A stretch of DNA of 64,000 nucleotides from the NCBI GenBank assembly GCA_038727515.1, contig JAVYVS010000002.1:243699-307698 (forward strand), given 5' to 3'. A model generated the notes under the pieces. It made no database searches and was not told the origin of the DNA. It worked only from the letters and a program-made list of their open reading frames with translations. This DNA is from Candidatus Methanomethylicia archaeon. Its GTDB lineage: Archaea; Thermoproteota; Methanomethylicia; Culexarchaeales; Culexarchaeaceae. Each line of letters starts with the position of its first letter. Position 1 is the first letter of the stretch. A program made the position numbers and the translations under genes. Positions 1 to 64,000 of the stretch are shown one piece after another.

Positions 1-860
1 CTATATAGTGGACCTACTTCTTCCACTTCATATTTCGTTTCAGTCATTATTGCAGCTCCCCTTATACAATTTAAAACCTTTTCCTTTAGAATATTGAAAT
101 ATTCTAAGTCTGCAGCTCTTATGCTTACCCTTGCTTCTGCATAATCTGGAATAATATTTGATGCTTCACCACCCTTTAATATTATCCCATGCATCCTTGC
201 ATCCTTCCTAATATGCTGTCTTAAAGCATCTATACCTCTGAACATTATCATTACTGCATTTAATGCGTTTATCCCTAATTCTGGGTTTGCTGCTGCATGT
301 GCAGTTTTACCTCTAAATACTACTCTAAAACTTTGTACTGCAAGAGCTTCAGTTCTAGTTGAAGCTTTTCCTCCACTCGTTGGATGCATCATTAAGACTG
401 CATCTATATCATTAAAAATACCCTTTTCAACCATCATTATTTTGCTTCCAGCATAAGGTCCATTACCTTCTTCAGCTGGTGTTCCTATAACTATTATTTC
501 ACCATTTATTTTATGTATAACCTTTGATATTGCTATTGCAGCTCCAACAGCTGTAGCTGCTATTACATTATGTCCACATCCATGTCCAATTCCTGGTAAT
601 GCATCATATTCCGCTAGAAATGCTATTTTAGGTTTTTCACTCATTCCTTTAAATGAAGCTTTAAAAGCCGTTTTCATACCTAGCAATTCTTCATCAACTT
701 TAAATTCATGCTTCTTTAGAATTCCCGTTAAAAGATTGTATGCCTTAAATTCTTCACTTCCCAATTCCGGGTTTCTATATAGGTATTCACTTATAAAGAG
801 TATTTCATCTCTAAGTTTATCAACCCATGTAAGTGCTTCCGATTTTAATTCGTGCTTCAT
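1..860 (-). CDS. M20D family amidohydrolase (PM20D2/ACY1L2-like), 3' end outside window
   Basis: Absent from the ORF track; my translation from ATG at 860 gives MKHELKSE...NPELGSEE...AEYDALPGIGHGCGHN...GTPAEEG...MMHP...AHAAANP, open to the window edge. Confidence 0.9.
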   Translation of the reverse strand, partial: MKHELKSEALTWVDKLRDEILFISEYLYRNPELGSEEFKAYNLLTGILKKHEFKVDEELLGMKTAFKASFKGMSEKPKIAFLAEYDALPGIGHGCGHNVIAATAVGAAIAISKVIHKINGEIIVIGTPAEEGNGPYAGSKIMMVEKGIFNDIDAVLMMHPTSGGKASTRTEALAVQSFRVVFRGKTAHAAANPELGINALNAVMIMFRGIDALRQHIRKDARMHGIILKGGEASNIIPDYAEARVSIRAADLEYFNILKEKVLNCIRGAAIMTETKYEVEEVGPLY

Positions 861-947
861 ATTTAACTCTCCATTTAATTTTACTTTTAGCTTATATTTC
901 ATACAATATTTAACTATTCCTATTCATAATATTATCATGTGGATGTT

Positions 948-1622
948 ATGTCTGTTTTTATATCGCAGGAGGTTAAAAGTAGTTTTCCAGATATAAAGTT
1001 GTGTACTGCTTTAGTTTCAGATGTGGATGTAAATGTACATACACCTTTGCTGGATGAAGAGTTTCTCAATATTGAAAGAGAGATTAAAGGTAAATTATCA
1101 TTGGATTCTTTGAAGGATTATGGTAATATTAGGATTTATAGAGATTTCTATTGGCGTATTGGTATTGATCCAACGAAACAGAGACCTGCAGCTGAAGCTT
1201 TGATTAGACGTATTCTTCAAGGGCGTTCTATACCAAGAATAAATGCTGCTGTAGATTGTATTAATCTTGCTTCAATAAAATTTATGGTTTCAATTGCTGC
1301 ATATGATTTCGATAAGATCGTTGGAAAGATAAATCTAAGATTTTCTAGAGATGGAGAATTATTTCTTGGTATTGGTGAATCAGAGTTTAAACCTATACCT
1401 AAACAACTTGTTTTAGCTGATGATGAAAAGATAGTTGGATTGTATCCCCATAGAGATTCTGAACTTTCAAAAATAACTCCTTTAACTAAGAATATCATTA
1501 TGATTTCTTGTGGTGTTCCAGGGATCTCCATCGATGTATTATTTAATGCTATTGATTTTGCATCTAAACTTCTAGAGAATTATTGTCATGGTAAAACTCT
1601 ATGGATTAAACCTGTATATTGA
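948..1622 (+). CDS. Stand-alone B3/B4 domain protein (PheT editing-domain-like)
   Basis: GIDPTKQRPAAEALIRR, INAAVDCIN, AYDFDKI motifs; ATG 948 preferred over GTG 939. Confidence 0.85.
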   Translation: MSVFISQEVKSSFPDIKLCTALVSDVDVNVHTPLLDEEFLNIEREIKGKLSLDSLKDYGNIRIYRDFYWRIGIDPTKQRPAAEALIRRILQGRSIPRINAAVDCINLASIKFMVSIAAYDFDKIVGKINLRFSRDGELFLGIGESEFKPIPKQLVLADDEKIVGLYPHRDSELSKITPLTKNIIMISCGVPGISIDVLFNAIDFASKLLENYCHGKTLWIKPVY

Positions 1623-2331
1623 TTTTATACCATAACTCCCTTAGTACTGGTATCTTTGAAATCTTACTTTTATCTATTAAATTCCAATATATCCCCTTAG
1701 GTTTTTCCCTTATCCTATTTGTTGTTATGATCTTTGTTGGTGTTACTATGATATCTACTGGAACATCATATGGATCTACTTTAAAATCGTAATCTACAAT
1801 TTGTATATCGTGAACTGTTGTTATAACTGGAGTTTCCTCTTCAACTTTCCCATATTCTCTAGCTAAACCCCATTCTATTTCAGAGTATCCTTCACCCTTC
1901 CCTATCCTATTACCACGTTTATTTACAGCTACACTTCCAACTATCACTAGATCTATTTTTGGTAGGTCCTCCGGTTTTACTTCCACACCATACTTAAATG
2001 CACCTTTAATTGTAGATGCATAATCATAATTTTTCCTTTCAATTTTATTTGGATCTAGCAGTAGGAATCCATTGGAAATTCTTGGGGTTGGCATTATCAA
2101 TATCTTACCCCAATTTAATGCTAATCTCCTAACACTTTTCTGCGGAGAATCAGGATTCACCTTAACTACTCTAGCCCTCTTCCATATTTCCAATGTTATT
2201 AATTTTTCTGCTGCTTTTTCAGCTCCAATGAAGTTTGGTATTCTACCATAAGCTCCTGGGAAAACTGCTATTCCTTCCTCCTCCATTTTCCTCCATATTT
2301 CCTCTCTAATCTTTTGTTTTTCATAGATCAT
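1606..2331 (-). CDS. 5-formyltetrahydrofolate cyclo-ligase family protein (archaeal MTHFSD-like)
   Basis: [33 protein letters not shown]. Confidence 0.85.
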
Positions 2332-2337
2332 TGATTA

Positions 2338-4143
2338 TCACTTTGAAATGGTTTTCATTGATATAGTTATTATTCTTATGGAATTGTTTATTGCATCCAA
2401 AAGCTTTTTCCTTTCTCTTAATATTTTTGTCTCCCAAAGCCTCATTTCATCATCCTCTATATTTAAATCCATTATCTTATTGATTATACTGTATAATACT
2501 GGTATTGGCTTCCCAGTTAGATAATATCCATATGGATCATAATCATATCTTCCAGCTTCAGTTGTAAGTATATGTGAAAGTTCATGGCTTATTCTTATTA
2601 AAGCTTTATTTATTATATTTAATTTGAAATTCACTTCATCTACCAATCCTTTAATTTCATATTCCCTTTTCACATCTTCTTTACATTTTTCAAATTCTTC
2701 TAATACTTCATAAAGTATTTTTGCTCTTTCTATTGTATCGTTAATGCTAATATTAGTTTTTGTTTTTATAATGTCTTCATAGTATTCTAGATTTCTCAGT
2801 AAATTTTTTACAACAACCATATGGTTGTATGGTATTATTATTGAATTGCATAGTCTGAATATAAGTTTTAGATAGAATTCCATGTGTTTCTCATATAGTT
2901 TTAGATCTATTTTGTCTATTGTGTCAGCTTCACTATGTAACCATGGACTTAGTGTAGCATAATTCAATTCTTTAACTTTTTCCTCCGTATATTGTGTGCT
3001 GAAGGATATGTATGGTATCCCAATACCCATGAAGGATTCGTCTCCACCCATATATGGTTGCTTCCAAACACCATCAACACCCCAAACTTCTCTAACAACT
3101 TCTAATGCGAAATCTCTTAATTCCAATGAACATCTAACTGTTGGTACCTCTGTCCCAATTATTCCAGGATTATCAATATTTACATATGCTATGCAATTCT
3201 CATCTAATATACTCCAATACTTATCTACAAACCATGCTGAACCTGCTGCTTCAGCTATTTCATGCCCATCCCAAAATCCAAATATAACATTTCTATTCAA
3301 CTCCCCTTTATACTTCGATAGAACTTTTGCAATTTCCATCATCATAGCATTTCCACTGGAATTACATATTGCAGTTTTACCCCATGCTTCCAAATGTCCA
3401 CCTACAACTATAAACTCCTCTTTTCCATTATTTATGTCTACCATTGGTTGTGTTGCTTTCACCCATAAATTTTCCGAAGCTCCATATAACCAAACTTTTA
3501 CTTCCCCTTTCTCCCTTATCAACTTCTTTAGATATTCTCCAGCCGCCCTCGTTATGCTTATAACGGTTATTCTTGGAATTTTAAGCCAACCTTCAGGTGT
3601 CGGATTTCCCCATACAGATTTTATAGCACCCTTTTGTATAACAGGATTTTCCATAGTTCCCCAATTCATTATTATCAATGCTTTTGCACCTAATTCATAT
3701 GCTATTCTAGCTTTTTCAGGTCTTGGAGGATCCCAACTCATTTCTGCTAATACTATTTTATTCCTAACATCTTTACCTCTATAATCTTCGTAGCTTCCAG
3801 GTCCAACGTAAATTAGTGATCCACTTATTCCTTCTTCTAATGTTGATAATATATGACCACATGGTTTTGCTTCTATAATCCTTTGTTCTGGTTCTAAAAC
3901 TTTTAGTATTGCTTCCTTTGGGTAGCTGTGATATATTGGGAATCTTTCAACCCATGTACTTAAATTATATTTAGATAATTCTTCAACAATATACTTCGCG
4001 GCTTTTTCTATTTCCATGGTTCCAGCAATTCTCTCTCCAACTTCCTCCACTAAATATCTCATATATTCAAAGGCTTTTTGTACTGATGCATCTTTAAGGA
4101 TTTTTCCTTCAATTTCTTGTTTTATTACAATGTTTTTCATCAT
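2338..4143 (-). CDS. M28 family peptidase with PA domain
   Basis: PA-domain (DYRGKDVRNKIVL, GAKALII), VGGHLEAW, WDGHE, YVNID, HSEADT; start is 4140, 4143 or 4146. Confidence 0.8.
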   Translation of the reverse strand: MMKNIVIKQEIEGKILKDASVQKAFEYMRYLVEEVGERIAGTMEIEKAAKYIVEELSKYNLSTWVERFPIYHSYPKEAILKVLEPEQRIIEAKPCGHILSTLEEGISGSLIYVGPGSYEDYRGKDVRNKIVLAEMSWDPPRPEKARIAYELGAKALIIMNWGTMENPVIQKGAIKSVWGNPTPEGWLKIPRITVISITRAAGEYLKKLIREKGEVKVWLYGASENLWVKATQPMVDINNGKEEFIVVGGHLEAWGKTAICNSSGNAMMMEIAKVLSKYKGELNRNVIFGFWDGHEIAEAAGSAWFVDKYWSILDENCIAYVNIDNPGIIGTEVPTVRCSLELRDFALEVVREVWGVDGVWKQPYMGGDESFMGIGIPYISFSTQYTEEKVKELNYATLSPWLHSEADTIDKIDLKLYEKHMEFYLKLIFRLCNSIIIPYNHMVVVKNLLRNLEYYEDIIKTKTNISINDTIERAKILYEVLEEFEKCKEDVKREYEIKGLVDEVNFKLNIINKALIRISHELSHILTTEAGRYDYDPYGYYLTGKPIPVLYSIINKIMDLNIEDDEMRLWETKILRERKKLLDAINNSIRIITISMKTISK

Positions 4144-4203
4144 CAATATATCTTTATGGATAGCTTCATATAAGCATTTCCAAATAATAATTATTGATTT
4201 ACT

Positions 4204-5580
4204 ATGGATTACAATGAACTTCTAAAATTTGTAGATGATTCTTCTAGTGAGATTATCTCCTTCCTTAGATCTATTATACGTTTTAATACGTCTAATCCTC
4301 CTGGAAATGAACTTCCATTAGCTCAATACATATATGATTTCCTTTCACGTGAAGGTTTAAATTGTGAAGTTATTGAATCTAGTGAAGGTAGGGGGAACGT
4401 TATTGCATATCTCCCTGGTGAAGATGATTCAAAACGTCTATTATATCTATCACATTTAGATGTTGTTCCACCTGGAGATTTATCGCTTTGGAGTTATGAT
4501 CCTTTTTCAGCTAATATGGATGGAAATTGGATTTATGGTAGAGGAGCTTTAGATTGTAAAAGCCTAGTTACTGCAGAAGTTTTTTCTTTGGTTTTACTTA
4601 AACGTTTAGGTATTAAACCAAAGTATAAGATAATTTTAGCTGCTACAGCTGATGAAGAAACTGGTGGTTATAGAGGTATTGGATGGATAGCCTCTAAATA
4701 TCCTGAGAAGGTTAAAGCTGATTATGTTATTAATGAGGGTGGTGGATTGCCCATTAGAGGTAGGGGTGGTAAACTAGTGTATTTAGTGGATGTATGTGAA
4801 AAGGGTTATTGTAATGTTAAGATTAAGGTTAGTGGTAGAGGTGGGCATTCTTCAGTTCCATATACTAGTGATAATGCATTATATTTAATGAGTTTAATTG
4901 TTAAGAGATTATATGAATGTGAACCACCAACATATAAATTTGAAATTGTGGAGGAAAGTTTTAAAAAGATTTTTAAACATTTTGCTGGTTTTCTAGGTTC
5001 TATATTGGCGTCAATGATATTTTCTCCACTACGTGGATTAGCCTTTAAACTTATCTCAAAATTTGAACCTAATATGGTTAATTTTATTAAATCGCTTATG
5101 GGTATGACCATAGCTCCAACCATTGTTAGAAGTGGTGAAAAGGAGAATGTTATTCCAAGTTCAGCTGAAATTACAGTTAATTGTAGACTTTTACCGGGAC
5201 AAGATGATGGATACGTAAAATCAGTATTGAAAGAAGTTTTAAAGGGATTTGAGAAGGTTGATATAAATGTTTTAAGTTGGTTTCCAGCCTCCTACTCCCC
5301 TATAGATTCAGCTTTCTTTAATGTGATGGAATCTACATTAAAATTGATATTACCAGGCTATGATGTTAGCATAGCTCCATTTGTTATGCCTGGATCTTCT
5401 GATAGTAGATTTTTAAGGGGTTTAGGAGCGAATGTCTATGGTTTTTCACCATTAAACCCAAAATTGAAGTATAGTGAATTAATGAATTTAGCCCATGGAG
5501 TTAATGAGAGGATTGATGTTGAAAGTTTAATTCTATCCACAAAATACTTGACACTTTTACCATTAAAATTAAATTTTTGA
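4204..5580 (+). CDS. M20A (ArgE/DapE-like) metallopeptidase
   Basis: SHLDVVP, GRGALDCK, ADEETGG, NEGG, AHGVNE. Confidence 0.9.
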   Translation: MDYNELLKFVDDSSSEIISFLRSIIRFNTSNPPGNELPLAQYIYDFLSREGLNCEVIESSEGRGNVIAYLPGEDDSKRLLYLSHLDVVPPGDLSLWSYDPFSANMDGNWIYGRGALDCKSLVTAEVFSLVLLKRLGIKPKYKIILAATADEETGGYRGIGWIASKYPEKVKADYVINEGGGLPIRGRGGKLVYLVDVCEKGYCNVKIKVSGRGGHSSVPYTSDNALYLMSLIVKRLYECEPPTYKFEIVEESFKKIFKHFAGFLGSILASMIFSPLRGLAFKLISKFEPNMVNFIKSLMGMTIAPTIVRSGEKENVIPSSAEITVNCRLLPGQDDGYVKSVLKEVLKGFEKVDINVLSWFPASYSPIDSAFFNVMESTLKLILPGYDVSIAPFVMPGSSDSRFLRGLGANVYGFSPLNPKLKYSELMNLAHGVNERIDVESLILSTKYLTLLPLKLNF

Positions 5581-6045
5581 TTTTAATTTATTATCTTCAC
5601 ATATTATTTCCATTAATATTTTTATGGTATCTTCAACGAATTTCATACATTTCTTCTCCTTTAAATTCTCTATTCTAAATTTTTCTCTATCCTCTTCCTT
5701 TATTAGTTTTAAGCCTATTAGCTTTTCACAGTGTATTTCACCATGTATTTTTCGGAATTTGCATATTAACTCCTGAACTTTCTCCATACATTTTTCATAT
5801 GTAATTAAATCCTCTGGGATATCTCTACCATATATTGCACTTATAATCATTATTCCTGCACCTATTGCTCCACATACTTCTCCAATTCTACCTATCCCAG
5901 CTGAGAATCCTGTAGCTATTCGTGGTGTTAACCATTCAGGTATTTTTGCTCTTTTATTTAATGCTATTATTACTGATTCTGCACATGAATACCCTTTTCT
6001 CATCCCATTTAAAGCTTCATCTAATACTTCCCTATCTATCTCCAT
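5569..6045 (-). CDS. C-GCAxxG-C-C family putative redox-active protein
   Basis: YSCAES, VCGAIGAG, HCEKL, KCMK cysteine pattern. Confidence 0.85.
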   Translation of the reverse strand: MEIDREVLDEALNGMRKGYSCAESVIIALNKRAKIPEWLTPRIATGFSAGIGRIGEVCGAIGAGIMIISAIYGRDIPEDLITYEKCMEKVQELICKFRKIHGEIHCEKLIGLKLIKEEDREKFRIENLKEKKCMKFVEDTIKILMEIICEDNKLKSKI

Positions 6046-6093
6046 TGAAATTAGTTAATGTTAAGTTATATATAGTATTTACCCTATCTATTA

Positions 6094-7491
6094 TTGATGG
6101 ATATGTTTTCTCTAGATGAAATTCTAAGTATCATAGATAGTGTTTTTGAAAAACCAATAAAATCTGATTTTACTGAAGTGAGATTTCATGGGCGTAGAGA
6201 ACTATCTGTTTTAGTTAGGAATGGTGAGGTTGAAAGGATTGGTCATGGTTTTATAGCTGGATTTTGTGCTAGAAGCCTTGTTAATGGAAGTTGGGGTTTT
6301 TCTTCTACAACTAAATTGTCTCTTGATGATGTTAAATCAATTATTGATGCTTCAATTAATTCTGCGAGAGCTTCACGTAAATATATGGGTAGAAGGATTT
6401 CTTTGGGTGATAGAAAAAGTTTTAGAGATACTTACGTTACACCCATGAAGAAGGATCCAGTTAATGTTGATGTTAATGATATTGTTAGAGAAGCTCTTAA
6501 TGTTCATGAACATGTTAGGAGTATATCGCCATTAATAACTCTTGATACTATTAGTATTGGATTTGTTGATGATTATCTTGCTTATGCTAGTAGTGATGGC
6601 TCATTTATTATTCAGAGGATTGTTAGATGTTCTGGTACATGTTCTGTTGCTGCTAGGGAAGCTGGAAATATAGCTTCTGGATTTGAGAGTGTTGGAGCTC
6701 AATCTGGATTTGAAATATTTGATGAAACTCCTCTATTAAATGCTGCTGAAACTGCTGCTAAGCGTGCCGTTAGACTTGTAAATGCAGGTTTACCTAAAGG
6801 TGGATATTCCACAGTAGTTTTGGATAGAGATATCGTTGGCTTATTAGCTCATGAAGCTGTTGGTCATACTGCTGAAGCAGATCTAGTTTACTCTGGTAGT
6901 TATTTGGCTGGTAAAATTGGTGTTGAAATTGCTTCTCCATTAATAACTCTCGTTGATGATGGTAGATTTGAAAGAGGTTTTGGAACTATGATGTATGATG
7001 ATGAAGGAACCCCAACCCAAAGAACTGTGATTATAGAAAGGGGGATTTGTAAAAGCTATATGCATTCTAGGGAGACAGCTTATGAAATGGGTTTTGAACC
7101 TACTGGTAACGCTAGGGCATGGACCTTTGAATATGATCCAATAATACGTATGCGTAATACGTATATTGAAGCTGGTGATCATAGTCTTGAAGAATTAATT
7201 GAAGGTGTAGAGCATGGATATCTATTAATTGGTGGGAGAGGTGGTCAAGCTGATTCAACTGGTGAATTCATGTTTGGTGTTCAAGAAACCATAGAGATAA
7301 AGAATGGTAAACTTGGAGATCATTATAGAGGGGTAACTATTAGTGGAAATGCATTTGATGTTTTAAAGGCTGTAGATGCTGTTGGTAAAGATTTTGCTTT
7401 AAGGAGGGGTATGTGTGGTAAAGAGCAGCCTAATTATGTTGGTATGGGTGGACCAAGTATTAGAACTAAGGTTATTGTGGGTGGGAGGTGA
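6094..7491 (+). CDS. tldD: TldD metalloprotease subunit
   Basis: HEAVGH, DDEG, TGNAR, RMRNTY, C-terminal CGK. Confidence 0.9.
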   Translation: MMDMFSLDEILSIIDSVFEKPIKSDFTEVRFHGRRELSVLVRNGEVERIGHGFIAGFCARSLVNGSWGFSSTTKLSLDDVKSIIDASINSARASRKYMGRRISLGDRKSFRDTYVTPMKKDPVNVDVNDIVREALNVHEHVRSISPLITLDTISIGFVDDYLAYASSDGSFIIQRIVRCSGTCSVAAREAGNIASGFESVGAQSGFEIFDETPLLNAAETAAKRAVRLVNAGLPKGGYSTVVLDRDIVGLLAHEAVGHTAEADLVYSGSYLAGKIGVEIASPLITLVDDGRFERGFGTMMYDDEGTPTQRTVIIERGICKSYMHSRETAYEMGFEPTGNARAWTFEYDPIIRMRNTYIEAGDHSLEELIEGVEHGYLLIGGRGGQADSTGEFMFGVQETIEIKNGKLGDHYRGVTISGNAFDVLKAVDAVGKDFALRRGMCGKEQPNYVGMGGPSIRTKVIVGGR

Positions 7492-8843
7492 AGGTTATGT
7501 CTTCACTATTTGAGATTGCTGAGAAATCTGTTAAAATTGCTTGTAGGGAAGGTGCAAATGAAGCTGAAGCTTATGTAGAGCGTAGTAAAGTCTTAGAAGT
7601 CTTCTTAGAACGTAATGATTTTAAGACTGTTAGAGTTAAGTGGCATATGGGTATTGGTGTTAGAGCAATTTATGATAAGAGGATTGGATTCGCATATGCT
7701 TCAAGTCTTAAACCTTCAGATATTGATTGGGTTTCTAAGAAGGCTGTTGAAAATTCTAAGTTATCTCCAAAATTGAAGGATTGGGTTTCACTTCCACATC
7801 CAATGCCTCTACCAAGAGTTGAGGGAACATTTTGTAATGACATTGCAAATATATCTGAAGAACAACTTGTGGATTTAGCTAAGAGAAGTTATGATGCTAT
7901 TTTTGAAGCTGATAAGAGAGCTAAATGTGATGATGGTAAGATCTCAGCTGTTATTGAGGAGACTGTTATAGCTAATAGTAATGGTATTCTAGTTGGTGAA
8001 GAAGGTACTGCTATTAGTGGTTATATTGTTTGTGTAGCTTCTGAAGCTGGTAAAACCTCTAGTTTCGCCACTGGAATTAGTAATGCACGTTTACTATCTC
8101 AATTTAACCCTGAAGATATGGGTCGTGAAGCAGCTCTATTAGCTGTTAGATCTCTTAATCCACGTAAAATTGGGTCTTTTACTGGTGATGTTATATTGGA
8201 GTGGACGCCAGTATCAAGTATACTAATACCTGTTATCAATTTTAGTGTTAATGCAGATATGGTTCAGAGAAAGAGTAGTTTATGGGCTGGTAAGATTGGT
8301 GAAAAAGTTCTTTCTGATGTTATTAATATCGTTGATAATGGTGTAATACCTGGTGGAATGGCTACATCTATGTTTGATGGTGAAGGTGTAGCTAGAAGGG
8401 AAACTGTATTGATTTCTTCTGGAATTTTAAGGAATTATCTTTATGATTCATATACTGCTTTTAAAGAATCTAAGGAAAGTACTGGTAATGCTGGTAGACC
8501 ATCTTATGCATCTATACCTTCAATTTCACCATCAAATCTAATAATGTATGAAGGTTCTAAAAGTATTGATGAACTCATTTTAGAAGTAGATAAGGGATTG
8601 CTTGTTGGTAGGTTTAGTGGTAATATTGAACCTGCTTCAGGTCTATTTTCTGGAACTGTTAAACAAAGTGTTTATATTGAGGATGGAGAAGTAAAGTTTG
8701 CTGTTGAAGAGACTATGATATCTGGAAATGTATTTCAACTTTTAAATAGAGATGTTATTCTTGGTAAACCTAGGAGAGTTATTGGTAATACCCAAATTCC
8801 ACCAGTATTATTGAGAGATGTAAATATAATATCAAAAACATAA
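7488..8843 (+). CDS. pmbA: PmbA/TldE subunit
   Basis: FDGEG, STGNAGR, no HExxxH; 4-nt overlap with tldD (alternative ATG 7497). Confidence 0.88.
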   Translation: MKVMSSLFEIAEKSVKIACREGANEAEAYVERSKVLEVFLERNDFKTVRVKWHMGIGVRAIYDKRIGFAYASSLKPSDIDWVSKKAVENSKLSPKLKDWVSLPHPMPLPRVEGTFCNDIANISEEQLVDLAKRSYDAIFEADKRAKCDDGKISAVIEETVIANSNGILVGEEGTAISGYIVCVASEAGKTSSFATGISNARLLSQFNPEDMGREAALLAVRSLNPRKIGSFTGDVILEWTPVSSILIPVINFSVNADMVQRKSSLWAGKIGEKVLSDVINIVDNGVIPGGMATSMFDGEGVARRETVLISSGILRNYLYDSYTAFKESKESTGNAGRPSYASIPSISPSNLIMYEGSKSIDELILEVDKGLLVGRFSGNIEPASGLFSGTVKQSVYIEDGEVKFAVEETMISGNVFQLLNRDVILGKPRRVIGNTQIPPVLLRDVNIISKT

Positions 8844-8885
8844 TTTTATCGCAACATTTTTCTATTATTTTAATCAAATGAGTAT

Positions 8886-9377
8886 TTGAGTTACATGTTT
8901 GTTATACATATATTGAATGTTAAAGATTGGTTTAACTTTTTAAGTGAATTTGAAAAATTTATTAAGAGTGATGAATTTCGTAGAGTTTCAAAGTTTTCCA
9001 ATACCTATATTAAGATGCGTTTTCATGGTACATTACTATTGGATGTTGATGGAATTAAGAGTGTTGGTGATTTTGAATATTGGGATATTTATGGTGATGG
9101 TAATCTCATTGGATATTTAGAGGTTGCATATATGGATCAACACTTCTTTTCATTATCTGTTGAAGCTATAGATGCCCTTTTAAGCGATGAGGATTTAAAG
9201 GAGTTTATGTTGAGTGGTGCTCGTTGGGCTTCCCCCGTCTCTCCAATATCTTTATCCTTAAGCTTTGATGTTTCTGATGAAGTTAAAAACTTGATAAATG
9301 TTTTTGTTTCAAATTATCGAGATGATTACCCCAATCAAATTGCTATGAAATTTGCTCCTAGAGCTATTATATGTTGA
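8886..9377 (+). CDS. Hypothetical protein
   Basis: 163-aa ORF filling the gap with typical + strand codon usage; no motif recognised. Confidence 0.6.
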   Translation: MSYMFVIHILNVKDWFNFLSEFEKFIKSDEFRRVSKFSNTYIKMRFHGTLLLDVDGIKSVGDFEYWDIYGDGNLIGYLEVAYMDQHFFSLSVEAIDALLSDEDLKEFMLSGARWASPVSPISLSLSFDVSDEVKNLINVFVSNYRDDYPNQIAMKFAPRAIIC

Positions 9378-9386
9378 TGGTTTATA

Positions 9387-10235
9387 CTAAATTTTAATCC
9401 ATTTTCTACCCTTTTCCTCTAGATATCTTATTGTCATTTCTCTATGGTTTCTTTTTAAACCCTTCCATTCTATTAATACATAGTTCACTTCTTCATCATT
9501 TCTTTTAATTGCCATTTCCAGCTCCCTTTCAGTTATCTTGTCATATACATATTCAGGTATTATATGTCCTATAGCATATTCTGTTTCAAGGATTTTCCTT
9601 GTAAATGTTGGTGCATAATGTGGTCCTCCAAGTCCTATGGCAACTTTATATTCATTACATTTCATTTTAAATCTGTTTTCTATAACTTTAATTATTGCTT
9701 CTGAAACTATGTATGCTGCTCTTTCATCCCTCCAATTTTCTTCTACGCTTCCAAGTTCTATGAATATTGTTGGTGTATTTTCTACGTATGGGCCGTGATG
9801 AGTTACTTCTAATCCAACTTTATACTCACTTAGATTATTTTCTCTAGTTAATTTCTCCATTTCATTTACAGCTATTTTCAGAGCTTTTGGAGATGCTATT
9901 GCTATTTTTCTTGATTCTCCACCTAAACTTGTATCTTCAGTCCAATTTCCAGGTGTATGCGATAGTAATGCTGGTATCCTACTTTCTGCTGAGTGTCTAG
10001 ATGCAAATATAAATAATTCTGCTTTAAATTTATCTTCAAGTTTTTCAGCATATATTGAATCTACTGGTATTTCTACAATTAATGCTTCAATATTTTTGTT
10101 ACGATATACCTTTATGCCACTTGAATACTCCATTTTAAAATTATGATTTCTAATTAACTGATTTTTTATGTTTTGTGCCGCTATATCATTTATTGATGCA
10201 AATACTATTACCCTTGATTCTATTATTATAGTCAT
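9387..10235 (-). CDS. dtdA: D-aminoacyl-tRNA deacylase (archaeal DTD2 type)
   Basis: SRHSA, HTPGN, EVTHHGP, FIELGS, GGPHYAP. Confidence 0.9.
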   Translation of the reverse strand: MTIIIESRVIVFASINDIAAQNIKNQLIRNHNFKMEYSSGIKVYRNKNIEALIVEIPVDSIYAEKLEDKFKAELFIFASRHSAESRIPALLSHTPGNWTEDTSLGGESRKIAIASPKALKIAVNEMEKLTRENNLSEYKVGLEVTHHGPYVENTPTIFIELGSVEENWRDERAAYIVSEAIIKVIENRFKMKCNEYKVAIGLGGPHYAPTFTRKILETEYAIGHIIPEYVYDKITERELEMAIKRNDEEVNYVLIEWKGLKRNHREMTIRYLEEKGRKWIKI

Positions 10236-10266
10236 TTAATTTCATTAATTGATTGTCCATCTAGAT

Positions 10267-11520
10267 TTAAATCATTTTCCCAGTTCTAAATAGCCTTGGG
10301 AATGAAACTGCATCTCTTATATGCTCTAGTTTACAGATCCACCATGTTAATCTATCTATACCCATTCCAAATCCTGCGTGTGGTACAGATCCATATCTCC
10401 TCAAATCTAAGTACCAATCATAATTTTCTGGGTTAAATCCTTCAGCCCTTATCCTACTCACCAATTTATCTATATCATCTTCCCTTTCTCCTCCGGTTGC
10501 CATTTCCCCATAACCTTCTGGTGCAAGTAAATCTACTGTAGCTCCCATTCCAGGTTTATCCTTCATTTCCTTCACATAAAATGGTTTATACTTTAATGGG
10601 TAACCCACTAGGAATATGGGTTCTTTAAGTTGATTTGTTAAGAAATATTCTTCATCTCCACCAATTTCATCTCCAATTTCTATTTTTACATTTAGTGTTT
10701 TCAATTTCTCTATGGCTTCTTCATAACTTATCCTTTTGAATGGTGTTTTTATCTCCATTAATTCGTTTGGATCTCTACCTAGAAATTTAAGTTCATATTT
10801 ACATTTTTCAGCTACTGATTGGCATATGTATGATAGGAGTTCTTCTTCTAGCTTCATTAATCCATTGAGATCCATCCATGCAGCTTCAGCTTCTAAATGC
10901 CAGAATTCTGCTAAATGTCTTCTAGTCCTAGATTTCTCAGCTCTAAATGATGGCGCTAAACACCAAACTTTTTCATACGTAAATATCATTACTTCTAGGT
11001 ATAATTGTGAACTTTGAGTTAAATATGCTGGTGTATCAAAGTAATCTATTTTGAAGAGTGTAGCCCCCCCTTCACATGCTGTTGTCACTATTATTGGTGG
11101 TGAAACTTCTATGTATCCATTGTTTATAAAGAATTCTCTACTTGCCTTCAGTATCTCACTTCTAACTTTAAATATTGCTTGGTATCTCGGTCCCCTTATA
11201 GCTAAATGTCTTTTCTCCATTAATACTTCAGGTGAATGCTCCTTTTTCCCAAGTGGATATGGTGATTCTGCTAAATGAACTATCTCTAGATTTTTAACAA
11301 TGAATTCTTTACCTCTTGGAGCTCTATCTTCAATCTTCCATTCACCATGTAATACTATACTTGATTCTTGAGTTAATTTTTCAGCTTTACTCCAATTTTC
11401 CTCGTCAACAGATTCCCTTCTTACAATACATTGAGTTATTCCTTCTCCGTTCCTTAAATCTATAAATATTATTCCTCCATGCTCTCTCTTCCTCAAAACC
11501 CATCCACGTATTTCCTCCAT
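10267..11520 (-). CDS. asnS: Asparagine--tRNA ligase
   Basis: OB-fold start (IRGWV..FIDLR), EGGATLF, QSSQLYLE, FRAEKSRTRRHLAEF, WYLDLRRYGSVPHAGFGMG. Confidence 0.92.
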   Translation of the reverse strand: MEEIRGWVLRKREHGGIIFIDLRNGEGITQCIVRRESVDEENWSKAEKLTQESSIVLHGEWKIEDRAPRGKEFIVKNLEIVHLAESPYPLGKKEHSPEVLMEKRHLAIRGPRYQAIFKVRSEILKASREFFINNGYIEVSPPIIVTTACEGGATLFKIDYFDTPAYLTQSSQLYLEVMIFTYEKVWCLAPSFRAEKSRTRRHLAEFWHLEAEAAWMDLNGLMKLEEELLSYICQSVAEKCKYELKFLGRDPNELMEIKTPFKRISYEEAIEKLKTLNVKIEIGDEIGGDEEYFLTNQLKEPIFLVGYPLKYKPFYVKEMKDKPGMGATVDLLAPEGYGEMATGGEREDDIDKLVSRIRAEGFNPENYDWYLDLRRYGSVPHAGFGMGIDRLTWWICKLEHIRDAVSFPRLFRTGKMI

Positions 11521-11692
11521 ATTTTCATCCTCAAACTACATGTTACATTATCTATAGAGCTCTTCTACTTAATTATTTTATCTATTTTTTATTGAAAAAA
11601 AATATTATAAGTTTATTTACTTGTGAATTTTTATATGATTTCTTCAATCTTTTTTCATGAATTTATTGTTTAAAATAAAAAAATTTTTGTTT

Positions 11693-11917
11693 TTATCCAC
11701 ATGAACTATGCTTTATTGCTCCACGTGGACATGCAACCACACATGCACAACACTGTATACAATTATCTATATTTTCCGCAATTGATTTTCCACCTTCTAA
11801 CCTATATACGGATGTAGGACAAACCCTCACGCATTCACCTTCCCCAGTACACTTATCATAGTCTATTTCTATTGTTATCCCAAGACCTTCACTTTTCCAT
11901 ACTTTCACATTTGCCAT
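11693..11917 (-). CDS. 2x[4Fe-4S] ferredoxin
   Basis: CTGEGECVRVCP (second Cys replaced by Glu) and CIQCCACVVACP. Confidence 0.88.
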   Translation of the reverse strand: MANVKVWKSEGLGITIEIDYDKCTGEGECVRVCPTSVYRLEGGKSIAENIDNCIQCCACVVACPRGAIKHSSCG

Positions 11918-11942
11918 TTTAGGTCAAGAAACATTATTGTGT

Positions 11943-11962
11943 TTAATATATATTAAGTTTTT
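11943..11962 (-). promoter_or_regulatory. Probable BRE/TATA of the ferredoxin gene
   Basis: Minus strand reads AAAAACTTAATATATATTAA about 26-45 nt upstream of the ATG at 11917. Confidence 0.45.
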
Positions 11963-12055
11963 GAAATCAATACCATGATAAATTACAGGATGTATTAATA
12001 GTAAAATTTTTAATCGTATTTTGTATTCATTAAGTGTAATCATAGGTGTGTTTCA

Positions 12056-14740
12056 ATGGTTGGCGATTTAAAACATCAAATGGTCTATACATTTGAAGAA
12101 GCTGATCCATCAGATGTGAAATTGCTTGGAGGTAAAGGTGCTGGTCTTTGTTTAATGATTCAACAAGGACTTCCAGTTCCACCTGGAATAATAATTACCA
12201 CAGAAGTTTGTAAAGCCTTTTATGAAGCTGGTGAGCAACTTCCAGATGGTTTAATGGATGCTGTTAAAGAGAAAATACGTTACATTGAGGAGGAAACTGG
12301 TAAGAGGTTTGGTGACCCTGAAAATCCATTACTTGTATCTGTTAGGTCTGGTGCACCAGTATCAATGCCTGGAATGATGGATACAGTATTAAATCTAGGT
12401 ATAAATGATACAATTGTTAATGGTTTAGCAAAGCAAATGCGTGATGAAAGAGCTGCCTATGATGCTTATAGAAGGTTTCTACAAATGTTTGGTAAAATCG
12501 TTTTAGGTATTGATGAGAAGCTATTTAATGAAGTTTTTGAGGAAGTAAAGAGTAAGTATGGTGCTAAGTATGATGCTGAATTAAATGTTGAAGCTTTAAG
12601 GGAAATCGTCGATAAATTTAAGGATATTATTAAACGTGAATATGGTGAAATTATTGATGATCCATGGAAACAATTAGAACTTGCAATAAAAGCAGTTTTT
12701 AAATCTTGGAATTCTCCAAGAGCAGTCTTCTATAGAAAAGCTAATAATATTACTCCTGATATTGCTGATGGAACTGCAGTTTGCATAGTTGCTATGGTTT
12801 TTGGAAATATTGGTGAAATGTCTGGTACTGGTGTTATATTCTCTAGAAATCCAGCTACTGGAGAAAATGAATTGTATGGAGAATTCTTGGAAACTGCTCA
12901 AGGAGAGGATGTTGTAGCTGGAATTAGAACTCCAAAACCTATTGCTGAACTTAAAAAGATTAATCCAAAACTCTATAAAGAATTGTATGATGGAGCAAAA
13001 CTTTTAGAACGTATTAAGAAGGAAGTTCAAGATATTGAATTTACCATTGAACGTGGCAAATTATACTTCCTACAAACTAGAAATGGTAAACTTGGGCCGA
13101 TAGCTAGAGTTAAAACTGTTGTAGACATGGTTAGGGAGGGCATATTGAGTAAGGAAGAAGCTTTGTTAAGGGTTTCCCCAAATCATATAATACAATTATT
13201 GTATCCACGAATTGATACTTCAATTAAAATTTCACCAATAGCTACAGGTTTAGCTTCATCTCCTGGAGCTGTTTCAGGTATGGTTGTTTTCAGTGCTGAT
13301 GATGCTGTTGATTGGAGTAGGAAAGGTTACAAAGTTATACTTGTTAGAGAGGAAACAAAGCCAGATGATGTACATGGAATGTATGCTTCTGTAGGCATAT
13401 TGACTAGTAGGGGTGGTATGACAAGTCATGCTGCTGTTGTCGCTAGAGCTATTGGTAAACCTTGTGTTGTGGGATGTGAAGATATAGTGATAAACTATGA
13501 TAATAAGACTTTTACAGTTAAAGGTAAGAATATTGTGGTTAAAGAGGGAGATTATATAACTATAGATGGTTTCTCAGGTAATGTTTATTTAGGGATTATT
13601 CCAACAGTTGAACCTAAAATCTTACCTGAACTAGAAGAATTACTTTCTTGGGCTGATGAATTTAGAAGACTTGGTGTTAGAGCGAATGCTGATACACCTG
13701 AGGATGCGGAAATAGCTAGAAAATTTGGTGCTGAAGGTATTGGTTTATTGAGAACTGAAAGGATGTTTAGAGCTCCTGAGAGGCTTGAAGTATTTAGGAA
13801 TGTGATTTTATCTTCAGATTTCGAAGAAAGAAAGAAGAACCTTGAAAAACTTGTACCATTATTAAAGAATGATTTCATTGAAATTCTTAAAGTGATGAAT
13901 GGACTTCCAGTTATAATTAGATTGTTTGATCCACCATTACATGAATTCTTACCAAAAGAATCCGAGCTTATGTCTGAAATTATGGATTTAAAGTTTAAGG
14001 GTAAATTTGAAGAGGCTGCTGAAAAGGAGAAACTTCTTAAGAGAGTTTCAGTATTGACGGAATCTAATCCAATGATGGGTCATAGAGGAGTTAGAGTTGG
14101 GGTTGTTTATCCAGAGATATATATGGCTCAAGCTAAAGCTATACTTGAAGCTACAGCTGAATTAATTATTAAAGGTTACGATATTAAGACTTCAATAATG
14201 ATTCCACAAGTTAGTGATGTTAAGGAGTTAATTTACGTTAAGGAGCATGCTATTGATGTTGCTCGTAGAGAGGTTGAAGCTAAGTATGGTATTAAAGTTC
14301 CATTTAAATTTGGAACAATGATTGAAGTTGTACGTGCATGTTTAACTGCTGATGAAATTGCGAGTGTAGCTGAATTCTTCAGTTTTGGAACTAACGATCT
14401 AACACAAGCCACATATACGTTTAGTAGAGATGATGCTGAAGCTAAGTTTCTACCAAAATATCTTGAACTTAAAATATTGGAGTTTAATCCATTTGAGACT
14501 ATTGATGTGAAGGGTGTTGGTAAGTTAATGAAAATGTGTGTTGAAGAAGCTAGAAAAGTTAGAAAGGATATTGAAATTGGAATTTGCGGTGAACATGGTG
14601 GAGATCCTAAGAGCATTGAATTTTGTCATAAGATTGGATTAGATTATGTTAGTGCTTCCCCATATCGTATACTTGTTGCTAGATTAGCTGCTGCTCATGC
14701 TGCTTTAAAAGAGAAAGGATTTAAACTATCTGAGTATTAG
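12056..14740 (+). CDS. ppdK: Pyruvate, phosphate dikinase
   Basis: LGGKGA, SVRSGA, MPGMMDT, GGMTSHAAVVAR (phospho-His), SFGTNDL, GICGEHGG. Confidence 0.97.
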   Translation: MVGDLKHQMVYTFEEADPSDVKLLGGKGAGLCLMIQQGLPVPPGIIITTEVCKAFYEAGEQLPDGLMDAVKEKIRYIEEETGKRFGDPENPLLVSVRSGAPVSMPGMMDTVLNLGINDTIVNGLAKQMRDERAAYDAYRRFLQMFGKIVLGIDEKLFNEVFEEVKSKYGAKYDAELNVEALREIVDKFKDIIKREYGEIIDDPWKQLELAIKAVFKSWNSPRAVFYRKANNITPDIADGTAVCIVAMVFGNIGEMSGTGVIFSRNPATGENELYGEFLETAQGEDVVAGIRTPKPIAELKKINPKLYKELYDGAKLLERIKKEVQDIEFTIERGKLYFLQTRNGKLGPIARVKTVVDMVREGILSKEEALLRVSPNHIIQLLYPRIDTSIKISPIATGLASSPGAVSGMVVFSADDAVDWSRKGYKVILVREETKPDDVHGMYASVGILTSRGGMTSHAAVVARAIGKPCVVGCEDIVINYDNKTFTVKGKNIVVKEGDYITIDGFSGNVYLGIIPTVEPKILPELEELLSWADEFRRLGVRANADTPEDAEIARKFGAEGIGLLRTERMFRAPERLEVFRNVILSSDFEERKKNLEKLVPLLKNDFIEILKVMNGLPVIIRLFDPPLHEFLPKESELMSEIMDLKFKGKFEEAAEKEKLLKRVSVLTESNPMMGHRGVRVGVVYPEIYMAQAKAILEATAELIIKGYDIKTSIMIPQVSDVKELIYVKEHAIDVARREVEAKYGIKVPFKFGTMIEVVRACLTADEIASVAEFFSFGTNDLTQATYTFSRDDAEAKFLPKYLELKILEFNPFETIDVKGVGKLMKMCVEEARKVRKDIEIGICGEHGGDPKSIEFCHKIGLDYVSASPYRILVARLAAAHAALKEKGFKLSEY

Positions 14741-15102
14741 CGGCATAAATCATTTATATCAATAAAACTTTCTAAATCTACTCTATCATTTTTCAATATT
14801 TTTACACCTTCAAATTCAAGTAGCATTTTCTTAAATTTTTGACCTCCAGGTCCACTGTAGCCACCTATTTTTCCATCACTTTTTATTATCCTATGACATG
14901 GATATACTATTGGATGTTTATTTAACTTCATAATTTTCCCTATAAGTTTTGGATTTACATTTAATGCTTTAGCTATACTACCATAACTTGATACTCTACC
15001 TTCTGGGATGAGTTGTAATATTGCACTTACTATTTCAATGTAGTCTTCTATTTTTGCTCTTCTAATCTTCCCCTCCTTGATTTGATAAACTAGTAGTGGC
15101 AT
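14737..15102 (-). CDS. O6-alkylguanine-DNA alkyltransferase (MGMT family, C-terminal domain only)
   Basis: IPEGRVSSYG, PCHRI active-site Cys, GGYSG, LLEFEG. Confidence 0.85.
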   Translation of the reverse strand: MPLLVYQIKEGKIRRAKIEDYIEIVSAILQLIPEGRVSSYGSIAKALNVNPKLIGKIMKLNKHPIVYPCHRIIKSDGKIGGYSGPGGQKFKKMLLEFEGVKILKNDRVDLESFIDINDLCR

Positions 15103-15514
15103 TTTTCATCCCATAAATTTTTGTTAGATATCTAGCCTTTTTAACGGTTTCAGCATCAACTTCTATGTCTTCACCTTTATAAATTAGTATGTGTCTTATA
15201 TTCAGATTTTTACCGGTGATCTTTTCTATTTCATTCATCATGAAATGTAGTTGTATGCAATGTGGTGATCCATCAACTGTTAATACTATTATTTCTTCTA
15301 TTGGTACTCTAGAAATTATTGATGATAACTTTAAGCATACCATGTTAAAATGTTCTCTTTCTAAACATACCTTTAATTTTGCTTTTCCTTCAGAGTATTT
15401 TTCCACAATTTTTGGGTGTTCATCTATTAGACATGATCCAATCAATAATATTCTTTTCTTCTCTCTAATCTCTTTACTTGCAGCATTTACCTCCATTAAT
15501 TCTCTAAATTCCAT
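15062..15514 (-). CDS. Conserved hypothetical Cys/His protein, putative Fe-S binding
   Basis: GSC, CLEREH, DGSPHC motifs; ATG 15514 follows AAGGTGG RBS (track start 15571 overlaps the upstream gene). Confidence 0.6.
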   Translation of the reverse strand: MEFRELMEVNAASKEIREKKRILLIGSCLIDEHPKIVEKYSEGKAKLKVCLEREHFNMVCLKLSSIISRVPIEEIIVLTVDGSPHCIQLHFMMNEIEKITGKNLNIRHILIYKGEDIEVDAETVKKARYLTKIYGMKNATTSLSNQGGED

Positions 15515-15524
15515 GTTTTCCACC

Positions 15525-15905
15525 TTAACTTTTCTTAAAGAATAACCAATTGTTTTCTCCACTTTTTTCATATTTTAATAGTACATATTCACCTCTAAGC
15601 TTATTTCCATACAATTTAAAAACTATCTTTTTATCAGTTACTTCTATTGGTTTATATATGCCTTTATCCCATATTTCCACTTTTCCAGCTCCATAATGTC
15701 CTTCCGGTATTATTCCTTGGAAATTTGCATATTCTATTGGATGGTCTTCAACCATTATTGCTAATCTCTTTATTCCAGTGGTTTGGGGAGGTTCTTTTGG
15801 AACAGCCCAACTCTTTAAAACTCCATTCATTTCTAATCTTAGATCCCAATGAAGTCTTCTAGCTTCATGTCTATGTATTACAAATATCAATTCTTTCTCA
15901 GACAT
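15525..15905 (-). CDS. Stand-alone LigD-type 3'-phosphoesterase (PE domain)
   Basis: HEARRLHWDLRLE, LKSWAVPK, RLAIMVEDHP, YGAGKVEIWDKG. Confidence 0.92.
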   Translation of the reverse strand: MSEKELIFVIHRHEARRLHWDLRLEMNGVLKSWAVPKEPPQTTGIKRLAIMVEDHPIEYANFQGIIPEGHYGAGKVEIWDKGIYKPIEVTDKKIVFKLYGNKLRGEYVLLKYEKSGENNWLFFKKS

Positions 15906-16018
15906 TTTCCTTCAAATATCTTAAGCATATCCTATTCAAATTAAAGTTATGCTTAACAATTATTCTTAAATACACATTGCTAAATAATATTTATAATCAA
16001 TTAGTTTGTGGTGTTATT

Positions 16019-16549
16019 ATGGCTGTTAGACCTCAAATTTGGATTATGAGGGACTTTGCAAATTGTAGTGGTTGTAGATTATGTGAAGTTGTTTGTAGTT
16101 TGGTTCATGAAGGTAAAATATGGCCTGAAGCTTCTAGGATTAGGGTTTTCAAATTCGTTCCAGGAGTTGAATTTCCACATTTTTGTTCTCAATGTGATGA
16201 TTATCCATGTGTAGCTGCATGTCCAGTTAAAGCTTTGTCTGTTAATGAGTTTACTGGTGCTGTTATTGTTGATGAAAAGAAATGTATTATGTGTGGTAGA
16301 TGTATAGATGCTTGTCCAGGTAGAGTTCCACATAAACATCCAGCTAAAAATAGTGTTGTTATATGTGATTTATGTGGTGGACATCCTAAATGTGTTGAAA
16401 TCTGTCAAAAGGCTAAGTATAATGTGTTATGGGTTGTTCCAAAGGCTGGTTTAGGTAAACAGACTAAACTTTATTCTAGGAAGCCTAAGGAGATCTCAGA
16501 TGAATTGGTTATTAGACTTTATGGAGAGTATGGGGTGAGATTCCTATGA
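16019..16549 (+). CDS. 4x[4Fe-4S] small subunit of WOR5-like tungsten oxidoreductase
   Basis: CSGCRLCEVVC, CSQCDDYPC, CIMCGRCIDACP, CDLCGG; ATGA overlap with the large subunit. Confidence 0.88.
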   Translation: MAVRPQIWIMRDFANCSGCRLCEVVCSLVHEGKIWPEASRIRVFKFVPGVEFPHFCSQCDDYPCVAACPVKALSVNEFTGAVIVDEKKCIMCGRCIDACPGRVPHKHPAKNSVVICDLCGGHPKCVEICQKAKYNVLWVVPKAGLGKQTKLYSRKPKEISDELVIRLYGEYGVRFL

Positions 16550-18429
16550 TTGGAGGTTATTGTGGTAAGATTTTAAATGTTAATTTAAGTTCTGGTAAGA
16601 TTAATGTTGAAGATATTGATGAAGATATTTTAAAACATTATATTGGTGGTAGAGGTCTTGCCACAAAGATATTATGGGATAGATTGGGTAGAGAGTGGAG
16701 TAAGATTGATCCATTATCACCAAGAAATTTACTTATAGTTGCTACCGGACCTCTTACTGGTTTTTATCCTGGTGGAAGAGTGTGTATATCTGGTAAGTCT
16801 CCTCAGAGTAATGGTATAATTGGTTCAACTGTTGGTGGAGAATCAGGTATTGATTTAAAGTGTGCTGGATATGATGCTATTGTTATTGAAGGGGCTTCAA
16901 AAGATCCCGTATACCTATGGATTAAAGATGATGAAGTTGAAATTAGAGATGCATCTAAGTATTGGGGTTTAGATGGTAAAGATACTTTGATTAAGATAAC
17001 TAAAGATGCTTTAAACGATCTAAATAGTAGGTATAGGAGATTTGGAGAATGGAAGGATCCATCAGTCTTATACATAGGTCCTGCTGGAGAAAATCTATGT
17101 AGAGTTGCTGTAGTTATGGAGAAATGGACTCATGCTGCTGGTTATGGTGGTTATGGTGCTGTTATGGGTTCAAAGAAGCTTAAGGCTATTGTTATAAAGG
17201 GTTCAGGTCCATTACCAGATATTCATAATCCCATTAAATTCCATAATCTCCTCTATAGGGCTTATGATGAACTTATTAGTAGGGATGGTATGCGTAGATG
17301 GGGTACTGGGTCTGCGGGTTATAGTGTTGGTGCAATGCAAAGTTCTGAACCTGTTAAGAATTGGCAGGAGGAGTGGCATGATGAAAGAAGCTTTGGTGTT
17401 GATGAATTTGAACGTAGAGTTTGGATTAAACGCTATTGGGGTGATTATGGTTGTCCTACAACATGTCTCAAAATTGCATTGGTTAGGCATGGTACTTATG
17501 CTGGTTCTTTAACTGATAATCCAGATTATGAATTACAAGCATATGTTGGAACGAATCTAGGTATATTTACACCTGAAGAAAATGTATATGTTGCATCTAT
17601 TGTTGATGATATGGGTATTTGTGGAATTAATGGTGGTAATGTTCTGGGTTTTGCAGCTGAGCTTTATCAACGTGGAATATTGAGTAAAGAGGAACTTGGA
17701 GGTTTAGATTTAAGTTGGGGTAATGCAAAAGCTTTTGGTGAATTAGCTAAAATGATTGCTTACAGAATTGGTATTGGTAATATTCTTGCTGAAGGAACTT
17801 ATAGAGCTGCTTTAAAACTTGGTGAAATGAAGGGTTTAGATCTACTTCCATATGCTGTTCAAGTTAAGGGTGTTGCTGTAGGTGCTCATGGTATTAGGAG
17901 TAAAATGGATTATCCAACACCAATAGCTTATGCATGTTCAGTTCAAGGTGGAGATCATACTTCTGTAGCTAGACTCCCAATAGATTCAGGTGGTAGTGAA
18001 GTTGTTAGGATAATGTGTGATTCAGCTGTAGTCTGCATATTTAATTTCTTCCCTAATCCTTCATTGATGTGGGAATTCTATGAAGCAATAACTGGAATTA
18101 AATTGAATCCAAGTGAATGGTGTTATACTGATGGTTTAAGGATATTGACTATTCAACGTGCAGCGTTACTTTTAGGTGGACCTGATTTCTATTGGGATCC
18201 GAGGATACATGATGATAATCCACTTAGGTTTTATGAACCTTTACCAAGTGGTCCATATAAAGGTCAAGCTGCTGATAAAAGTGAAGTTGAATCTCAAAAG
18301 AAGCAATATTATGAAGCTGTAGGCTGGGATGAATTTGGAATTCCAAAGAGTGAGAAATTACGTGAACTTGGACTTGAGGATGTAGATATAGCTTTAGAAG
18401 AGGTTCGTAGGAGAATTAAATCAAACTAA
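16546..18429 (+). CDS. Tungsten-containing aldehyde:ferredoxin oxidoreductase family, WOR5-like large subunit
   Basis: GGRGL, KSP, GAVMGSKKLKAI; the strings HAAGYGGYG, NWQEE, PDYELQAY, LLLGGPD match my recollection of Pyrococcus WOR5. Confidence 0.88.
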   Translation: MIGGYCGKILNVNLSSGKINVEDIDEDILKHYIGGRGLATKILWDRLGREWSKIDPLSPRNLLIVATGPLTGFYPGGRVCISGKSPQSNGIIGSTVGGESGIDLKCAGYDAIVIEGASKDPVYLWIKDDEVEIRDASKYWGLDGKDTLIKITKDALNDLNSRYRRFGEWKDPSVLYIGPAGENLCRVAVVMEKWTHAAGYGGYGAVMGSKKLKAIVIKGSGPLPDIHNPIKFHNLLYRAYDELISRDGMRRWGTGSAGYSVGAMQSSEPVKNWQEEWHDERSFGVDEFERRVWIKRYWGDYGCPTTCLKIALVRHGTYAGSLTDNPDYELQAYVGTNLGIFTPEENVYVASIVDDMGICGINGGNVLGFAAELYQRGILSKEELGGLDLSWGNAKAFGELAKMIAYRIGIGNILAEGTYRAALKLGEMKGLDLLPYAVQVKGVAVGAHGIRSKMDYPTPIAYACSVQGGDHTSVARLPIDSGGSEVVRIMCDSAVVCIFNFFPNPSLMWEFYEAITGIKLNPSEWCYTDGLRILTIQRAALLLGGPDFYWDPRIHDDNPLRFYEPLPSGPYKGQAADKSEVESQKKQYYEAVGWDEFGIPKSEKLRELGLEDVDIALEEVRRRIKSN

Positions 18430-19596
18430 ATTCCTCTCTATTTTTTCCAAAATTAATTTATATATTTCAACTGCCATTTTCATGCTAATTAAACTTATTC
18501 TTTCATTTGGTTGATGGGCAAGTTTCCAATCTCCAGGTCCAAATCCAAATGTTTTAATGTTTGTATTAGCTGTATATACACCATCAGTACTAAAATCCCA
18601 AGTTATATATCTCCCCCCTATTCCACTTATTATTTCATTTAAACCTATTCTCTCTAGGTATTCTATTGGTGTTAACCATGCTGGGAAGAAGTCTTCAACA
18701 TTCATAGTAGCTCCAGTCCAGCACTTTACTTCTTCCTTTAAAATTTCCACATATCCATCTATTACTTCTCCCTTTTCAATCATTTTCTCAATTATTTCTT
18801 GGAGTGGTTTTACAATTTCCTCTTTTCCTTCATTTAATATGATTCTCCTATCAAACAATATTTCTACATCATCTGGTAATTGTGGTAATCCTTCAGGTTC
18901 ACATCTAATCTTTATTGGAGTTATTGTGGATTTTCCAAGTATATCGTGTGATGGTAATATTTCACTCAATTGAATTACTTTCACTATATATTTTGCAGAT
19001 GCTTCTAATGCATTTATACCTAATTTTGGCATACTTGCATGAGCAGTTTTCCCCCTTAATCTAACTTTCAGTAAACTTCTACCTCTATGTCCTATTGCTA
19101 CATTGAGATTTGTTGGTTCTATTATTATTGCTAAATTTGGTTTATCCAAAATTCCTTCTTCAATTACTCTTTTTATAGCTTCTCCTTCTACTGTTTCTTC
19201 ATGTACTACGAATGCCAATTGTATGTTTATTTCTCTTTCACTTTTTGAAATTTCCTGTATAGATGTAATTAGAGATGCTATAGGTCCCTTCATATCTACT
19301 GCACCTCTACCATAAACATATCCATTAACTATTTTCGCTTTGTATGGTGGATATTTCCATGCTTCTATGTTTCCCGGTGGAACATGATCCATATGTCCTT
19401 CCAATAACACATTTATTTCCCCTTTTCCCCTTATCATAGCAATTACATTTCCATATTTGTCTATCATTACCTTGTCTACTCCAATTTCAACTAGTTTATC
19501 TTTTATCTTACCTGCTATTTCCCCCTCTTCTCCAGATAAACTTGGTGTCTCAATTAATTCTATTAAAAAGTTTTGTATGAATTTTTCATAAGTCAT
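18421..19596 (-). CDS. M20 family metallohydrolase (ArgE/YgeY-like)
   Basis: GHMDHVP, GRGAVDMKG, HEE, EPT, STDG, AHQPNE. Confidence 0.88.
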   Translation of the reverse strand: MTYEKFIQNFLIELIETPSLSGEEGEIAGKIKDKLVEIGVDKVMIDKYGNVIAMIRGKGEINVLLEGHMDHVPPGNIEAWKYPPYKAKIVNGYVYGRGAVDMKGPIASLITSIQEISKSEREINIQLAFVVHEETVEGEAIKRVIEEGILDKPNLAIIIEPTNLNVAIGHRGRSLLKVRLRGKTAHASMPKLGINALEASAKYIVKVIQLSEILPSHDILGKSTITPIKIRCEPEGLPQLPDDVEILFDRRIILNEGKEEIVKPLQEIIEKMIEKGEVIDGYVEILKEEVKCWTGATMNVEDFFPAWLTPIEYLERIGLNEIISGIGGRYITWDFSTDGVYTANTNIKTFGFGPGDWKLAHQPNERISLISMKMAVEIYKLILEKIERNLV

Positions 19597-19604
19597 TTTC
19601 TCAT

Positions 19605-21269
19605 CTATATCCTGTACCTATAACTCTCATACTCATTTGTTGTATATACATCAACTATTATTGGCCCCTTCATTTCTACAATTTCTTGTAGTGTAGCAGT
19701 TAGATCTTTTGCTTCCTCAATTCTAATTCCATAAGCTCCAAAGCTTTTTGCAACTTCTGCAAAGTTTGGTGTTTGTAGATCTACTTGGAATGGAGGATAT
19801 TTATGTCTGCCTCTTTGTATATTTTTTATCATTGTATATTGTCTATCATTCATTACAATTATCTTTACATTTGATTTCTGCTCTACAGCTGTAGCTATTT
19901 CTCCAAGTGTCATTAGTAATCCACCATCACCAGTTATACCAATAACATTTGCTTCCGGTTTTACCTTGCTTGCAGCTATTGCTGCTGGTAATGTGAATCC
20001 CATATTTCCAAATCTATCTGATGTTAAAATGGTGTTTGGTTTGTTTGTTCTTATGTATAGTTCAGCCCAAGATGAGCTTCCACCTACATCCAATGTATAT
20101 ATAATGTTATCTTCATTTGTTGCTTCTTTTATTGCTTGAGCTAGGTATGCTGGATGTATTGGTTTTTGATCTGATAGTTTATAAGCATATTCCTTTAATT
20201 CTAATTCGATTTTACCCTTTAATTCCCTTATCTTCTCTTCTAAATATGTCCATTTACTTTTATAATTTAATTTACTATGTATTTCCCTTAGTAGTTGTTT
20301 TAGATATGGTGTGTTTATTTCAATTATTTTGTCATTGTTTATTGATGTTTCTCCATATGGTGGTTCCTCTTGATATACATGTATAATTTTTCTGTTTTTA
20401 GATAATTCTTGCATCATTCTTGATGTTCTCTCACCTTCTTCTAATCCTAATGTTATTATTAAGTCTGATTCTTCAATAAATTTCTGTAGTTCTTCTGGTA
20501 TTACGCCAAATCCCATTATTGTGTATCCTATGTTTAATTTGCTTCTAAATGGTAATGTATCTCTCGCTCTTCTAGTGGCGATTGCTGGTATATTGGCTTT
20601 CTCCATTATTTCTTCTACTTCTATGCTTGAATTAGTTCTTAAAACTCCTTTCCCACTAATTATTATAGGTTTTTCACTCTCTCCTAATACTTTCAAGATT
20701 TTATTTATTGTTGATTCATGTGATGTTATCACTTTATGTTCATATGTTTTTGATTCTTTTGAAATTTCTACTTCAAGTATATCCATGGCAAATGATAAAT
20801 GTACAGGTCCCATTCTACCATTAATGGATATTTCATATGCTTTTTCCATATAGTATGGTATCTTTTCAGCTTCTTCTATTGTTTTGCTCCATTTTGATAT
20901 ATTTGAGAATATTTTTTCTAGAAATAGCCAATCTTCAACTCCATGATAGGGTTGAATTCTTTCCCTACTTGAACAATGTCCAGTTAAGTGTAGCATTGGT
21001 GAAGCTGCAGTATATGCTGCTGCAACTCCAGTGGCTGTGTTTAATGCTCCGGGTCCAGCTGTAACTAAGCATACACCTGGTTTTAAAGTTAATCTACCTG
21101 TAACATCAGCCATTACTGCTGCTGAATGTTCATGTTTAACGAGTATATGTTGTATTGAGCTTTTTCTTATGGCTTCATATATTTCTAATACATTATATCC
21201 TGGTAATCCATAAATCACCTTTAAATTCCTTTCTTCTAAAAATCTTATTATGTACTCTGCCGCCTTCAA
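19605..21269 (-). CDS. Thiamine pyrophosphate-dependent enzyme (acetolactate synthase-like)
   Basis: YGLPG, KHEHSA, TAGPG, GDGG..N TPP motif. Confidence 0.85.
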   Translation of the reverse strand: MKAAEYIIRFLEERNLKVIYGLPGYNVLEIYEAIRKSSIQHILVKHEHSAAVMADVTGRLTLKPGVCLVTAGPGALNTATGVAAAYTAASPMLHLTGHCSSRERIQPYHGVEDWLFLEKIFSNISKWSKTIEEAEKIPYYMEKAYEISINGRMGPVHLSFAMDILEVEISKESKTYEHKVITSHESTINKILKVLGESEKPIIISGKGVLRTNSSIEVEEIMEKANIPAIATRRARDTLPFRSKLNIGYTIMGFGVIPEELQKFIEESDLIITLGLEEGERTSRMMQELSKNRKIIHVYQEEPPYGETSINNDKIIEINTPYLKQLLREIHSKLNYKSKWTYLEEKIRELKGKIELELKEYAYKLSDQKPIHPAYLAQAIKEATNEDNIIYTLDVGGSSSWAELYIRTNKPNTILTSDRFGNMGFTLPAAIAASKVKPEANVIGITGDGGLLMTLGEIATAVEQKSNVKIIVMNDRQYTMIKNIQRGRHKYPPFQVDLQTPNFAEVAKSFGAYGIRIEEAKDLTATLQEIVEMKGPIIVDVYTTNEYESYRYRI

Positions 21270-21337
21270 TTAATTTCACCTGGGATTAGAAAATTTATGT
21301 AATCTCTATTCTTTATAGATTTCGGTTAGGTTACATT

Positions 21338-22549
21338 TTACTTCTTTTTTGTAGTTGAGATTAATGTTATTACGTCTCTATCTCTTAAAATGTAATCTTT
21401 TGGTAATCTTATTCCAGTTCTAACATCTATGCCATATAGTAACCCCCTAGCTAATTCGCTATGGATTTCTCTTGCTAAATCTACTAATGATGCTTTTTGT
21501 GGTAGTAGGAATGCATCTGGAAGTATATTACCCTTTTTATCAGTTAATTTTTCTGGGTCTTCTACTGGATAAACTACATTCATCTTTAATAATTTAAATA
21601 CTGCTATATTCAATGATAGTTGAACACCAGTTCTAAGAAGCCTATTCATTACCGTGTGTTGTATATAGTTTAAAGCCCATTTCTGCCTGGGATTTAATTT
21701 TGATTCATCTAATATTTCAAAGTTTTCTGTTCCAGGTATATATTTTATTAATCCCTGTTGCTCCGCTTTTCTTAGAGCTAATTCTGCTTCTGCACTACAT
21801 GGAACAACTAAATGTTGCCCGAATTCTTCAACAATCTTCTTATAGTTTTCTTCTGAAATTCCAAGGTCCATTTTATTTGCTACTATTAATGTTGGTTTTG
21901 ATATTGTTCTAAGCTCTATTGAAAATCTATTTAAGTCTTCTTCACTCCAACTACCTATCTTTTTCTCTAATAATCCAGTTTTCTCTAAACTATTGTATAT
22001 CATCTCTTTTGTAATCTTCATTCCAGAGAATACCTGATATAATGCTTCAACCATAGATGAACTCTTTGCATACTCTCTCTCTATCCTACTTATATTGGAT
22101 TTCACCACTTTCTTAAACCATTCCATGAGTTCATGTTCCACCTCATAATAATCTGCTATTGGATTTCCAATTCCAGGTTCACATATTCTCCCTTCAGAAT
22201 CTATACTTCCAGAGGCATCTATTATGTGTAGTAATGCATCTGATTTCATAGCTACATCTAGAAATTGGTCTCCTAAACCTCTTCCAAGATGAGCATCCTT
22301 TATCAATCCAGGTAGATCTATTAATTCTATTGGTATATATCTCCAACCATCAATACATTTAGAGTTTTGTGGATTATCTTTCACCTTAAATTCTCTACAT
22401 ACACATATTGTTTGAACATATGCTATTCCAACATTTGGCTTTTTTGTTGTAAATGGATATGTGGAAACCTCTGCACTTAATAGGGTAGCAGCATTAAAGA
22501 ATGTTGTTTTACCCGTATTTGTTTTACCTATTAATCCTATTTTTATCAA
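21338..22549 (-). CDS. ychF: YchF/Obg-family translation-associated GTPase
   Basis: GKTNTGKTT, YPFTT, DLPG, NKMD, C-terminal TGS-like region; TTG 22549 with GGAG RBS preferred over 22567. Confidence 0.85.
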   Translation of the reverse strand: MIKIGLIGKTNTGKTTFFNAATLLSAEVSTYPFTTKKPNVGIAYVQTICVCREFKVKDNPQNSKCIDGWRYIPIELIDLPGLIKDAHLGRGLGDQFLDVAMKSDALLHIIDASGSIDSEGRICEPGIGNPIADYYEVEHELMEWFKKVVKSNISRIEREYAKSSSMVEALYQVFSGMKITKEMIYNSLEKTGLLEKKIGSWSEEDLNRFSIELRTISKPTLIVANKMDLGISEENYKKIVEEFGQHLVVPCSAEAELALRKAEQQGLIKYIPGTENFEILDESKLNPRQKWALNYIQHTVMNRLLRTGVQLSLNIAVFKLLKMNVVYPVEDPEKLTDKKGNILPDAFLLPQKASLVDLAREIHSELARGLLYGIDVRTGIRLPKDYILRDRDVITLISTTKKK

Positions 22550-22550
22550 T

Positions 22551-23717
22551 TTAGTTCTCCAATTCACCTATTTCCATAAGCCACTCTTTAAGTTTTTGGA
22601 AGGCAATTATTTTTGAAGTAGATTTTGATCCTGGAGGTCCAGGCTTTTTCATGTAAAATAAATTTACTGGGTATATAGCCCCCCTCAAATTTTTTTCAAT
22701 GCATATCTTTCCAAGTCTTACCAGATCGACTAAGAGTCCTGCTAATGCTGGACTATCATTCATTCTAACATTAATATAAATTTCATCCTTCAAGTTATTG
22801 AATGTGTAATACTCTATATGCATAGATACAAATTTTCTATCACCAAGAGGTTCTAGATATCCCGTTGGCTTTATATAGTGTGGTGCATTATACCCAAGTA
22901 TATCTTCTATCATACTACTCTTGGTATTCTCTTTCATTATATTCTTCTCAGGTATAGTTAATGATAAGAAATCTAAATTTCCAGCTATATTGAATTGAAC
23001 TATAAACTCTACTTTCCTATTCCTAGTTGCAAGATGTTCAAGTAAATCTGCGGTGAGTGGGGTTGCTCCAGTAGCTCCATCATCTCCGAAGAGTACTAAA
23101 TTATGTTCCTCATATAATTTAACCATATTTTCATCATTGGCTATGGGTGAGGGTATACAATTTATGAATGCAACTTTACATCCAGTTTCTTCCTCATATT
23201 TGGCTAAAGTGTACGCATAAATTTGTGATGCCGCAAATCTATTTACATTGTTTTTAGCAATTTCTTCTTCTATTTCTTCTACACTCTTAAATGTTGTTGC
23301 AATTTCTGTTGTTATAACGTTTATTATTACGTCGACCTTCATTTCCTTCCATTGATCTATGAGTGTATCTATTGCTTCCATTAGAGTTAATTTTCTCTCT
23401 AATCCTAAAGTTTCGTTTACAACTCCATTTAAACTTTTTAAGTGAATTCCCTCCATAATCTCTATATTCTTTAATTTTTCTGGTATTGGTAGTATATCTC
23501 CAATTTCTCTTTTTGCAACTTCATATACTGTTTTACCAACTTTTCTTGCGTCTACATCATATGAGCCAACTATTTCTATTTCTTCTATCCTTTTTCCTAA
23601 TTTATAATTTGCTAATGGGATTCCATATGGTGGTATTTCTCCAGCTTTTATCCTTTCTAAGCCTACGGCGAAATGATTCGCAACCATCCCCTGCCCAAGT
23701 ATCACTGTCCTTATCAT
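22551..23717 (-). CDS. ino1: myo-inositol-1-phosphate synthase
   Basis: GQGMVA, GDDGATGATP, QFNIAGNLDF, GDRKF, NDSPALAG. Confidence 0.9.
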   Translation of the reverse strand: MIRTVILGQGMVANHFAVGLERIKAGEIPPYGIPLANYKLGKRIEEIEIVGSYDVDARKVGKTVYEVAKREIGDILPIPEKLKNIEIMEGIHLKSLNGVVNETLGLERKLTLMEAIDTLIDQWKEMKVDVIINVITTEIATTFKSVEEIEEEIAKNNVNRFAASQIYAYTLAKYEEETGCKVAFINCIPSPIANDENMVKLYEEHNLVLFGDDGATGATPLTADLLEHLATRNRKVEFIVQFNIAGNLDFLSLTIPEKNIMKENTKSSMIEDILGYNAPHYIKPTGYLEPLGDRKFVSMHIEYYTFNNLKDEIYINVRMNDSPALAGLLVDLVRLGKICIEKNLRGAIYPVNLFYMKKPGPPGSKSTSKIIAFQKLKEWLMEIGELEN

Positions 23718-23750
23718 TATAATCCACTTATCACCTCCTAATATGCCATC

Positions 23751-24401
23751 TTAGTCTTTTAAATATTTCTCGCCATAAATATTATTTAGAAGTTCATATA
23801 ATTTTATGGTTATTGTTGATGTTGCTATTATCTTTTCAAGGTCTTCTATACTCTTCCTCATATCATCCAATTTCTTCCTTAATCCAGGTACTAGCGATCT
23901 CGGGTATTCTAATGCTTCCAATGATTGGAATATTTGATTTATTATTTTCATTTTTTCTTTTGCATTTTCAATTTCAGCATTTATTAAGTTTGATATAACT
24001 TTCCTTTTTAATTCTCCCATTAAGTCTGCTAATCCAAGGATGTATGCTCTTTCTGTAACTTTTAAATAATCCATTTTTGGTATTTCTCCTTTCTCCTCTA
24101 AATCTATTAGTGCTTTTGCTTCAACATATTCTTGAAGCATTGTATTATATACTTCACTTAGGTCATCCATATAGTTGGTTATGCCCTCCATAATCTCCTT
24201 AATTATTCCTTCAGCCAATAATATTCTTTCATTGGCTTCCCTCATTTTATTTTGTTGTACTAGGGATATTGCTTCACCACAAAATCTCTGAGCTTCCCTA
24301 ATTTTCAAGTAAAATTTTTCTTTTGTTTCATATTTTTCATAAAGTTTTTTCCTTATATTTTCTATTTCCTCAATTAATTTATCCATTTTAATTCCATTCA
24401 T
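23751..24401 (-). CDS. Translin family protein
   Basis: QEYVEA, YILGLADLMGELKR, LRKKLD. Confidence 0.8.
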   Translation of the reverse strand: MNGIKMDKLIEEIENIRKKLYEKYETKEKFYLKIREAQRFCGEAISLVQQNKMREANERILLAEGIIKEIMEGITNYMDDLSEVYNTMLQEYVEAKALIDLEEKGEIPKMDYLKVTERAYILGLADLMGELKRKVISNLINAEIENAKEKMKIINQIFQSLEALEYPRSLVPGLRKKLDDMRKSIEDLEKIIATSTITIKLYELLNNIYGEKYLKD

Positions 24402-24406
24402 TTACG

Positions 24407-24937
24407 TCACCTTAAAAATATCCCTATCTCTTTAAGTTCTTTATCTTGCTTTTCAATTAAAATCTCTTCTATTCTTTTCATTAATTCTCTATCTATTATG
24501 TTAATTATTTTCATTAATTGTTTTATTTCATCTAAGTTGTCAACTGGAATTTCAAATGTTACAGCATTGTAATCTTTGTCTTCTATAAATCCCTTCTCTG
24601 CCACAGACATATATATGTCTTTGAAATCTTCCACTTCCGTTAAACTTATTAATATATTCCCCTTATCTCCAATGGCTTCTACAAATCTTTTAATTTCTTG
24701 ATTTGATGGTAGTATTACGACTTTTATATTTTCCATAACCCTATATTGCTTTAAAGATACTTCAATTATTATCAATGGAGCTTTCACTAGCGTTTTTACA
24801 TATCCTTCACTCTTCAATCTTGGTTTGAAAATCTTATTTGTGTAAAGTATCATGTATGGAGTTCCATCTTCATATATGCCATAAACATATATCGTCCTAA
24901 ATTGTTCAATAATAGTCTTATATTCTTCAATTTCCAA
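24407..24937 (-). CDS. Hypothetical protein
   Basis: 176-aa ORF at the head of the minus-strand translin-ino1-ychF run; no motif recognised. Confidence 0.6.
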   Translation of the reverse strand: MEIEEYKTIIEQFRTIYVYGIYEDGTPYMILYTNKIFKPRLKSEGYVKTLVKAPLIIIEVSLKQYRVMENIKVVILPSNQEIKRFVEAIGDKGNILISLTEVEDFKDIYMSVAEKGFIEDKDYNAVTFEIPVDNLDEIKQLMKIINIIDRELMKRIEEILIEKQDKELKEIGIFLR

Positions 24938-24997
24938 TTTAACTTCACATCCAATAGTTTTATTAAAGTCATATATCTATGTTTTTTGGGGGTCTGT

Positions 24998-26269
24998 TTG
25001 AGTAGCTCATTGATAAATTACCCGAAGGATACTATTATATCCTTTAGTCAAGATGAAGAGATGTTTAGAAATGTTGTAAGGGAATTTTGTGAGAGATATA
25101 TCTCTCCAGTATGGATTAAAGTTGATGAAGCTTGTGAAAAGGATCCAATGAATATTCCACTAGATCTATATGCTAAAATTGGTGAACAAGGTTTGTATGC
25201 TATCCCATGTAGTTCAAAGTTTGGGGGTCAAGATGGAACTTATACTATGGCTACCATAGCTATCGAAGAGATTTCATATGCTGATCCATCTGTGGCAATA
25301 GCTGTTTACACACTTTTAAATAATGGTTGGCCATTTGCGTTACAATTGTTTGGGAGTGAAGATGTTTGTCAAGAAATTATACCTAGAGTTGCTAAGGGAG
25401 AAGCCTTTTTTGGGATAGCTACAACTGAACCTCAAGGTGGATCTGATATTGCTGGTATAAAGACTACTGCTAAGAGGGATGGTTCGAAATATATTTTCAA
25501 TGGTGAGAAGTCTTACATCAGTGGTGTAGGTGAAGTTCAAAAACTTCCATGGGGTGGAGGATGGTTTTTAGTAGCTAGAACTGGACCTGCTGGACATAGA
25601 GGTTTATCTGCATTTGCATTTTTAGCTAGAAAGAATGGGAAATTAAGTGAAGGCTTTAATCCAACAATATACCATGATATTGGGCGTCATGGACTTACCA
25701 CTGGAGGATTCATACTAGAAAATTTCGAGCTGGATGCAAAATACCTATTGGGAGAAGAGAACAAAGGATTCTATCATGTTATGGAGGGATTTAACCTAGC
25801 TAGAATACTTGTTTCAGCAGCATGTTTAGGAGCTATGAAATGGCTTTTAGAAAAAGCTGCTGAATGGTTTAAACAGAGAAAGCTATTTGAAGGTAGATAT
25901 ATATCATCATTTCAAGGCGTAAGCTTCCCCTTTGCAGAATTATACGCTAAATATGAAGCTTCAAGATACTTCGTATATAGAGCAGCAAGATTAGCAGATA
26001 AGATCTATATTGAGAGGGATCCGACATTAAATCCAAGGGATTTAAATGTTCCAGTGGCATTGGCGAAGATGTGGGCTCCATTAACCGTAGCTGAATTAGC
26101 TGAAGAAGTTATGAAATGGTATGGTGCATTTGCATATACAAAGGAATGCCCAATATATAGAGCATGGCTTGGAACGTTTTCCTATGCCATAGGAGCTGAG
26201 GGAGCACAAAACATAATGAAATACATAATCGCAAGAGATCTCCTTGGAAGCGAATATGTGAGAGCATAG
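24998..26269 (+). CDS. Acyl-CoA dehydrogenase
   Basis: TEPQGGSD, NGEKSYIS, LLGEENKGF, GAEGAQNI; TTG 24998 after GGGGG RBS preferred over 24902. Confidence 0.92.
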   Translation: MSSSLINYPKDTIISFSQDEEMFRNVVREFCERYISPVWIKVDEACEKDPMNIPLDLYAKIGEQGLYAIPCSSKFGGQDGTYTMATIAIEEISYADPSVAIAVYTLLNNGWPFALQLFGSEDVCQEIIPRVAKGEAFFGIATTEPQGGSDIAGIKTTAKRDGSKYIFNGEKSYISGVGEVQKLPWGGGWFLVARTGPAGHRGLSAFAFLARKNGKLSEGFNPTIYHDIGRHGLTTGGFILENFELDAKYLLGEENKGFYHVMEGFNLARILVSAACLGAMKWLLEKAAEWFKQRKLFEGRYISSFQGVSFPFAELYAKYEASRYFVYRAARLADKIYIERDPTLNPRDLNVPVALAKMWAPLTVAELAEEVMKWYGAFAYTKECPIYRAWLGTFSYAIGAEGAQNIMKYIIARDLLGSEYVRA

Positions 26270-26341
26270 TTTTCACATAGGTTCAAACAAAATTATTTTC
26301 ATTTTTATATATTTTTAAATATACTTATTAAAAAATGTTAC

Positions 26342-26412
26342 AAAAACTTTTTAAATCCCATACACAAATACTACTATTAGCACTCCAAAAAAACTAAAAT
26401 TAATTAAGGAGG
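26342..26412 (+). promoter_or_regulatory. BRE/TATA and strong RBS for membrane cassette 1
   Basis: AAAAACTTTTTAAAT at 26342-26356; AGGAGG at 26407-26412, 7 nt before the ATG. Confidence 0.55.
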
Positions 26413-26419
26413 AACTTAA

Positions 26420-27220
26420 ATGAACCAACTATTTGTAGAGCAAATACTATTTACGGGTCGTGGAAGCAGTTTAGTTATACTAATACTACTGATAGCATTC
26501 TTCTTCATAGGGCTACAGCTTGCAAAGATGGGTAGACCCCCCAAAATGAGGCGTTTACCAGCTTTAGATGCTATTGATGAAGCTATTGGTAGATGTGCAG
26601 AAATGGGCAAACCAGCACTATTCACACCAGGACTTACTGGAGATTTATATACTGAGCAAGGTCCTCAAATGGTTTCATCAATAACTATTTTAAGTTATAT
26701 TGCTGAAGGATGCGCAAAATACGATGTTCCATTAATCATTGATATGTGTGCAGGTGATGCAATACCACTCATGGATGAAACTCTTAGACTTGCATATTTA
26801 AAGCAAGGTAAACCCGAGAAGTATGATCCCAAAATGATAAACTATTATCCAGGACAGTCTCCAATGGTAACTGGAATACTTGGACATTTACAGCGTCTAC
26901 GCCCAGCAGCATTCTTCATGCTTGGAGGATTATATTATGAGAGTGTTGTGATAGGTGAAGCTGCAAATATGGTTGGATCTATGAACATTGGAGGTACAGT
27001 AAATACCCACCAATTACCATTCATTATAGCAACTTGTGATTATGTATTGATTGGTGAAGAGTTCTATGCTGCAAGCACATACTTATCAAAAGATCCATAT
27101 CAAATTGCAACGATAGCTGGTGAAGACTGGATAAAATTCATTTTAATAGCATTGTCTTTGCTAGGATTCATACTAGAACCACTAGGTATTAAAGTGATAA
27201 GTAATTTCTTGAGGTGGTGA
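26420..27220 (+). CDS. Membrane cassette 1 subunit A (DUF6754-like)
   Basis: N-terminal TM, RRLPALDAIDEAIGRCAEMGKP, HQLPF..DYVLIGEEFYAA, C-terminal TM; paralog of 42245-43054. Confidence 0.8.
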   Translation: MNQLFVEQILFTGRGSSLVILILLIAFFFIGLQLAKMGRPPKMRRLPALDAIDEAIGRCAEMGKPALFTPGLTGDLYTEQGPQMVSSITILSYIAEGCAKYDVPLIIDMCAGDAIPLMDETLRLAYLKQGKPEKYDPKMINYYPGQSPMVTGILGHLQRLRPAAFFMLGGLYYESVVIGEAANMVGSMNIGGTVNTHQLPFIIATCDYVLIGEEFYAASTYLSKDPYQIATIAGEDWIKFILIALSLLGFILEPLGIKVISNFLRW

Positions 27221-27888
27221 TGGTTATGGGTATGTCAGTTTTAAGAAGACCTGAAGTATTCATGTTTATTTCTGGTTTAGTTATGGGTTTAACCCTTTTT
27301 GGTTACTTCTTTAATGTACCACCAGTAATAGATACTGTAAATTGGCTTCAGACATTTGCAGTTCATATAAGTTATTTCGCTACATGGCTTGGATTCTTAA
27401 CTGCTGCAAGAATTCACATAACCAATATTCAACGTAAAACTCCTGGCATATGGTATTTCAGCATAATAATGTTTATATTTGCACTTGTCCCATTCTTTGC
27501 AGCTTTACCAGAAATAACAAAACCATCTGTTACCACAATGATATATACGTGGCCCTTCAATTGGGTTTATACACCATTAGGTGCAGCGCTATACGCAACA
27601 ACTGGATTCTACATATTCTCAGCAGCTTACAGAGCATTTAGAGCTAGAAGTTTTGAAGCAGCAGTATTACTGATTGCTGGTTGTCTCGTTATGCTTGGTA
27701 ATGCACCAATAGGTGAACTTATTTGGAGTCAAATACCTACAATTAATGAATGGCTTCAATTAACTGGACAAACTCCTGCTATGCGTGCTTTAAATATTAC
27801 TGCAGCTCTAGGTGTAGTTTACTTTGGATTAAGAGTTGTACTTGGTGCTGAGAAGAGGGTGATCACACTTGGTGCTGGAGGTGGATAG
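27214..27888 (+). CDS. Membrane cassette 1 subunit B, polytopic membrane protein
   Basis: About 6 hydrophobic segments; SAAYRAFRARSFEA; paralog of 43059-43712; start could be 27220-27232. Confidence 0.8.
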   Translation: MVMVMGMSVLRRPEVFMFISGLVMGLTLFGYFFNVPPVIDTVNWLQTFAVHISYFATWLGFLTAARIHITNIQRKTPGIWYFSIIMFIFALVPFFAALPEITKPSVTTMIYTWPFNWVYTPLGAALYATTGFYIFSAAYRAFRARSFEAAVLLIAGCLVMLGNAPIGELIWSQIPTINEWLQLTGQTPAMRALNITAALGVVYFGLRVVLGAEKRVITLGAGGG

Positions 27889-27890
27889 AA

Positions 27891-28757
27891 ATGGGTGAAT
27901 CTCAATCCATATGGGTAAAGCTGGGTGCTGTAGATAAACGTATACTATATTGGATATTATTTATATCATTGGCAATACCATACATACGTCCAATAGGATT
28001 GCCAGTATCAATTGCTGAAACGAGCTATGCTTTATACAATTTCATAGAAAAACTAGGTCCAAATGATGTTGCAGTTATGGCAATAGAATTTGGTGTTAGC
28101 GCTTGGTCTGAATGTTTACCTGGATTTGTAGCGGTTTCAAAGCATTTAGTGATGCGTGGTGTTAAGATAATATACTGGTGTGTTGGCTATACCGATTGTG
28201 ACTTAACTATGGAGGCTGTTAAAGCTAGAATTCCACAGCTTAAGGGTCCCGGCGAACCTGCAGGTCCCGGAGATTATAAGTATGGTGTTGATTGGGTTTA
28301 TATGGGTTATATTGCTGGTGGTGAAACTACTGTGGCTCAATTGGCTGATGATATACGTCAAGTTCTTAGAGCTGATAAATATGGTACTCCAATAGATCAA
28401 ATACCATTATTCCAAAATGTTAGGAATGCAAATGATATTAAGATTGTTATAGATTCTACAACTGGAGATTATGGTGATTACTATGTTAGGCAGTGGAGGA
28501 TTCGATATGGAACTGCTGTTGCTGAAATAGGTATAGCTATGAACTATTCAACGTTCATGGCATACTATCAAGCTGGATTAGCTGTAGGTGCATTGAAAGG
28601 TATTAGAGGAGCTGCTGAATATGAGAAGTTAATAGGACAATTAGGTGAAGCAACAACAAGTTTAGATGCACTTAATGTTTCACATCTACTTGTAATAATC
28701 GCAATTATAATGGCTAATTTAAGTTATGTAATGACTAGACGTAGAGGTGGTGGGTGA
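27891..28757 (+). CDS. Membrane cassette 1 subunit C (TM-soluble domain-TM)
   Basis: PIGLPVSI, YGVDWVYMGYIAGGET, GIRGAAEYE; paralog of 43715-44560. Confidence 0.8.
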   Translation: MGESQSIWVKLGAVDKRILYWILFISLAIPYIRPIGLPVSIAETSYALYNFIEKLGPNDVAVMAIEFGVSAWSECLPGFVAVSKHLVMRGVKIIYWCVGYTDCDLTMEAVKARIPQLKGPGEPAGPGDYKYGVDWVYMGYIAGGETTVAQLADDIRQVLRADKYGTPIDQIPLFQNVRNANDIKIVIDSTTGDYGDYYVRQWRIRYGTAVAEIGIAMNYSTFMAYYQAGLAVGALKGIRGAAEYEKLIGQLGEATTSLDALNVSHLLVIIAIIMANLSYVMTRRRGGG

Positions 28758-29398
28758 TGCCCTATCCAACAAATCCCGCTGATATAATTGGAGCTTGGGT
28801 TGGAGCATTCCTAACTTTAGCCATTTATAGCTATATCCTTTACAAAGAAACAAGAGTGTATAGGTTAGCTGAGTACATATATATTGGTATAGCCTTTGCT
28901 GTTTCATTAACTATCTCCGTTCAGCAGATTTGGAATCAAATAATAGTGCGTATACTTGGTGGCCAATACATTTACATTATTGGTGTAATATTGGGGTTAA
29001 TGCTATTAACACTACCATTCAAAAGTATACGTTGGATAAGCAGGTATCCAGTAATCTTCCTAATGGGATTAGGATTCGGCGTTACCATTAGAGGTGCACT
29101 TACCGCCAATATTGTTGGTCAGATAAGAGGTTCAATAACTCCACCTGGAGCTACTGCTACGATTCTTGATTGGTTTAACTTTGCATGGATATGCCTTGGA
29201 ACGTTACTCATAATATCATATTTCACATTTACAGTTGAACACACTGGATGGTATTATTACCCAACGAAACTTGGCAGATATATACTGTTACTTGGTTTAG
29301 GCGCATACTATGGTAATACTGTGCAATTCAGAATGACCATGCTTGCAGGCAGAGTTCAATTCTTATTACAAGTGTTCAAAATAATTCCATGGCCGTAA
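28754..29398 (+). CDS. Membrane cassette 1 subunit D, polytopic membrane protein
   Basis: TLAIYSY..LAEYIYIG, YFTFTV, GRVQFLL; paralog of 44557-45270. Confidence 0.8.
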   Translation: MMPYPTNPADIIGAWVGAFLTLAIYSYILYKETRVYRLAEYIYIGIAFAVSLTISVQQIWNQIIVRILGGQYIYIIGVILGLMLLTLPFKSIRWISRYPVIFLMGLGFGVTIRGALTANIVGQIRGSITPPGATATILDWFNFAWICLGTLLIISYFTFTVEHTGWYYYPTKLGRYILLLGLGAYYGNTVQFRMTMLAGRVQFLLQVFKIIPWP

Positions 29399-29402
29399 AA
29401 GG

Positions 29403-29430
29403 ATAATTAAATTTAATTTCTATTTTTTAT
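29403..29430 (+). terminator. Probable terminator of cassette 1
   Basis: AT-only dyad AATTAAATTTAATT followed by TCTATTTTTTAT just after the stop codon. Confidence 0.4.
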
Positions 29431-29459
29431 AGTTAATTTAACATATTTGGTATTTCATA

Positions 29460-30164
29460 TTGATTTACTGTATGTTGAATGTTGATGTAGTTTTGGATTT
29501 CGAGGATATACCTAAATTTACATGTGGAGGTTATGCTGTTGCAGTTATAGATGTTTTAAGAGCTTCAAGTACTATAGCTACTGCTTTATTTAATGGTGCA
29601 TTGAAAGTTTATGTTTTTAGGGAGATTGAAGATGCAGTAAATTTCTCTAAACATAAATCTAACTGTATTTTGGCTGGTGAACGTGGAGGCTTAAGAATAA
29701 AAGGTTTTCAATTGGGTAATTCTCCCTTGGAATTTTCTAAGGAAATGGTTTATGGAAAGTATATATCTTTTACGAGTAGTAATTGTGCGAAGGTTGTTGA
29801 AGCTGCTAGGAATGTTAAGCATATGATCCTGGCATGTTTCATAAATCTTTCTTCTGCTGCAAATTACCTTAAACATTTACATTCAGAATATGGTTTAAAT
29901 ATTGCTTTGATTTGTGCAGGTCGCTATGGATATCCGAGTTCTGAAGATATTTTTTGTGCTGAAATTTTGAGGGATATTATCATTGGATTATTGGATAAGC
30001 CACCAGCAAAATGTTTTTCAAACTTCTTAAAACATACTTCCGCTGGTAGAAACCTAATTAAACTTGGATTTATCAATGATGTGGAGTATTGTGGCATTGT
30101 GGATTTAATTGATATAATTCCTGTTTGGGATGGTGATGGATTTATTGGTGTTAGATTAAGTTAA
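29460..30164 (+). CDS. comB: 2-phosphosulfolactate phosphatase family
   Basis: IDVLRASSTI, LAGERGG, LGNSP, SED..CA. Confidence 0.88.
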   Translation: MIYCMLNVDVVLDFEDIPKFTCGGYAVAVIDVLRASSTIATALFNGALKVYVFREIEDAVNFSKHKSNCILAGERGGLRIKGFQLGNSPLEFSKEMVYGKYISFTSSNCAKVVEAARNVKHMILACFINLSSAANYLKHLHSEYGLNIALICAGRYGYPSSEDIFCAEILRDIIIGLLDKPPAKCFSNFLKHTSAGRNLIKLGFINDVEYCGIVDLIDIIPVWDGDGFIGVRLS

Positions 30165-30270
30165 ACTTTACCTTTTACTAAATAGTTCTATGGTTTTCAT
30201 TTCAATACAATTATAATTTAAACCGTAAATCTCATATTTATGTTGATCTTATATTGTTGGGGGACTGAAT

Positions 30271-30693
30271 TTGAATTTCAACATTATTTTGTTGAGGTTT
30301 ATATACCTCTTCATCATAAGTTTAATAGTTAAACAGATTTCTTTTCAATTCTTTCTTGGTAAGTTTGCCAGAAACCTTAAATTTATTCTGATAGTATCCC
30401 TTGTTTCTTTTATTTCATCAGTAGTATTCTACTCCATAATTTACCTATCACATAGCTATTTGAGTAGCTTTTTGATTACTATATACTTTTCCAGTGTATT
30501 CCTGTATTTATGCTTATTTATCGCTATGTTTATAGGTTTAAATCTAATTGTTGAATTCCCATTATACACCTATGTTTTTGTTAGAGGTAAATTTAGTGGA
30601 GGAGAAATTTTTAGTTTATTATTAATGGTGAATATGTTTTCATATTTATTTGCATATCTCTTTGGTTTTGTAGATCCATTATCTTGGATGTAG
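30271..30693 (+). CDS. Hypothetical membrane protein
   Basis: 140 aa, about 4 hydrophobic segments, TTG start after GGGGG RBS. Confidence 0.55.
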   Translation: MNFNIILLRFIYLFIISLIVKQISFQFFLGKFARNLKFILIVSLVSFISSVVFYSIIYLSHSYLSSFLITIYFSSVFLYLCLFIAMFIGLNLIVEFPLYTYVFVRGKFSGGEIFSLLLMVNMFSYLFAYLFGFVDPLSWM

Positions 30694-30732
30694 CTATGAA
30701 TCAACCTTAAATATTTTATTTATCATTTTCTT

Positions 30733-31263
30733 TTGGTGTTATATTTGTGGTCTGATGTGACTACGTTAAGTGAGAAATTTGATGGTAGCCTTAAAGAGAA
30801 AGTTACTCGTTTTCCATCAATATTAAATCCTTCTTCCTGTTTTCAATGTGGTAAATGTACTAGTGGATGTACAATTATGGTTTTAATGGAAAACTTTCCA
30901 CATAGAGTTGTTGATATGGTTAAATTAGGGTTAATCTCTGAACTTCTTAGATCTGATGTTATATGGGCTTGTACTCAGTGTCAGAAATGTAGAGATGCAT
31001 GTCCACAAAATGTTAATCCTTCTGAAATCTTTATTGTTTTAAGAAATATGAGTATAATTGAAGGTGGAAGTGTTCCAGAAGCTTATATGAATATGCTTTC
31101 AAAAGTTTTAGAGTCTGGTTATATTCAGGATGCGATAAGTGTAATCGGATCTGATGGTTTAATATATGATCGTTCAAAACTTGGTTTAGTAAATCTTAAG
31201 GGTCCTAGAGATATGAGTATCTTCCAAAATAATTGTATGGAAGCTTTTCAAAGGAGTGTTTAA
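30733..31263 (+). CDS. hdrC: Heterodisulfide reductase subunit C-like
   Basis: CFQCGKCTSGC and WACTQCQKCRDACP; exact start uncertain. Confidence 0.88.
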   Translation: MVLYLWSDVTTLSEKFDGSLKEKVTRFPSILNPSSCFQCGKCTSGCTIMVLMENFPHRVVDMVKLGLISELLRSDVIWACTQCQKCRDACPQNVNPSEIFIVLRNMSIIEGGSVPEAYMNMLSKVLESGYIQDAISVIGSDGLIYDRSKLGLVNLKGPRDMSIFQNNCMEAFQRSV

Positions 31264-31264
31264 A

Positions 31265-32122
31265 ATGGAATATATAATTTATCCCGGATGTTTAAGTGTT
31301 ACTGAGCAATATTCATATGAAGTTTCATGTATAAACGTTTTGAATCATTTAGGTGTAGATTTTACTTATGCTGAAAATGTTAATTGTTGCGGTTTTCCTC
31401 TTAGAAGTTTAAATTCCTTTGGATGGATATACTTATCTGCACGTTTAATTTCTGTTTTAGAAGATTACAATAAACCTTGCATACTGCTTTGTAATTGGTG
31501 TCACGCATCATTAACATATGCATTGAAAATTCTTAGTGAAAATGAAGAATTAACCTCTTGGGTTAACGATCTTTTATCAAAGGAGGATTTGAGATTTAAT
31601 GGTAAACTTGTATTCAAACATTTATTGGGATTCTTATATTACGATATTGGAATTGAGAAGTTGAAATCGAATATTAAGAGGTTTATGGGAGGTTTAAAAT
31701 TCTCTATACATCCTGGATGTCTATTCTTTAGACCTAGAGATATTGATAGACCTGATAACCCATATGAACCTAGAATTCTTAAAGATCTCGTTGAATTATT
31801 GGGTGCTGAAGCTAATGTACATTTAGACTGTTGTGGATGGGCTATTTACAAAACTAATAGTGATACTGGTTTAACTTTAGCTGGAAATAGAATTAAGACT
31901 GCTTATGGTACTGATGGAATAATTATATCGTGTCCTCATGGCGGTGAAATGTTGGATAAATATTATAATGATGCATGTAAAACCATTGGATTTAATGGTG
32001 AAGTTCCAGTATTATACTACACTCAGCTATTGGGTTTAGCCCTTGGAATTGACCCTAAGAATCTAGCTTTAAACCTAAATAAATCCCCAGTAAAATCACT
32101 ATTAGATAAGATTGGTGTTTGA
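31265..32122 (+). CDS. hdrB: Heterodisulfide reductase subunit B-like (CCG domains)
   Basis: YPGC, NCCG, LCNWC, HPGC, DCCG, SCPHG, PVLYYTQLLGLALG; ATG 31265 after GGAGTG. Confidence 0.88.
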   Translation: MEYIIYPGCLSVTEQYSYEVSCINVLNHLGVDFTYAENVNCCGFPLRSLNSFGWIYLSARLISVLEDYNKPCILLCNWCHASLTYALKILSENEELTSWVNDLLSKEDLRFNGKLVFKHLLGFLYYDIGIEKLKSNIKRFMGGLKFSIHPGCLFFRPRDIDRPDNPYEPRILKDLVELLGAEANVHLDCCGWAIYKTNSDTGLTLAGNRIKTAYGTDGIIISCPHGGEMLDKYYNDACKTIGFNGEVPVLYYTQLLGLALGIDPKNLALNLNKSPVKSLLDKIGV

Positions 32123-33352
32123 TTTAGGTAATGGAACTATTGTGGAAGCATTATATACGACTTTAACTTCAGCATCTTTACCCTTAACTCTTATTGCTTC
32201 ATTTATTGCTTCCTCTAAATCGTAGAATGCCCTTATTCCAATATCTTCTAAAACTTCCTTCCTAAGTGAAGTTACAGCCCATACATCTGTCCTCATAAAT
32301 GTTTCTAACATTTTCGCAGCTTTATGATATCCAAGTTTATAATTCCTCCTTATATGTTCTAATGTACTCTCTACATCTTTATTTTCCCTACTCTTTAGTA
32401 ATAAATCGTAGAAGTTTCTTGGACCTATACCATCCCTACATTCAGCCACTAATATTATTATTCCACCATCCTTCACCACTAATTTCGAATGTTCTATTGC
32501 TTTTTGTGCTTGATATAATGATATATCAAATGGATTATTTGCTACTGCAACTACTATATCCCCCTTTCCATGGGATTCAACTATAAATATCTCATTGGCT
32601 TTTTCTACACTTTCCATGAAACTTGTTTTTATATTACCAGTCTTTATTGATGCTAATTCTCCATTAGCATCTAGAACCATCATTATTGAATATATATCTT
32701 CAATCCTACCTAGTACTTCTAATGCATCCATCATATCTTCATGAACTGGATTTCCATTCAATTTCAATAATGTTGCATTTGAATCTAATGCGAATCTATG
32801 ATTGTATTCTATTGTTCCGTAACTTGATAATCCTGGAAGTAGAAATTTCCTTCCTCCAGTATACCCTGCGAAATAATGTGGTTCAACTGATCCTATAACT
32901 ATGATTTTATCAGCTTCCAATAATCTTTTATCAATGTATACTCTATTTCCACGTTTTGTTTCTCCAATATATTCATGTTCTTCAACTTTCTTTGCATCAT
33001 GTATTACAGTTCTATACCTATAATAATCATATTTATTTCCCAATATCCACTTTAATTCTTCTTCAGTTGGAGATCTATGAGCTCCTGTAGCTACAATTAT
33101 CTTAACCTCTTTATCTTTAATCTTTTCATGTATTTTATTAAGTATTTTTGATGTGGGTGTTGGTCTTTCTTGATCATTCACCACCAATAAGATTTTTCCC
33201 TTATCGTATATGAAATCTTCAATTTCCCTATCTATTGATACATTTACATCCCCTGTAATAGCTTTCTTCAAATTTAATGTTTCAATTGAGATTTCACTTG
33301 GTACTTTACATTTTATAATCCTTTTATTTCCATATGGAATTTCTATGATCAC
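32102..33352 (-). CDS. larA: Nickel-pincer-dependent lactate racemase family protein
   Basis: NDQERPTP, ATGAHR, PHYFAGYTGGRK, NH, YQAQKA. Confidence 0.9.
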   Translation of the reverse strand: MIIEIPYGNKRIIKCKVPSEISIETLNLKKAITGDVNVSIDREIEDFIYDKGKILLVVNDQERPTPTSKILNKIHEKIKDKEVKIIVATGAHRSPTEEELKWILGNKYDYYRYRTVIHDAKKVEEHEYIGETKRGNRVYIDKRLLEADKIIVIGSVEPHYFAGYTGGRKFLLPGLSSYGTIEYNHRFALDSNATLLKLNGNPVHEDMMDALEVLGRIEDIYSIMMVLDANGELASIKTGNIKTSFMESVEKANEIFIVESHGKGDIVVAVANNPFDISLYQAQKAIEHSKLVVKDGGIIILVAECRDGIGPRNFYDLLLKSRENKDVESTLEHIRRNYKLGYHKAAKMLETFMRTDVWAVTSLRKEVLEDIGIRAFYDLEEAINEAIRVKGKDAEVKVVYNASTIVPLPKSNTNLI

Positions 33353-35319
33353 TAATGCTTCACCAATATTGCTTGAATAGCTGTATTTATAATTTCATCT
33401 GTAAAGTGTCTTTGTATTATTGCTCTTGATGGGCATGCTGAAGCGCATATTCCACATCCCATACATGCACCTTCATCTATTTCAGCGGTTTTCTTTTCAT
33501 TATTTATTTTTATCACATTGTATGGGCATGATGCTACACATATTCCACATCCACTACATCTTTCTTCTATTACTTCAGCTATGTATGGTTCTGATTCAAT
33601 TTCATTTTTCATTAAAAGTTTTATTGCTTGTGCTGCTGCAGCTGATGCTTGTGCAATACTTGATGGTATATCCTTTAAACCTTGTGCGCATCCACAAATG
33701 TATATTCCTCTCGTAGTTGAATCTACTGGTCTAAGTTTTGGATGAGCTTCCAATAAGAATCCATCGATTCCTCTTGGAATTTTAAGTTTTGACGCTAAAT
33801 CCATGGTTGATGGATTTGGAATTAAACCTACTTCAAGTATTACAATATCTACTTTAAATTTGTATAGTTCATTTAGATTTATATCGAAAACTTCAAATAC
33901 AAGTTTTCCATTTTCCAATCTTATTTCCATAGGTTTACCTCTAATGAAATATATGTTCTTCATATCTCTAATTCTCTTATAGAATTCTTCATACCCCTTC
34001 CCATTGGTTCTAATGTCTGTGTAGAATATGTATACCTTTGTATTTGGGTTTGATGAAGCTATATAATATGCATGTTTCAATCCCGCCATGCATCCTATAC
34101 TACAACAATATGGTAAATATCTTTCATCTCTTGAACCTGCACATAGTATTATTGCTGCTTCCTCCGGTTCTTTTTCATCACTTAACCTAATTATCCTACC
34201 CTTTGTAGGTCCCTCAGATGAATATATTCTTTCAAATTCCAACCCCGTTATCACATCCCTATACTTGCCATAACCATATTCTTGTAAATCCTTTGCATTC
34301 ATAATTTCATATCCAGTTGCAATTATTATTGCTCCAACTTCTATTTCTATTTCTTCATCTTGATCATTGAAGTTTATTGCTTTTGATGGACATATTCTTT
34401 CACATACACCACATATTCCTCTAGTTATTTTTAAGCAATGTTTTGAATCTATAACATAAGCATTTGGAATAGCTTGTGGAAATGGTTTGTATATGGCTTT
34501 TCTCAATTTTAATCCAAGGTTGAATTCATCCGGTATGTCTTTTATTGGACATTTCTCACTACACATACCACAAGCTACACACTTATCCACATCAACATAT
34601 CTCGCCTTTTTCTTGATTTTTACCTGAAATGAACCTACACGTCCCTTAACATCCACTACCTCTGAATTTGTTAGAATCTTTATATTCCTATTCTTTGCAA
34701 CTTCATTCATTAATGGTGTTAATATACATAGTGAACAATCAAGCGTTGGGAAGGTTTTATCCAATTGAGCCATCTTCCCGCCAATTGATGGGGATTTTTC
34801 AACCATGTACACTTCTATTCCAGCTTCAGCTATATCTAATGCAGCTCTAATTCCAGCAATACCCCCTCCAATTACTAGAGCTCTCCTTGTGATTGGTAGT
34901 TTAACCCTCTTTAATGGTTCATATAAACAAACTTTTTTAACTGCTGCTCTAATTATATCAATGGCTTTCTCTGTAGCTTCCTCTGGATTGTCATAATGTA
35001 CCCATGCACATTGCTCCCTTATATTGGCCATCTCAAATAAGTATCTATTTAATCCCCCCTCTTCTACAGCCCTCATAAATGTTTCTTCATGCATAGTTGG
35101 TGAACAGGCTGCAACAACAACTCTATCAACTTTATCATTCTTTATATCGTCAATTATCATTTGCTGTCCATTCTTTGAACACATAAATGTATAATCTACA
35201 GCTACAGATACTTCATTTAACTTTCTAATTTCTTCAACAACCCTCTTTACATCTATTACTCCAGCTATATTCTTGCCGCAATGGCAAATATAAACTCCAA
35301 CTTTAACCATTTCCCTCAA
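33352..35319 (-). CDS. hdrA: Heterodisulfide reductase subunit A
   Basis: CHCG, NIREQC, GGGIAG, KTFPTLDCSLC, inserted and C-terminal ferredoxin domains, EAHPKLRP. Confidence 0.93.
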   Translation of the reverse strand: MREMVKVGVYICHCGKNIAGVIDVKRVVEEIRKLNEVSVAVDYTFMCSKNGQQMIIDDIKNDKVDRVVVAACSPTMHEETFMRAVEEGGLNRYLFEMANIREQCAWVHYDNPEEATEKAIDIIRAAVKKVCLYEPLKRVKLPITRRALVIGGGIAGIRAALDIAEAGIEVYMVEKSPSIGGKMAQLDKTFPTLDCSLCILTPLMNEVAKNRNIKILTNSEVVDVKGRVGSFQVKIKKKARYVDVDKCVACGMCSEKCPIKDIPDEFNLGLKLRKAIYKPFPQAIPNAYVIDSKHCLKITRGICGVCERICPSKAINFNDQDEEIEIEVGAIIIATGYEIMNAKDLQEYGYGKYRDVITGLEFERIYSSEGPTKGRIIRLSDEKEPEEAAIILCAGSRDERYLPYCCSIGCMAGLKHAYYIASSNPNTKVYIFYTDIRTNGKGYEEFYKRIRDMKNIYFIRGKPMEIRLENGKLVFEVFDINLNELYKFKVDIVILEVGLIPNPSTMDLASKLKIPRGIDGFLLEAHPKLRPVDSTTRGIYICGCAQGLKDIPSSIAQASAAAAQAIKLLMKNEIESEPYIAEVIEERCSGCGICVASCPYNVIKINNEKKTAEIDEGACMGCGICASACPSRAIIQRHFTDEIINTAIQAILVKH

Positions 35320-35351
35320 CCATGAATAACATTTCTACTATATAAAAGGAT

Positions 35352-36284
35352 TCATTTACCCATGCTCTTTAATCTTTCAATGAATTTAGGTATGAATTCA
35401 TATAGGTCTGCTACAACACCATAATCTGCAGATTTAATTATTGGAGCTTCTGAATCTTTATTTATAGCTACGACTACCTTTGCATTTTGAATTCCAGCTA
35501 GATGTTGTATTGCTCCAGATATTCCTACTGCAATATATAATTTTGGACTTACTTTATGTCCAGATAATCCAATCCATTCATTAAACCATTTTAAATCTGC
35601 TGCTACAGGTCTACTACAAGATATAACTCCCCCTAGGATTTTCGCTAGTTCTTCCATTATTTTGCAATCTTCCTTCTTCTTGACACCTCTCCCTACTGCA
35701 ACTATAACTTCTGCACTTTCTAATGGTACAGCGCTCAACTCCTTCTTCTTTACATCAATAACTAAAGTTTTTGTTTCTATAGGTTTCACTTTTTCATATA
35801 TGATTTCACATGTAAAATTCCATTCAGATTTTGGTTCTGAAATTCTTCTAGGAACAGTCATTATGGCTTTTTCAGATAGAACTTTTATAGTTTCAACAGC
35901 TTTTGAAGCATAAACCATTCTTTTACCAATAAGTTTCCCATCTACATCAATTTTGAAGTCTATACAATCCGCTATGTAACTAGCTCCAATGTTTACAGCA
36001 ATCTTTATTGCAATTTCCTTATTGACTTTATTTGATTCAAGAATTATCAATTTTGCTTCTTCCCTTTCCGATATTCCCATTATTGCATCAATTAATTCTT
36101 CAATATTTCTTAAGCCTTCTATTACGTATAATTTGTTTATACCATATCTCCCCATTTCTTCTCTCATATTTGGTTTCATTGTTGTTATTGATGAAATTGA
36201 TGATTCCATGGGGATGGATTCCCTTACTTTTGCAGCAATTTCCATTAATGCTTCGAGATTTTCAGAGAACGTTACGATTTTCAT
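35352..36284 (-). CDS. etfA: Electron transfer flavoprotein alpha subunit
   Basis: VGRGV, SRPVA, IGLSG, GISGAIQHLAG, AINKD. Confidence 0.93.
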   Translation of the reverse strand: MKIVTFSENLEALMEIAAKVRESIPMESSISSITTMKPNMREEMGRYGINKLYVIEGLRNIEELIDAIMGISEREEAKLIILESNKVNKEIAIKIAVNIGASYIADCIDFKIDVDGKLIGKRMVYASKAVETIKVLSEKAIMTVPRRISEPKSEWNFTCEIIYEKVKPIETKTLVIDVKKKELSAVPLESAEVIVAVGRGVKKKEDCKIMEELAKILGGVISCSRPVAADLKWFNEWIGLSGHKVSPKLYIAVGISGAIQHLAGIQNAKVVVAINKDSEAPIIKSADYGVVADLYEFIPKFIERLKSMGK

Positions 36285-36291
36285 GTATGTT

Positions 36292-37071
36292 TCACCTCTT
36301 TATAACTCCCTCTTTAATTAAGTTATTTAATAGTTCATCTACGGCTTTATCTACTGGTAGATCCTTTATTACTATCCCCTTTCTTTTGATTTCAACTCCT
36401 TTAACTTCTAAAACTTTTGTTTTTGGTTTTAAATCTATCTTCAATTGACTTAAATTTATGGTTTCTATAGGTTTCTTTGCTGCTCTGAGGATAGCCATCA
36501 ACTGTGGTAATCTAGGTATATTTATTTCTCTTGTTACAGTTATTAGTACTGGCATTTTAGCTTTCACTATTTCAATTCTATCTTCTAAATCTCTTTCCAC
36601 AGTAACTTCATTTCCCTCTACATTTATGCTTCTAGCATATGTTATACATGGTATCTTCATGTTTTCAGCTATTCTAACGCCCACTTGTGCAGTATATTTA
36701 TCTATGGACATTTCACCACATAGTATTATTTGAAATGGGCCTCTTGTTTTTAGAATATTTGCTATAGCTTCTGAAACTACATATTCATCTATTTCTCCAA
36801 GATCATTCAATATATGTATTGCATTATCTACGCCCATGGCAATAGCTTCTCTCAAAACCTCTTTTGCTTTTTCCCCTCCAAGGGTTATTGCAGTTACCTT
36901 TCCACCATGCTTCTCTTTAATTTTCAAGGCTTCTTCTATAGCATTTCTATCTATATCACTAATTTTCATTGGTGTTACACTTATCAATGGTTCAAAACTT
37001 TTTGGATCTATTTTTAATTGTGCAACATCTATTGATTGTTTTATGCAAACAGCTATCTCCACATCATTCAC
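36292..37071 (-). CDS. etfB: Electron transfer flavoprotein beta subunit
   Basis: VCIKQ, AIEEAL, AMGVD, SIDKYTAQVG, INIPRLP. Confidence 0.93.
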   Translation of the reverse strand: MNDVEIAVCIKQSIDVAQLKIDPKSFEPLISVTPMKISDIDRNAIEEALKIKEKHGGKVTAITLGGEKAKEVLREAIAMGVDNAIHILNDLGEIDEYVVSEAIANILKTRGPFQIILCGEMSIDKYTAQVGVRIAENMKIPCITYARSINVEGNEVTVERDLEDRIEIVKAKMPVLITVTREINIPRLPQLMAILRAAKKPIETINLSQLKIDLKPKTKVLEVKGVEIKRKGIVIKDLPVDKAVDELLNNLIKEGVIKR

Positions 37072-37164
37072 CTTCTGAACTCAATTTTAATTTTCATTAT
37101 TTAACCTTAGCGTTTACAGAGAATCTTTTTATTCTAAACTTATAATCCTTTATTGGTGTTTAAT

Positions 37165-38433
37165 TTGGGTAGAACTTCTAGGGTTTCCGGCTTCTACAAT
37201 CTTCCAGTTGAAGAGAGGCTTAAATTCGTTAAGGATTTTGCTGGTTTAACTGATGAAGAAGTTAATTTAATCTCTAAGTGTGGTAGATTATCAATTGATT
37301 TAGCTGATAAAATGATTGAGAATGTTATTGGAACATTTGAACTCCCCTTTGGCATTGCAGTCAATTTTTTGATTAATGGTAGAGATTACATTATACCTAT
37401 GGTTATAGAGGAGCCTTCCGTTGTTGCTGCTGCAAGTAATGCTGCTAGAATTATGCGTGAAGGTGGTGGGATATTTACAAATAGTACTTCACCCATAATG
37501 ATTGGACAAATTCAATTAGTTAATGTATTGTCTTCACGTAAAGCTGCATTTCAAATATTGTCACATAAAGATGAAATCCTTAAAATTGCAAATGAGAAGG
37601 ATCCAATTTTATTTGGTCTGGGTGGTGGCGCTAAGGATTTGGAGGTTCGAATAGTTGAATCTCAGATAGGCCCAATGGTAATTATACATTTACTTGTGGA
37701 TGTTAGGGATGCTATGGGTGCTAATGCTGTTAATACCATGGCTGAGGCTGTTGCACCATACATTGAGAAGATTACTGGAGGTAAAGTTTATTTAAGGATA
37801 ATATCTAATCTCGCTGATAGACGTCTCGTTAGAGCTTATTGTAGAATTCCAAAGAATGTTATTGGTGAAGATCTTGTTGAAGGTATAGTATATGCATATC
37901 ATTTTGCTGCTTCAGATCCATATCGTGCCGCTACACATAATAAGGGTATAATGAATGGTATTATAGCTGTAGCTTTGGCTACTGGTAATGATACTAGAGC
38001 CTTAGAGGCTGGTGCTCATGCATATGCTTCTAGGAGTGGTGCCTATAAGCCTTTAAGTGTTTGGGAGAGGGATGAAAATGGAGATTTAATTGGTTGGCTT
38101 GAAATGCCCATGGCTGTGGGTATTGTGGGTGGTGCTACTAGAAGTAATCCACTTGCAAAAATTTCACTTAAAATTTTAGGTGTAAAATCTGCTAGTGAAT
38201 TAGCTGAAGTTATGGGTGCTGTTGGTCTTGCACAAAATTTTGCTGCTTTAAGAGCTTTAGCTTCTGAGGGTATTCAACGTGGCCATATGAAACTTCATGC
38301 TAGGAATATTGCAATTATGGCTGGCGCTATTGGTGATGAAATTGATAAAGTGGCTTCTGAAATGGTTAGATTACAAGTTATTCGTGTAGATAAAGCTAAA
38401 GAAATATTGATGAAAATAAGGGGTGAACGATAA
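37165..38433 (+). CDS. mvaA: HMG-CoA reductase, class II
   Basis: MIENVIG, EEPSVVAAAS, DAMGAN, THNKG, GIQRGHMKLH; TTG 37165 after GGTG. Confidence 0.92.
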   Translation: MGRTSRVSGFYNLPVEERLKFVKDFAGLTDEEVNLISKCGRLSIDLADKMIENVIGTFELPFGIAVNFLINGRDYIIPMVIEEPSVVAAASNAARIMREGGGIFTNSTSPIMIGQIQLVNVLSSRKAAFQILSHKDEILKIANEKDPILFGLGGGAKDLEVRIVESQIGPMVIIHLLVDVRDAMGANAVNTMAEAVAPYIEKITGGKVYLRIISNLADRRLVRAYCRIPKNVIGEDLVEGIVYAYHFAASDPYRAATHNKGIMNGIIAVALATGNDTRALEAGAHAYASRSGAYKPLSVWERDENGDLIGWLEMPMAVGIVGGATRSNPLAKISLKILGVKSASELAEVMGAVGLAQNFAALRALASEGIQRGHMKLHARNIAIMAGAIGDEIDKVASEMVRLQVIRVDKAKEILMKIRGER

Positions 38434-38450
38434 CAATTAAATTCTTTTGT

Positions 38451-40208
38451 TTAGCCTTTTTTTATCCAACAATCATAGATTTTTCTCTCAAACTTAACTA
38501 TAACATGTTTATAATTCTTTTTGAATTCTAATCCATTTTTCTCCAATTCATTTAATATCTTCTTATATCTATCATGTAATTCTTTAAGTGCTTCTATTGC
38601 TTCTTCTAGTGTTGCTTCTTTAAATTTAATTTTTGTTTTTGGTTCACATTGTGAAAAAATGTTTAAGTCTGGTTCTATTATTTTACCTATTACAGCATAT
38701 CCTCCTGTAGTTTGTGCATCAGCCATTAATACTATTGGATTTCCATCCCCTGGAATTTGTATTGCACCTGGAAGTGTTCCACAACTTATTAATCTTCCAA
38801 CACCTTTAATTTTTGCTTCAATATCTTTCTCCAACCTATAACCCATTCTATTTATGTTGCTTGTAACTGTGAATTTTGTATTTGTGAAATCTTTAATCAT
38901 TTCCTCCGTGAAGTATTGGAGGTGTGGTCCTAATAAAATTCTAAATTCATTTTTCCTTTCTCTTTTCCAGTTTATTCTTCTTGCTGGACATGTTTCTATT
39001 ATTTCGTTAAACATATTTTTAGATGTAGTTATTATTGCATTTTTGGTTAGTTCTCTTCCAATTCCAGCAGTTAGATAATGTGATCTACTTCCAAGAATTA
39101 TAGGTTCATTTATTCCTCCAGCTATGGAAATATATGATATTAACCCATCTACTATTCTATTAATTTTAATCTTGCTCCCCTTCCTAACTGGTATGGCTCT
39201 CCAAGTTTCAATTTCTTCTCCATCAATTTCCCCCTCCACATTAGCTCCACAAATAGATATTATTATATCTTGTAAAACTGTAGCTTCAAAATTGCTTTGA
39301 AATATTTCTATACATGCACAATCAATATTGTTTCCAACAAGTATATTTGATGTTATAAATGATTCTTTATCCATAGCTCCAGATACTGGAACACCATACT
39401 TCCTATAACCTTCTCTACCAAGATCTTGTATTGATACACCTGGACCTGCTACATCAACCTTTAATACTGGTTCCCCTTCAATACTCAATGAAGTTTTAGG
39501 AGGTTCTTTTCTTAAAATTTCATCATATACCTCTCTACTTATTGGTTTGAATTTCACATAATCTCCAATTTTGAATATTGTGGGTGGATCTCTATTTGGA
39601 TCGAATAATTTTATTGGCGTTCTCCCTATGATTCTCCATCCTCCTGGGCTTTCAAATGGATATATTCCTGTTTGTGTTCCAGCTATTCCTACAGAACCTG
39701 CAGGTACCTTTATCCTTGGATTTTCCAATCTTGGTACAGCTATTTTTTCAGGGACTTCACCCATATATGGGAATCCTGGTATAAATCCAACCATATAAAC
39801 TCTGTATACTTGTTCTGAATGTATTTTAATGATTTCTTCAGGTTTTAGTTTAGTTATCTTTGATATCTCTTCTAAATCTAAACCTACATCATAATCATAT
39901 AATGTTGGTATCTCTATTATATTTCGTATTTCTTCTTCAACTATTTCTCTCTCAATTATATTCCCATATACTTCTAGAATTTTCTCTTCTAATTTTTTCC
40001 TATCTGTATTAAGTGGGTCTATTATGATTAGTATTGTTGTGTAAGCTGGTATTATCTCTTTAATACCGTAATCCCCCTTTAATTTCTCTATTTCATCACT
40101 AAGCATTTTTACCATAGTGTTTATTCTCTTATTTATTTCATTGCCAATTTCTATGAATACTCCATTTTCCCCCATGTGCTGCAAATTTATTTTGCGATTA
40201 AAAAGCAT
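38451..40208 (-). CDS. pxpBC: 5-oxoprolinase/allophanate hydrolase-like PxpB-PxpC fusion
   Basis: GFIPGFPYMG, PRLENPR, SPGGWRIIG (PxpB); QDLGR, SGAMD, RMGYRL, DAQTTGGY (PxpC). Confidence 0.9.
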   Translation of the reverse strand: MLFNRKINLQHMGENGVFIEIGNEINKRINTMVKMLSDEIEKLKGDYGIKEIIPAYTTILIIIDPLNTDRKKLEEKILEVYGNIIEREIVEEEIRNIIEIPTLYDYDVGLDLEEISKITKLKPEEIIKIHSEQVYRVYMVGFIPGFPYMGEVPEKIAVPRLENPRIKVPAGSVGIAGTQTGIYPFESPGGWRIIGRTPIKLFDPNRDPPTIFKIGDYVKFKPISREVYDEILRKEPPKTSLSIEGEPVLKVDVAGPGVSIQDLGREGYRKYGVPVSGAMDKESFITSNILVGNNIDCACIEIFQSNFEATVLQDIIISICGANVEGEIDGEEIETWRAIPVRKGSKIKINRIVDGLISYISIAGGINEPIILGSRSHYLTAGIGRELTKNAIITTSKNMFNEIIETCPARRINWKRERKNEFRILLGPHLQYFTEEMIKDFTNTKFTVTSNINRMGYRLEKDIEAKIKGVGRLISCGTLPGAIQIPGDGNPIVLMADAQTTGGYAVIGKIIEPDLNIFSQCEPKTKIKFKEATLEEAIEALKELHDRYKKILNELEKNGLEFKKNYKHVIVKFERKIYDCWIKKG

Positions 40209-40282
40209 TCGTATGGCACCTATTCAGAATCTATAAATCTATATATTAGTAGGTTAATCTTAAAAATTGTGAGTGTAATGCT

Positions 40283-40765
40283 ATGATATCTAATGTTAAG
40301 AGTTTTATTGCCGCAGTTATTGCTCTATATAATTATTTATTAGATTGTGGTTTAAGTAATATTCCTGAAGTCACATTATCCTCTGGAGATGATAAGTATA
40401 CTTTTACTGATGTTTCTCTGAGAAATAATATTCTAAATTTTAAGTTTAATGGTAAAGATTATTTTGTGAATTTTAGTGATAACGAAATTGAATTTTCTAC
40501 TGTTAAGCATGTTTTTGAAGAAGTTGAAAAGGAGGTTGAAGATTTTTTCATAGTTAAGTCTACGGTTTCCGGTAGGGTTATTAATGTTTTTGTCAATGAG
40601 GGAGATAATGTTAAAGAAAATGATTTACTATTGAAAATTGAAGCTATGAAAATGGAAATTGATATTAAATCCCCTGTGAATGGTGTTGTAGATAGAATCT
40701 TTATTTCTAAGGATATGGAGGTTAAATTGGGTTCACCATTAATCTCCATAAGGGTTTATAGGTGA
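40283..40765 (+). CDS. Biotin carboxyl carrier protein
   Basis: IEAMKMEID biotinylation motif in the C-terminal domain. Confidence 0.9.
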   Translation: MISNVKSFIAAVIALYNYLLDCGLSNIPEVTLSSGDDKYTFTDVSLRNNILNFKFNGKDYFVNFSDNEIEFSTVKHVFEEVEKEVEDFFIVKSTVSGRVINVFVNEGDNVKENDLLLKIEAMKMEIDIKSPVNGVVDRIFISKDMEVKLGSPLISIRVYR

Positions 40766-40772
40766 GGATTTC

Positions 40773-42179
40773 ATGGTTGAAATTGTGGATTTAACTTTAA
40801 GGGATGCTCATCAATCTCTACTTGCCACTAGATTTAGAACTGAAGATATGCTTCCAATACTTGATGTTATGGATGAAATAGGGTTTTATTCTATGGAGGT
40901 TTGGGGTGGTGCAACTTTTGATGCACCATTAAGATACTTAAATGAAGACCCGTGGATTAGACTTAAACTTATTAGAGAGAGAATTAAGAAGACTAAACTT
41001 CAAATGCTTCTAAGAGGTCAAAACCTCGTTGGCTATCGCCATTATCCAGATGACATATGCATAAAGTTTGTGGAAAAAGCTTATGATAATGGTATCGATA
41101 TATTCCGGATTTTTGATGCATTAAATGATTTAAGGAATGTTATGATAACTGCTAAGACAGCTAAGAAAATTGGAGCTGAAGTTCAATTATGCATGGTATA
41201 TACTATAAGCCCAATACATACAGTAGATTATTACATTAATTTAGCTAAGGAAATAGCATCTATGGATGTTGATTCCATATGTATAAAGGATATGTCTGGA
41301 ATATTGAAGCCATATACTGCATATGAGATTGTTAGAAGGATTAAAAGCGAAATTAATATTCCGGTGAATGTGCACTCACATACTACTGCAGGTTTAGCTC
41401 CAATAACATTAATTAAATCTGTTGAAGCTGGAGCAGACTACATAGACTGTACGCTATCCTCAATGTCCATGTATACGTCACATTCACCATTAGAATCCAT
41501 TGCATTATGTCTAGAAGATACACCGTATAAAGTTAAGATAAATTTAAATCTAGCTTTAAAAGCATCAAAATATTTCTGGGAGAAGAGGAAGAAGTATAGT
41601 GAATACGATTATGCTTTAAAAAATCCTCCAGTGGATGTAAGTGTATTGGAGCATCAGATTCCTGGAGGTATGCTTAGCAATTTATTAGAACAATTAAGAA
41701 TGCAAGGTGCAGAAGATAAATTAGATGAAGTTTTAAAGGAGGTTCCAAAGGTTAGAAGAGATTTGGGATATCCACCACTAGTAACACCATTATCACAAAT
41801 AGTTGGAACACAAGCAGTAATAAATGTTCTATCGGGGAAATCATACTCAATAGTAATAAAGGAAGTAAAAGATTATGTTAAAGGATTATATGGTAAACCT
41901 CCAGGTGAAATAGACCCAGAAATTGCAAAAATGGTTTTAGGAGATGAAAAGCCTATAAACGTAAGACCTGCAGAACTATTAGAACCAGCATATCAAAAAA
42001 TAGTTTCAGAAATTCCAAAGGAATTTATTGAAAAAGAGGAAGATTACATAACATATGCATTATTCCCAGATATAGCAATAAAATACTTTAAATTAAGAAG
42101 AGAAGCAAAAATCAAAATTCCTAAGACATATGAAATAATAATCGGAAATAAAACATTTAATGTATCACTAGAAAAGTAA
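40773..42179 (+). CDS. pycB: Pyruvate carboxylase subunit B / oxaloacetate decarboxylase alpha carboxyltransferase, lacking the biotinyl domain
   Basis: RDAHQSLLATR, WGGATFD, IKDMSG, HSH, HQIPGGM, GYPPLVTP; no AMKM. Confidence 0.9.
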   Translation: MVEIVDLTLRDAHQSLLATRFRTEDMLPILDVMDEIGFYSMEVWGGATFDAPLRYLNEDPWIRLKLIRERIKKTKLQMLLRGQNLVGYRHYPDDICIKFVEKAYDNGIDIFRIFDALNDLRNVMITAKTAKKIGAEVQLCMVYTISPIHTVDYYINLAKEIASMDVDSICIKDMSGILKPYTAYEIVRRIKSEINIPVNVHSHTTAGLAPITLIKSVEAGADYIDCTLSSMSMYTSHSPLESIALCLEDTPYKVKINLNLALKASKYFWEKRKKYSEYDYALKNPPVDVSVLEHQIPGGMLSNLLEQLRMQGAEDKLDEVLKEVPKVRRDLGYPPLVTPLSQIVGTQAVINVLSGKSYSIVIKEVKDYVKGLYGKPPGEIDPEIAKMVLGDEKPINVRPAELLEPAYQKIVSEIPKEFIEKEEDYITYALFPDIAIKYFKLRREAKIKIPKTYEIIIGNKTFNVSLEK

Positions 42180-42181
42180 CA

Positions 42182-42238
42182 TTTATATACTTCCCATTAT
42201 CAAAGGAATCATGACTTCATATTTTTAATTTTCGGGGG
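42182..42238 (+). promoter_or_regulatory. TATA box and RBS for membrane cassette 2
   Basis: TTTATATA at 42182-42189 after purine-rich GAAAAGTAACA; GGGGG at 42234-42238. Confidence 0.5.
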
Positions 42239-42244
42239 AAAACA

Positions 42245-43054
42245 ATGCTATCCTATCCATTATATCTATCACAAATTCTAAAGTCTGGTAGAGTTAGTGG
42301 ACTCGTTTTCTTATTGATAATAGCAATATCCGCAGCATACTTCATTAGGCGTGGTAAAGCTGGTAAGGTTCCATATATTAGGAGAGTTTCTGGTCTCGAT
42401 GCTATTGATGAAGCTATTGGAAGAGCCACTGAGATGGGACGTCCAGTATTTTGTTCGCATGGTATAGCAAGTATAGCTGATGCAACTTATGGTCCACAAA
42501 CCATCGCCGGTCTCTCAGTATTAGGTTATGTAGCTCAATTATGTGCTAAGTATGGTACTAGGCTAATAGTTCCAATTAGACAAGTTGCAGTTTATCCTAT
42601 TGCCAGAGAAATCGTTGAAAACGCATATAGAGCTGAAGGTAAATTAGATCAATTTAGAGTTGAAGACCTTGTATACCTCTCAGGTTGGCAGTTTGGTTAC
42701 TCTCTTGGTTATATGAGTTTAATGCAGAGGGAGAAGGCTGGTGCAAATATCATGATCGGTGGGTATTGGGCTGAATCATTGCAGTTGGCGGAGGTTGGGT
42801 ATATGGTTGGTGCTATGCAGGTTAGTGGAACAGCAAACACACACCAAATACCATTCTTCGTAGTAGCAACAGACTACTGCCTAATAGGAGAAGAAATCTT
42901 TGCAGCAGGAGCATACCTAAGCAAAGACCCAGCAATGATAGGAAGCATAGTAGCACAAGACATAGGAAAATTTATCTCTGTAGCTCTCATAGTTATAAGT
43001 TTCATTCTTCTGCTTGGTGGCTCTAAATTTATTGTAGACTTGTTGAGGTGGTAG
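42245..43054 (+). CDS. Membrane cassette 2 subunit A (DUF6754-like)
   Basis: IRRVSGLDAIDEAIGRATEMGRP, HQIPFF..DYCLIGEEIFAAGAYLS. Confidence 0.82.
   Translation: MLSYPLYLSQILKSGRVSGLVFLLIIAISAAYFIRRGKAGKVPYIRRVSGLDAIDEAIGRATEMGRPVFCSHGIASIADATYGPQTIAGLSVLGYVAQLCAKYGTRLIVPIRQVAVYPIAREIVENAYRAEGKLDQFRVEDLVYLSGWQFGYSLGYMSLMQREKAGANIMIGGYWAESLQLAEVGYMVGAMQVSGTANTHQIPFFVVATDYCLIGEEIFAAGAYLSKDPAMIGSIVAQDIGKFISVALIVISFILLLGGSKFIVDLLRW
42398..42420 (+). repeat. 23-bp exact direct repeat shared with 26567-26589 (paralogous subunit A genes)
   Basis: GATGCTATTGATGAAGCTATTGG at both sites, encoding DAIDEAIG. Confidence 0.85.
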
Positions 43055-43058
43055 ATGT

Positions 43059-43712
43059 ATGTCTTGGCTTAAACGTGTTGAAATTCCAATAGCAATAACA
43101 ATTATATGCGCACTAATACAAATAGTACCATACTTTATTAGCATGGGTGTTGATGTAGAGAATTTCCAAAGTAAATTTGTAAGTTGGAGTTTGGTTGTGG
43201 GTACTGGTGCATTAATGGTTGGTGCAATTTCTCTACTATTAATACATGTTCCAAAAATTACCCATCGACGTCAATACTGGGAGTATAGTCTACTTTTAAT
43301 GGTTTTCATGTTTATTATGGCATTACTTGGTTTACCAATTTCAGAAATTGGTTTAGGCTTAACGAATTATTGGTTTACTTTCCTATATAATAATGTTTTA
43401 ACGCCTCTTTCATCTAGCATGTATGCTATAATTGCATTCTATATTACTTCTGCGGCTTATAGAGCTTTTAAAGCTAGATCTTTAGAGGCTGGATTATTAT
43501 TGTTGGCTGGAAGTATACTGGTGTTTAGAAATGCTCCATTAGGAACATTCTTAATACCTGCTTCAGCGGATATAGGCGATTGGATATTCAACATACCAAA
43601 TATGGCTGTGAATAGAGCTATAATGATTGGTGGTGGGCTTGGAGCTATGATTCTTGGAATTAGAACCTTAATGGGTTATGAGAGAGGTTACTTAAGAGGT
43701 GGAGGTGAATAA
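43059..43712 (+). CDS. Membrane cassette 2 subunit B
   Basis: SAAYRAFKARSLEA, NAPLG; polytopic. Confidence 0.8.
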   Translation: MSWLKRVEIPIAITIICALIQIVPYFISMGVDVENFQSKFVSWSLVVGTGALMVGAISLLLIHVPKITHRRQYWEYSLLLMVFMFIMALLGLPISEIGLGLTNYWFTFLYNNVLTPLSSSMYAIIAFYITSAAYRAFKARSLEAGLLLLAGSILVFRNAPLGTFLIPASADIGDWIFNIPNMAVNRAIMIGGGLGAMILGIRTLMGYERGYLRGGGE

Positions 43713-43714
43713 AT

Positions 43715-44560
43715 ATGGGTAGTAACGTAAGCTTGTGGGAAAAGCTTGAAAATATTGATGTTAGGATAATATATTTAATATTGTGGATAGTAATTCTATG
43801 GCCCTTTATATACCCCATAGGTCTACCAGTAAGTATAGGTTCTTATGCTATATCGTATGCTAAGACCATCGATGAATTACCACCAGGTTCTATGGTTGTA
43901 GTATCCTTTGACTTCAGTCTTGGCGGCCTTGGAGAATTATATCCAATAGTTGTTGCTACCATGCACCACCTATTCACTAAACCCATTAAGATTGCTATTA
44001 TCGCCATATGGGTTGACGGTCCCATAGTGGCTAATATGGTGTTAAATGAGTTGAAACCTGAAAATCCTCCATATAATAAGAAGTACGGTGTGGATTGGAT
44101 TTTCCTCGGATACGTGCCTGGTGGGGAAACTGCCATGGCTGCTTTAGGCAGAGACTTCTGGAATACACTTCCATTAGATTACATTTACAAGAAACCTGTT
44201 AGTGAATATCCAATAATGCAAAAATTAAGGTCTGCAGCAGATGTAAATTTACTTGTAAGTTTTGAAACTGGTACTCCTGGAGCTGATGAATGGGTTAGGC
44301 AATGGTATGTACCATATAAAGTTCCAATGATTGTTGGTTGCATCGGGGTTATGGCACCCACAATTGTTCCATATGTAGCTGGTGGTCAAGTCAAAGGTAT
44401 GCTTCCAGGTTTAAGAGCTGCTGCTGAATATGAACTGATTATTGGTAGAAAGGGACTAGGTGTTGCCTCCGCAGACGCTCTCTCCACAAGTCATATGGTG
44501 GTAATAATCTTTGTAATTATAGGTAATATTTCGTATATAGCTAGGAGGCGGGTCAAATGA
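43715..44560 (+). CDS. Membrane cassette 2 subunit C
   Basis: PIGLPVSI, YGVDWIFLGYVPGGET, GLRAAAEYE. Confidence 0.8.
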   Translation: MGSNVSLWEKLENIDVRIIYLILWIVILWPFIYPIGLPVSIGSYAISYAKTIDELPPGSMVVVSFDFSLGGLGELYPIVVATMHHLFTKPIKIAIIAIWVDGPIVANMVLNELKPENPPYNKKYGVDWIFLGYVPGGETAMAALGRDFWNTLPLDYIYKKPVSEYPIMQKLRSAADVNLLVSFETGTPGADEWVRQWYVPYKVPMIVGCIGVMAPTIVPYVAGGQVKGMLPGLRAAAEYELIIGRKGLGVASADALSTSHMVVIIFVIIGNISYIARRRVK

Positions 44561-45270
44561 GCGTGGAGTTATTTGGAATATTTTTAGGGGTATTCTTTAC
44601 CCTTGCAATATACACATTTCTATATAGGGAGAATCCATATTCTAGAATCGCTGAATACGTATTTATAGGTGCAGCCACTGGTTATGGTATTGCATATGAT
44701 TTAGATTGGTTGAGATCTCAATGGACTGGGACATGGTCTAAGACTACTGGAGATGCTATAGCTTTTGTATTTGCATTACTCTTAAGCCTATTATGGTACT
44801 TCAGATTTTCTAGGAAATATTTCTTCCTATATAGAATTCCATTGGCTATAACCGTTGGAACAACTATTGGAATCGCACTTAGATCTGTAGTATTTGCACA
44901 AGTATTAGAGCAAGTTAGAGCTACAGCTTCCTTAACTGTTATTGGTGTTGATGCCTGGACAGCTTTCAATAACCTAGTTACAATAGCCATCGTTGTATGT
45001 ACACTACTATACTTCACATTTACAGTTAGTCAGACAGCTGCACCTTGGAAACCCATTAATAAATTTGCTAGATATTCTATGATGATTGGCTTTGGATCTG
45101 CATATGGATACACCGTGTTGACAAGGATGTCATTGTTTATCGGTAGAGTTCAATTCTTACTTGGTGTACCTCCAAATCCAGTTGAAGCTAAAATGATGTT
45201 TCCATGGGTTGCATTGTTCATGCTTGCTACAATGATTGGTTACGATTACTACAAGAAGAGCAAGAAATAA
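44557..45270 (+). CDS. Membrane cassette 2 subunit D
   Basis: TLAIYTFLYREN..IAEYVFIG, YFTFTV, GRVQFLL. Confidence 0.8.
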   Translation: MSVELFGIFLGVFFTLAIYTFLYRENPYSRIAEYVFIGAATGYGIAYDLDWLRSQWTGTWSKTTGDAIAFVFALLLSLLWYFRFSRKYFFLYRIPLAITVGTTIGIALRSVVFAQVLEQVRATASLTVIGVDAWTAFNNLVTIAIVVCTLLYFTFTVSQTAAPWKPINKFARYSMMIGFGSAYGYTVLTRMSLFIGRVQFLLGVPPNPVEAKMMFPWVALFMLATMIGYDYYKKSKK

Positions 45271-45276
45271 ATTAAA

Positions 45277-46359
45277 TTAAAATACTCTTTTTATTGCTAC
45301 CTCTAAGTTTAATTCTTCTAATAATATTTTTTCTATGGGTTTATATACGTCGATATCCATTAATCCTGATCCTAATTTAATTTTGTTTGAATCTACATGC
45401 GTTATAACTACCTTGTTTTCCAATTCTACTTCTGTTGAATTTAATGGTAGACCTGTTTCTAGATTGAAGATGTTTATTAGATCTGGGAATGTTGCTTTTA
45501 CATTATCCCATTCATGTAAACTTATATATTCATTTACAAAGGTCACTTTATATTTATTGTTTTCTTCATCTATTACATCTATGAATCCCACATCAAATCC
45601 ACTTTTACTTATTAATCTCTTTGCTCTCACCTCCCCTATACATATGATTCTTCCACCCAAAGTCTTCATTGCAGCTTCTATTTTCTCCAATGGTTTTTCT
45701 ACATCCAACATGGCTTCACCTACTTCTCCAGCCTGTTTTATGGCTCCCTTAGCACCATTTCTAGCTAGATATTCTATCTTCACTGGATTTCTTGAAACTG
45801 CCACCATTCCTCCAGCTTCTATTGAAAACAGCCTTATTATTCTACTTGTTGTTTCTATATCTCCCCTAACAATTATTTCAAGATTCCTTTCTCCTCCAGT
45901 TGCAGCTTGTATTGATATATAATCTTTTACTTTGTGTAGTCCTATTGCTCCCATTATTGCTGTGGGATGAGCTCTTCCATCACATGGACAATCTACCAAT
46001 GGTTTATTGTATACTGCTGATTGTATCCATCCATGTGTTATTGCCATTGGTCCACATTCACTTCCAATAAACCCATCTATTTTCACTTCAAATCTTTCTA
46101 GTAACTTTATTGTTCTTATATGATGCCATGGTAATACTAATCCTCTTGATTGTGTTCCAACTACTGATACCGTTACTACAACATCTTCTTCATCCATTTC
46201 TTCTATGTCAAGTAGATTTATCGGCTTTATCTGTGTAGCAAGCTTCCCCATTTTTAATCCTTCACTTATACTTCCTCCACCTCCACCCCCAAGTACTGCT
46301 CCACCATACACATATTTTTCAACGTCAATGGGCTTTATGATATTCAATTTTTCCACCAT
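45277..46359 (-). CDS. DUF917 family protein
   Basis: GGAVLGGGGGG, EC, D..GRAHP, GFDVG, FVNEY, TFPDLI. Confidence 0.82.
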   Translation of the reverse strand: MVEKLNIIKPIDVEKYVYGGAVLGGGGGGSISEGLKMGKLATQIKPINLLDIEEMDEEDVVVTVSVVGTQSRGLVLPWHHIRTIKLLERFEVKIDGFIGSECGPMAITHGWIQSAVYNKPLVDCPCDGRAHPTAIMGAIGLHKVKDYISIQAATGGERNLEIIVRGDIETTSRIIRLFSIEAGGMVAVSRNPVKIEYLARNGAKGAIKQAGEVGEAMLDVEKPLEKIEAAMKTLGGRIICIGEVRAKRLISKSGFDVGFIDVIDEENNKYKVTFVNEYISLHEWDNVKATFPDLINIFNLETGLPLNSTEVELENKVVITHVDSNKIKLGSGLMDIDVYKPIEKILLEELNLEVAIKRVF

Positions 46360-46368
46360 TAAACTTTA

Positions 46369-46869
46369 TTATCCTTCAACTTTTACAATTTTTGCTTCTG
46401 GAATTAAATCTCTAATTGAATCTATAACCTTTTGATTATCCTCCCACAACTCTATTATTCTATAACCTTTTTTAAGCAAACTTTTTATCATACTCCTCTT
46501 ATAAATCTCCTCTCTTCTTAGATCATTTTTCCCTCTAAAGTATATCTCATTGTATGGAATATTCCAAGATTTTAATTGTTCTATGGTTTCATCTTTTTGT
46601 TTTTCTTTACTTCTACCGGTTACTATGATTATCCTTATACCTCTCTCATTTAGTCTTCTAATATGATCTATTATTTCAATTTTTGGTTTATCAAGTTTTA
46701 TTAATTGGGGATTTAAAAATTCTTCCCAAAACTTCTTCTTTTCATCTCTGGATAATGCTTCTATACTCTTCTTTCCAAATGGTTCTAAAGCTTTTCTCAA
46801 TCTTTCACTTACATCTGCTATTACCCCATCTATATCGAATATTGCTGCTTCCATAACTAGAAACATCAT
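46369..46869 (-). CDS. HAD-family phosphatase (polynucleotide-kinase phosphatase-like)
   Basis: FDIDG, VTGR, K, WEDN. Confidence 0.78.
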   Translation of the reverse strand: MMFLVMEAAIFDIDGVIADVSERLRKALEPFGKKSIEALSRDEKKKFWEEFLNPQLIKLDKPKIEIIDHIRRLNERGIRIIIVTGRSKEKQKDETIEQLKSWNIPYNEIYFRGKNDLRREEIYKRSMIKSLLKKGYRIIELWEDNQKVIDSIRDLIPEAKIVKVEG

Positions 46870-46970
46870 TGTAAACTGTATTTAAAAAGTTTCTATTTAA
46901 CCAAAATTCATAAATAATTGGTTTTGTTAATGGTTTAGGGTAATTCATTTTTTGAGTTGTCGGTGGGACT

Positions 46971-49361
46971 ATGGTTGATAGTGTTAGAATAGGCGTTTAT
47001 GTTTGTCATTGTGGTGGGAATATCTCTAATGTTGTTAATATAAGTGAGGTTATAAATGCAATAAGGAATGTTGAAGGTGTTGTAATTGTTAGGGATAATG
47101 AACATGTATGTTCTGAAGCTGGTCAAAGGGAGATTCAAGAAGATATAAAGAGGCTTAATTTAAATAGAGTTGTCATTGCTGCTTGTTCCCCAAAGTTTCA
47201 TGGCCCCACATTTATGAAACTTATTGAAGAATCTGGTTTAAATCCATATCTCTTTGAAATGGTTAATATTAGGGAGCAGGATTCTTGGGTTCATTCCAAT
47301 GATCCTAAGGGTGCTACGATTAAAGCTATTGACCAGATAATGGCTGCAATTGCTAAAGTCAAATTTAATGAGCCTTTACAGCCTAAGGAGGTTAAGATTG
47401 GTAATAGGGTTTTAGTTATTGGTGGTGGTATTTCTGGTATTCAGACTGCTCTAGATCTAGCTGATTCAGGTTGTAAAGTTTACTTGGTTGAAAGGGAGCC
47501 GATGATTGGTGGTAGAATGGCTCAATTAAGTTATACATTTCCAACAGATGATTGTTCTTTATGTATTTTATCGCCGAAGATGGCTGCCGTATATAATCAT
47601 CCAAATATAACATTGTTAACTTATAGTGAAGTTGAAGATGTTAGTGGTAGTGTAGGTGATTTTCATGTTAAAGTTAAAGTTAAACCTAGATATGTTGATA
47701 TGGATAAGTGTGTAGCTTGTGGAATTTGTGCATCTAAGTGTCCAGCATCTGCTCCAGATGAATTTAATTATGGTCTTAGAACTAGAAGAGCTATTTATGT
47801 TCCACATGAGATGGCTGTTCCATACAAGTATCTCATAGATTCAAAATCTTGTTTATATTTCCTGAAGGGTATATGTAGAGTTTGTGAGAGGGTTTGTCCT
47901 CAAAAAGCTGTGAATTTTAATGATTCAGAGAGGATTTTGGATTTAGTTGTTGATGCTATTGTTGTCGCCACTGGTTATGATCCTTTTGATGCAACTAAAC
48001 TTAAACAATATGGTTATGGTGTTTACAAGAATGTTATTATAGCACCACAATTGGAGAGGATGGTTATGCCTGTAGGTCCAACTGGTGGTAAGGTCGTTAG
48101 ATTATCTGATGGTCAACTCGCCAAGAAGATTGCATTTATACATTGTGTTGGTTCTAGAGATGAACAAATTGGTAGACCTGGATGTTCTAGAGTTTGCTGT
48201 ATGTATAGTATTAAGCAGGCTATGACTCTTAAAAGGCAGGATGTAACTAGGGATGTACATTTATTTTATATTGATATTAGAGCTTATGGTAAAGGTTTTG
48301 AAGAATACTATAGTAGAGCTCAAGATTTAGGTGTTAAATTCATTAGGGGGAAGGTTAGTGAAGTTATTGAGGATCCAGTTACAAATAAGCTTATTGTTAG
48401 AGCTGAAGATACTTTGACTGGAAGGTTTATTGAAGATGAATTTGACTTAGTTGTTTTGTCTGTTGGTCTCGTCCCTTCCCATGGCTCTGAGGATTTAGCT
48501 AAAAAGTTGAAGTTGAATATTGGACCAGATGGATTCTTTTTAGAAGCTCATCCAAAGTATAGGCCTGTGGATACCCTTAGGGAGGGTGTATTTATATGTG
48601 GTTGTGCTCAGGGACCAAAGGATATTGCTGATTCAGTGGCTCAAGCTAGTGCTGCTGCTGGAAGGGTTTTAAGATTGATTAGTCAGGGTAAGATTCTTGT
48701 TGAACCTATAAAAGCTTATGTTTTAAGTGATTTATGTAATGGCTGTGGTATATGTATTGATAAATGTCCTCTTGGAGCCATAAGTATGGTTGATGGGAAA
48801 GCCATTATTAGTGATGCTTTATGCGTTGGTTGTGGGAGTTGTATTCCATACTGTCCACAAAGTGCAATTGAATTGAGGCATTACACTGAAAAACAGATTT
48901 TAAGTCAAATTGAAGCTGCCCTTAAAAGTAAGGGTGAGGGTGAAATTAGAGTTATAGCATTCTTTGATGATTCATGTACTTATAGAGCTGCAGATCTTGC
49001 TGGTACTAGTAGATTGATTTATGATGATAGAGTTAGAGTTATAAGTGTTCCTAGCGCTAGTAGACTTACACCTAGAATTATTTTAAGTGCATTTAAGTAT
49101 GGTGCTGATGGTGTTTTCATTGGAGATTGTCTTCCAGGAGCTTCACCATATCATCCAAAAGTTTTAGATGTAATTAATGATGTTATTAGGGATGTGAGAA
49201 CTCAGATGAGAAAGTTTAGGATTGATGCTAGGAGATTGAAGTTTGATACTATTGCTGTTGATATGGCTGAGAGATTAGTTAAAGATTTAGAGGATTTGAT
49301 TTCTATTATAGAGAGGTTGGGGCCTTTAAAGGTTGAGGAGAGAATTAGAATTAAGGTTTAG
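46971..49361 (+). CDS. hdrA: HdrA fused to a C-terminal MvhD-like domain
   Basis: CHCGG, GGGISG, TFPTDDCSLC, CSRVCCMYSIK; from about 48943 YRAADLAG..AFKYGADGV MvhD-like domain. Confidence 0.92.
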   Translation: MVDSVRIGVYVCHCGGNISNVVNISEVINAIRNVEGVVIVRDNEHVCSEAGQREIQEDIKRLNLNRVVIAACSPKFHGPTFMKLIEESGLNPYLFEMVNIREQDSWVHSNDPKGATIKAIDQIMAAIAKVKFNEPLQPKEVKIGNRVLVIGGGISGIQTALDLADSGCKVYLVEREPMIGGRMAQLSYTFPTDDCSLCILSPKMAAVYNHPNITLLTYSEVEDVSGSVGDFHVKVKVKPRYVDMDKCVACGICASKCPASAPDEFNYGLRTRRAIYVPHEMAVPYKYLIDSKSCLYFLKGICRVCERVCPQKAVNFNDSERILDLVVDAIVVATGYDPFDATKLKQYGYGVYKNVIIAPQLERMVMPVGPTGGKVVRLSDGQLAKKIAFIHCVGSRDEQIGRPGCSRVCCMYSIKQAMTLKRQDVTRDVHLFYIDIRAYGKGFEEYYSRAQDLGVKFIRGKVSEVIEDPVTNKLIVRAEDTLTGRFIEDEFDLVVLSVGLVPSHGSEDLAKKLKLNIGPDGFFLEAHPKYRPVDTLREGVFICGCAQGPKDIADSVAQASAAAGRVLRLISQGKILVEPIKAYVLSDLCNGCGICIDKCPLGAISMVDGKAIISDALCVGCGSCIPYCPQSAIELRHYTEKQILSQIEAALKSKGEGEIRVIAFFDDSCTYRAADLAGTSRLIYDDRVRVISVPSASRLTPRIILSAFKYGADGVFIGDCLPGASPYHPKVLDVINDVIRDVRTQMRKFRIDARRLKFDTIAVDMAERLVKDLEDLISIIERLGPLKVEERIRIKV

Positions 49362-49372
49362 GGGGTGAAGTT

Positions 49373-49744
49373 GTGTTTAAAGGTTTAGCTCAAACAGTTT
49401 ATGAATTAAGTGGGAAGAATCCATATCTATGTTTTCAATGTGGAATTTGTAGTAGTAGTTGTCCTATGATTAAAGATATGGACATACCTCCACATCAAGT
49501 TATACGTATGATTCAATTAGATATACAAGAAGTTTTGAATTGTAAAACTATATGGGTTTGTGCATCTTGTAATACATGTACAGCTAGATGTCCAAGAGAT
49601 GTAGATCCAGCTAGAATTATAAATGTCCTTAGAACTATTATGCAGAGGAAGAATGTTTATCCATTGGATTTAAGGAAAGTTAAGGGTTTAGATGAGATTC
49701 CTCAAATAGCTTTGATTTCTGCATCTAGAAAGCTTACGGGGTGA
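49373..49744 (+). CDS. hdrC: Heterodisulfide reductase subunit C-like
   Basis: CFQCGICSSSCP, WVCASCNTCTARCP. Confidence 0.9.
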   Translation: MFKGLAQTVYELSGKNPYLCFQCGICSSSCPMIKDMDIPPHQVIRMIQLDIQEVLNCKTIWVCASCNTCTARCPRDVDPARIINVLRTIMQRKNVYPLDLRKVKGLDEIPQIALISASRKLTG

Positions 49745-49750
49745 TGGGTT

Positions 49751-50605
49751 TTGAAGTTTATGTATTATCCTGGTTGTTCAGTTAAAGATTATGCTAAGGT
49801 TTATGAAGAAACTGCATTATCAGTTTTAAAATTGTTCAATGTTGAACTTGTTGAACTTAATAGATGGAATTGTTGTGGCGTTGTTTATGAGCATGCTACT
49901 GATGCTATTATGCAGCACATTGCATCTCTTAGAGATCTTATAAGAGCTCAAGAATTTATGAATGATATTGGGGATAATAGACTTGTAACGCTTTGTTCAA
50001 TGTGTTATAATACTTTGAAGAAAGTTAATGAAATTGTCATAAATGATTCTGAGAAACTCAAGAATTTATGTGATTATATGGATGATGAACCAAAGTATAA
50101 TTGTGGTGTTGATGTTAAATATATTCTTGAATTGATTGTTGATGATAGTATAATAGGACTTAATAAGATCAGTAGTAACGTTAAAAGAGACCTTAAGAGT
50201 TTGAAGGTTGCACCCTTCTATGGATGTGCAATACTGAGGCCTAAAGGTATTGGAATTGATGATCCTGAGGATCCACATATATTGTCAGATTTAATATCTA
50301 GTTTAGGCGCTAAACCCATTAAATTCCCATATGAAAAGAAGTGTTGTGGTTCTTATAATGTTGTTTATGATAGAAGTATAGTTGAGAGAACCGTTAGTGA
50401 AATTGTTAAAGCTGCATCTAGGTGGGGTGCTGACATCATTATAACTACATGTCCACTTTGCCACTATAATTTAAACCTTGTTAAGAGCAAATTTAATATA
50501 CCTACAATATACTTTACTGAGTTGATGGCTTATGCCCTTGGTATTGATGATAAAATTCCACCGGAAACTCTTTTAATATTAAGAAGTAAATTTGGTGGTG
50601 GATGA
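49751..50605 (+). CDS. hdrB: Heterodisulfide reductase subunit B-like
   Basis: YPGC, NCCG, LCSMC, FYGC, KCCG, TCPLC all intact. Confidence 0.9.
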   Translation: MKFMYYPGCSVKDYAKVYEETALSVLKLFNVELVELNRWNCCGVVYEHATDAIMQHIASLRDLIRAQEFMNDIGDNRLVTLCSMCYNTLKKVNEIVINDSEKLKNLCDYMDDEPKYNCGVDVKYILELIVDDSIIGLNKISSNVKRDLKSLKVAPFYGCAILRPKGIGIDDPEDPHILSDLISSLGAKPIKFPYEKKCCGSYNVVYDRSIVERTVSEIVKAASRWGADIIITTCPLCHYNLNLVKSKFNIPTIYFTELMAYALGIDDKIPPETLLILRSKFGGG

Positions 50606-51306
50606 ATATGGTGGAAAAACTGGCGCAAAGATTTGTGAAGATATACATTATGGGTAAAGAGTATGAGGTTCCAGAGGGTATAACCATAATGAAAGCAGTT
50701 GAATATGCTGGTTACCAGTATATTAGAGGTGCTGGATGTAGAGGTGGATTTTGTGGTGCATGTGCAACAATATATAGGCTTAAGGGTGATTATAGACTTT
50801 ATACAGCTCTTGCATGTCAAACAACTGTTAAAGATGGTATGTATCTTGTTCAAATACCATTCTCCCCTGCTGAAAAAGTTAGATATAATATTGAGGAGCT
50901 AAAGCCTACTGGTTCAACTGTATTGGCTTTGTATCCTGAAATTGCTAGATGTGTTGCTTGTAATGCATGTACAAAAGCTTGTCCACAAGAATTGCAAGTT
51001 ATGGATGCTATACAGATGATTAAGAGGGGAGATTTATCGAAAGCTGCTGAATTATGTTTTGATTGTATATCATGTGGACTTTGTAGTATAAGGTGTCCAG
51101 CTGAAATAATACATTACCACGTTTTTCAATTGGTTAGGAGACTTTATGGAAAATATATTGCGCCAAAGGCTAAGCATCTTGATATTAGAGTAAAAGAGGT
51201 TATTGAAGGTAAATTTGATGAAGAATTAAATAAACTTATCAAAATGAGTCCCGCCGAACTCAAGAAATTATATGATAGTAGGGAGATTGAAAGTCCGGAG
51301 GGGTGA
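50602..51306 (+). CDS. Fumarate reductase/succinate dehydrogenase-like Fe-S subunit ([2Fe-2S] + 2x[4Fe-4S])
   Basis: GCRGGFCGAC..LACQT, CVACNACTKACP, CISCGLCSIRCP. Confidence 0.82.
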   Translation: MNMVEKLAQRFVKIYIMGKEYEVPEGITIMKAVEYAGYQYIRGAGCRGGFCGACATIYRLKGDYRLYTALACQTTVKDGMYLVQIPFSPAEKVRYNIEELKPTGSTVLALYPEIARCVACNACTKACPQELQVMDAIQMIKRGDLSKAAELCFDCISCGLCSIRCPAEIIHYHVFQLVRRLYGKYIAPKAKHLDIRVKEVIEGKFDEELNKLIKMSPAELKKLYDSREIESPEG

Positions 51307-51309
51307 GAT

Positions 51310-52986
51310 ATGTCGCAAAAGATCGGTTATCCCGATTATATGAGGGATTTAATAAAAATTGTTGAAGAAACTAGAGATAGAAGGCTTAAGGAGAGATATA
51401 GAAGGCTTAGTCCAGATGAAAAGAATGAACTCCTTAAAACTTGGCATCCAGACTATAAAGAGGGTACTAAGAGACCTCTAAAGATTGGTCCAAGCGCGGG
51501 ATTAATGGTTCCACATGAAGTTGCCGATTTAATAGAAGCATATCCATTGGTGGAACCTAATGATATAGATTTGAGTAAAGTTGATTATGATGTAGATTTA
51601 CTTGTGATCGGTGGAGGTGGAGCTGGGACTTCAGCTGCTATATGGGCTAATATTGAGGGTATACCATCAGAAAATATACTTATAGCAACGAAACTTAGAT
51701 TTGGAGATGCAAATACGAAAATGGCTCAAGGAGGTATACAGGCTGCTGATAGACCTAATGATAGTCCAGCTATACACTTTATAGATATAATGGGTGGAGG
51801 TCAATATACAAATGATCCTGAACTTGTAATGGAGTTAGTTAAAGATGCACCCTTCATAATAAAATGGCTTGAAGATTTAGGTGTAATGTTTGATAAGGAA
51901 CCTGATGGAACTATGATTGAATTATCTGGTGGTGGCACTTCGAGGAATAGGATGCATGCAGCAAAGGATTATACTGGTCTTGAAATTATGCGTGTATTAA
52001 TGGATGAAGCATTAAATAGAGGTATAAGAGTATTGGAATTTACACCAGCCATAGAATTATTAACTGATGATTTTGGTAATAGAATTACGGGAGCAGTTCT
52101 CTGGAATATGGAAACAAAGGAGTATTATGTTGTTAGGAGTAAAGCCGTTATTTTAGCTACTGGAGGTTATGGTAGACTTCATATACAGAATTATCCAACA
52201 ACAAATCATTATGGAGCAACCATGGATGGAGTTGTATTAGCATATAGAGTTGGTGCAAAATTAAGGGATTTAGATGCAACTCAATATCATCCAACTGGAG
52301 CTGCATATCCAGATCAAATACTAGGCCTCTTAATAACTGAGAAAGTTAGATCTATGGGTGCACAACTTGTTAATATTGATGGAGAACAATTTGTTTATCC
52401 ATTGGAAACAAGAGATGCTGTTTCTGCAGCTATCATAAGGGAGTGTTATGGTAGAGATAAAGGTGTTAAAACGCCTACTGGAGTTAGAGGTGTATGGCTT
52501 GATACACCAATGGTAGATATGATTAGGGGGGAGGGTGCCACTAAGAGATATCTATCATCAGTTTATAGGATGTATGCTAGGTTTGGAATAGATGTAACAA
52601 AAGAGCCTATTCTAGTATTTCCAACATTGCATTATATGAATGGTGGTGTTTGTATAAATAAGTATGCTCAAGTTTTAGGTTGTAATGGTGTAATAGAAGG
52701 ATTCTTTGCTGCTGGTGAAACCACTGGTGGTGTTCATGGTAAGAATAGGCTTATGGGTAACTCCTTACTGGAGGTAACAGTTTATGGTAGAAGAGCTGGG
52801 ATTTCAGCTGCAAAGTATATTAAAAGTGGTGTTGGATTTGGAAAATTAACATTGAACCATGTAATACGATTCAAACAAGAACTTGAAAAGCTTGGGGTTC
52901 CTAGAAGTAGACGTTCTCCAATGCTACTACCAGAGTATAGAGGTGAAAAAGTTTTATCAAAAGCTATACCAATATTCCCAATATAA
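51310..52986 (+). CDS. Fumarate reductase-like flavoprotein (soluble, TfrA-like)
   Basis: GGGGAG, MAQGG, QYHPT, ITEKVR, TRD, HYMNGG, HGKNRLMGNSL. Confidence 0.85.
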   Translation: MSQKIGYPDYMRDLIKIVEETRDRRLKERYRRLSPDEKNELLKTWHPDYKEGTKRPLKIGPSAGLMVPHEVADLIEAYPLVEPNDIDLSKVDYDVDLLVIGGGGAGTSAAIWANIEGIPSENILIATKLRFGDANTKMAQGGIQAADRPNDSPAIHFIDIMGGGQYTNDPELVMELVKDAPFIIKWLEDLGVMFDKEPDGTMIELSGGGTSRNRMHAAKDYTGLEIMRVLMDEALNRGIRVLEFTPAIELLTDDFGNRITGAVLWNMETKEYYVVRSKAVILATGGYGRLHIQNYPTTNHYGATMDGVVLAYRVGAKLRDLDATQYHPTGAAYPDQILGLLITEKVRSMGAQLVNIDGEQFVYPLETRDAVSAAIIRECYGRDKGVKTPTGVRGVWLDTPMVDMIRGEGATKRYLSSVYRMYARFGIDVTKEPILVFPTLHYMNGGVCINKYAQVLGCNGVIEGFFAAGETTGGVHGKNRLMGNSLLEVTVYGRRAGISAAKYIKSGVGFGKLTLNHVIRFKQELEKLGVPRSRRSPMLLPEYRGEKVLSKAIPIFPI

Positions 52987-53024
52987 CCAACTTTTTATTT
53001 CATAATTAACTTTAATTTACATGG

Positions 53025-53037
53025 TAAACTATTTAAG
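53025..53037 (+). promoter_or_regulatory. Probable TATA box starting a second transcription unit at the GcvH-like gene
   Basis: TAAACTATTTAAG about 38 nt upstream of ATG 53075; a T-tract follows the upstream stop codon (52992-53000). Confidence 0.45.
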
Positions 53038-53074
53038 AAGTTGAGTATAATCTTATTTGTCGTGGTGTTGCATT

Positions 53075-53470
53075 ATGAGTGAGAAGTATATTTTGCGTGA
53101 AGGCTTCTATTATATTCCAGATCATACATGGGTTGAAGTACTTCCAGATGGAACTGTTAGAGTTGGTATAACTGATTATGCTCAAAAGATGTTGAAGACT
53201 GTTAGAAGAGTTAGATTGGAGAATGTTGGAACAGAAGTTTCACAGTATGAACCTTTTGGAGTTATTGAATCAACGAAGGCTACTAGTGATTTAATAGCTC
53301 CCGTTAGTGGAATTATAAAGCAAGTTAATGAGAGAGTTTTAAAACAACCTTCTCTTGTAAATGTAGATCCATATGGTGCCGGATGGTTAGTTATAATTCA
53401 ACCTACAAAATGGGATGAAGAAAAGGATGAACTTCTAACAGCAGAAGAATATTCTCAATACCAGCAATAG
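53075..53470 (+). CDS. gcvH: Lipoyl-carrier protein (glycine cleavage H-protein family)
   Basis: HTW, GITDYAQ, IESTKATSDL (lipoyl-Lys), VNVDPYGAGWL; ATG 53075 after GGTG. Confidence 0.9.
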   Translation: MSEKYILREGFYYIPDHTWVEVLPDGTVRVGITDYAQKMLKTVRRVRLENVGTEVSQYEPFGVIESTKATSDLIAPVSGIIKQVNERVLKQPSLVNVDPYGAGWLVIIQPTKWDEEKDELLTAEEYSQYQQ

Positions 53471-53488
53471 CATCTAGAGGCGTATACT

Positions 53489-53947
53489 TTGGGATTTGAA
53501 GAGCAAAAAGTTTTATTCTATGATGCAAAAAAATGTTCAGGATGTCTATATTGCATGGAGGTCTGTTCATATAAGCATTATGGAGTAGTGGATATTGAAA
53601 AAGCTTTTCTAATGGTTGCATTAAATCCTGAGGGGAATCCTCTTTTCATAAATAATTATTGTAGTCATTGTCAGGATCCATTTTGTATGGCTGCATGTCC
53701 AGTTGAGCCTAAAGCTATAAGTAAAGATCCCAATACTGGATTTGTGTTGATAAATCCAGCTTTATGTATTGGTTGTAGAAGCTGTAATTATGCATGTCCA
53801 ATAGCAATACCATATTTTAATGAGAAGCTTAGGGTTAGCGTTAAATGTGATGCATGTAAAGGTGAATTTCTATGCGCAAAATATTGTAGTACTGGTGCTC
53901 TTCAAGTTGTATCTAGAATTGAAGCTTTAAAGAGGTTAAAATCATGA
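53489..53947 (+). CDS. 4x[4Fe-4S] electron-transfer protein (HycB/CooF/DmsB-like)
   Basis: CSGCLYCMEVC, CSHCQDPFCMAACP, CIGCRSCNYACP, CDAC; TTG start after GAGG. Confidence 0.88.
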   Translation: MGFEEQKVLFYDAKKCSGCLYCMEVCSYKHYGVVDIEKAFLMVALNPEGNPLFINNYCSHCQDPFCMAACPVEPKAISKDPNTGFVLINPALCIGCRSCNYACPIAIPYFNEKLRVSVKCDACKGEFLCAKYCSTGALQVVSRIEALKRLKS

Positions 53948-54222
53948 GTGAGCAAGAATTAAATAAATATCCATTGAGGAAAAGTATTATTGGATTGCAA
54001 GATTCACTTAAATCTCCAATTAAGAACATCCTTAGTGTAGGTCATGTTCCAATATTCTCTAGATATATTCAGAGGGTTAGAACTAAAATCGGTTTACCAG
54101 GAGTTCCGCCAACAGCATATAGCGATAAAAATGTCGTTGCTCAAATATTAGATTTAGCAAGAGCAGTAAATGTTGAAGGTAAAATTGGATTTGACACTAA
54201 TAAGAAGAATTTCAAATATTAA
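53944..54222 (+). CDS. Cysteine-free protein resembling the C-terminal arm of methanogen HdrC
   Basis: GHVP..RTKIGLPGVPPT..IGFD resembles the HdrC tail GHAVP..R..LGL...PPT..IG(F/Y)D; lies directly before hdrB. Confidence 0.6.
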   Translation: MSEQELNKYPLRKSIIGLQDSLKSPIKNILSVGHVPIFSRYIQRVRTKIGLPGVPPTAYSDKNVVAQILDLARAVNVEGKIGFDTNKKNFKY

Positions 54223-54232
54223 TGGTGATTTT

Positions 54233-55096
54233 ATGGTTGATTATAGCTTATTTTTAGGTTGTTACATACCCGCTATGCAACCTTTTGTAGAAGCCTCCAT
54301 GAGAAGGATTAGTCAAAAGATTGGAATTAATTTAATAGACATAAATGGTGCTACATGCTGTCCTGTCCCTGAAATAACTAGACTTGTTGATGAAGAATTA
54401 TGGCTTACAGTTGCAGCTAGAAATATAGCTTTAGCTGAAAAAATAGGAAAAGATATTATGGTAATGTGTAATGGGTGTTGGGAAACACTATATGAAGTTA
54501 ATGAACATTTAATACATTCAAAGGAAATTATGGATAAAATTAATGCTAACCTCAACAGTTTTGAATTAAAATTTAACGGTATTATAAAGGTTAAGCATTA
54601 TGTTGAAGTATTATTTGAAGACGTAGGTTTAAATGTTATTAAGGAGAATGTTAAGGTTAATTTAAGTAAATTTAAATTTGCACTTCACCCTGGATGTAAA
54701 TTGTATAAAATGGTTGATGAAAAGGGTGCAAGATATCTTAAAGAGATTGTAAAAGCATTGAATGTTGAAATAGTTGATTATGGTTTAGAAAGGGTTTGTT
54801 GTGGATATCCATTAATGCTTTATTCAGTTGATAAAGCTATGAGGGAAAGAACTAAATGGAAATTGGATTCAATAAAGAATTCTGGTGCAGATGCTATAAT
54901 TGTAGCTTGTCCTGCATGCTATGATCAATTTGAGAAAACACAATTAACTTTGAAGGATGAAGGTATTGAATATGGGATTCCAGTGCTTCATTTAAGTGAG
55001 TTAATTGCTTTAAGCTTTGGTATTCCACCCAGAGATGTTGGTTTAGATTCCCATGGTATTTCAACTGATAAAATAATTAGTGGATTGGTGAGTTAA
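54233..55096 (+). CDS. hdrB: Heterodisulfide reductase subunit B (methanogen-like N-terminal motifs)
   Basis: FLGC, GATCCPVP, AARNIALAE, CNGC, HPGC, VCCG, ACPAC; ATG 54233 after GGTGA. Confidence 0.9.
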   Translation: MVDYSLFLGCYIPAMQPFVEASMRRISQKIGINLIDINGATCCPVPEITRLVDEELWLTVAARNIALAEKIGKDIMVMCNGCWETLYEVNEHLIHSKEIMDKINANLNSFELKFNGIIKVKHYVEVLFEDVGLNVIKENVKVNLSKFKFALHPGCKLYKMVDEKGARYLKEIVKALNVEIVDYGLERVCCGYPLMLYSVDKAMRERTKWKLDSIKNSGADAIIVACPACYDQFEKTQLTLKDEGIEYGIPVLHLSELIALSFGIPPRDVGLDSHGISTDKIISGLVS

Positions 55097-55097
55097 T

Positions 55098-55559
55098 ATG
55101 GGTATAAAACAAAAGATGTTTAAATATGCTCCATGGATATATCATCTTCATGCTGGTGGATGTAATGGATGTGACATTGAACTTGTAGCTGCACTTACAC
55201 CTAGATTTGACGTTGAACGTTTTGGTATTAAACTAGTTTCTTCCCCTAGATATGCAGATTTATTAATTGTTACAGGACCTGTTACAAAACATATTGCACC
55301 ATTTATGAAGAGAGTTTATATACAGGTTCCAAATTCAAAAGTTGTTATTGCTCTTGGAGCTTGTGCTTGCTCTGGTGGTATATTCAATGATGTGGATGGC
55401 GAAGAAACTTATGCTATTATCGGTGGAACTGATAAGATAATACCGGTGGATGTTTATGTTCCTGGATGTCCGCCTAAACCTGAAGCTATAATTAATGGTG
55501 TTATTAAGGCCATTGAAATATTAAGTAATAAGTGTAGAGGTGGGAAAATTGAAAATTAA
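55098..55559 (+). CDS. Group 4 [NiFe] hydrogenase small subunit (NuoB-like)
   Basis: GCNGCDIE, GACACSGG, VPGCPP. Confidence 0.92.
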   Translation: MGIKQKMFKYAPWIYHLHAGGCNGCDIELVAALTPRFDVERFGIKLVSSPRYADLLIVTGPVTKHIAPFMKRVYIQVPNSKVVIALGACACSGGIFNDVDGEETYAIIGGTDKIIPVDVYVPGCPPKPEAIINGVIKAIEILSNKCRGGKIEN

Positions 55560-55842
55560 ATATAGTTATATGCCAATTATAATATCAATATTACTAATAA
55601 CTTTTTGTTTCTGGATGATACCATTTATATCAAATTTTATCCTACTAGTATTTCTTGTTGAAGTAGCTTCAGCAGCAACATTTTATTTAACATTTATAGT
55701 TTTAACCCTTTGGAGTCAATCTCATAGTATTGATTTAGAATCAATATTTATGTGTGGACTTGCAAAACCCCCATACATTTCATTAGATGAAATATACCTT
55801 TATAATATACCATTTATGGAGGTTGAAAGAGGTGAACATTGA
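55549..55842 (+). CDS. Small membrane subunit of the hydrogenase complex
   Basis: Two TM segments then FMCG; overlaps both neighbours; TTG 55549 after GAGGTG. Confidence 0.65.
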   Translation: MKIKYSYMPIIISILLITFCFWMIPFISNFILLVFLVEVASAATFYLTFIVLTLWSQSHSIDLESIFMCGLAKPPYISLDEIYLYNIPFMEVERGEH

Positions 55843-57295
55843 TTTTACATTAATTTTTGCACTACTATTTTCATCATCAACACCATTTCTCTCATCAAAT
55901 CTTAAAACAGCATTTAAAACGTCAATTTTCATCATGATTACAGCATTGCTCATTAATACATATACATTGTTTAAAGTCTTTATTAATGGGGTATCCTTTA
56001 CACCATTACAAGAATTTAGTTATATGCTAAGTTTAATTATGAGCGAGATTATATTAATAATTGCTTTAGCTTCCATCATATTTTCAAATAGTTATTTCAA
56101 TTTTAGTGAGATCGTTAGAGGTAGGATATACTTTGGGTTAATACCAATACTTTCAGCTACTTTAATTGGGTTATCAATGTTTAACAATATTATTTCAATG
56201 CTATTCTTTCTTGAAGCATCTACGTTTATAAGTGCCATACTTGTGCTTTATGGTGAGCGTAGAGATAAAGCTGTTTTTTCAACCATGGTTTATTTAGTTA
56301 TGTCCATTATTGAATCAATTTTAATTTTATCTGGTATATACTTTTTAACTAGAGGATATGGTTTAAATTTAGCTTTAACCGATATTAACGAATTAAGCAA
56401 GTATGCCATTATTAGCAAATATGATGTGGAATTGGCTTCTTATTGTATTCTTTTGGGTTTTGGTATTAAGGCTGGTGCTTCTCCCATTGCTTTGTTATGG
56501 TTGCCATTGGTTCATTCTGAAGCTCCATCACCAATTAGCGCACTTTTATCAGGAGTTATAATTGAATCCGCATACATACCAATGTTGAAATACACATATG
56601 CACTCATACCACAAATATCAATAAACATTGGCGGCTTTATAGCTTTTTCAGGTTTAATTAATGTTTTGATAGGTGCTATTGGGATGATTTTAGATAGGGA
56701 TTTAAAGAGGATTTTAGCTTTTAGTAGTATTTCTAGTATGGGCGGTCTTGGTATGGCTTTGGGTCTTGGTATGATTATGAATATACATGAAGCTTACATG
56801 TGTTTGTTAGGGTCTATTTTATATTTATTTGCTCATTCATTTTCTAAAGCCCTTCTCTTCTTATGTGCTGGCATTCTCATAAAAACTTCTCATGAGAGGA
56901 ACTGGTTTAAGATGTCTCAAAAAGTTAGATTTCCACCTATAACTTCAATCATGTGGATTATTGGTGCAATAAGTATTTCTGGCCTATTCCCATTTACTTC
57001 AGGTTACTATGGGAAACATATAATTATGGAATCCATAAATACCATAGAATCAAGTGTTTTCAATATTTCTAAAGATGTTTATTCATTTGCATTATATTTT
57101 GCTGGTATAGTGATATTTTGTGTTTTAATGGTTTTCATTATTTTCTCATTTAAGGGTTCTGAGAAATCTAAAGAACGTTTTGATTTAATGTTCTTATCAT
57201 CTTTTATTTTGATGCTTATATCATTTACACTTGGAATATTGTATAGTTATGTTTACTTACATGATTTACTCCATCAATTATTTTTAGGTGGTTAA
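55832..57295 (+). CDS. MrpD/NuoM-like ion-translocating membrane subunit
   Basis: FLE, GFGIKAG, WLPLVHSEAPSPISALLSG, DLKRILAFSS, HSFSKALLF; GTG 55832 after GGAGG. Confidence 0.9.
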   Translation: MNIDFTLIFALLFSSSTPFLSSNLKTAFKTSIFIMITALLINTYTLFKVFINGVSFTPLQEFSYMLSLIMSEIILIIALASIIFSNSYFNFSEIVRGRIYFGLIPILSATLIGLSMFNNIISMLFFLEASTFISAILVLYGERRDKAVFSTMVYLVMSIIESILILSGIYFLTRGYGLNLALTDINELSKYAIISKYDVELASYCILLGFGIKAGASPIALLWLPLVHSEAPSPISALLSGVIIESAYIPMLKYTYALIPQISINIGGFIAFSGLINVLIGAIGMILDRDLKRILAFSSISSMGGLGMALGLGMIMNIHEAYMCLLGSILYLFAHSFSKALLFLCAGILIKTSHERNWFKMSQKVRFPPITSIMWIIGAISISGLFPFTSGYYGKHIIMESINTIESSVFNISKDVYSFALYFAGIVIFCVLMVFIIFSFKGSEKSKERFDLMFLSSFILMLISFTLGILYSYVYLHDLLHQLFLGG

Positions 57296-57297
57296 TC

Positions 57298-58929
57298 ATG
57301 AATAGCTTTGATAATGTCTTAAACGATCTTAAAAGGGTTATTTATCCTAATTTTGAAATTACTGGTTATGGTTATAATGGGAGGCATATTTATATTAAGA
57401 CTAAGCTGGAAAATATGCTTGATGCTGCAAAATTCTTAATTTCTATTGGGTCTAGAGTTGTACATGTTACAGCTTCTGATATGGGTTTAAATGGCATTAA
57501 AATAATACATATTTATAGCCTTGAACACTTAGAACGTTATGCACATATAATATTATATGCTTATGCTGAAAGGGATTCACCTAAGGCTCCATCTATTGCA
57601 CAACTTACATATCAAGCTTGTTGGGCTGAAAGAGAATGTATGGAACTTCTTGGTGTTGAATTTGAAGGGCATCCAGATCCTAGACATATATTTCTACCTT
57701 TTGAATGGCCTAATCCAGTTGAAAGTTCTAGTGAAAGTAAAACTAAAATTAAGAATGTTGTTTTACCTATAGGTCCATATCATCCAGCTATGCTTGAAGG
57801 CGGCTTTTTCAAATTAATGGTGGATGGAGAAGAAGTATTAGATGTGGATATTAAGGTTGGTTTGAATCATAGAGGGGTAATGAAACTTGCTGAAAATAGA
57901 ACGTTCTGGAGGGATATTTTCCTCGTTGGTAGAATTTGTGGTATCTGTAGTGTTCCTCATCAGCTTGCTTATGTTAATGCTGTTGAAAATATTCTTGGGA
58001 TACAAATTCCTGAAAGAGCTGAGTATATTAGGGTTTTAATGGCTGAATTAAATAGGATTCATAGTCATCTATTATGGCTTGGTGTAGCTGGAGACCTAAT
58101 TGGTTTCAAGACTTTGCTCATGTGGGCTTGGAAGATTAGGGAATTAGTGCAAGATTGTATTGAAATCTTATCTGGAAATAGAGTTCACGCTGATTCTATG
58201 ATTATTGGAGGAGTTAGATTTGATGTTTCAGAAGAACAACTTAAAAAGGTTGAAGATAAATTACTTGAAGTTAGAAGAGATTTCAATAATCTTTCTGACA
58301 GCGTTGCATCACATAGTATTGTTAGGAAGAGGACTGAGGGTATAGGTATTTTATCATTAAATGATGCTAAAGAGGCTGGAGTTGTAGGTCCGACGGCTAG
58401 AGCTAGTGGATGGAAAATTGATGTTAGAAAGGATAGTCCATATTCATTTTATGGTGATCCACATTTAAGTTGGGATGTAATTGTTGATGATGGTAAAGAT
58501 GTTCTCTCAAGAGTCATTGTTAGAGTTAAGGAAGTTTTTGTTTCAATAGATTTATGTTTACAGTGTATTGATAGATTGAAGAATATTCATGGACCTATAA
58601 TCAATCCTGATATTAGAGCTTTTCCAAGTGGTGAATGTTTAAGTAAGGTTGAAGCTCCTAGAGGTGAGCTCATATACTATGTTGTATCAAATGGATCTAA
58701 CATACCTCATACCGTTAGAATTAGAACTCCAAGTTATCGTAATATTGCTGCATTAAAGTTTATGCTTAAAGGATGTAAACTTGCTGATGCTCCAATAATT
58801 ATTGGCAGCGTAGATCCATGTTTCTCTTGTACTGATCGTGTAATGATTGTTGATGATAAGAAGGGTAAAAAATGGATTTTAAGTGGCGATGAATTTAAAA
58901 ATCTTTCATTTAAAAAACTTGAGTGGTGA
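57298..58929 (+). CDS. Group 4 [NiFe] hydrogenase large subunit with fused NuoC-like domain
   Basis: WAERE..GHPDPR (NuoC-like), GPYHP, RICGIC (L1), DPCFSCTDR (L2) with a C-terminal extension. Confidence 0.93.
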   Translation: MNSFDNVLNDLKRVIYPNFEITGYGYNGRHIYIKTKLENMLDAAKFLISIGSRVVHVTASDMGLNGIKIIHIYSLEHLERYAHIILYAYAERDSPKAPSIAQLTYQACWAERECMELLGVEFEGHPDPRHIFLPFEWPNPVESSSESKTKIKNVVLPIGPYHPAMLEGGFFKLMVDGEEVLDVDIKVGLNHRGVMKLAENRTFWRDIFLVGRICGICSVPHQLAYVNAVENILGIQIPERAEYIRVLMAELNRIHSHLLWLGVAGDLIGFKTLLMWAWKIRELVQDCIEILSGNRVHADSMIIGGVRFDVSEEQLKKVEDKLLEVRRDFNNLSDSVASHSIVRKRTEGIGILSLNDAKEAGVVGPTARASGWKIDVRKDSPYSFYGDPHLSWDVIVDDGKDVLSRVIVRVKEVFVSIDLCLQCIDRLKNIHGPIINPDIRAFPSGECLSKVEAPRGELIYYVVSNGSNIPHTVRIRTPSYRNIAALKFMLKGCKLADAPIIIGSVDPCFSCTDRVMIVDDKKGKKWILSGDEFKNLSFKKLEW

Positions 58930-59930
58930 GTAAAATGCATGTGCTTGAACTCGTATTAATTCCCTTGTTATGTTTTATCCTTGGAATATTATTAAATTAT
59001 GAGGTTAGGAAGGTTTACGCTAGAAGTCAATATAGGCTTGGTCCATTACTTTCAATGTATGGAGGGTTAAGAAGTATATATGGTTCCACTAGAATTCTAC
59101 AGCCATTATATGATGTTTTAAAATTATTCTTTAAAGAGACAATTATTCCTAAAAGTGCGCGAAAATGGGTTTTTATTCTCTCTCCATTAATAAGTTTCAT
59201 TTTAGCATTATTAACTTCATACTTCATATCCTATGGCGGTTTAAGTTTACTTTCAAGTAATAGTTTTAGTATAATCTTTATTACATATCTCTTTATTGGT
59301 ATCTCATTTTTTTGGGTTTTTGGTGGATTAGCTTCCTCCTCCTCCTGGAGTATTGTTGGTTCTAGAAGGGAGGCTGAATTATTGCTTTCCATTGAAGTTG
59401 CACTACTTTCATCAATATTTTCATCAGCTATTATTTCAAATTCCCTATCAATTGACGGTATAATTAATTTTCAATTACTTTCATATCCAATGATTTTACT
59501 TAATCCATTTGCAGCTATTGTCTTCATAATAGCAATTCTTGGTAAACTACATTTTAATCCATTTGAAATTCCTGAAGCCGATGTAGAAATAGTTTCAGGG
59601 CCTTATACTGAGTATTCTGGTAAACTCTTGGCGTTAATATTATCTTCGAGATATATTTTGACAACCACCCTTGTGGGTTTATTTGTGAATTTATTCCTAT
59701 GTGGTGGAATTATTCTAAACCCAATAAACATCTATAATCAATCAATAAACATCATCATATTTGTTGTGGAGTGTTTCATTGTAATGTTCATAATATCCTT
59801 AATACATTCAATTGCACCTAGATTTAGAATTGATCAAGCTTTATCCTGGTCAATAAAGTATTTATGGCCTTTATCCGCTTGGTCAATAATATTTTCATTA
59901 ATTATAAAATCTATTCTGGGGGGAAGTTAA
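58923..59930 (+). CDS. NuoH/HycD-like membrane anchor subunit
   Basis: RKVYAR..R.GP, QPLYDVLKL, PFEIPEA..EIVSGPYTEYSG, PRFRIDQ; alternative ATG 58935. Confidence 0.9.
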   Translation: MVSKMHVLELVLIPLLCFILGILLNYEVRKVYARSQYRLGPLLSMYGGLRSIYGSTRILQPLYDVLKLFFKETIIPKSARKWVFILSPLISFILALLTSYFISYGGLSLLSSNSFSIIFITYLFIGISFFWVFGGLASSSSWSIVGSRREAELLLSIEVALLSSIFSSAIISNSLSIDGIINFQLLSYPMILLNPFAAIVFIIAILGKLHFNPFEIPEADVEIVSGPYTEYSGKLLALILSSRYILTTTLVGLFVNLFLCGGIILNPINIYNQSINIIIFVVECFIVMFIISLIHSIAPRFRIDQALSWSIKYLWPLSAWSIIFSLIIKSILGGS

Positions 59931-60497
59931 ATGTTTAAATCACTTAAAAGAGCTCTTGAAGCTTTAGGTAAACCATACACCATTAAGTATCCAGCTGGCA
60001 TTGGTATGGAGAAGTACAGTAATCTTCCTGAAACATTGCGAGGTATACCTGAGTTCAAACATGATAGATGCATTGGTTGTAGTGCTTGTGTTAGTCAATG
60101 TAGTAGTGGTGCTTTAACTATGATTGATATTGAAAATATTCGAAGGTTAAGTGTTAACCTTAATAAATGTGTTTTTTGTAGGCGTTGCGCCGATGTATGT
60201 CCTGAAGATGCATTGAAGCTTACAAGTAAATTTGAATTAGCTTCAAGTATTAAATCAGAACTTATGGTTTCAAATGATGTTGAACTCATTAAATGTGTTA
60301 ATTGCGGTGGATATTTTGCTCCTGGAAGACAATTGAAACGTATTGCTGAAAGATTGGAGAAAAATCTTACTGAAGTTAAAGCAATTGAATATCTTCATGA
60401 GGATCTACAAAAATATCTATATTTATGTTGCAATTGTAGGAAGAGTTTAAGTTTAAAATTGAATATACATACTAGAAAGCATGTGTTATTAAAATGA
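59931..60497 (+). CDS. NuoI/HycF-like Fe-S subunit
   Basis: TIKYP, RG.P, CIGCSACVSQC, CVFCRRCADVCP, extra CVNC..CCNC. Confidence 0.9.
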   Translation: MFKSLKRALEALGKPYTIKYPAGIGMEKYSNLPETLRGIPEFKHDRCIGCSACVSQCSSGALTMIDIENIRRLSVNLNKCVFCRRCADVCPEDALKLTSKFELASSIKSELMVSNDVELIKCVNCGGYFAPGRQLKRIAERLEKNLTEVKAIEYLHEDLQKYLYLCCNCRKSLSLKLNIHTRKHVLLK

Positions 60498-60838
60498 GCT
60501 TAATCTGCAGTATGATATCATTAATTTTCTTTCAGAATTTTCTAAAGGTGATAGCCCAATTTTCAGTATCAATGATAACCCTATACTTTTCCTCTAGACT
60601 TTTAGGATTGAAGAAATGGATTTCAATACTTACATCCTCCATTATATTTACATTCATCAATTTGCTTATTACCTATATTTTTGAAATAAATTTTTGGTTG
60701 AAATTAATACTCCTCTTAATCATTTTAAAATTTACTTACAACATTAGTTGGTCTAGATCCTTTTTTCTATTGTTAATCTTATGTTTTCTCTCGAATATCA
60801 TTAGATTTATCATTCCCATATTGCCATCCCCTATTTAA
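60494..60838 (+). CDS. Hypothetical membrane protein
   Basis: Highly hydrophobic 114 aa; ATGA overlap with the upstream gene. Confidence 0.55.
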   Translation: MSLICSMISLIFFQNFLKVIAQFSVSMITLYFSSRLLGLKKWISILTSSIIFTFINLLITYIFEINFWLKLILLLIILKFTYNISWSRSFFLLLILCFLSNIIRFIIPILPSPI

Positions 60839-60894
60839 ATCATATGTTTAGAAAGCTTTTTGAATTATATAACCATAACCTATCTCTGATCATT

Positions 60895-61902
60895 ATGTCT
60901 GAAGATTTGAATAAGATTATTGAGGAATTGAAGGAGATGAATGAATCTTTAATGCATATGCTTCTTATGCTTGAGAAGCGCGTTGATGATGTATTATGGT
61001 ATCATAAAGTTGGAGATTTAGCTCGTGTAATTAAGGTTAGGATTGTAGGGCCGCCTCCAAGTAAAGTTTCAAAGCCTAATGCCCCTGGAGCTAGGAATCC
61101 CCTAGTTTTTTGGAGTTATGTCTTTATTCCAAGGAATATTGATCGAAATGTTAAGTATCCTTTGATAGTTCTTCCTCATGGTGGCGTTCATGCAAACATG
61201 AGTAGTGCGTCAGCAAATGTAGTTAGAGAGCTCATAGCTCAAGGTTATATTATTATAGCTCCAGAGTATCGTGGAAGTACTGGTTATGGGAAAGCCTTTT
61301 ATGAATTAATTGATTATGGTGGATTAGAAATTGAAGATACACATGCAGCTAGGAATTGGATGGTGGAAAATTGTAGGTATGTTGATTCAAAGAGGATTGG
61401 TATTGTGGGTTGGAGTCATGGAGGTCTACATGCTTTAATGAATATATTCTTCTATCCAGATGATTATCAAGTGGCATATGCTGGAGTTCCAGTTAGCGAT
61501 TTAATTATGCGTATGGGTTATAAAGGGCAGCATTACAGGGACTTGTTTATTGCAAATTATCATATTGGTGTTGATGTATGTGATAATGTTGAAGAGTATA
61601 GACGTAGATCTCCTGTAAATTATGTTGATAAACTTAAGACTCCATTGTTAATTCATACTACAACTAATGATGAAGATGTAAATTATCTTGAAGTATTAAA
61701 TTTGATAAATGCTTTAAAAGCTGCTGGTAAAAATTTTGAATATAAAATATTTAAAGAAGCTCCAGGCGGTCATGTATTCGGTAGAATTGATACTTTACTT
61801 TCAAGGGAAGTTAGAGCTGAAGTCTATAGTTTTATAGCGAAATATCTTAATCCCCCTAATCCATTGACTTCAGCTGATGAACTTAATCCATTTGAAATAT
61901 AA
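60895..61902 (+). CDS. S9 family serine peptidase/hydrolase (catalytic domain without beta-propeller)
   Basis: HGG, YRGSTGYG, GWSHGG, DEDV, GGH. Confidence 0.88.
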   Translation: MSEDLNKIIEELKEMNESLMHMLLMLEKRVDDVLWYHKVGDLARVIKVRIVGPPPSKVSKPNAPGARNPLVFWSYVFIPRNIDRNVKYPLIVLPHGGVHANMSSASANVVRELIAQGYIIIAPEYRGSTGYGKAFYELIDYGGLEIEDTHAARNWMVENCRYVDSKRIGIVGWSHGGLHALMNIFFYPDDYQVAYAGVPVSDLIMRMGYKGQHYRDLFIANYHIGVDVCDNVEEYRRRSPVNYVDKLKTPLLIHTTTNDEDVNYLEVLNLINALKAAGKNFEYKIFKEAPGGHVFGRIDTLLSREVRAEVYSFIAKYLNPPNPLTSADELNPFEI

Positions 61903-61957
61903 GACTACTCAAAATACTTATTTCTTTATTTTATTAACCCTTTTTGTGGGGATATCT

Positions 61958-62236
61958 TTGAAATTTAAAGGGAGTTATAAAGCTGCAAAATTAATTAAAG
62001 TTTCTATGGAGGTTAAAGATGGAGTCATTGTAAGTATTAGGATTACTGGGGATTTCTTTATGTATCCAGAGGAAGCAATTAGAGATTTGGAAAGTGCATT
62101 AATAGGCGCTAATCTAAACGCAATGGATTTAGAGGCTAGGATATCAAAATTCTTATTGGAGAGGAAAATTGAATTTCCAATGATCTCCGTAATGGATCTA
62201 GTTAATGCTATACTTTCAGCTAAACCTGAAGGTTAG
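61958..62236 (+). CDS. Lipoate-protein ligase accessory (LplB-like C-terminal) domain
   Basis: KLIKV, IRITGDFFMYPEE..LE..L.G; TTG 61958 after GGGGA. Confidence 0.85.
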   Translation: MKFKGSYKAAKLIKVSMEVKDGVIVSIRITGDFFMYPEEAIRDLESALIGANLNAMDLEARISKFLLERKIEFPMISVMDLVNAILSAKPEG

Positions 62237-62249
62237 AGGTAGATACTTA

Positions 62250-63224
62250 TTGGTGGATTACATTAGAGTTTCCATAGGTACTGCATCTAAACTTGGTTTA
62301 TTGAGGGTTAAAATGTTAGCTGAACCTACAACTGCATATCTAATGTTATTTAGTGAAGGAAGATGTTATGGTAATTGTGCATTTTGCACACAATCCATAA
62401 GTAGTACATCGAACACTGAATATCTATCTAGGGTAACCTGGCCTAAATTTAAATTTAATGATGTTAAAGAAGCCTTTAAATCTGTTAGCAATTTTAAACG
62501 TATATGTATTCAAACCTTAATATATCCGAGATATCTTGAAGACACTCTTAATATAATCTCAAAATTTAAGGAGTTTCTGAATATACCGATTTCTGTTTCA
62601 ATACATCCTCAAAGCTCTAACGATCTTCAACTCTTAAAAGATTATAGTGTGGATAGAGTGGGAATAGGTGTTGATGCAGCCTCTGAACAAATTTTCAATA
62701 AAGTTAAAAGACCTTTTTCTTGGAATAAAACCATTAATTTAGTTTTTAAAGCGAGAGAAATCTTCGGTCCAAAAAGAGTTTCCGTACATTTAATTTATGG
62801 TTTAGGAGATTCCGATCGTAGTTTTATAGAAATGATGTGTAAACTTTATAATAATGATATCAATGTTGGTTTATTCGCTTTTACACCTATGGAAGGAACT
62901 TTAATGGATAAATATGAAAAACCAGAATTATCTTCTTATAGGGCAATTCAATTATCGCACTATCTAATAAAACATGGCTTAGCAAAATTTGAAGATTTCA
63001 TCTTTGATTCTCAAGGTAAACTTAAAATGATTCTAATAGACAAAGACCAGTTGATTAATGTTATTGAAAGTTGTGAACCATTTAAAACTAGTGGATGCCC
63101 AGATTGTAATAGACCTTTTTACAATGAATCTCCAGGGGGAGAATTATACAATTATCCAACATTGGAAATGGCTTTAAAGGATCTAAGTAAGATAAAAGCG
63201 GAATTGAAATATCTCTTAGGTTAA
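62250..63224 (+). CDS. lipS2: Radical SAM protein, archaeal lipoyl synthase component LipS2
   Basis: CYGNCAFC radical SAM motif plus TSGCPDCNRP, matching the TxGCPxC(N/D)RP LipS2 signature; TTG 62250 after GAGGT. Confidence 0.82.
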   Translation: MVDYIRVSIGTASKLGLLRVKMLAEPTTAYLMLFSEGRCYGNCAFCTQSISSTSNTEYLSRVTWPKFKFNDVKEAFKSVSNFKRICIQTLIYPRYLEDTLNIISKFKEFLNIPISVSIHPQSSNDLQLLKDYSVDRVGIGVDAASEQIFNKVKRPFSWNKTINLVFKAREIFGPKRVSVHLIYGLGDSDRSFIEMMCKLYNNDINVGLFAFTPMEGTLMDKYEKPELSSYRAIQLSHYLIKHGLAKFEDFIFDSQGKLKMILIDKDQLINVIESCEPFKTSGCPDCNRPFYNESPGGELYNYPTLEMALKDLSKIKAELKYLLG

Positions 63225-63303
63225 CCTAATAAAAAAGAGTTGTTATTTTGAAGTTTAACAAGGTGATTTGAAAAATGAAATTGATATATAGTTAATTGCT
63301 GAA

Positions 63304-64000
63304 TTATTTCTTCCATATATCTATAGGTGGTTTATGATCTGGTGGTATTGGTGATTTATATACTCTCCCCCTAAGTCTATTTTTATGTTCTTTTTTAGCT
63401 TCTTCAATTAATTCAATGCTTGTCATTAAGTCTATTATTGTTGCTGCCATGGTTTTTGCTGCAAATATTAATGATTTATGTCCTAAACCAACTGCACTTT
63501 GAGCAACATTCTGCCATGAATGCCCAGGAGTCCCCAAAACCCATGTGGCTGTTCCAAATTCTACCGTTGGAGTCTTCCAACTTACATCAGCTACATCAGT
63601 TGAACCATGGCTAATTTCACCTTCACCCCAAGGGTCTGGAATCTCATCATCAATCAATTTATCAATAAGCCTCTCCCACCCAGGCCTCTTAGATTTCTTT
63701 AATTGATTAATTTTATCTTCCAATGGTATTGTTTTAGCTATTTCCTCTGCAAACTTTAAATCTTCATCACTATACTTTGGCAAACCAATTAGTCTCATAT
63801 TTTCTACAATTATTTTTCCTATGGTTTTGTTTGGTATAGTGTTGTGCAATCCCTCTAAGAATTCTACTTTGTATTGTGTTTGTGTCATTAATGCTGCTCC
63901 CTTAGCAATATCAAGAATCCAATTATAAATCTCCTCAACCTGCTCCCTCTCAGGAGCCCTCACATAATACCAACTCCTAGCATAATCAGGAACAATATTA
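63304..64000 (-). CDS. M20D amidohydrolase (AbgB-like), 5' end outside window
   Basis: Frame open to the window edge (NIVPDYARSWYYVRAP), GSTDVADVSW, PGHSWQ. Confidence 0.88.
   Translation of the reverse strand, partial: NIVPDYARSWYYVRAPEREQVEEIYNWILDIAKGAALMTQTQYKVEFLEGLHNTIPNKTIGKIIVENMRLIGLPKYSDEDLKFAEEIAKTIPLEDKINQLKKSKRPGWERLIDKLIDDEIPDPWGEGEISHGSTDVADVSWKTPTVEFGTATWVLGTPGHSWQNVAQSAVGLGHKSLIFAAKTMAATIIDLMTSIELIEEAKKEHKNRLRGRVYKSPIPPDHKPPIDIWKK

What the first reader, a model, noticed from the sequence alone, without database searches (positions are those of the whole stretch)
26420..29398. Uncharacterised four-gene membrane cassette (DUF6754-like) present twice: candidate new transporter family
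Seen: four tightly coupled membrane-protein genes (A-B-C-D, gaps of 4 nt or less or overlaps) with their own promoter. The cassette recurs in the same order at 42245-45270 with conserved motifs in every subunit (A: LDAIDEAIGR.EMG.P and HQ.PF..DY.LIGEE; B: SAAYRAF.ARS.EA; C: YGVDW..GY..GGET and AAEYE; D: TLAIY..AEY..IG and GRVQFLL). I see no Walker A, Fe-S, heme or FAD motif, so it is neither an ABC ATPase module nor an evident redox complex. The copies are well diverged yet both intact, so both are under selection. Inference: an obligate four-subunit complex, most plausibly a solute importer with paralogs of different specificity. Copy 1 follows an acyl-CoA dehydrogenase; copy 2 lies among PxpBC, a carboxyltransferase and DUF917. 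I know of no assigned function.
Basis: partly seen in the sequence, partly recalled or inferred. Interest (0 to 1): 0.85.

Follow-up and report, generated by a model that had tools for sequence, protein, structure and literature searches.

The report
Unstudied DUF6754 four-protein membrane unit
The two four-gene membrane cassettes are real and are two of eight copies in this small archaeal genome of a widespread, never-studied membrane unit that nearly always occurs with one actin-fold ATPase module encoded elsewhere; it is probably a new kind of uptake machine, but nobody has tested that.

Summary
Observation confirmed and enlarged. Both cassettes (26420-29398 and 42245-45270) encode A (Pfam DUF6754), B, C and D in the same order, 31-41% identical pairwise. 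The 1.59 Mb genome holds eight such cassettes, not two. The A-B-C-D order is kept in 72 of 80 loci from many bacterial phyla.

B, C and D match no Pfam, NCBIfam or PDB family. AlphaFold models of A and C (pLDDT 94-95) each show a Rossmann-like domain held between two membrane helices, with no specific structural relative. Charge counts place A's domain in the cytoplasm and C's domain outside.

These flank the cassette in 21 of 80 loci and are encoded once, elsewhere, in this genome. They co-occur with DUF6754 in two phylum samples (3 of 3 full carriers against 0 of 147; 51 both, 7 one only, 143 neither).

Best reading (about 0.45): substrate-specific membrane units of a modular, ATP-driven uptake system for peptide- or amide-type compounds. 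The function is untested. The link of copy 2 to BCCP and a carboxyltransferase does not recur elsewhere. This scan has noted the same system on other DNA (324 notes).

The parts
26270..26419 (+). AT-rich spacer upstream of copy 1, with TATA-like boxes and a GGAGG 8 nt before the ATG (putative promoter and ribosome-binding site)
   Evidence: Read directly from the sequence; not tested.
26420..27220 (+). A1: DUF6754 subunit. N-terminus outside, one TM helix, a roughly 200-aa Rossmann-like cytoplasmic domain, then a C-terminal TM helix.
   Evidence: PF20539 E 1.4e-67. AF2 model pLDDT 94. Family-wide K+R count of 4.9 just after TM1. Bacterial relatives have a signal peptide and fn3/PKD domains N-terminal to TM1.
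27214..27888 (+). B1: polytopic membrane subunit, six predicted TM helices, N- and C-termini inside, SAAYRAF.AR motif. The true start is probably the ATG at 27232.
   Evidence: No Pfam, NCBIfam or PDB match.
27891..28757 (+). C1: both termini cytoplasmic, with a roughly 230-aa Rossmann-like domain outside the cell held between two TM helices.
   Evidence: AF2 model pLDDT 95. K+R count is 4.1 before TM1 and 3.3 after TM2, against 1.2 and 0.7 on the domain side. No family match. The family has 5649 representative clusters.
28754..29398 (+). D1: polytopic membrane subunit (six or seven TM helices, N-terminus probably outside), GR.QFLL motif near the C-terminus.
   Evidence: No family match.
42180..42244 (+). 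65-nt spacer between the OadA-like carboxyltransferase gene and copy 2, with a TTTATATA box and a GGGGGA before the ATG
   Evidence: Read directly from the sequence; not tested.
42245..43054 (+). A2: DUF6754 subunit of copy 2. It is 80% identical to the A gene of the cassette at contig C1:157967.
   Evidence: PF20539 E 2.9e-82.
43059..43712 (+). B2: paralog of B1
   Evidence: 31% identity, E 1e-22.
43715..44560 (+). C2: paralog of C1
   Evidence: 36% identity, E 3e-58.
44557..45270 (+). D2: paralog of D1, with an extra C-terminal hydrophobic segment that resembles the N-terminal helix of D1
   Evidence: 31% identity, E 2e-25, plus a second short match.

Best explanation
Each cassette encodes one hetero-oligomeric inner-membrane unit.
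- C displays a Rossmann-like domain outside the cell and is the candidate substrate receptor.
- B and D are polytopic and are the candidate translocation path.
- A places a very conserved Rossmann-like domain in the cytoplasm and is the candidate coupling domain.

The eight diverged units of this archaeon would be substrate-specific modules served in trans by one shared cytoplasmic set: a GlmL/MutL-like actin-fold (ASKHA) ATPase, a roughly 380-aa barrel-sandwich/KOW-like partner and a roughly 130-aa small protein. ATP hydrolysis by that set would drive uptake of peptide-, amino-acid- or cyclic-amide-type compounds.

Shown here: the gene sets, their conservation, the co-occurrence, the folds and the topology. 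Inferred: physical assembly, ATP coupling, direction of transport and substrate class.
For: 1. Obligate set. All 8 cassettes in this genome keep the A-B-C-D order, as do 72 of 80 loci from Bacillota, Cloacimonadota, WOR-3, Zixibacteria, Planctomycetota and others. Tandem arrays of 2-4 cassettes occur.

2. Partner set.
- Y134, the GlmL-like ATPase and X373 lie beside the cassette in 21 of 80 loci, often with overlapping or 1-4 nt junctions.
- This genome has exactly one GlmL-like/X373 pair and one Y134, all away from the eight cassettes.
- In 151 genomes of the archaeal phylum, full-length GlmL-like genes occur only in the three genomes with full DUF6754 genes. In one of those genomes both lie on a single 6.5 kb contig.
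- In 201 Planctomycetota genomes the counts are 51 with both, 2 with DUF6754 only, 5 with GlmL-like only and 143 with neither.
- The ATPase keeps the ASKHA phosphate and adenosine motifs.

3. Topology. A's core is cytoplasmic and C's domain is outside.

4. Conservation. A is the most conserved subunit (mean column identity 45%, against 35, 34 and 30% for B, C and D). This fits a shared cytoplasmic partner and variable substrate-facing parts.

5. Context points to uptake and catabolism.
- Amidohydrolases are the commonest other neighbour (8 of 148 flanking ORFs), followed by DUF885 and M81 peptidase.
- A TonB-dependent receptor lies directly downstream in 5 loci.
- In this genome the cassettes sit beside M28, M20, M14 and S49 peptidases, an amidohydrolase, DUF885 and GDPD.
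- The genome has only 4 BPD_transp_1 and 2 APC-permease matches.
Against: - No experiment exists, and no paper mentions the family.
- No subunit resembles a known transporter in sequence or fold. The fold lists are flat and generic.
- I know of no case where an actin-fold ATPase energises a transporter (own knowledge).
- GlmL relatives are thought to be mutase chaperones, so the co-occurring ATPase could act on something else.
- Only about a quarter of loci have the ATPase adjacent.
- 2 of 53 Planctomycetota carriers and 1 of 5 other carriers showed no GlmL-like gene, although these genomes may be incomplete.
- The neighbour enrichment is weak: most neighbours are unrelated.
- Long Ig-like, PKD or fn3 arrays on A in diderm bacteria are unusual for solute importers.
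- B and D were not folded, so no pore or binding site has been seen.
Confidence: 0.45

Rival explanations
1. It is an ATP-driven membrane machine that is not a nutrient importer. The A-D unit with the actin-fold ATPase would export, insert, assemble or remodel something in the envelope (lipid, glycan or protein), or sense and signal across the membrane.
For: - In diderm phyla A carries outward-facing fn3, PKD, Ig or beta-propeller arrays of up to about 1000 aa. This is more typical of envelope-spanning machines than of solute carriers.
- Known membrane partners of actin-fold ATPases (MreB, FtsA, PilM, GspL; own knowledge) are assembly machines, not transporters.
- Most neighbours are unrelated to catabolism.
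Against: - Eight diverged copies in a 1.6 Mb genome, and tandem arrays elsewhere, fit substrate-specific modules better than a housekeeping envelope machine.
- The short form works without any extension in archaea and monoderms.
- The recurrent neighbours are hydrolases and TonB-dependent receptors.
Confidence: 0.25
2. It is a self-sufficient secondary (ion-coupled) solute importer. On this reading the ATPase set is a metabolic or regulatory companion, not the motor.
For: - The cassette has no ATPase motif.
- About three quarters of loci lack an adjacent ATPase.
- B and D have conserved charged or polar residues in or near membrane helices: R191 in B; E40, R97 and Q123 in D.
Against: - The tight genome-level co-occurrence with the GlmL-like ATPase in two unrelated phyla, and the translationally coupled junctions X373-A, are hard to explain for a mere companion.
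- The most conserved subunit is the cytoplasmic domain of A, which a simple carrier would not need.
Confidence: 0.15
3. Copy 2 is the membrane, ion-pumping partner of a biotin-dependent decarboxylase formed with the BCCP and OadA-like carboxyltransferase genes just upstream. It would replace the missing OadB-type beta subunit.
For: - BCCP (40283-40765) and the OadA-like carboxyltransferase (40773-42179) lie on the same strand, 65 nt before A2.
- The genome (93.6% complete) shows no OAD_beta match and no biotin carboxylase C-domain match, so the biotin enzyme lacks both usual partners.
Against: - No biotin or OadA family appears among the 25 commonest families in 148 neighbours of cassettes in other genomes.
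- The other seven cassettes here, including the 80% identical one, have unrelated neighbours.
- The spacer carries its own TATA-like box.
- The co-occurring partner across phyla is the actin-fold ATPase, not BCCP.
Confidence: 0.04

Closest known systems
Pfam DUF6754 (PF20539)
   Same: Subunit A of both copies is a full-length member.
   Different: The Pfam entry covers A only and gives no function. B, C, D and the partner proteins X373 and Y134 have no family at all.
Group II ECF transporters (many S components sharing one EcfAA'T module), and ABC importers that share one ATPase such as MsiK
   Same: The logic is alike: many diverged substrate-side membrane units (8 here) against a single cytoplasmic ATPase set encoded elsewhere.
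   Different: There is no sequence or fold relation. There is no ABC ATPase, no Walker A and no EcfT or S-component family. The ATPase is actin-fold. Each unit has four proteins. Coupling has not been shown.
GlmL/MutL accessory protein of glutamate (methylaspartate) mutase and the GlmL-related ornithine-degradation protein (PF13941, NF040745, NF040744)
   Same: The co-occurring ATPase matches PF13941 over its full length (E about 1e-121) and keeps the ASKHA nucleotide motifs.
   Different: It scores far below the NCBIfam cut-offs (209 against 475 and 208 against 600 bits). It has an extra C-terminal part of roughly 125 aa. It is paired with X373 rather than with mutase subunits, and it tracks DUF6754 across genomes.
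Na+-translocating biotin decarboxylases (OadABG, GcdABCD, MmdABCDE)
   Same: Copy 2 sits directly after BCCP and an OadA-like carboxyltransferase, where a membrane subunit would be expected.
   Different: B and D are not OAD_beta. The linkage is not seen in other genomes.
Rossmann-like regulatory or nucleotide-binding domains attached to membrane transporters (KTN/RCK of Trk/Ktr/MthK; domain III of transhydrogenase PntB) and Sir2
   Same: These are the best structural neighbours of the cytoplasmic domain of A (Z 8.7-10.2, 114-148 residues aligned, rmsd 2.7-5.5 A) and partly of C. MTH777 (1kjn) matches both A and C.
   Different: The lists are flat and no match stands out. Identity is 4-16%, there is no GxGxxG motif, and Foldseek found nothing at E <= 1e-3. 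This is a shared common fold, not shown membership.

Membership tests
Pfam DUF6754 (PF20539) | Full-length match above the gathering score (27 bits) | tested here: met
   A1 scores 228 bits and A2 276 bits, covering profile positions 4-256 of 257.
   Met in 8 of 8 cassettes in this genome and in 72 of 80 loci elsewhere. Of the 8 exceptions, 5 are cut by contig ends.
ABC transporter | Nucleotide-binding subunit (PF00005, Walker A) in or fused to the unit | tested here: not met
   No PF00005 match at E <= 0.1 in any of the 8 proteins. No Walker A motif.
ABC, TRAP, TTT, MFS and other described transporter families | A membrane subunit matches a described permease family | tested here: not met
   B, C and D have no Pfam or NCBIfam match above noise and no PDB sequence match. 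The folds of B and D were not predicted, so a remote structural relation is untested.
Na+-translocating decarboxylase, beta subunit (OAD_beta, PF03977) | A membrane subunit belongs to PF03977 | tested here: not met
   No match in the cassette proteins or anywhere in the genome (genome 93.6% complete).
Na+-translocating decarboxylase system | Recurrent linkage of the membrane genes to BCCP and carboxyltransferase genes | tested here: not met
   Seen only at copy 2. Absent from the 25 commonest families among 148 neighbours in other genomes and from the other seven cassettes here.
GlmL/MutL family (partner ATPase, encoded outside the window) | PF13941 match; NCBIfam GlmL or Or-4 equivalog cut-off; placement between B12-mutase subunit genes | tested here: inconclusive
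   PF13941 is met (404 bits). The equivalog cut-offs are not met (209.5 against 475 and 207.8 against 600; TIGR01319 143 against 204). The four flanking genes are X373, an M55 peptidase, a decarboxylase and a PINA-type ATPase, not mutase subunits. It is therefore a distinct subfamily.
NAD(P)-binding Rossmann domains (KTN/RCK, Sir2, PntB domain III) for the A domain | A specific structural match standing above the background, and a nucleotide-binding glycine motif | tested here: inconclusive
   Top Z is 10.2 in a flat list with 154 chains at Z >= 8. There is no GxGxxG motif.
Periplasmic substrate-binding proteins (for the outside domain of C) | Two-lobed SBP fold | tested here: inconclusive
   The model shows one alpha/beta domain. 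The best match is Z 9.8 (MTH777), and a sugar-binding protein appears only at Z 8.0.

The most novel reading that the evidence does not exclude
This is a new class of primary active transporter. Many substrate-specific four-protein membrane units (A-D) are energised in trans by one shared actin-fold (GlmL-like) ATPase with its X373 and Y134 partners. The logic resembles ECF or PTS systems, but the parts are unrelated and the ATPase fold is not known to drive transport.
Probability: 0.4. Interest if true: 0.9.

Novelty: categorically new. Interest (0 to 1): 0.8.

Why it matters
If the reading holds, a major uptake or membrane machine of many uncultured anaerobic lineages has gone unrecognised. 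Carriers include Cloacimonadota, WOR-3, Zixibacteria, Fermentibacteria, Planctomycetota, many Bacillota and some archaea.

The C subunit alone has 5649 representative clusters at 50% identity and no family model. This archaeon spends about 1.5% of its genome on eight copies.

Metabolic reconstructions of these organisms currently leave these genes blank, so their nutrient uptake is probably under-called. An actin-fold ATPase that powers a membrane unit would also be a new energy-coupling principle.

The system is directly testable, because Symbiobacterium thermophilum, a cultured species, carries it.

Tried and rejected
- **Complex prediction of A+B+C+D.** The verdict was 'no answer'. The score was 0.80 in all three runs, 0.00 with A replaced, and 0.79 with C replaced by an unrelated protein. 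This is evidence neither for nor against binding.
- **Foldseek against the PDB for A and C.** Nothing at E <= 1e-3.
- **VIA-align wide search.** It gave only flat lists of generic Rossmann-like folds.
- **Sequence and profile searches of the PDB.** No hits for A, B, C, D, the GlmL-like ATPase or X373.
- **hhalign of A against C and of B against D.** No detectable homology. The models of A and C nevertheless share the same order of elements: TM helix, six beta-alpha units, TM helix.
- **Literature.** No paper holds 'DUF6754', 'PF20539' or 'PF13941', and there was nothing useful on GlmL.
- **Phylogeny of A.** Only the quick tree finished. The archaeal copies fall among short-form Bacillota sequences as three pairs and a singleton, and a single origin is neither shown nor excluded.
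- **Decarboxylase-pump idea for copy 2.** Kept only as a low-odds rival; see the rival explanations.
- **RNA hairpin as the cause of the wobble-base switch in A2.** Rejected: fold z-score -0.55 and only short imperfect inverted repeats.
Full report
**1. What is in the window**

ORF listing and translation confirm two co-linear sets of four genes on the + strand, with junctions of 4 nt or less or overlaps.
- Copy 1: 26420-27220, 27214-27888, 27891-28757, 28754-29398.
- Copy 2: 42245-43054, 43059-43712, 43715-44560, 44557-45270.

The copies are 41% (A), 31% (B), 36% (C) and 31% (D) identical, with E-values from 5e-66 to 1e-22. The quoted motifs are present, three of them with slightly different spacing, and there is no Walker A or CxxC motif. 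A is a full-length member of Pfam DUF6754. B, C and D match nothing in Pfam or NCBIfam.

- An acyl-CoA dehydrogenase lies before copy 1.
- A PxpBC-type fusion lies on the opposite strand upstream of copy 2.
- BCCP and an OadA-like carboxyltransferase lie on the same strand before copy 2.
- A DUF917/S-Me-THD gene converges on copy 2.

The gene content around them (Hdr, MvhD, HMG-CoA reductase, ComB, translin) and 33% G+C point to an archaeon.

**2. The cassette occurs eight times**

A search of the whole 1.586 Mb assembly found eight DUF6754 genes. BLAST of all eight window proteins against every ORF showed that each DUF6754 gene is followed by B, C and D in the same order. One copy has A interrupted by a TAA stop. 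Copy 2 has an 80% identical sister at C1:157967. The other pairs are 28-46% identical.

Neighbours differ from cassette to cassette. They include S49, M28, M20 and M14 peptidases, an amidohydrolase, DUF885, a glycerophosphodiesterase, DAP epimerase and an MFS carrier.

**3. Distribution and integrity elsewhere**

A pattern scan of one genome per prokaryotic species gave more than 547 relatives. The best 80 come mostly from uncultured Bacillota (including Symbiobacterium), Cloacimonadota, WOR-3, Zixibacteria, Fermentibacteria, Planctomycetota, Ignavibacteria and others.

HMMs built from this genome's paralogs recover A-B-C-D in order in 72 of the 80 loci, giving 83 complete cassettes. Of the 8 exceptions, 5 are cut by contig ends. 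Tandem arrays of two to four cassettes occur.

A profile of C finds 5649 representative clusters in 1.84 billion, almost all 270-300 aa long.

**4. Structure and topology**

With 63-68-sequence alignments, AlphaFold2 gives confident models of A (pLDDT 94) and C (pLDDT 95). Both have an N-terminal membrane helix, a three-layer alpha/beta domain of six beta-alpha units, and a C-terminal membrane helix.

Neither model has a specific structural relative:
- Foldseek finds nothing at E <= 1e-3.
- The exhaustive aligner gives flat lists at Z of about 8-10. These contain Sir2, KTN/RCK domains, transhydrogenase domain III, SDRs and MTH777, which matches both A and C.

Profile comparison finds no sequence homology between A and C or between B and D.

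Family-averaged K+R counts support the following topology:
- A has its N-terminus outside and its domain in the cytoplasm (4.9 K+R in the 15 residues after TM1).
- C is the opposite, with K+R-rich termini (4.1 and 3.3) and poor domain flanks (1.2 and 0.7), so its domain is outside.
- B has six helices with both ends inside.
- D probably starts outside.

Independent support for A comes from diderm phyla. There A begins with a signal peptide and an fn3-like domain, or with PKD, Ig or beta-propeller arrays of up to about 1000 aa, before TM1.

The invariant residues of A are G57, R58, E61, G169, G186, D207, Y208 and E214. Most of them lie at or just after the C-terminal ends of the strands, where Rossmann-like domains usually bind ligands. 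This is my inference.

**5. The missing partners**

Clustering the flanking ORFs of the 80 loci revealed three recurrent proteins:
- a roughly 620-aa PF13941 'MutL' (GlmL-like) protein;
- a roughly 375-aa protein without a family, called X373 here;
- a roughly 130-aa protein, called Y134 here.

The order Y134 - GlmL-like - X373 - A-B-C-D, often with overlapping junctions, or A-D followed by GlmL-like and X373 in Bacillota, is seen in 21 of 80 loci.

This archaeon has exactly one GlmL-like/X373 pair (contig C1, about 552.7-555.8 kb, next to an M55 aminopeptidase) and one Y134 gene, none of them near a cassette. X373 shows only weak RnfC_N barrel-sandwich and KOW signals. The ATPase keeps the actin-fold nucleotide motifs but scores far below NCBI's GlmL and Or-4 cut-offs.

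Co-occurrence was checked in three samples:
- **Archaeal phylum, 151 genomes.** DUF6754 occurs in four genomes: 8, 7 and 1 copies, plus one fragment at a contig end. Full-length GlmL-like genes occur in exactly the three full carriers. In the third carrier, X373, the ATPase, a 140-aa ORF, A, B and C share one 6.5 kb contig.
- **Planctomycetota, 201 genomes.** 51 genomes have both, 2 have DUF6754 only, 5 have GlmL-like only (one weak, several fragments) and 143 have neither.
- **Other carriers.** Four of five had the ATPase.

Related genomes are not independent, so these counts are descriptive. The pattern nevertheless repeats in two unrelated phyla.

**6. Reading**

The shown facts are:
- an obligate four-protein membrane unit;
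- opposite-facing Rossmann-like domains on A and C;
- many diverged copies per genome;
- the cytoplasmic A subunit as the most conserved part (45%, against 30-35% for the others);
- a co-occurring ATPase set that is single-copy in this genome.

The simplest model that fits them is a modular system in which variable membrane units share one cytoplasmic motor.

Uptake is favoured by several observations:
- amidohydrolases, DUF885 and peptidases are the commonest other neighbours;
- TonB-dependent receptors lie directly downstream in five loci;
- this genome has few canonical importers: 4 BPD_transp_1 and 2 APC matches;
- the carriers are, to my knowledge, mostly fermentative, proteolytic organisms (own knowledge, not tested here).

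All of this is circumstantial. I put the full model at about 0.45, a non-import machine at 0.25, a stand-alone secondary carrier at 0.15, and the decarboxylase-pump idea for copy 2 at 0.04.

The last idea is attractive locally. The genome shows no OadB and no biotin carboxylase. However, the link to biotin genes does not recur elsewhere, and the spacer has its own TATA-like box.

**7. Comparison and novelty**

The only family membership is DUF6754, for A. No component has a solved relative by sequence, and no paper in the library mentions the family.

The nearest analogies are logical, not evolutionary: group II ECF transporters, ABC systems that share one ATPase, and the PTS.

Earlier notes of this scan describe the same system on other DNA and in other windows of this genome. 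I reached the ATPase link before reading them, and my counts are my own.

**8. Limits**

- B, D, the ATPase and X373 were not folded.
- The complex job gave no verdict.
- Only a quick tree was obtained.
- No function has been measured by anyone.

Noticed in passing
window 42779-42970 (inside A2): There is an abrupt switch in the third codon position. The 48 codons from 42827 to 42970 end in A or C in 46 cases, and the roughly 30 codons before them mostly end in G or T. The 80% identical paralog at C1:157967 shows the same pattern; the other A genes do not (a third copy reaches 40 of 48). Only about ten other long ORFs in the genome reach this level. No RNA hairpin explains it (z -0.55).. Unexplained.
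   Followed up: partly
window 38451-42179: An orphan biotin set: a PxpBC-type fusion (CT_C_D + CT_A_B) divergent from BCCP and an OadA/PycB-like carboxyltransferase. The genome (93.6% complete) shows no biotin carboxylase C-domain match and no OAD_beta match. This could be an ATP-independent transcarboxylase or decarboxylase.
   Followed up: partly
genome contig C1:631790-634778 (locus L014:6991-9979): The sixth cassette has its A gene split into 149-aa and 101-aa ORFs by an in-frame TAA, while B, C and D are intact. It may be a decaying copy or a sequencing error.
   Followed up: no
window 46971-51306: An HdrA-like protein with a fused MvhD/FlpD domain (796 aa) is followed by HdrC- and HdrB-like genes (4Fe-4S, CCG) and a 2Fe-2S/4Fe-4S protein. 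A second HdrC/HdrB-like pair lies at 30733-32122, converging on a LarA-like gene.
   Followed up: no
window 44557-45270 (D2) against 28754-29398 (D1): D2 carries an extra C-terminal hydrophobic segment (residues about 205-236) that aligns with the N-terminal helix of D1. This hints at a duplicated or permuted helix in this subunit.
   Followed up: no
loci L059, L083, L088; proteins P0009-P0128: In diderm bacteria the A subunit is extended at the N-terminus by a signal peptide plus fn3-like, PKD, Ig-like or PQQ beta-propeller domains, giving 470-1350 aa in total. The long forms make one well-supported clade in the quick tree.
   Followed up: partly
locus L096:4858-5694 and 3570-4847 (genome C1, about 550.6-552.7 kb): The single GlmL-like/X373 pair of this genome is followed on the same strand by an M55 D-aminopeptidase and an Orn/DAP/Arg decarboxylase, and is preceded by a PINA-type ATPase.
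   Followed up: no

Follow-up and report, generated by a model that had tools for sequence, protein, structure and literature searches.

Previously, a gene cluster of Culexarchaeia was named Ehe, and GcvH was suggested to present a disulfide to HdrB in the encoded complex (Kohtz et al. 2022, ISME Commun 2:86, PMC9723716). A second cluster, Ehd of Methanomethylicia, combines a membrane [NiFe] hydrogenase with HdrBC and has been proposed to act as an H2:CoM-S-S-CoB oxidoreductase. Sulfur oxidizers possess the sHdr-LbpA-sLpl(AB)/LipS1/LipS2 system (Cao et al. 2018, PMC6067878; Tanabe et al. 2023, PMC10332631).

The locus analyzed here lies in a window of 64,000 nt, the whole stretch of DNA under study, from a hot-spring member of the Culexarchaeia; its metagenome-assembled genome is 93.6% complete, and the incompleteness of such genomes, this one and those compared, weakens all claims of absence. 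We found no essential difference from Ehe, which comprises the same genes (for a group 4 [NiFe] hydrogenase, HdrB/HdrC-like proteins and antiporter subunit) and the same co-location with GcvH, SdhA, “CdhA” and HdrA2B2C2; the neighbors are alike in L008, L010 and L036, and the large subunit is 76% identical to that of Ca. Culexarchaeum nevadense and 64-67% identical to those of Culexmicrobium over its full length. The cluster and the lipoyl-disulfide hypothesis were therefore already published in 2022 and are not new here. The original prediction had used the name Ehd, which belongs to the GcvH-less Methanomethylicia version, and had called the system uncharacterized, which is right as to its biochemistry. 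From gene content and comparison, we consider it somewhat probable (roughly 55%) that Ehe is a formate-hydrogenlyase-like, ion-translocating hydrogenase in which the substrate of HdrB would be the lipoyl arm of the co-encoded GcvH. The features of the locus are as follows.

46971..49361, + strand: HdrA2-like flavoprotein, HdrA fused to an MvhD-like domain (NCBIfam NF040770 HdrA2, 980 bits, E 5.5e-295)
49373..49744, + strand: HdrC2, short form, 123 aa, 2x[4Fe-4S] (TIGR03290, E 1e-19; two CxxCxxCxxxCP motifs)
49751..50605, + strand: HdrB2/SdhE-like CCG protein (Pfam CCG 2e-21; TIGR03288 119.8 bits; SdhE 114 bits)
50602..51306, + strand: [2Fe-2S] plus 2x[4Fe-4S] protein, SdhB/TfrB-N-like, 234 aa (Fer2/Fer2_4 plus Fer4 domains)
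51310..52986, + strand: SdhA/TfrA-like FAD protein, divergent (FAD_binding_2 8.5e-67; best NCBIfam TfrA, 309.7 bits, cut-off 718)
52987..53074, + strand: 88-nt spacer (T5 run just past the upstream stop codon; TATAAT at -29..-24 from the gcvH ATG)
53075..53470, + strand: GcvH paralog (lipoyl carrier), ATG start, 131 aa, no Cys, pI 4.8 (Pfam GCV_H 5e-36; TIGR00527 112.9 bits)
53489..53947, + strand: HycB/HybA-type ferredoxin, 4x[4Fe-4S] (Fer4_11 5e-17; PDB 8c0z_C 5e-24, HycB 7z0s_B 4.6e-10)
53944..54222, + strand: free-standing HdrC C-terminal tail, 92 aa, no Cys (profile A4 against solved HdrC chains)
54233 (probable start)..55096, + strand: HdrB, two CCG domains, two non-cubane [4Fe-4S] sites (CCG 3e-27; TIGR03288 246.6 bits; 5odc_B 3e-87)
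55098..55559, + strand: [NiFe] hydrogenase small subunit, NuoB-like (Oxidored_q6 1.4e-33; four Cys visible)
55570..55842, + strand: small 2-TM membrane protein (a single hydrophobic run over residues ~6-58, about long enough for two helices)
55787..57295, + strand: MrpD/HyfB-like antiporter subunit (Proton_antipo_M 2.8e-37; hydrogenase 4 subunit B 149 bits)
57298..58929, + strand: [NiFe] large subunit fused to a NuoC-like domain, NuoC-NuoD (Complex1_49kDa, Complex1_30kDa, NiFeSe_Hases)
58923..59930, + strand: NuoH/HycD-like membrane subunit (NADHdh 1.7e-65)
59931..60497, + strand: NuoI/HycF-like 2x[4Fe-4S] subunit (NF009053 FHL iron-sulfur subunit 117.7 bits; 7z0s_F 5e-17)
60494..60838, + strand: 114-aa hydrophobic ORF, membership uncertain (hydrophobic segments)
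60844..61902, + strand: S9/alpha-beta hydrolase (Peptidase_S9 7e-37)
61877..62236, + strand: LplB, lipoate-protein ligase small subunit (NF053749 71.1 bits, cut-off 65)
62205..63224, + strand: LipS2 radical-SAM lipoyl synthase (NF053743 365 bits, cut-off 270)

The predicted order of gcvH-like, ferredoxin, HdrC-tail, hdrB and hydrogenase genes was confirmed gene by gene, as were the gaps of 18 nt or less; the spacings from gcvH to 60838 range from -56 to +18 nt. The 88-nt spacer, with its T5 run and TATAAT, is compatible with a putative archaeal terminator and leaderless promoter. The gcvH gene does not stand alone: 18 nt separate it from the gene that follows. The operon also begins with gcvH in Culexmicrobium, where the neighboring cluster is divergent. 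At the other end, the 114-aa ORF has a homolog only in C. nevadense (L007) and none in Culexmicrobium, and the S9 hydrolase, which is found in L007 and missing between NuoI and LplB in L008, is probably outside the system. The 2-TM protein had no match in family profile searches; it has a homolog in most related clusters.

An HdrA2-HdrC2-HdrB2-FeS-SdhA-like operon, which the original prediction had missed, lies directly upstream of the gcvH operon. Its gene for a 234-aa Fe-S protein is the “CdhA” of Kohtz et al.; the match covers only positions 393-456 of the 784 in the cdhA model, and a CO-oxidizing module at the locus is unlikely because this gene encodes only an SdhB-like Fe-S protein. More CCG genes (HdrC/HdrB plus EtfAB-HdrA-LarA) are present at 29-37 kb of the window.

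Our results confirmed that the operon encodes a complete group 4 membrane-bound [NiFe] hydrogenase, with NuoB-like small, NuoI-like, NuoH-like and NuoL/MrpD-like subunits all present. The RICGIC and DPCFSC motifs said to be intact in the large subunit were seen as RICGICS and DPCFSCTDR, and the NiFe ligands C214, C217, C508 and C511 are invariant in 19 sequences. For hydrogenase maturation, a search for HypD found two genes in the genome. The ferredoxin carries four Cys motifs and is therefore assigned as 4x[4Fe-4S]. The 92-aa ORF that follows is without a Pfam match; the earlier reading of it as an HdrC tail proved right, since a profile (A4) that combines this ORF with 18 homologs aligns to the last ~60 residues (~120-184) of solved HdrC chains (8rvu_c, 5.7e-13; 5odc_C, 4.5e-8). 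This tail was found in most related clusters in which the upstream gene was examined (27 loci). HdrB itself is a strong match to methanogen HdrB, falls below the TIGR03288 equivalog cut-off (246.6 vs 345 bits), and retains 10 Cys for two non-cubane [4Fe-4S] clusters that are invariant in 29 sequences.

The operon GcvH keeps the lipoyl Lys, in the motif ESTKATSD, as do all 31 GcvH sequences compared, and it matches H-proteins in the PDB down to 1.8e-27. It narrowly misses the TIGR00527 equivalog cut-off of 115.85 bits. The genome has a second GcvH, which adjoins GcvT on contig C4, apart from the contig of the operon copy, and scores higher on GcvH models (153.1 bits on TIGR00527); the two copies form separate clades. 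These results support the view that the operon protein is not the H-protein of the glycine cleavage system (GCS). Its GcvH-like character, however (acidic, Cys-free, 112.9 bits on the equivalog model), means that it could also work with GcvT/P.

We also considered the operon protein as an LbpA-type carrier, for which conserved Cys residues have been used as a criterion (bioRxiv 10.64898/2026.10.01.755906), and rejected this assignment: the two conserved LbpA Cys are missing, there is no Cys in the operon GcvH or in four Culexarchaeal orthologs, and these proteins are acidic. Their whole-protein pI is 4.4-5.1, to be read against an LbpA criterion of a basic surface or a pI above about 4.5; locally, a basic patch, KTVRRVRLE, stands where canonical copies have the acidic DIVYVELP.

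The two GcvH proteins are the only lipoyl proteins found genome-wide; the one remaining biotin/lipoyl-domain protein is biotinyl, and a genome-wide search found no E2. The claim that the window holds no gcvP, gcvT, E3 or 2-oxoacid dehydrogenase gene stands, with gcvT-gcvH and gcvPA/PB on contig C4. No bona fide dihydrolipoyl dehydrogenase was found in the genome, whose sole Pyr_redox_dim protein is a CoA-disulfide-reductase-like flavoprotein. A full GCS set without an L-protein, together with an operon carrier still close to GcvH, would fit an E3-replacing role for Ehe, which would re-oxidize the dihydrolipoyl H-protein and release the electrons as H2, or run in reverse for glycine synthesis. 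However, the paralog is maintained besides the GcvT-linked copy in five of five Culexarchaeia genomes examined (our own and G001-G004), linked carriers persist in three genomes that lack GcvT and GcvP, and the genes associated with the cluster encode further CCG enzymes, not GCS proteins. We regard this role as improbable.

The downstream LplB (61877-62236) and LipS2 (62205-63224) genes, co-directional with the operon, had also been overlooked. They come after the operon here and in L007 (C. nevadense) and L008 (Culexmicrobium), the two Culexarchaeia relatives with contigs that extend far enough downstream. For the other assembly proteins, the best matches in the genome are two neighboring genes at C1:163291-164934, one LplA-large-like (264 bits against a cut-off of 480) and one LipS1-like (189 bits against 230), both sub-threshold. 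LplB-LipS2 are not dedicated to the operon carrier, because the genome has a single lipoylation gene set.

An Hdr-like enzyme, a GcvH-like carrier and LplAB/LipS1/LipS2 constitute the hallmark triad of sHdr-LbpA, and the habitat is sulfidic hot springs (Kohtz et al., PMC9723716), as would suit a lipoate that carries sulfane sulfur in an H2:sulfane-sulfur oxidoreductase, or its reverse. This seems improbable for acidic, Cys-free carriers and an HdrB so like that of methanogens; moreover, no match to DsrE, TusA or rhodanese was obtained among the window ORFs scanned (24.9-64 kb).

The adjacency of lipoate-assembly genes also speaks for a rather unlikely alternative, that HdrB acts on a small-molecule disulfide or polysulfide (a CoA-type disulfide or persulfide, or a thiol cofactor) and GcvH is an accessory, e.g. 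a lipoate relay or store co-regulated with LplB-LipS2. A lipoyl relay role of GcvH in some bacteria is covered by a reference cited by Kohtz et al. (PMC9723716). The genome's only Pyr_redox_dim enzyme is of the CoA-disulfide-reductase type, and a homolog of it lies between GcvH and the ferredoxin in the cluster of the sister family. However, GcvH stands next to HdrB/CCG genes without a nearby lipoate-assembly gene in, e.g., L015, L018 and L019, a second CCG enzyme recurs as its partner, and no E2 or other lipoyl acceptor in need of a relay was found.

The reading of GcvH as the substrate of HdrB draws on its linkage across archaea. Nine of 12 genomes in the order carry an ortholog with at least 73% identity, and those that lack it are 45%, 57% and 92% complete. 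HdrB-hydrogenase clusters of several other phyla also have GcvH paralogs next to them, and at least four different arrangements occur among Culexarchaeia, a sister family, Bathyarchaeia, Odinarchaeota and a Thermoprotei MAG. In the sister family, the paralog has the HdrB-hydrogenase operon on one side and a divergent LipS2-LplA-LplB operon on the other; in Bathyarchaeia it either follows the small subunit and precedes genes of GlcD-like and HdrD-like type or is located upstream in divergent orientation; and in the Thermoprotei MAG it is paired with a second CCG protein. Several loci scored as unlinked are on contigs too short to reveal a linked gene. The linkage of gcvH could also arise from co-regulation rather than from a substrate relationship.

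McrA was found in none of the 14 linked genomes (our own and 13 others) and in all six Methanomethylicia Ehd genomes, each of which has one unlinked GcvH, a split that comes mostly from one Mcr-positive clade and from genomes that are not independent samples. In our own genome ComA was not found and a ComB-like gene is present; CoM/CoB biosynthesis is incomplete in Culexarchaeia (Kohtz et al. 2022, PMC9723716). With neither McrA nor ComA found, this HdrB is unlikely to use CoM-S-S-CoB. The separate paralog and its linkage likewise support the original prediction that lipoamide would take its place.

We infer the following path for Ehe. HdrB would occupy the position of formate dehydrogenase within a formate-hydrogenlyase-like group 4 [NiFe] hydrogenase, with the free-standing HdrC tail clasping it. 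Electrons would pass, in one direction or the other, between H2/H+ at the NiFe site and the two non-cubane clusters of HdrB by way of the NuoB-like proximal cluster, the two HycF-like clusters and the four clusters of the HycB-like ferredoxin, while the membrane arm (NuoH-like, MrpD-like and 2-TM proteins) would couple the reaction to ion movement. Most likely, HdrB would turn over the lipoyl disulfide/dithiol of GcvH as a protein-bound stand-in for CoM-S-S-CoB. GcvH would probably also shuttle reducing equivalents to or from the nearby CCG enzymes, i.e., the upstream HdrA2-C2-B2-FeS-SdhA-like proteins and those encoded at 29-37 kb. The standard potentials of H2 (about -414 mV) and lipoamide (about -290 mV) make the reaction only mildly exergonic, and at the H2 levels of hot springs it can probably run both ways.

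More tentatively, the GcvH paralog might be a general protein-bound dithiol/disulfide currency of non-methanogenic archaea, charged or discharged by several HdrB/HdrD-type CCG enzymes and closing a quinone- and cytochrome-free chemiosmotic chain via Ehe. If so, one such chain would run from H2 through lipoyl-GcvH to a Tfr-like reductase of fumarate or another acceptor, and Methanomethylicia would have exchanged the carrier for CoM-S-S-CoB, or the reverse.

To the published description of Ehe, our analysis adds that the “HdrC” is a HycB-type four-cluster ferredoxin plus a separate HdrC tail, that LplB-LipS2 belong to the conserved neighborhood, and that GcvH is a distinct paralog. Ehd shares the homologous ferredoxin, HdrC tail (in most loci), HdrB, 2-TM, MrpD-like, NuoH, NuoI and small-subunit proteins, with a large subunit of ~44% identity to the present one; it differs in gene order (small subunit last), in an HdrB that forms a long separate branch, and in that about 20 loci show no GcvH gene up to 10 kb away. 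The sHdr-LbpA system shares a GcvH-family carrier whose gene is linked with those of an Hdr-type CCG enzyme and of LplAB/LipS-type lipoate assembly, but here the carrier is without the LbpA Cys, the partner is a membrane hydrogenase, and there is one lipoylation set in the genome. Upstream, the FAD subunit best matches TfrA of the Methanothermobacter thiol:fumarate reductase TfrAB, and the [2Fe-2S]/[4Fe-4S] and CCG proteins together mirror TfrB; unlike TfrAB, the scores are far below family cut-offs, the TfrB-like parts are two genes, and these are joined to HdrA2 and HdrC2. Finally, the best solved matches to the large subunit are those of E. coli formate hydrogenlyase (HycBCDEFG-FdhF, 7Z0S; HycE 7z0s_E, 2e-87) and P. 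furiosus MBH (6CFW; MbhL 6cfw_L, 7e-76). HycF (7z0s_F) is the best-aligned solved match to the NuoI-like subunit, with two polyferredoxin chains better by E-value, and HycB is a weaker match to the ferredoxin. Both complexes share the modular logic of a peripheral arm with NuoH-like and antiporter-like membrane subunits; the fusion of the large subunit to NuoC counts as a difference from them, and where formate hydrogenlyase has FdhF at the end of its Fe-S wire, the present cluster has HdrB and the HdrC tail instead.

The window, which ends where contig C2 ends, comes from an archaeal genome of 1.59 Mb (~33% G+C, 93.6% complete). The original prediction had described a GcvH-HdrB-hydrogenase operon here, and its gene-by-gene observation was confirmed. 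Eleven genes run in one direction over 53,075-60,838, with spacings of -56 to +18 nt:

53,075 on, plus strand: GcvH, a 4x[4Fe-4S] ferredoxin, a 92-aa protein and HdrB
after HdrB, plus strand: a NuoB-like small subunit, a 2-TM protein and an MrpD/HyfB-like antiporter subunit
to 60,838, plus strand: the [NiFe] large subunit (NuoC-NuoD fused), a NuoH-like subunit, a NuoI/HycF-like subunit and a small hydrophobic ORF

The motifs are in place: GcvH has the lipoyl motif ESTKATSD, the ferredoxin four Cys motifs, HdrB both CCG motifs, and the large subunit RICGICS and DPCFSCTDR. In the 88-nt spacer 5' of gcvH, a T5 run closely follows the stop codon of the preceding gene, and TATAAT stands 24-29 nt ahead of the gcvH ATG, which would fit a putative archaeal terminator followed by a leaderless promoter. 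About 29 residues of the large subunit lie beyond DPCFSCTDR (58840-58929), a sign that a maturation endopeptidase may trim its C-terminus, as it does in enzymes of the FHL type.

Exactly this cluster was reported in Culexarchaeia by Kohtz et al. 2022 (PMC9723716), who named it Ehe and found it co-located with SdhA, 'CdhA', HdrA2B2C2 and GcvH. The cluster and the GcvH hypothesis are already published, and the finding is real but not new. That paper holds no transcript or biochemical data, and the system was rightly described as uncharacterised; the name Ehd, used in the original prediction for such clusters, is that of the Methanomethylicia version and does not apply to this one. Beyond Kohtz et al. 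2022, our literature search found no paper joining GcvH, HdrB and a hydrogenase in the sense of a lipoyl carrier. The contribution of this window is corroboration, in that GcvH is a paralog, is tied to lipoate assembly genes, recurs in several arrangements of the cluster and excludes Mcr; in addition, the published labels 'HdrC' (a split gene here) and 'CdhA' are corrected.

The ten cysteines of HdrB are invariant among 29 homologs, and its profile matched the solved HdrB 5odc_B at 3e-87. The 92-aa protein had no Pfam or NCBIfam match, and a profile of it and 18 homologs matched solved HdrC chains only at their C-terminal ~60 residues (8rvu_c, 5.7e-13; 5odc_C, 4.5e-8), which upholds its earlier label as an HdrC tail. 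The ferredoxin matched 8c0z_C (5e-24) and HycB (4.6e-10). Judged from these profiles, HdrC is effectively split, such that a HycB/HybA-type four-cluster protein replaces its ferredoxin domain and the HdrB-clasping tail is a gene of its own. The best solved relatives of the large subunit were E. coli HycE (2e-87) and P. furiosus MbhL (7e-76), and the best alignment of the NuoI-like subunit was with HycF (5e-17), two polyferredoxin chains being better by E-value. A predicted complex of HdrB and GcvH scored 0.00 against a mark of 0.32, and counts neither way on binding. A small disulfide or polysulfide that is not genetically encoded might instead be the substrate of HdrB, with GcvH as an accessory; we consider this unlikely. 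On an HdrB tree, ~5 changes between the labels 'linked' and 'unlinked' were needed; as a number of the rows marked 'unlinked' come from truncated contigs, we do not derive gains or losses from it.

GcvH is encoded twice in the genome, and the same pair was present in 4/4 other Culexarchaeia genomes examined. The second copy, on contig C4, adjoins GcvT, with GcvPA/PB 20 kb off, and scored 153 bits with the GcvH equivalog model (cut-off 115.85); the operon copy reached 112.9 bits. In a maximum-likelihood tree, GcvT-linked copies formed one clade (94/90), Culexarchaeal operon copies a second (100/98), and hydrogenase- or Hdr-linked copies of Bathyarchaeia, Odinarchaeota and one Thermoprotei MAG a third (99/97), in which K-W stands behind the lipoyl lysine. 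This lysine was retained in all GcvH compared, in every clade. On paralogy and synteny, we rejected operon gcvH as an ordinary glycine cleavage gene. Carriers of the 'ESxKW' clade in Bathyarchaeia and Thermoprotei MAGs (L024, L046, L079, L094 and L095) have a pI of 5.5-9.0, more basic than GcvH, occur in several copies per genome and adjoin varied CCG/Hdr, Mrp-like and LplA/LplB genes; one Bathyarchaeal MAG has up to 6 GcvH matches.

Operon GcvH might also resemble LbpA, the lipoyl carrier of sulfur-oxidising sHdr systems, and carry sulfane sulfur. One local change goes in that direction, as KTVRRVRLE stands where canonical copies have the acidic DIVYVELP. However, the two cysteines typical of LbpA are missing from operon GcvH, which has no Cys and is acidic (pI 4.4-5.1 across the operon clade). 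We rejected its filing as LbpA on these grounds, and regard the sulfane sulfur role as improbable.

Downstream of Ehe, and co-directional with it, are an S9-type hydrolase, LplB (above the curated cut-off) and LipS2 (365 bits; cut-off 270), after which one convergent gene precedes the contig end. LplA-like and LipS1-like genes, one each, lie together on contig C1. No E2 was found in the genome, and its sole other biotin/lipoyl-domain protein bears the biotin motif EAMKME. With a single lipoylation set, it appears from gene content that the entire apparatus serves the two GcvH proteins only, half of it being encoded downstream of the Ehe operon. Lipoylation machinery dedicated to operon GcvH was rejected for this genome, which has just one LplA, LplB, LipS1 and LipS2 set. 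The biotinyl carrier lies within 38451-42179, after a PxpBC-like carboxyltransferase-domain protein (minus strand) and with a PYC_OADA/HMGL-like carboxylase subunit; contig C1 encodes BirA and PxpA. The hydrolase (60844-61902), of the S9/dienelactone-hydrolase type of alpha-beta hydrolases, has an 84% identical counterpart in Ca. Culexarchaeum nevadense and none in the cluster of Culexmicrobium; it has no evident link to lipoate, and nothing supported it as a lipoamidase.

The sole Pyr_redox_dim protein of the genome is CoA-disulfide-reductase-like (C5:44210-45832) and not a true E3. A flavoprotein of the same family, CoA-disulfide-reductase/NADH-oxidase-like, is encoded between the genes for GcvH and ferredoxin where the HdrB-hydrogenase operon begins in a sister family of this class (L112:8508-9848, minus strand). 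This flavoprotein is a candidate NAD(P)H:lipoyl-protein oxidoreductase replacing E3. Ehe itself could take the place of the L-protein missing from the glycine cleavage system, a proposal that faces three genomes with a linked carrier (completeness unknown) in which GcvT and GcvP are both missing, and to which we give little credence.

The closest large subunits were those of Ca. Culexarchaeum nevadense (76%) and Culexmicrobium species (64-67%). An ortholog of operon GcvH (>=73% identity) was found in 9/12 genomes of the order, the other three being 45%, 57% and 92% complete. Culexmicrobium shares with the window the order GcvH-ferredoxin-tail-HdrB-small-2TM-(MrpD)-large, MrpD being undetected at one locus (L010). 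An HdrA2..SdhA cluster is divergent from the operon there, and gcvH is therefore its first gene; at another Culexmicrobium locus (L008), LplB-LipS2 directly follows NuoI. In the sister family, GcvH is first, followed by the CoA-disulfide-reductase-like gene, ferredoxin, MrpD and further on HdrB and the large and small subunits, and a divergent operon facing GcvH encodes a TfrB/HdrD-like CCG protein, LipS2, LplA, LplB and a lactate-type transporter. Among Bathyarchaeia, GcvH follows the small subunit and precedes GlcD-like and HdrD-like genes (L019), is upstream and divergent (L020, L060), or is grouped with HdrB-like, LplA, LplB and HdrC genes (one genome); in Thermoprotei AUK163, it forms with another CCG protein a two-gene unit beside the hydrogenase. 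Thus GcvH lies near HdrB-hydrogenase clusters in at least four gene orders, and a 0.4-kb gene of single or few copies would rarely come within a few kb of such clusters by chance.

McrA was not found in this genome or in 13/13 other GcvH-linked genomes, and was present in 6/6 Methanomethylicia Ehd genomes tested, each of which has a single GcvH away from Ehd. Since the surveyed genomes are mutually related, this exclusion should be read as a pattern rather than as a statistic, and all absence claims rest on MAGs.

Directly upstream of Ehe, on the same strand, are HdrA2-like (980 bits), HdrC2 and a second CCG protein (HdrB2/SdhE-like), with a [2Fe-2S]+2x[4Fe-4S] protein and an SdhA/TfrA-like flavoprotein of divergent sequence in the same set. 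The [2Fe-2S]+2x[4Fe-4S] protein, of 234 aa, is the published 'CdhA' (50602-51306). We rejected it as a CO dehydrogenase because it matches the cdhA model in the ferredoxin-like insert only, which makes a CO-oxidising module beside Ehe unlikely; by its domains it looks SdhB/TfrB-N-like. Taken together, this protein, the CCG protein and the flavoprotein look like a unit of the thiol:fumarate reductase type in split form, all scores being well under family cut-offs. A third Hdr-type gene set lies at 29460-37071:

29460-30164, plus strand: ComB-like 2-phosphosulfolactate phosphatase, then a 140-aa ORF
30733-31263, plus strand: HdrC-like
31256-32122, plus strand: CCG/HdrB-like
32102-33352, minus strand: LarA-like
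33352-35319, minus strand: HdrA-like
35352-36284, minus strand: EtfA
36292-37071, minus strand: EtfB

It may be a lactate/Etf-linked bifurcating unit that also needs a disulfide partner. Elsewhere in the window, a four-gene cassette of DUF6754 and three ORFs occurs in two collinear copies (26420-29398 and 42245-45270), whose proteins are 31-41% identical pairwise; two of the three accompanying ORFs, the two tested, had no family match.

Altogether, the comparative evidence supports the lipoyl-carrier interpretation of the original prediction. Electrons would pass between the NiFe site (H2/H+) and HdrB via seven cubane clusters, of which the small subunit holds one, the HycF-like subunit two and the HycB-like ferredoxin four, and the two non-cubane clusters of HdrB would reduce the lipoyl dithiolane on GcvH or oxidise the corresponding dithiol. 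A membrane arm of the NuoH-like, MrpD-like and 2-TM proteins would couple this to ion translocation, and lipoyl-GcvH would in turn serve as a link to the window's other CCG enzymes. We put this ion-coupled path at somewhat better than even odds (about 0.55). The textbook potentials are -414 mV for H2, ~-290 mV for lipoamide and ~-140 mV for CoM-S-S-CoB, so that the step from H2 to the lipoyl group would yield only about 24 kJ/mol, roughly one ion's worth, and would readily run backwards where H2 is low.

It has long been asked which substrate Hdr-type enzymes reduce in the numerous archaea and bacteria that lack coenzymes M and B. If the proposed path is true, a lipoylated carrier encoded in the genome would give these enzymes a concrete substrate, one open to laboratory production, Ehe would represent a novel type of energy-conserving H2:protein-disulfide oxidoreductase, and the role of lipoate would reach past 2-oxoacid and glycine metabolism and sulfur oxidation. 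Unlike Ehe, the Ehd cluster of Methanomethylicia is without GcvH. The architecture of Ehe is, overall, like that of E. coli formate hydrogenlyase, but with HdrB at the position of FdhF.
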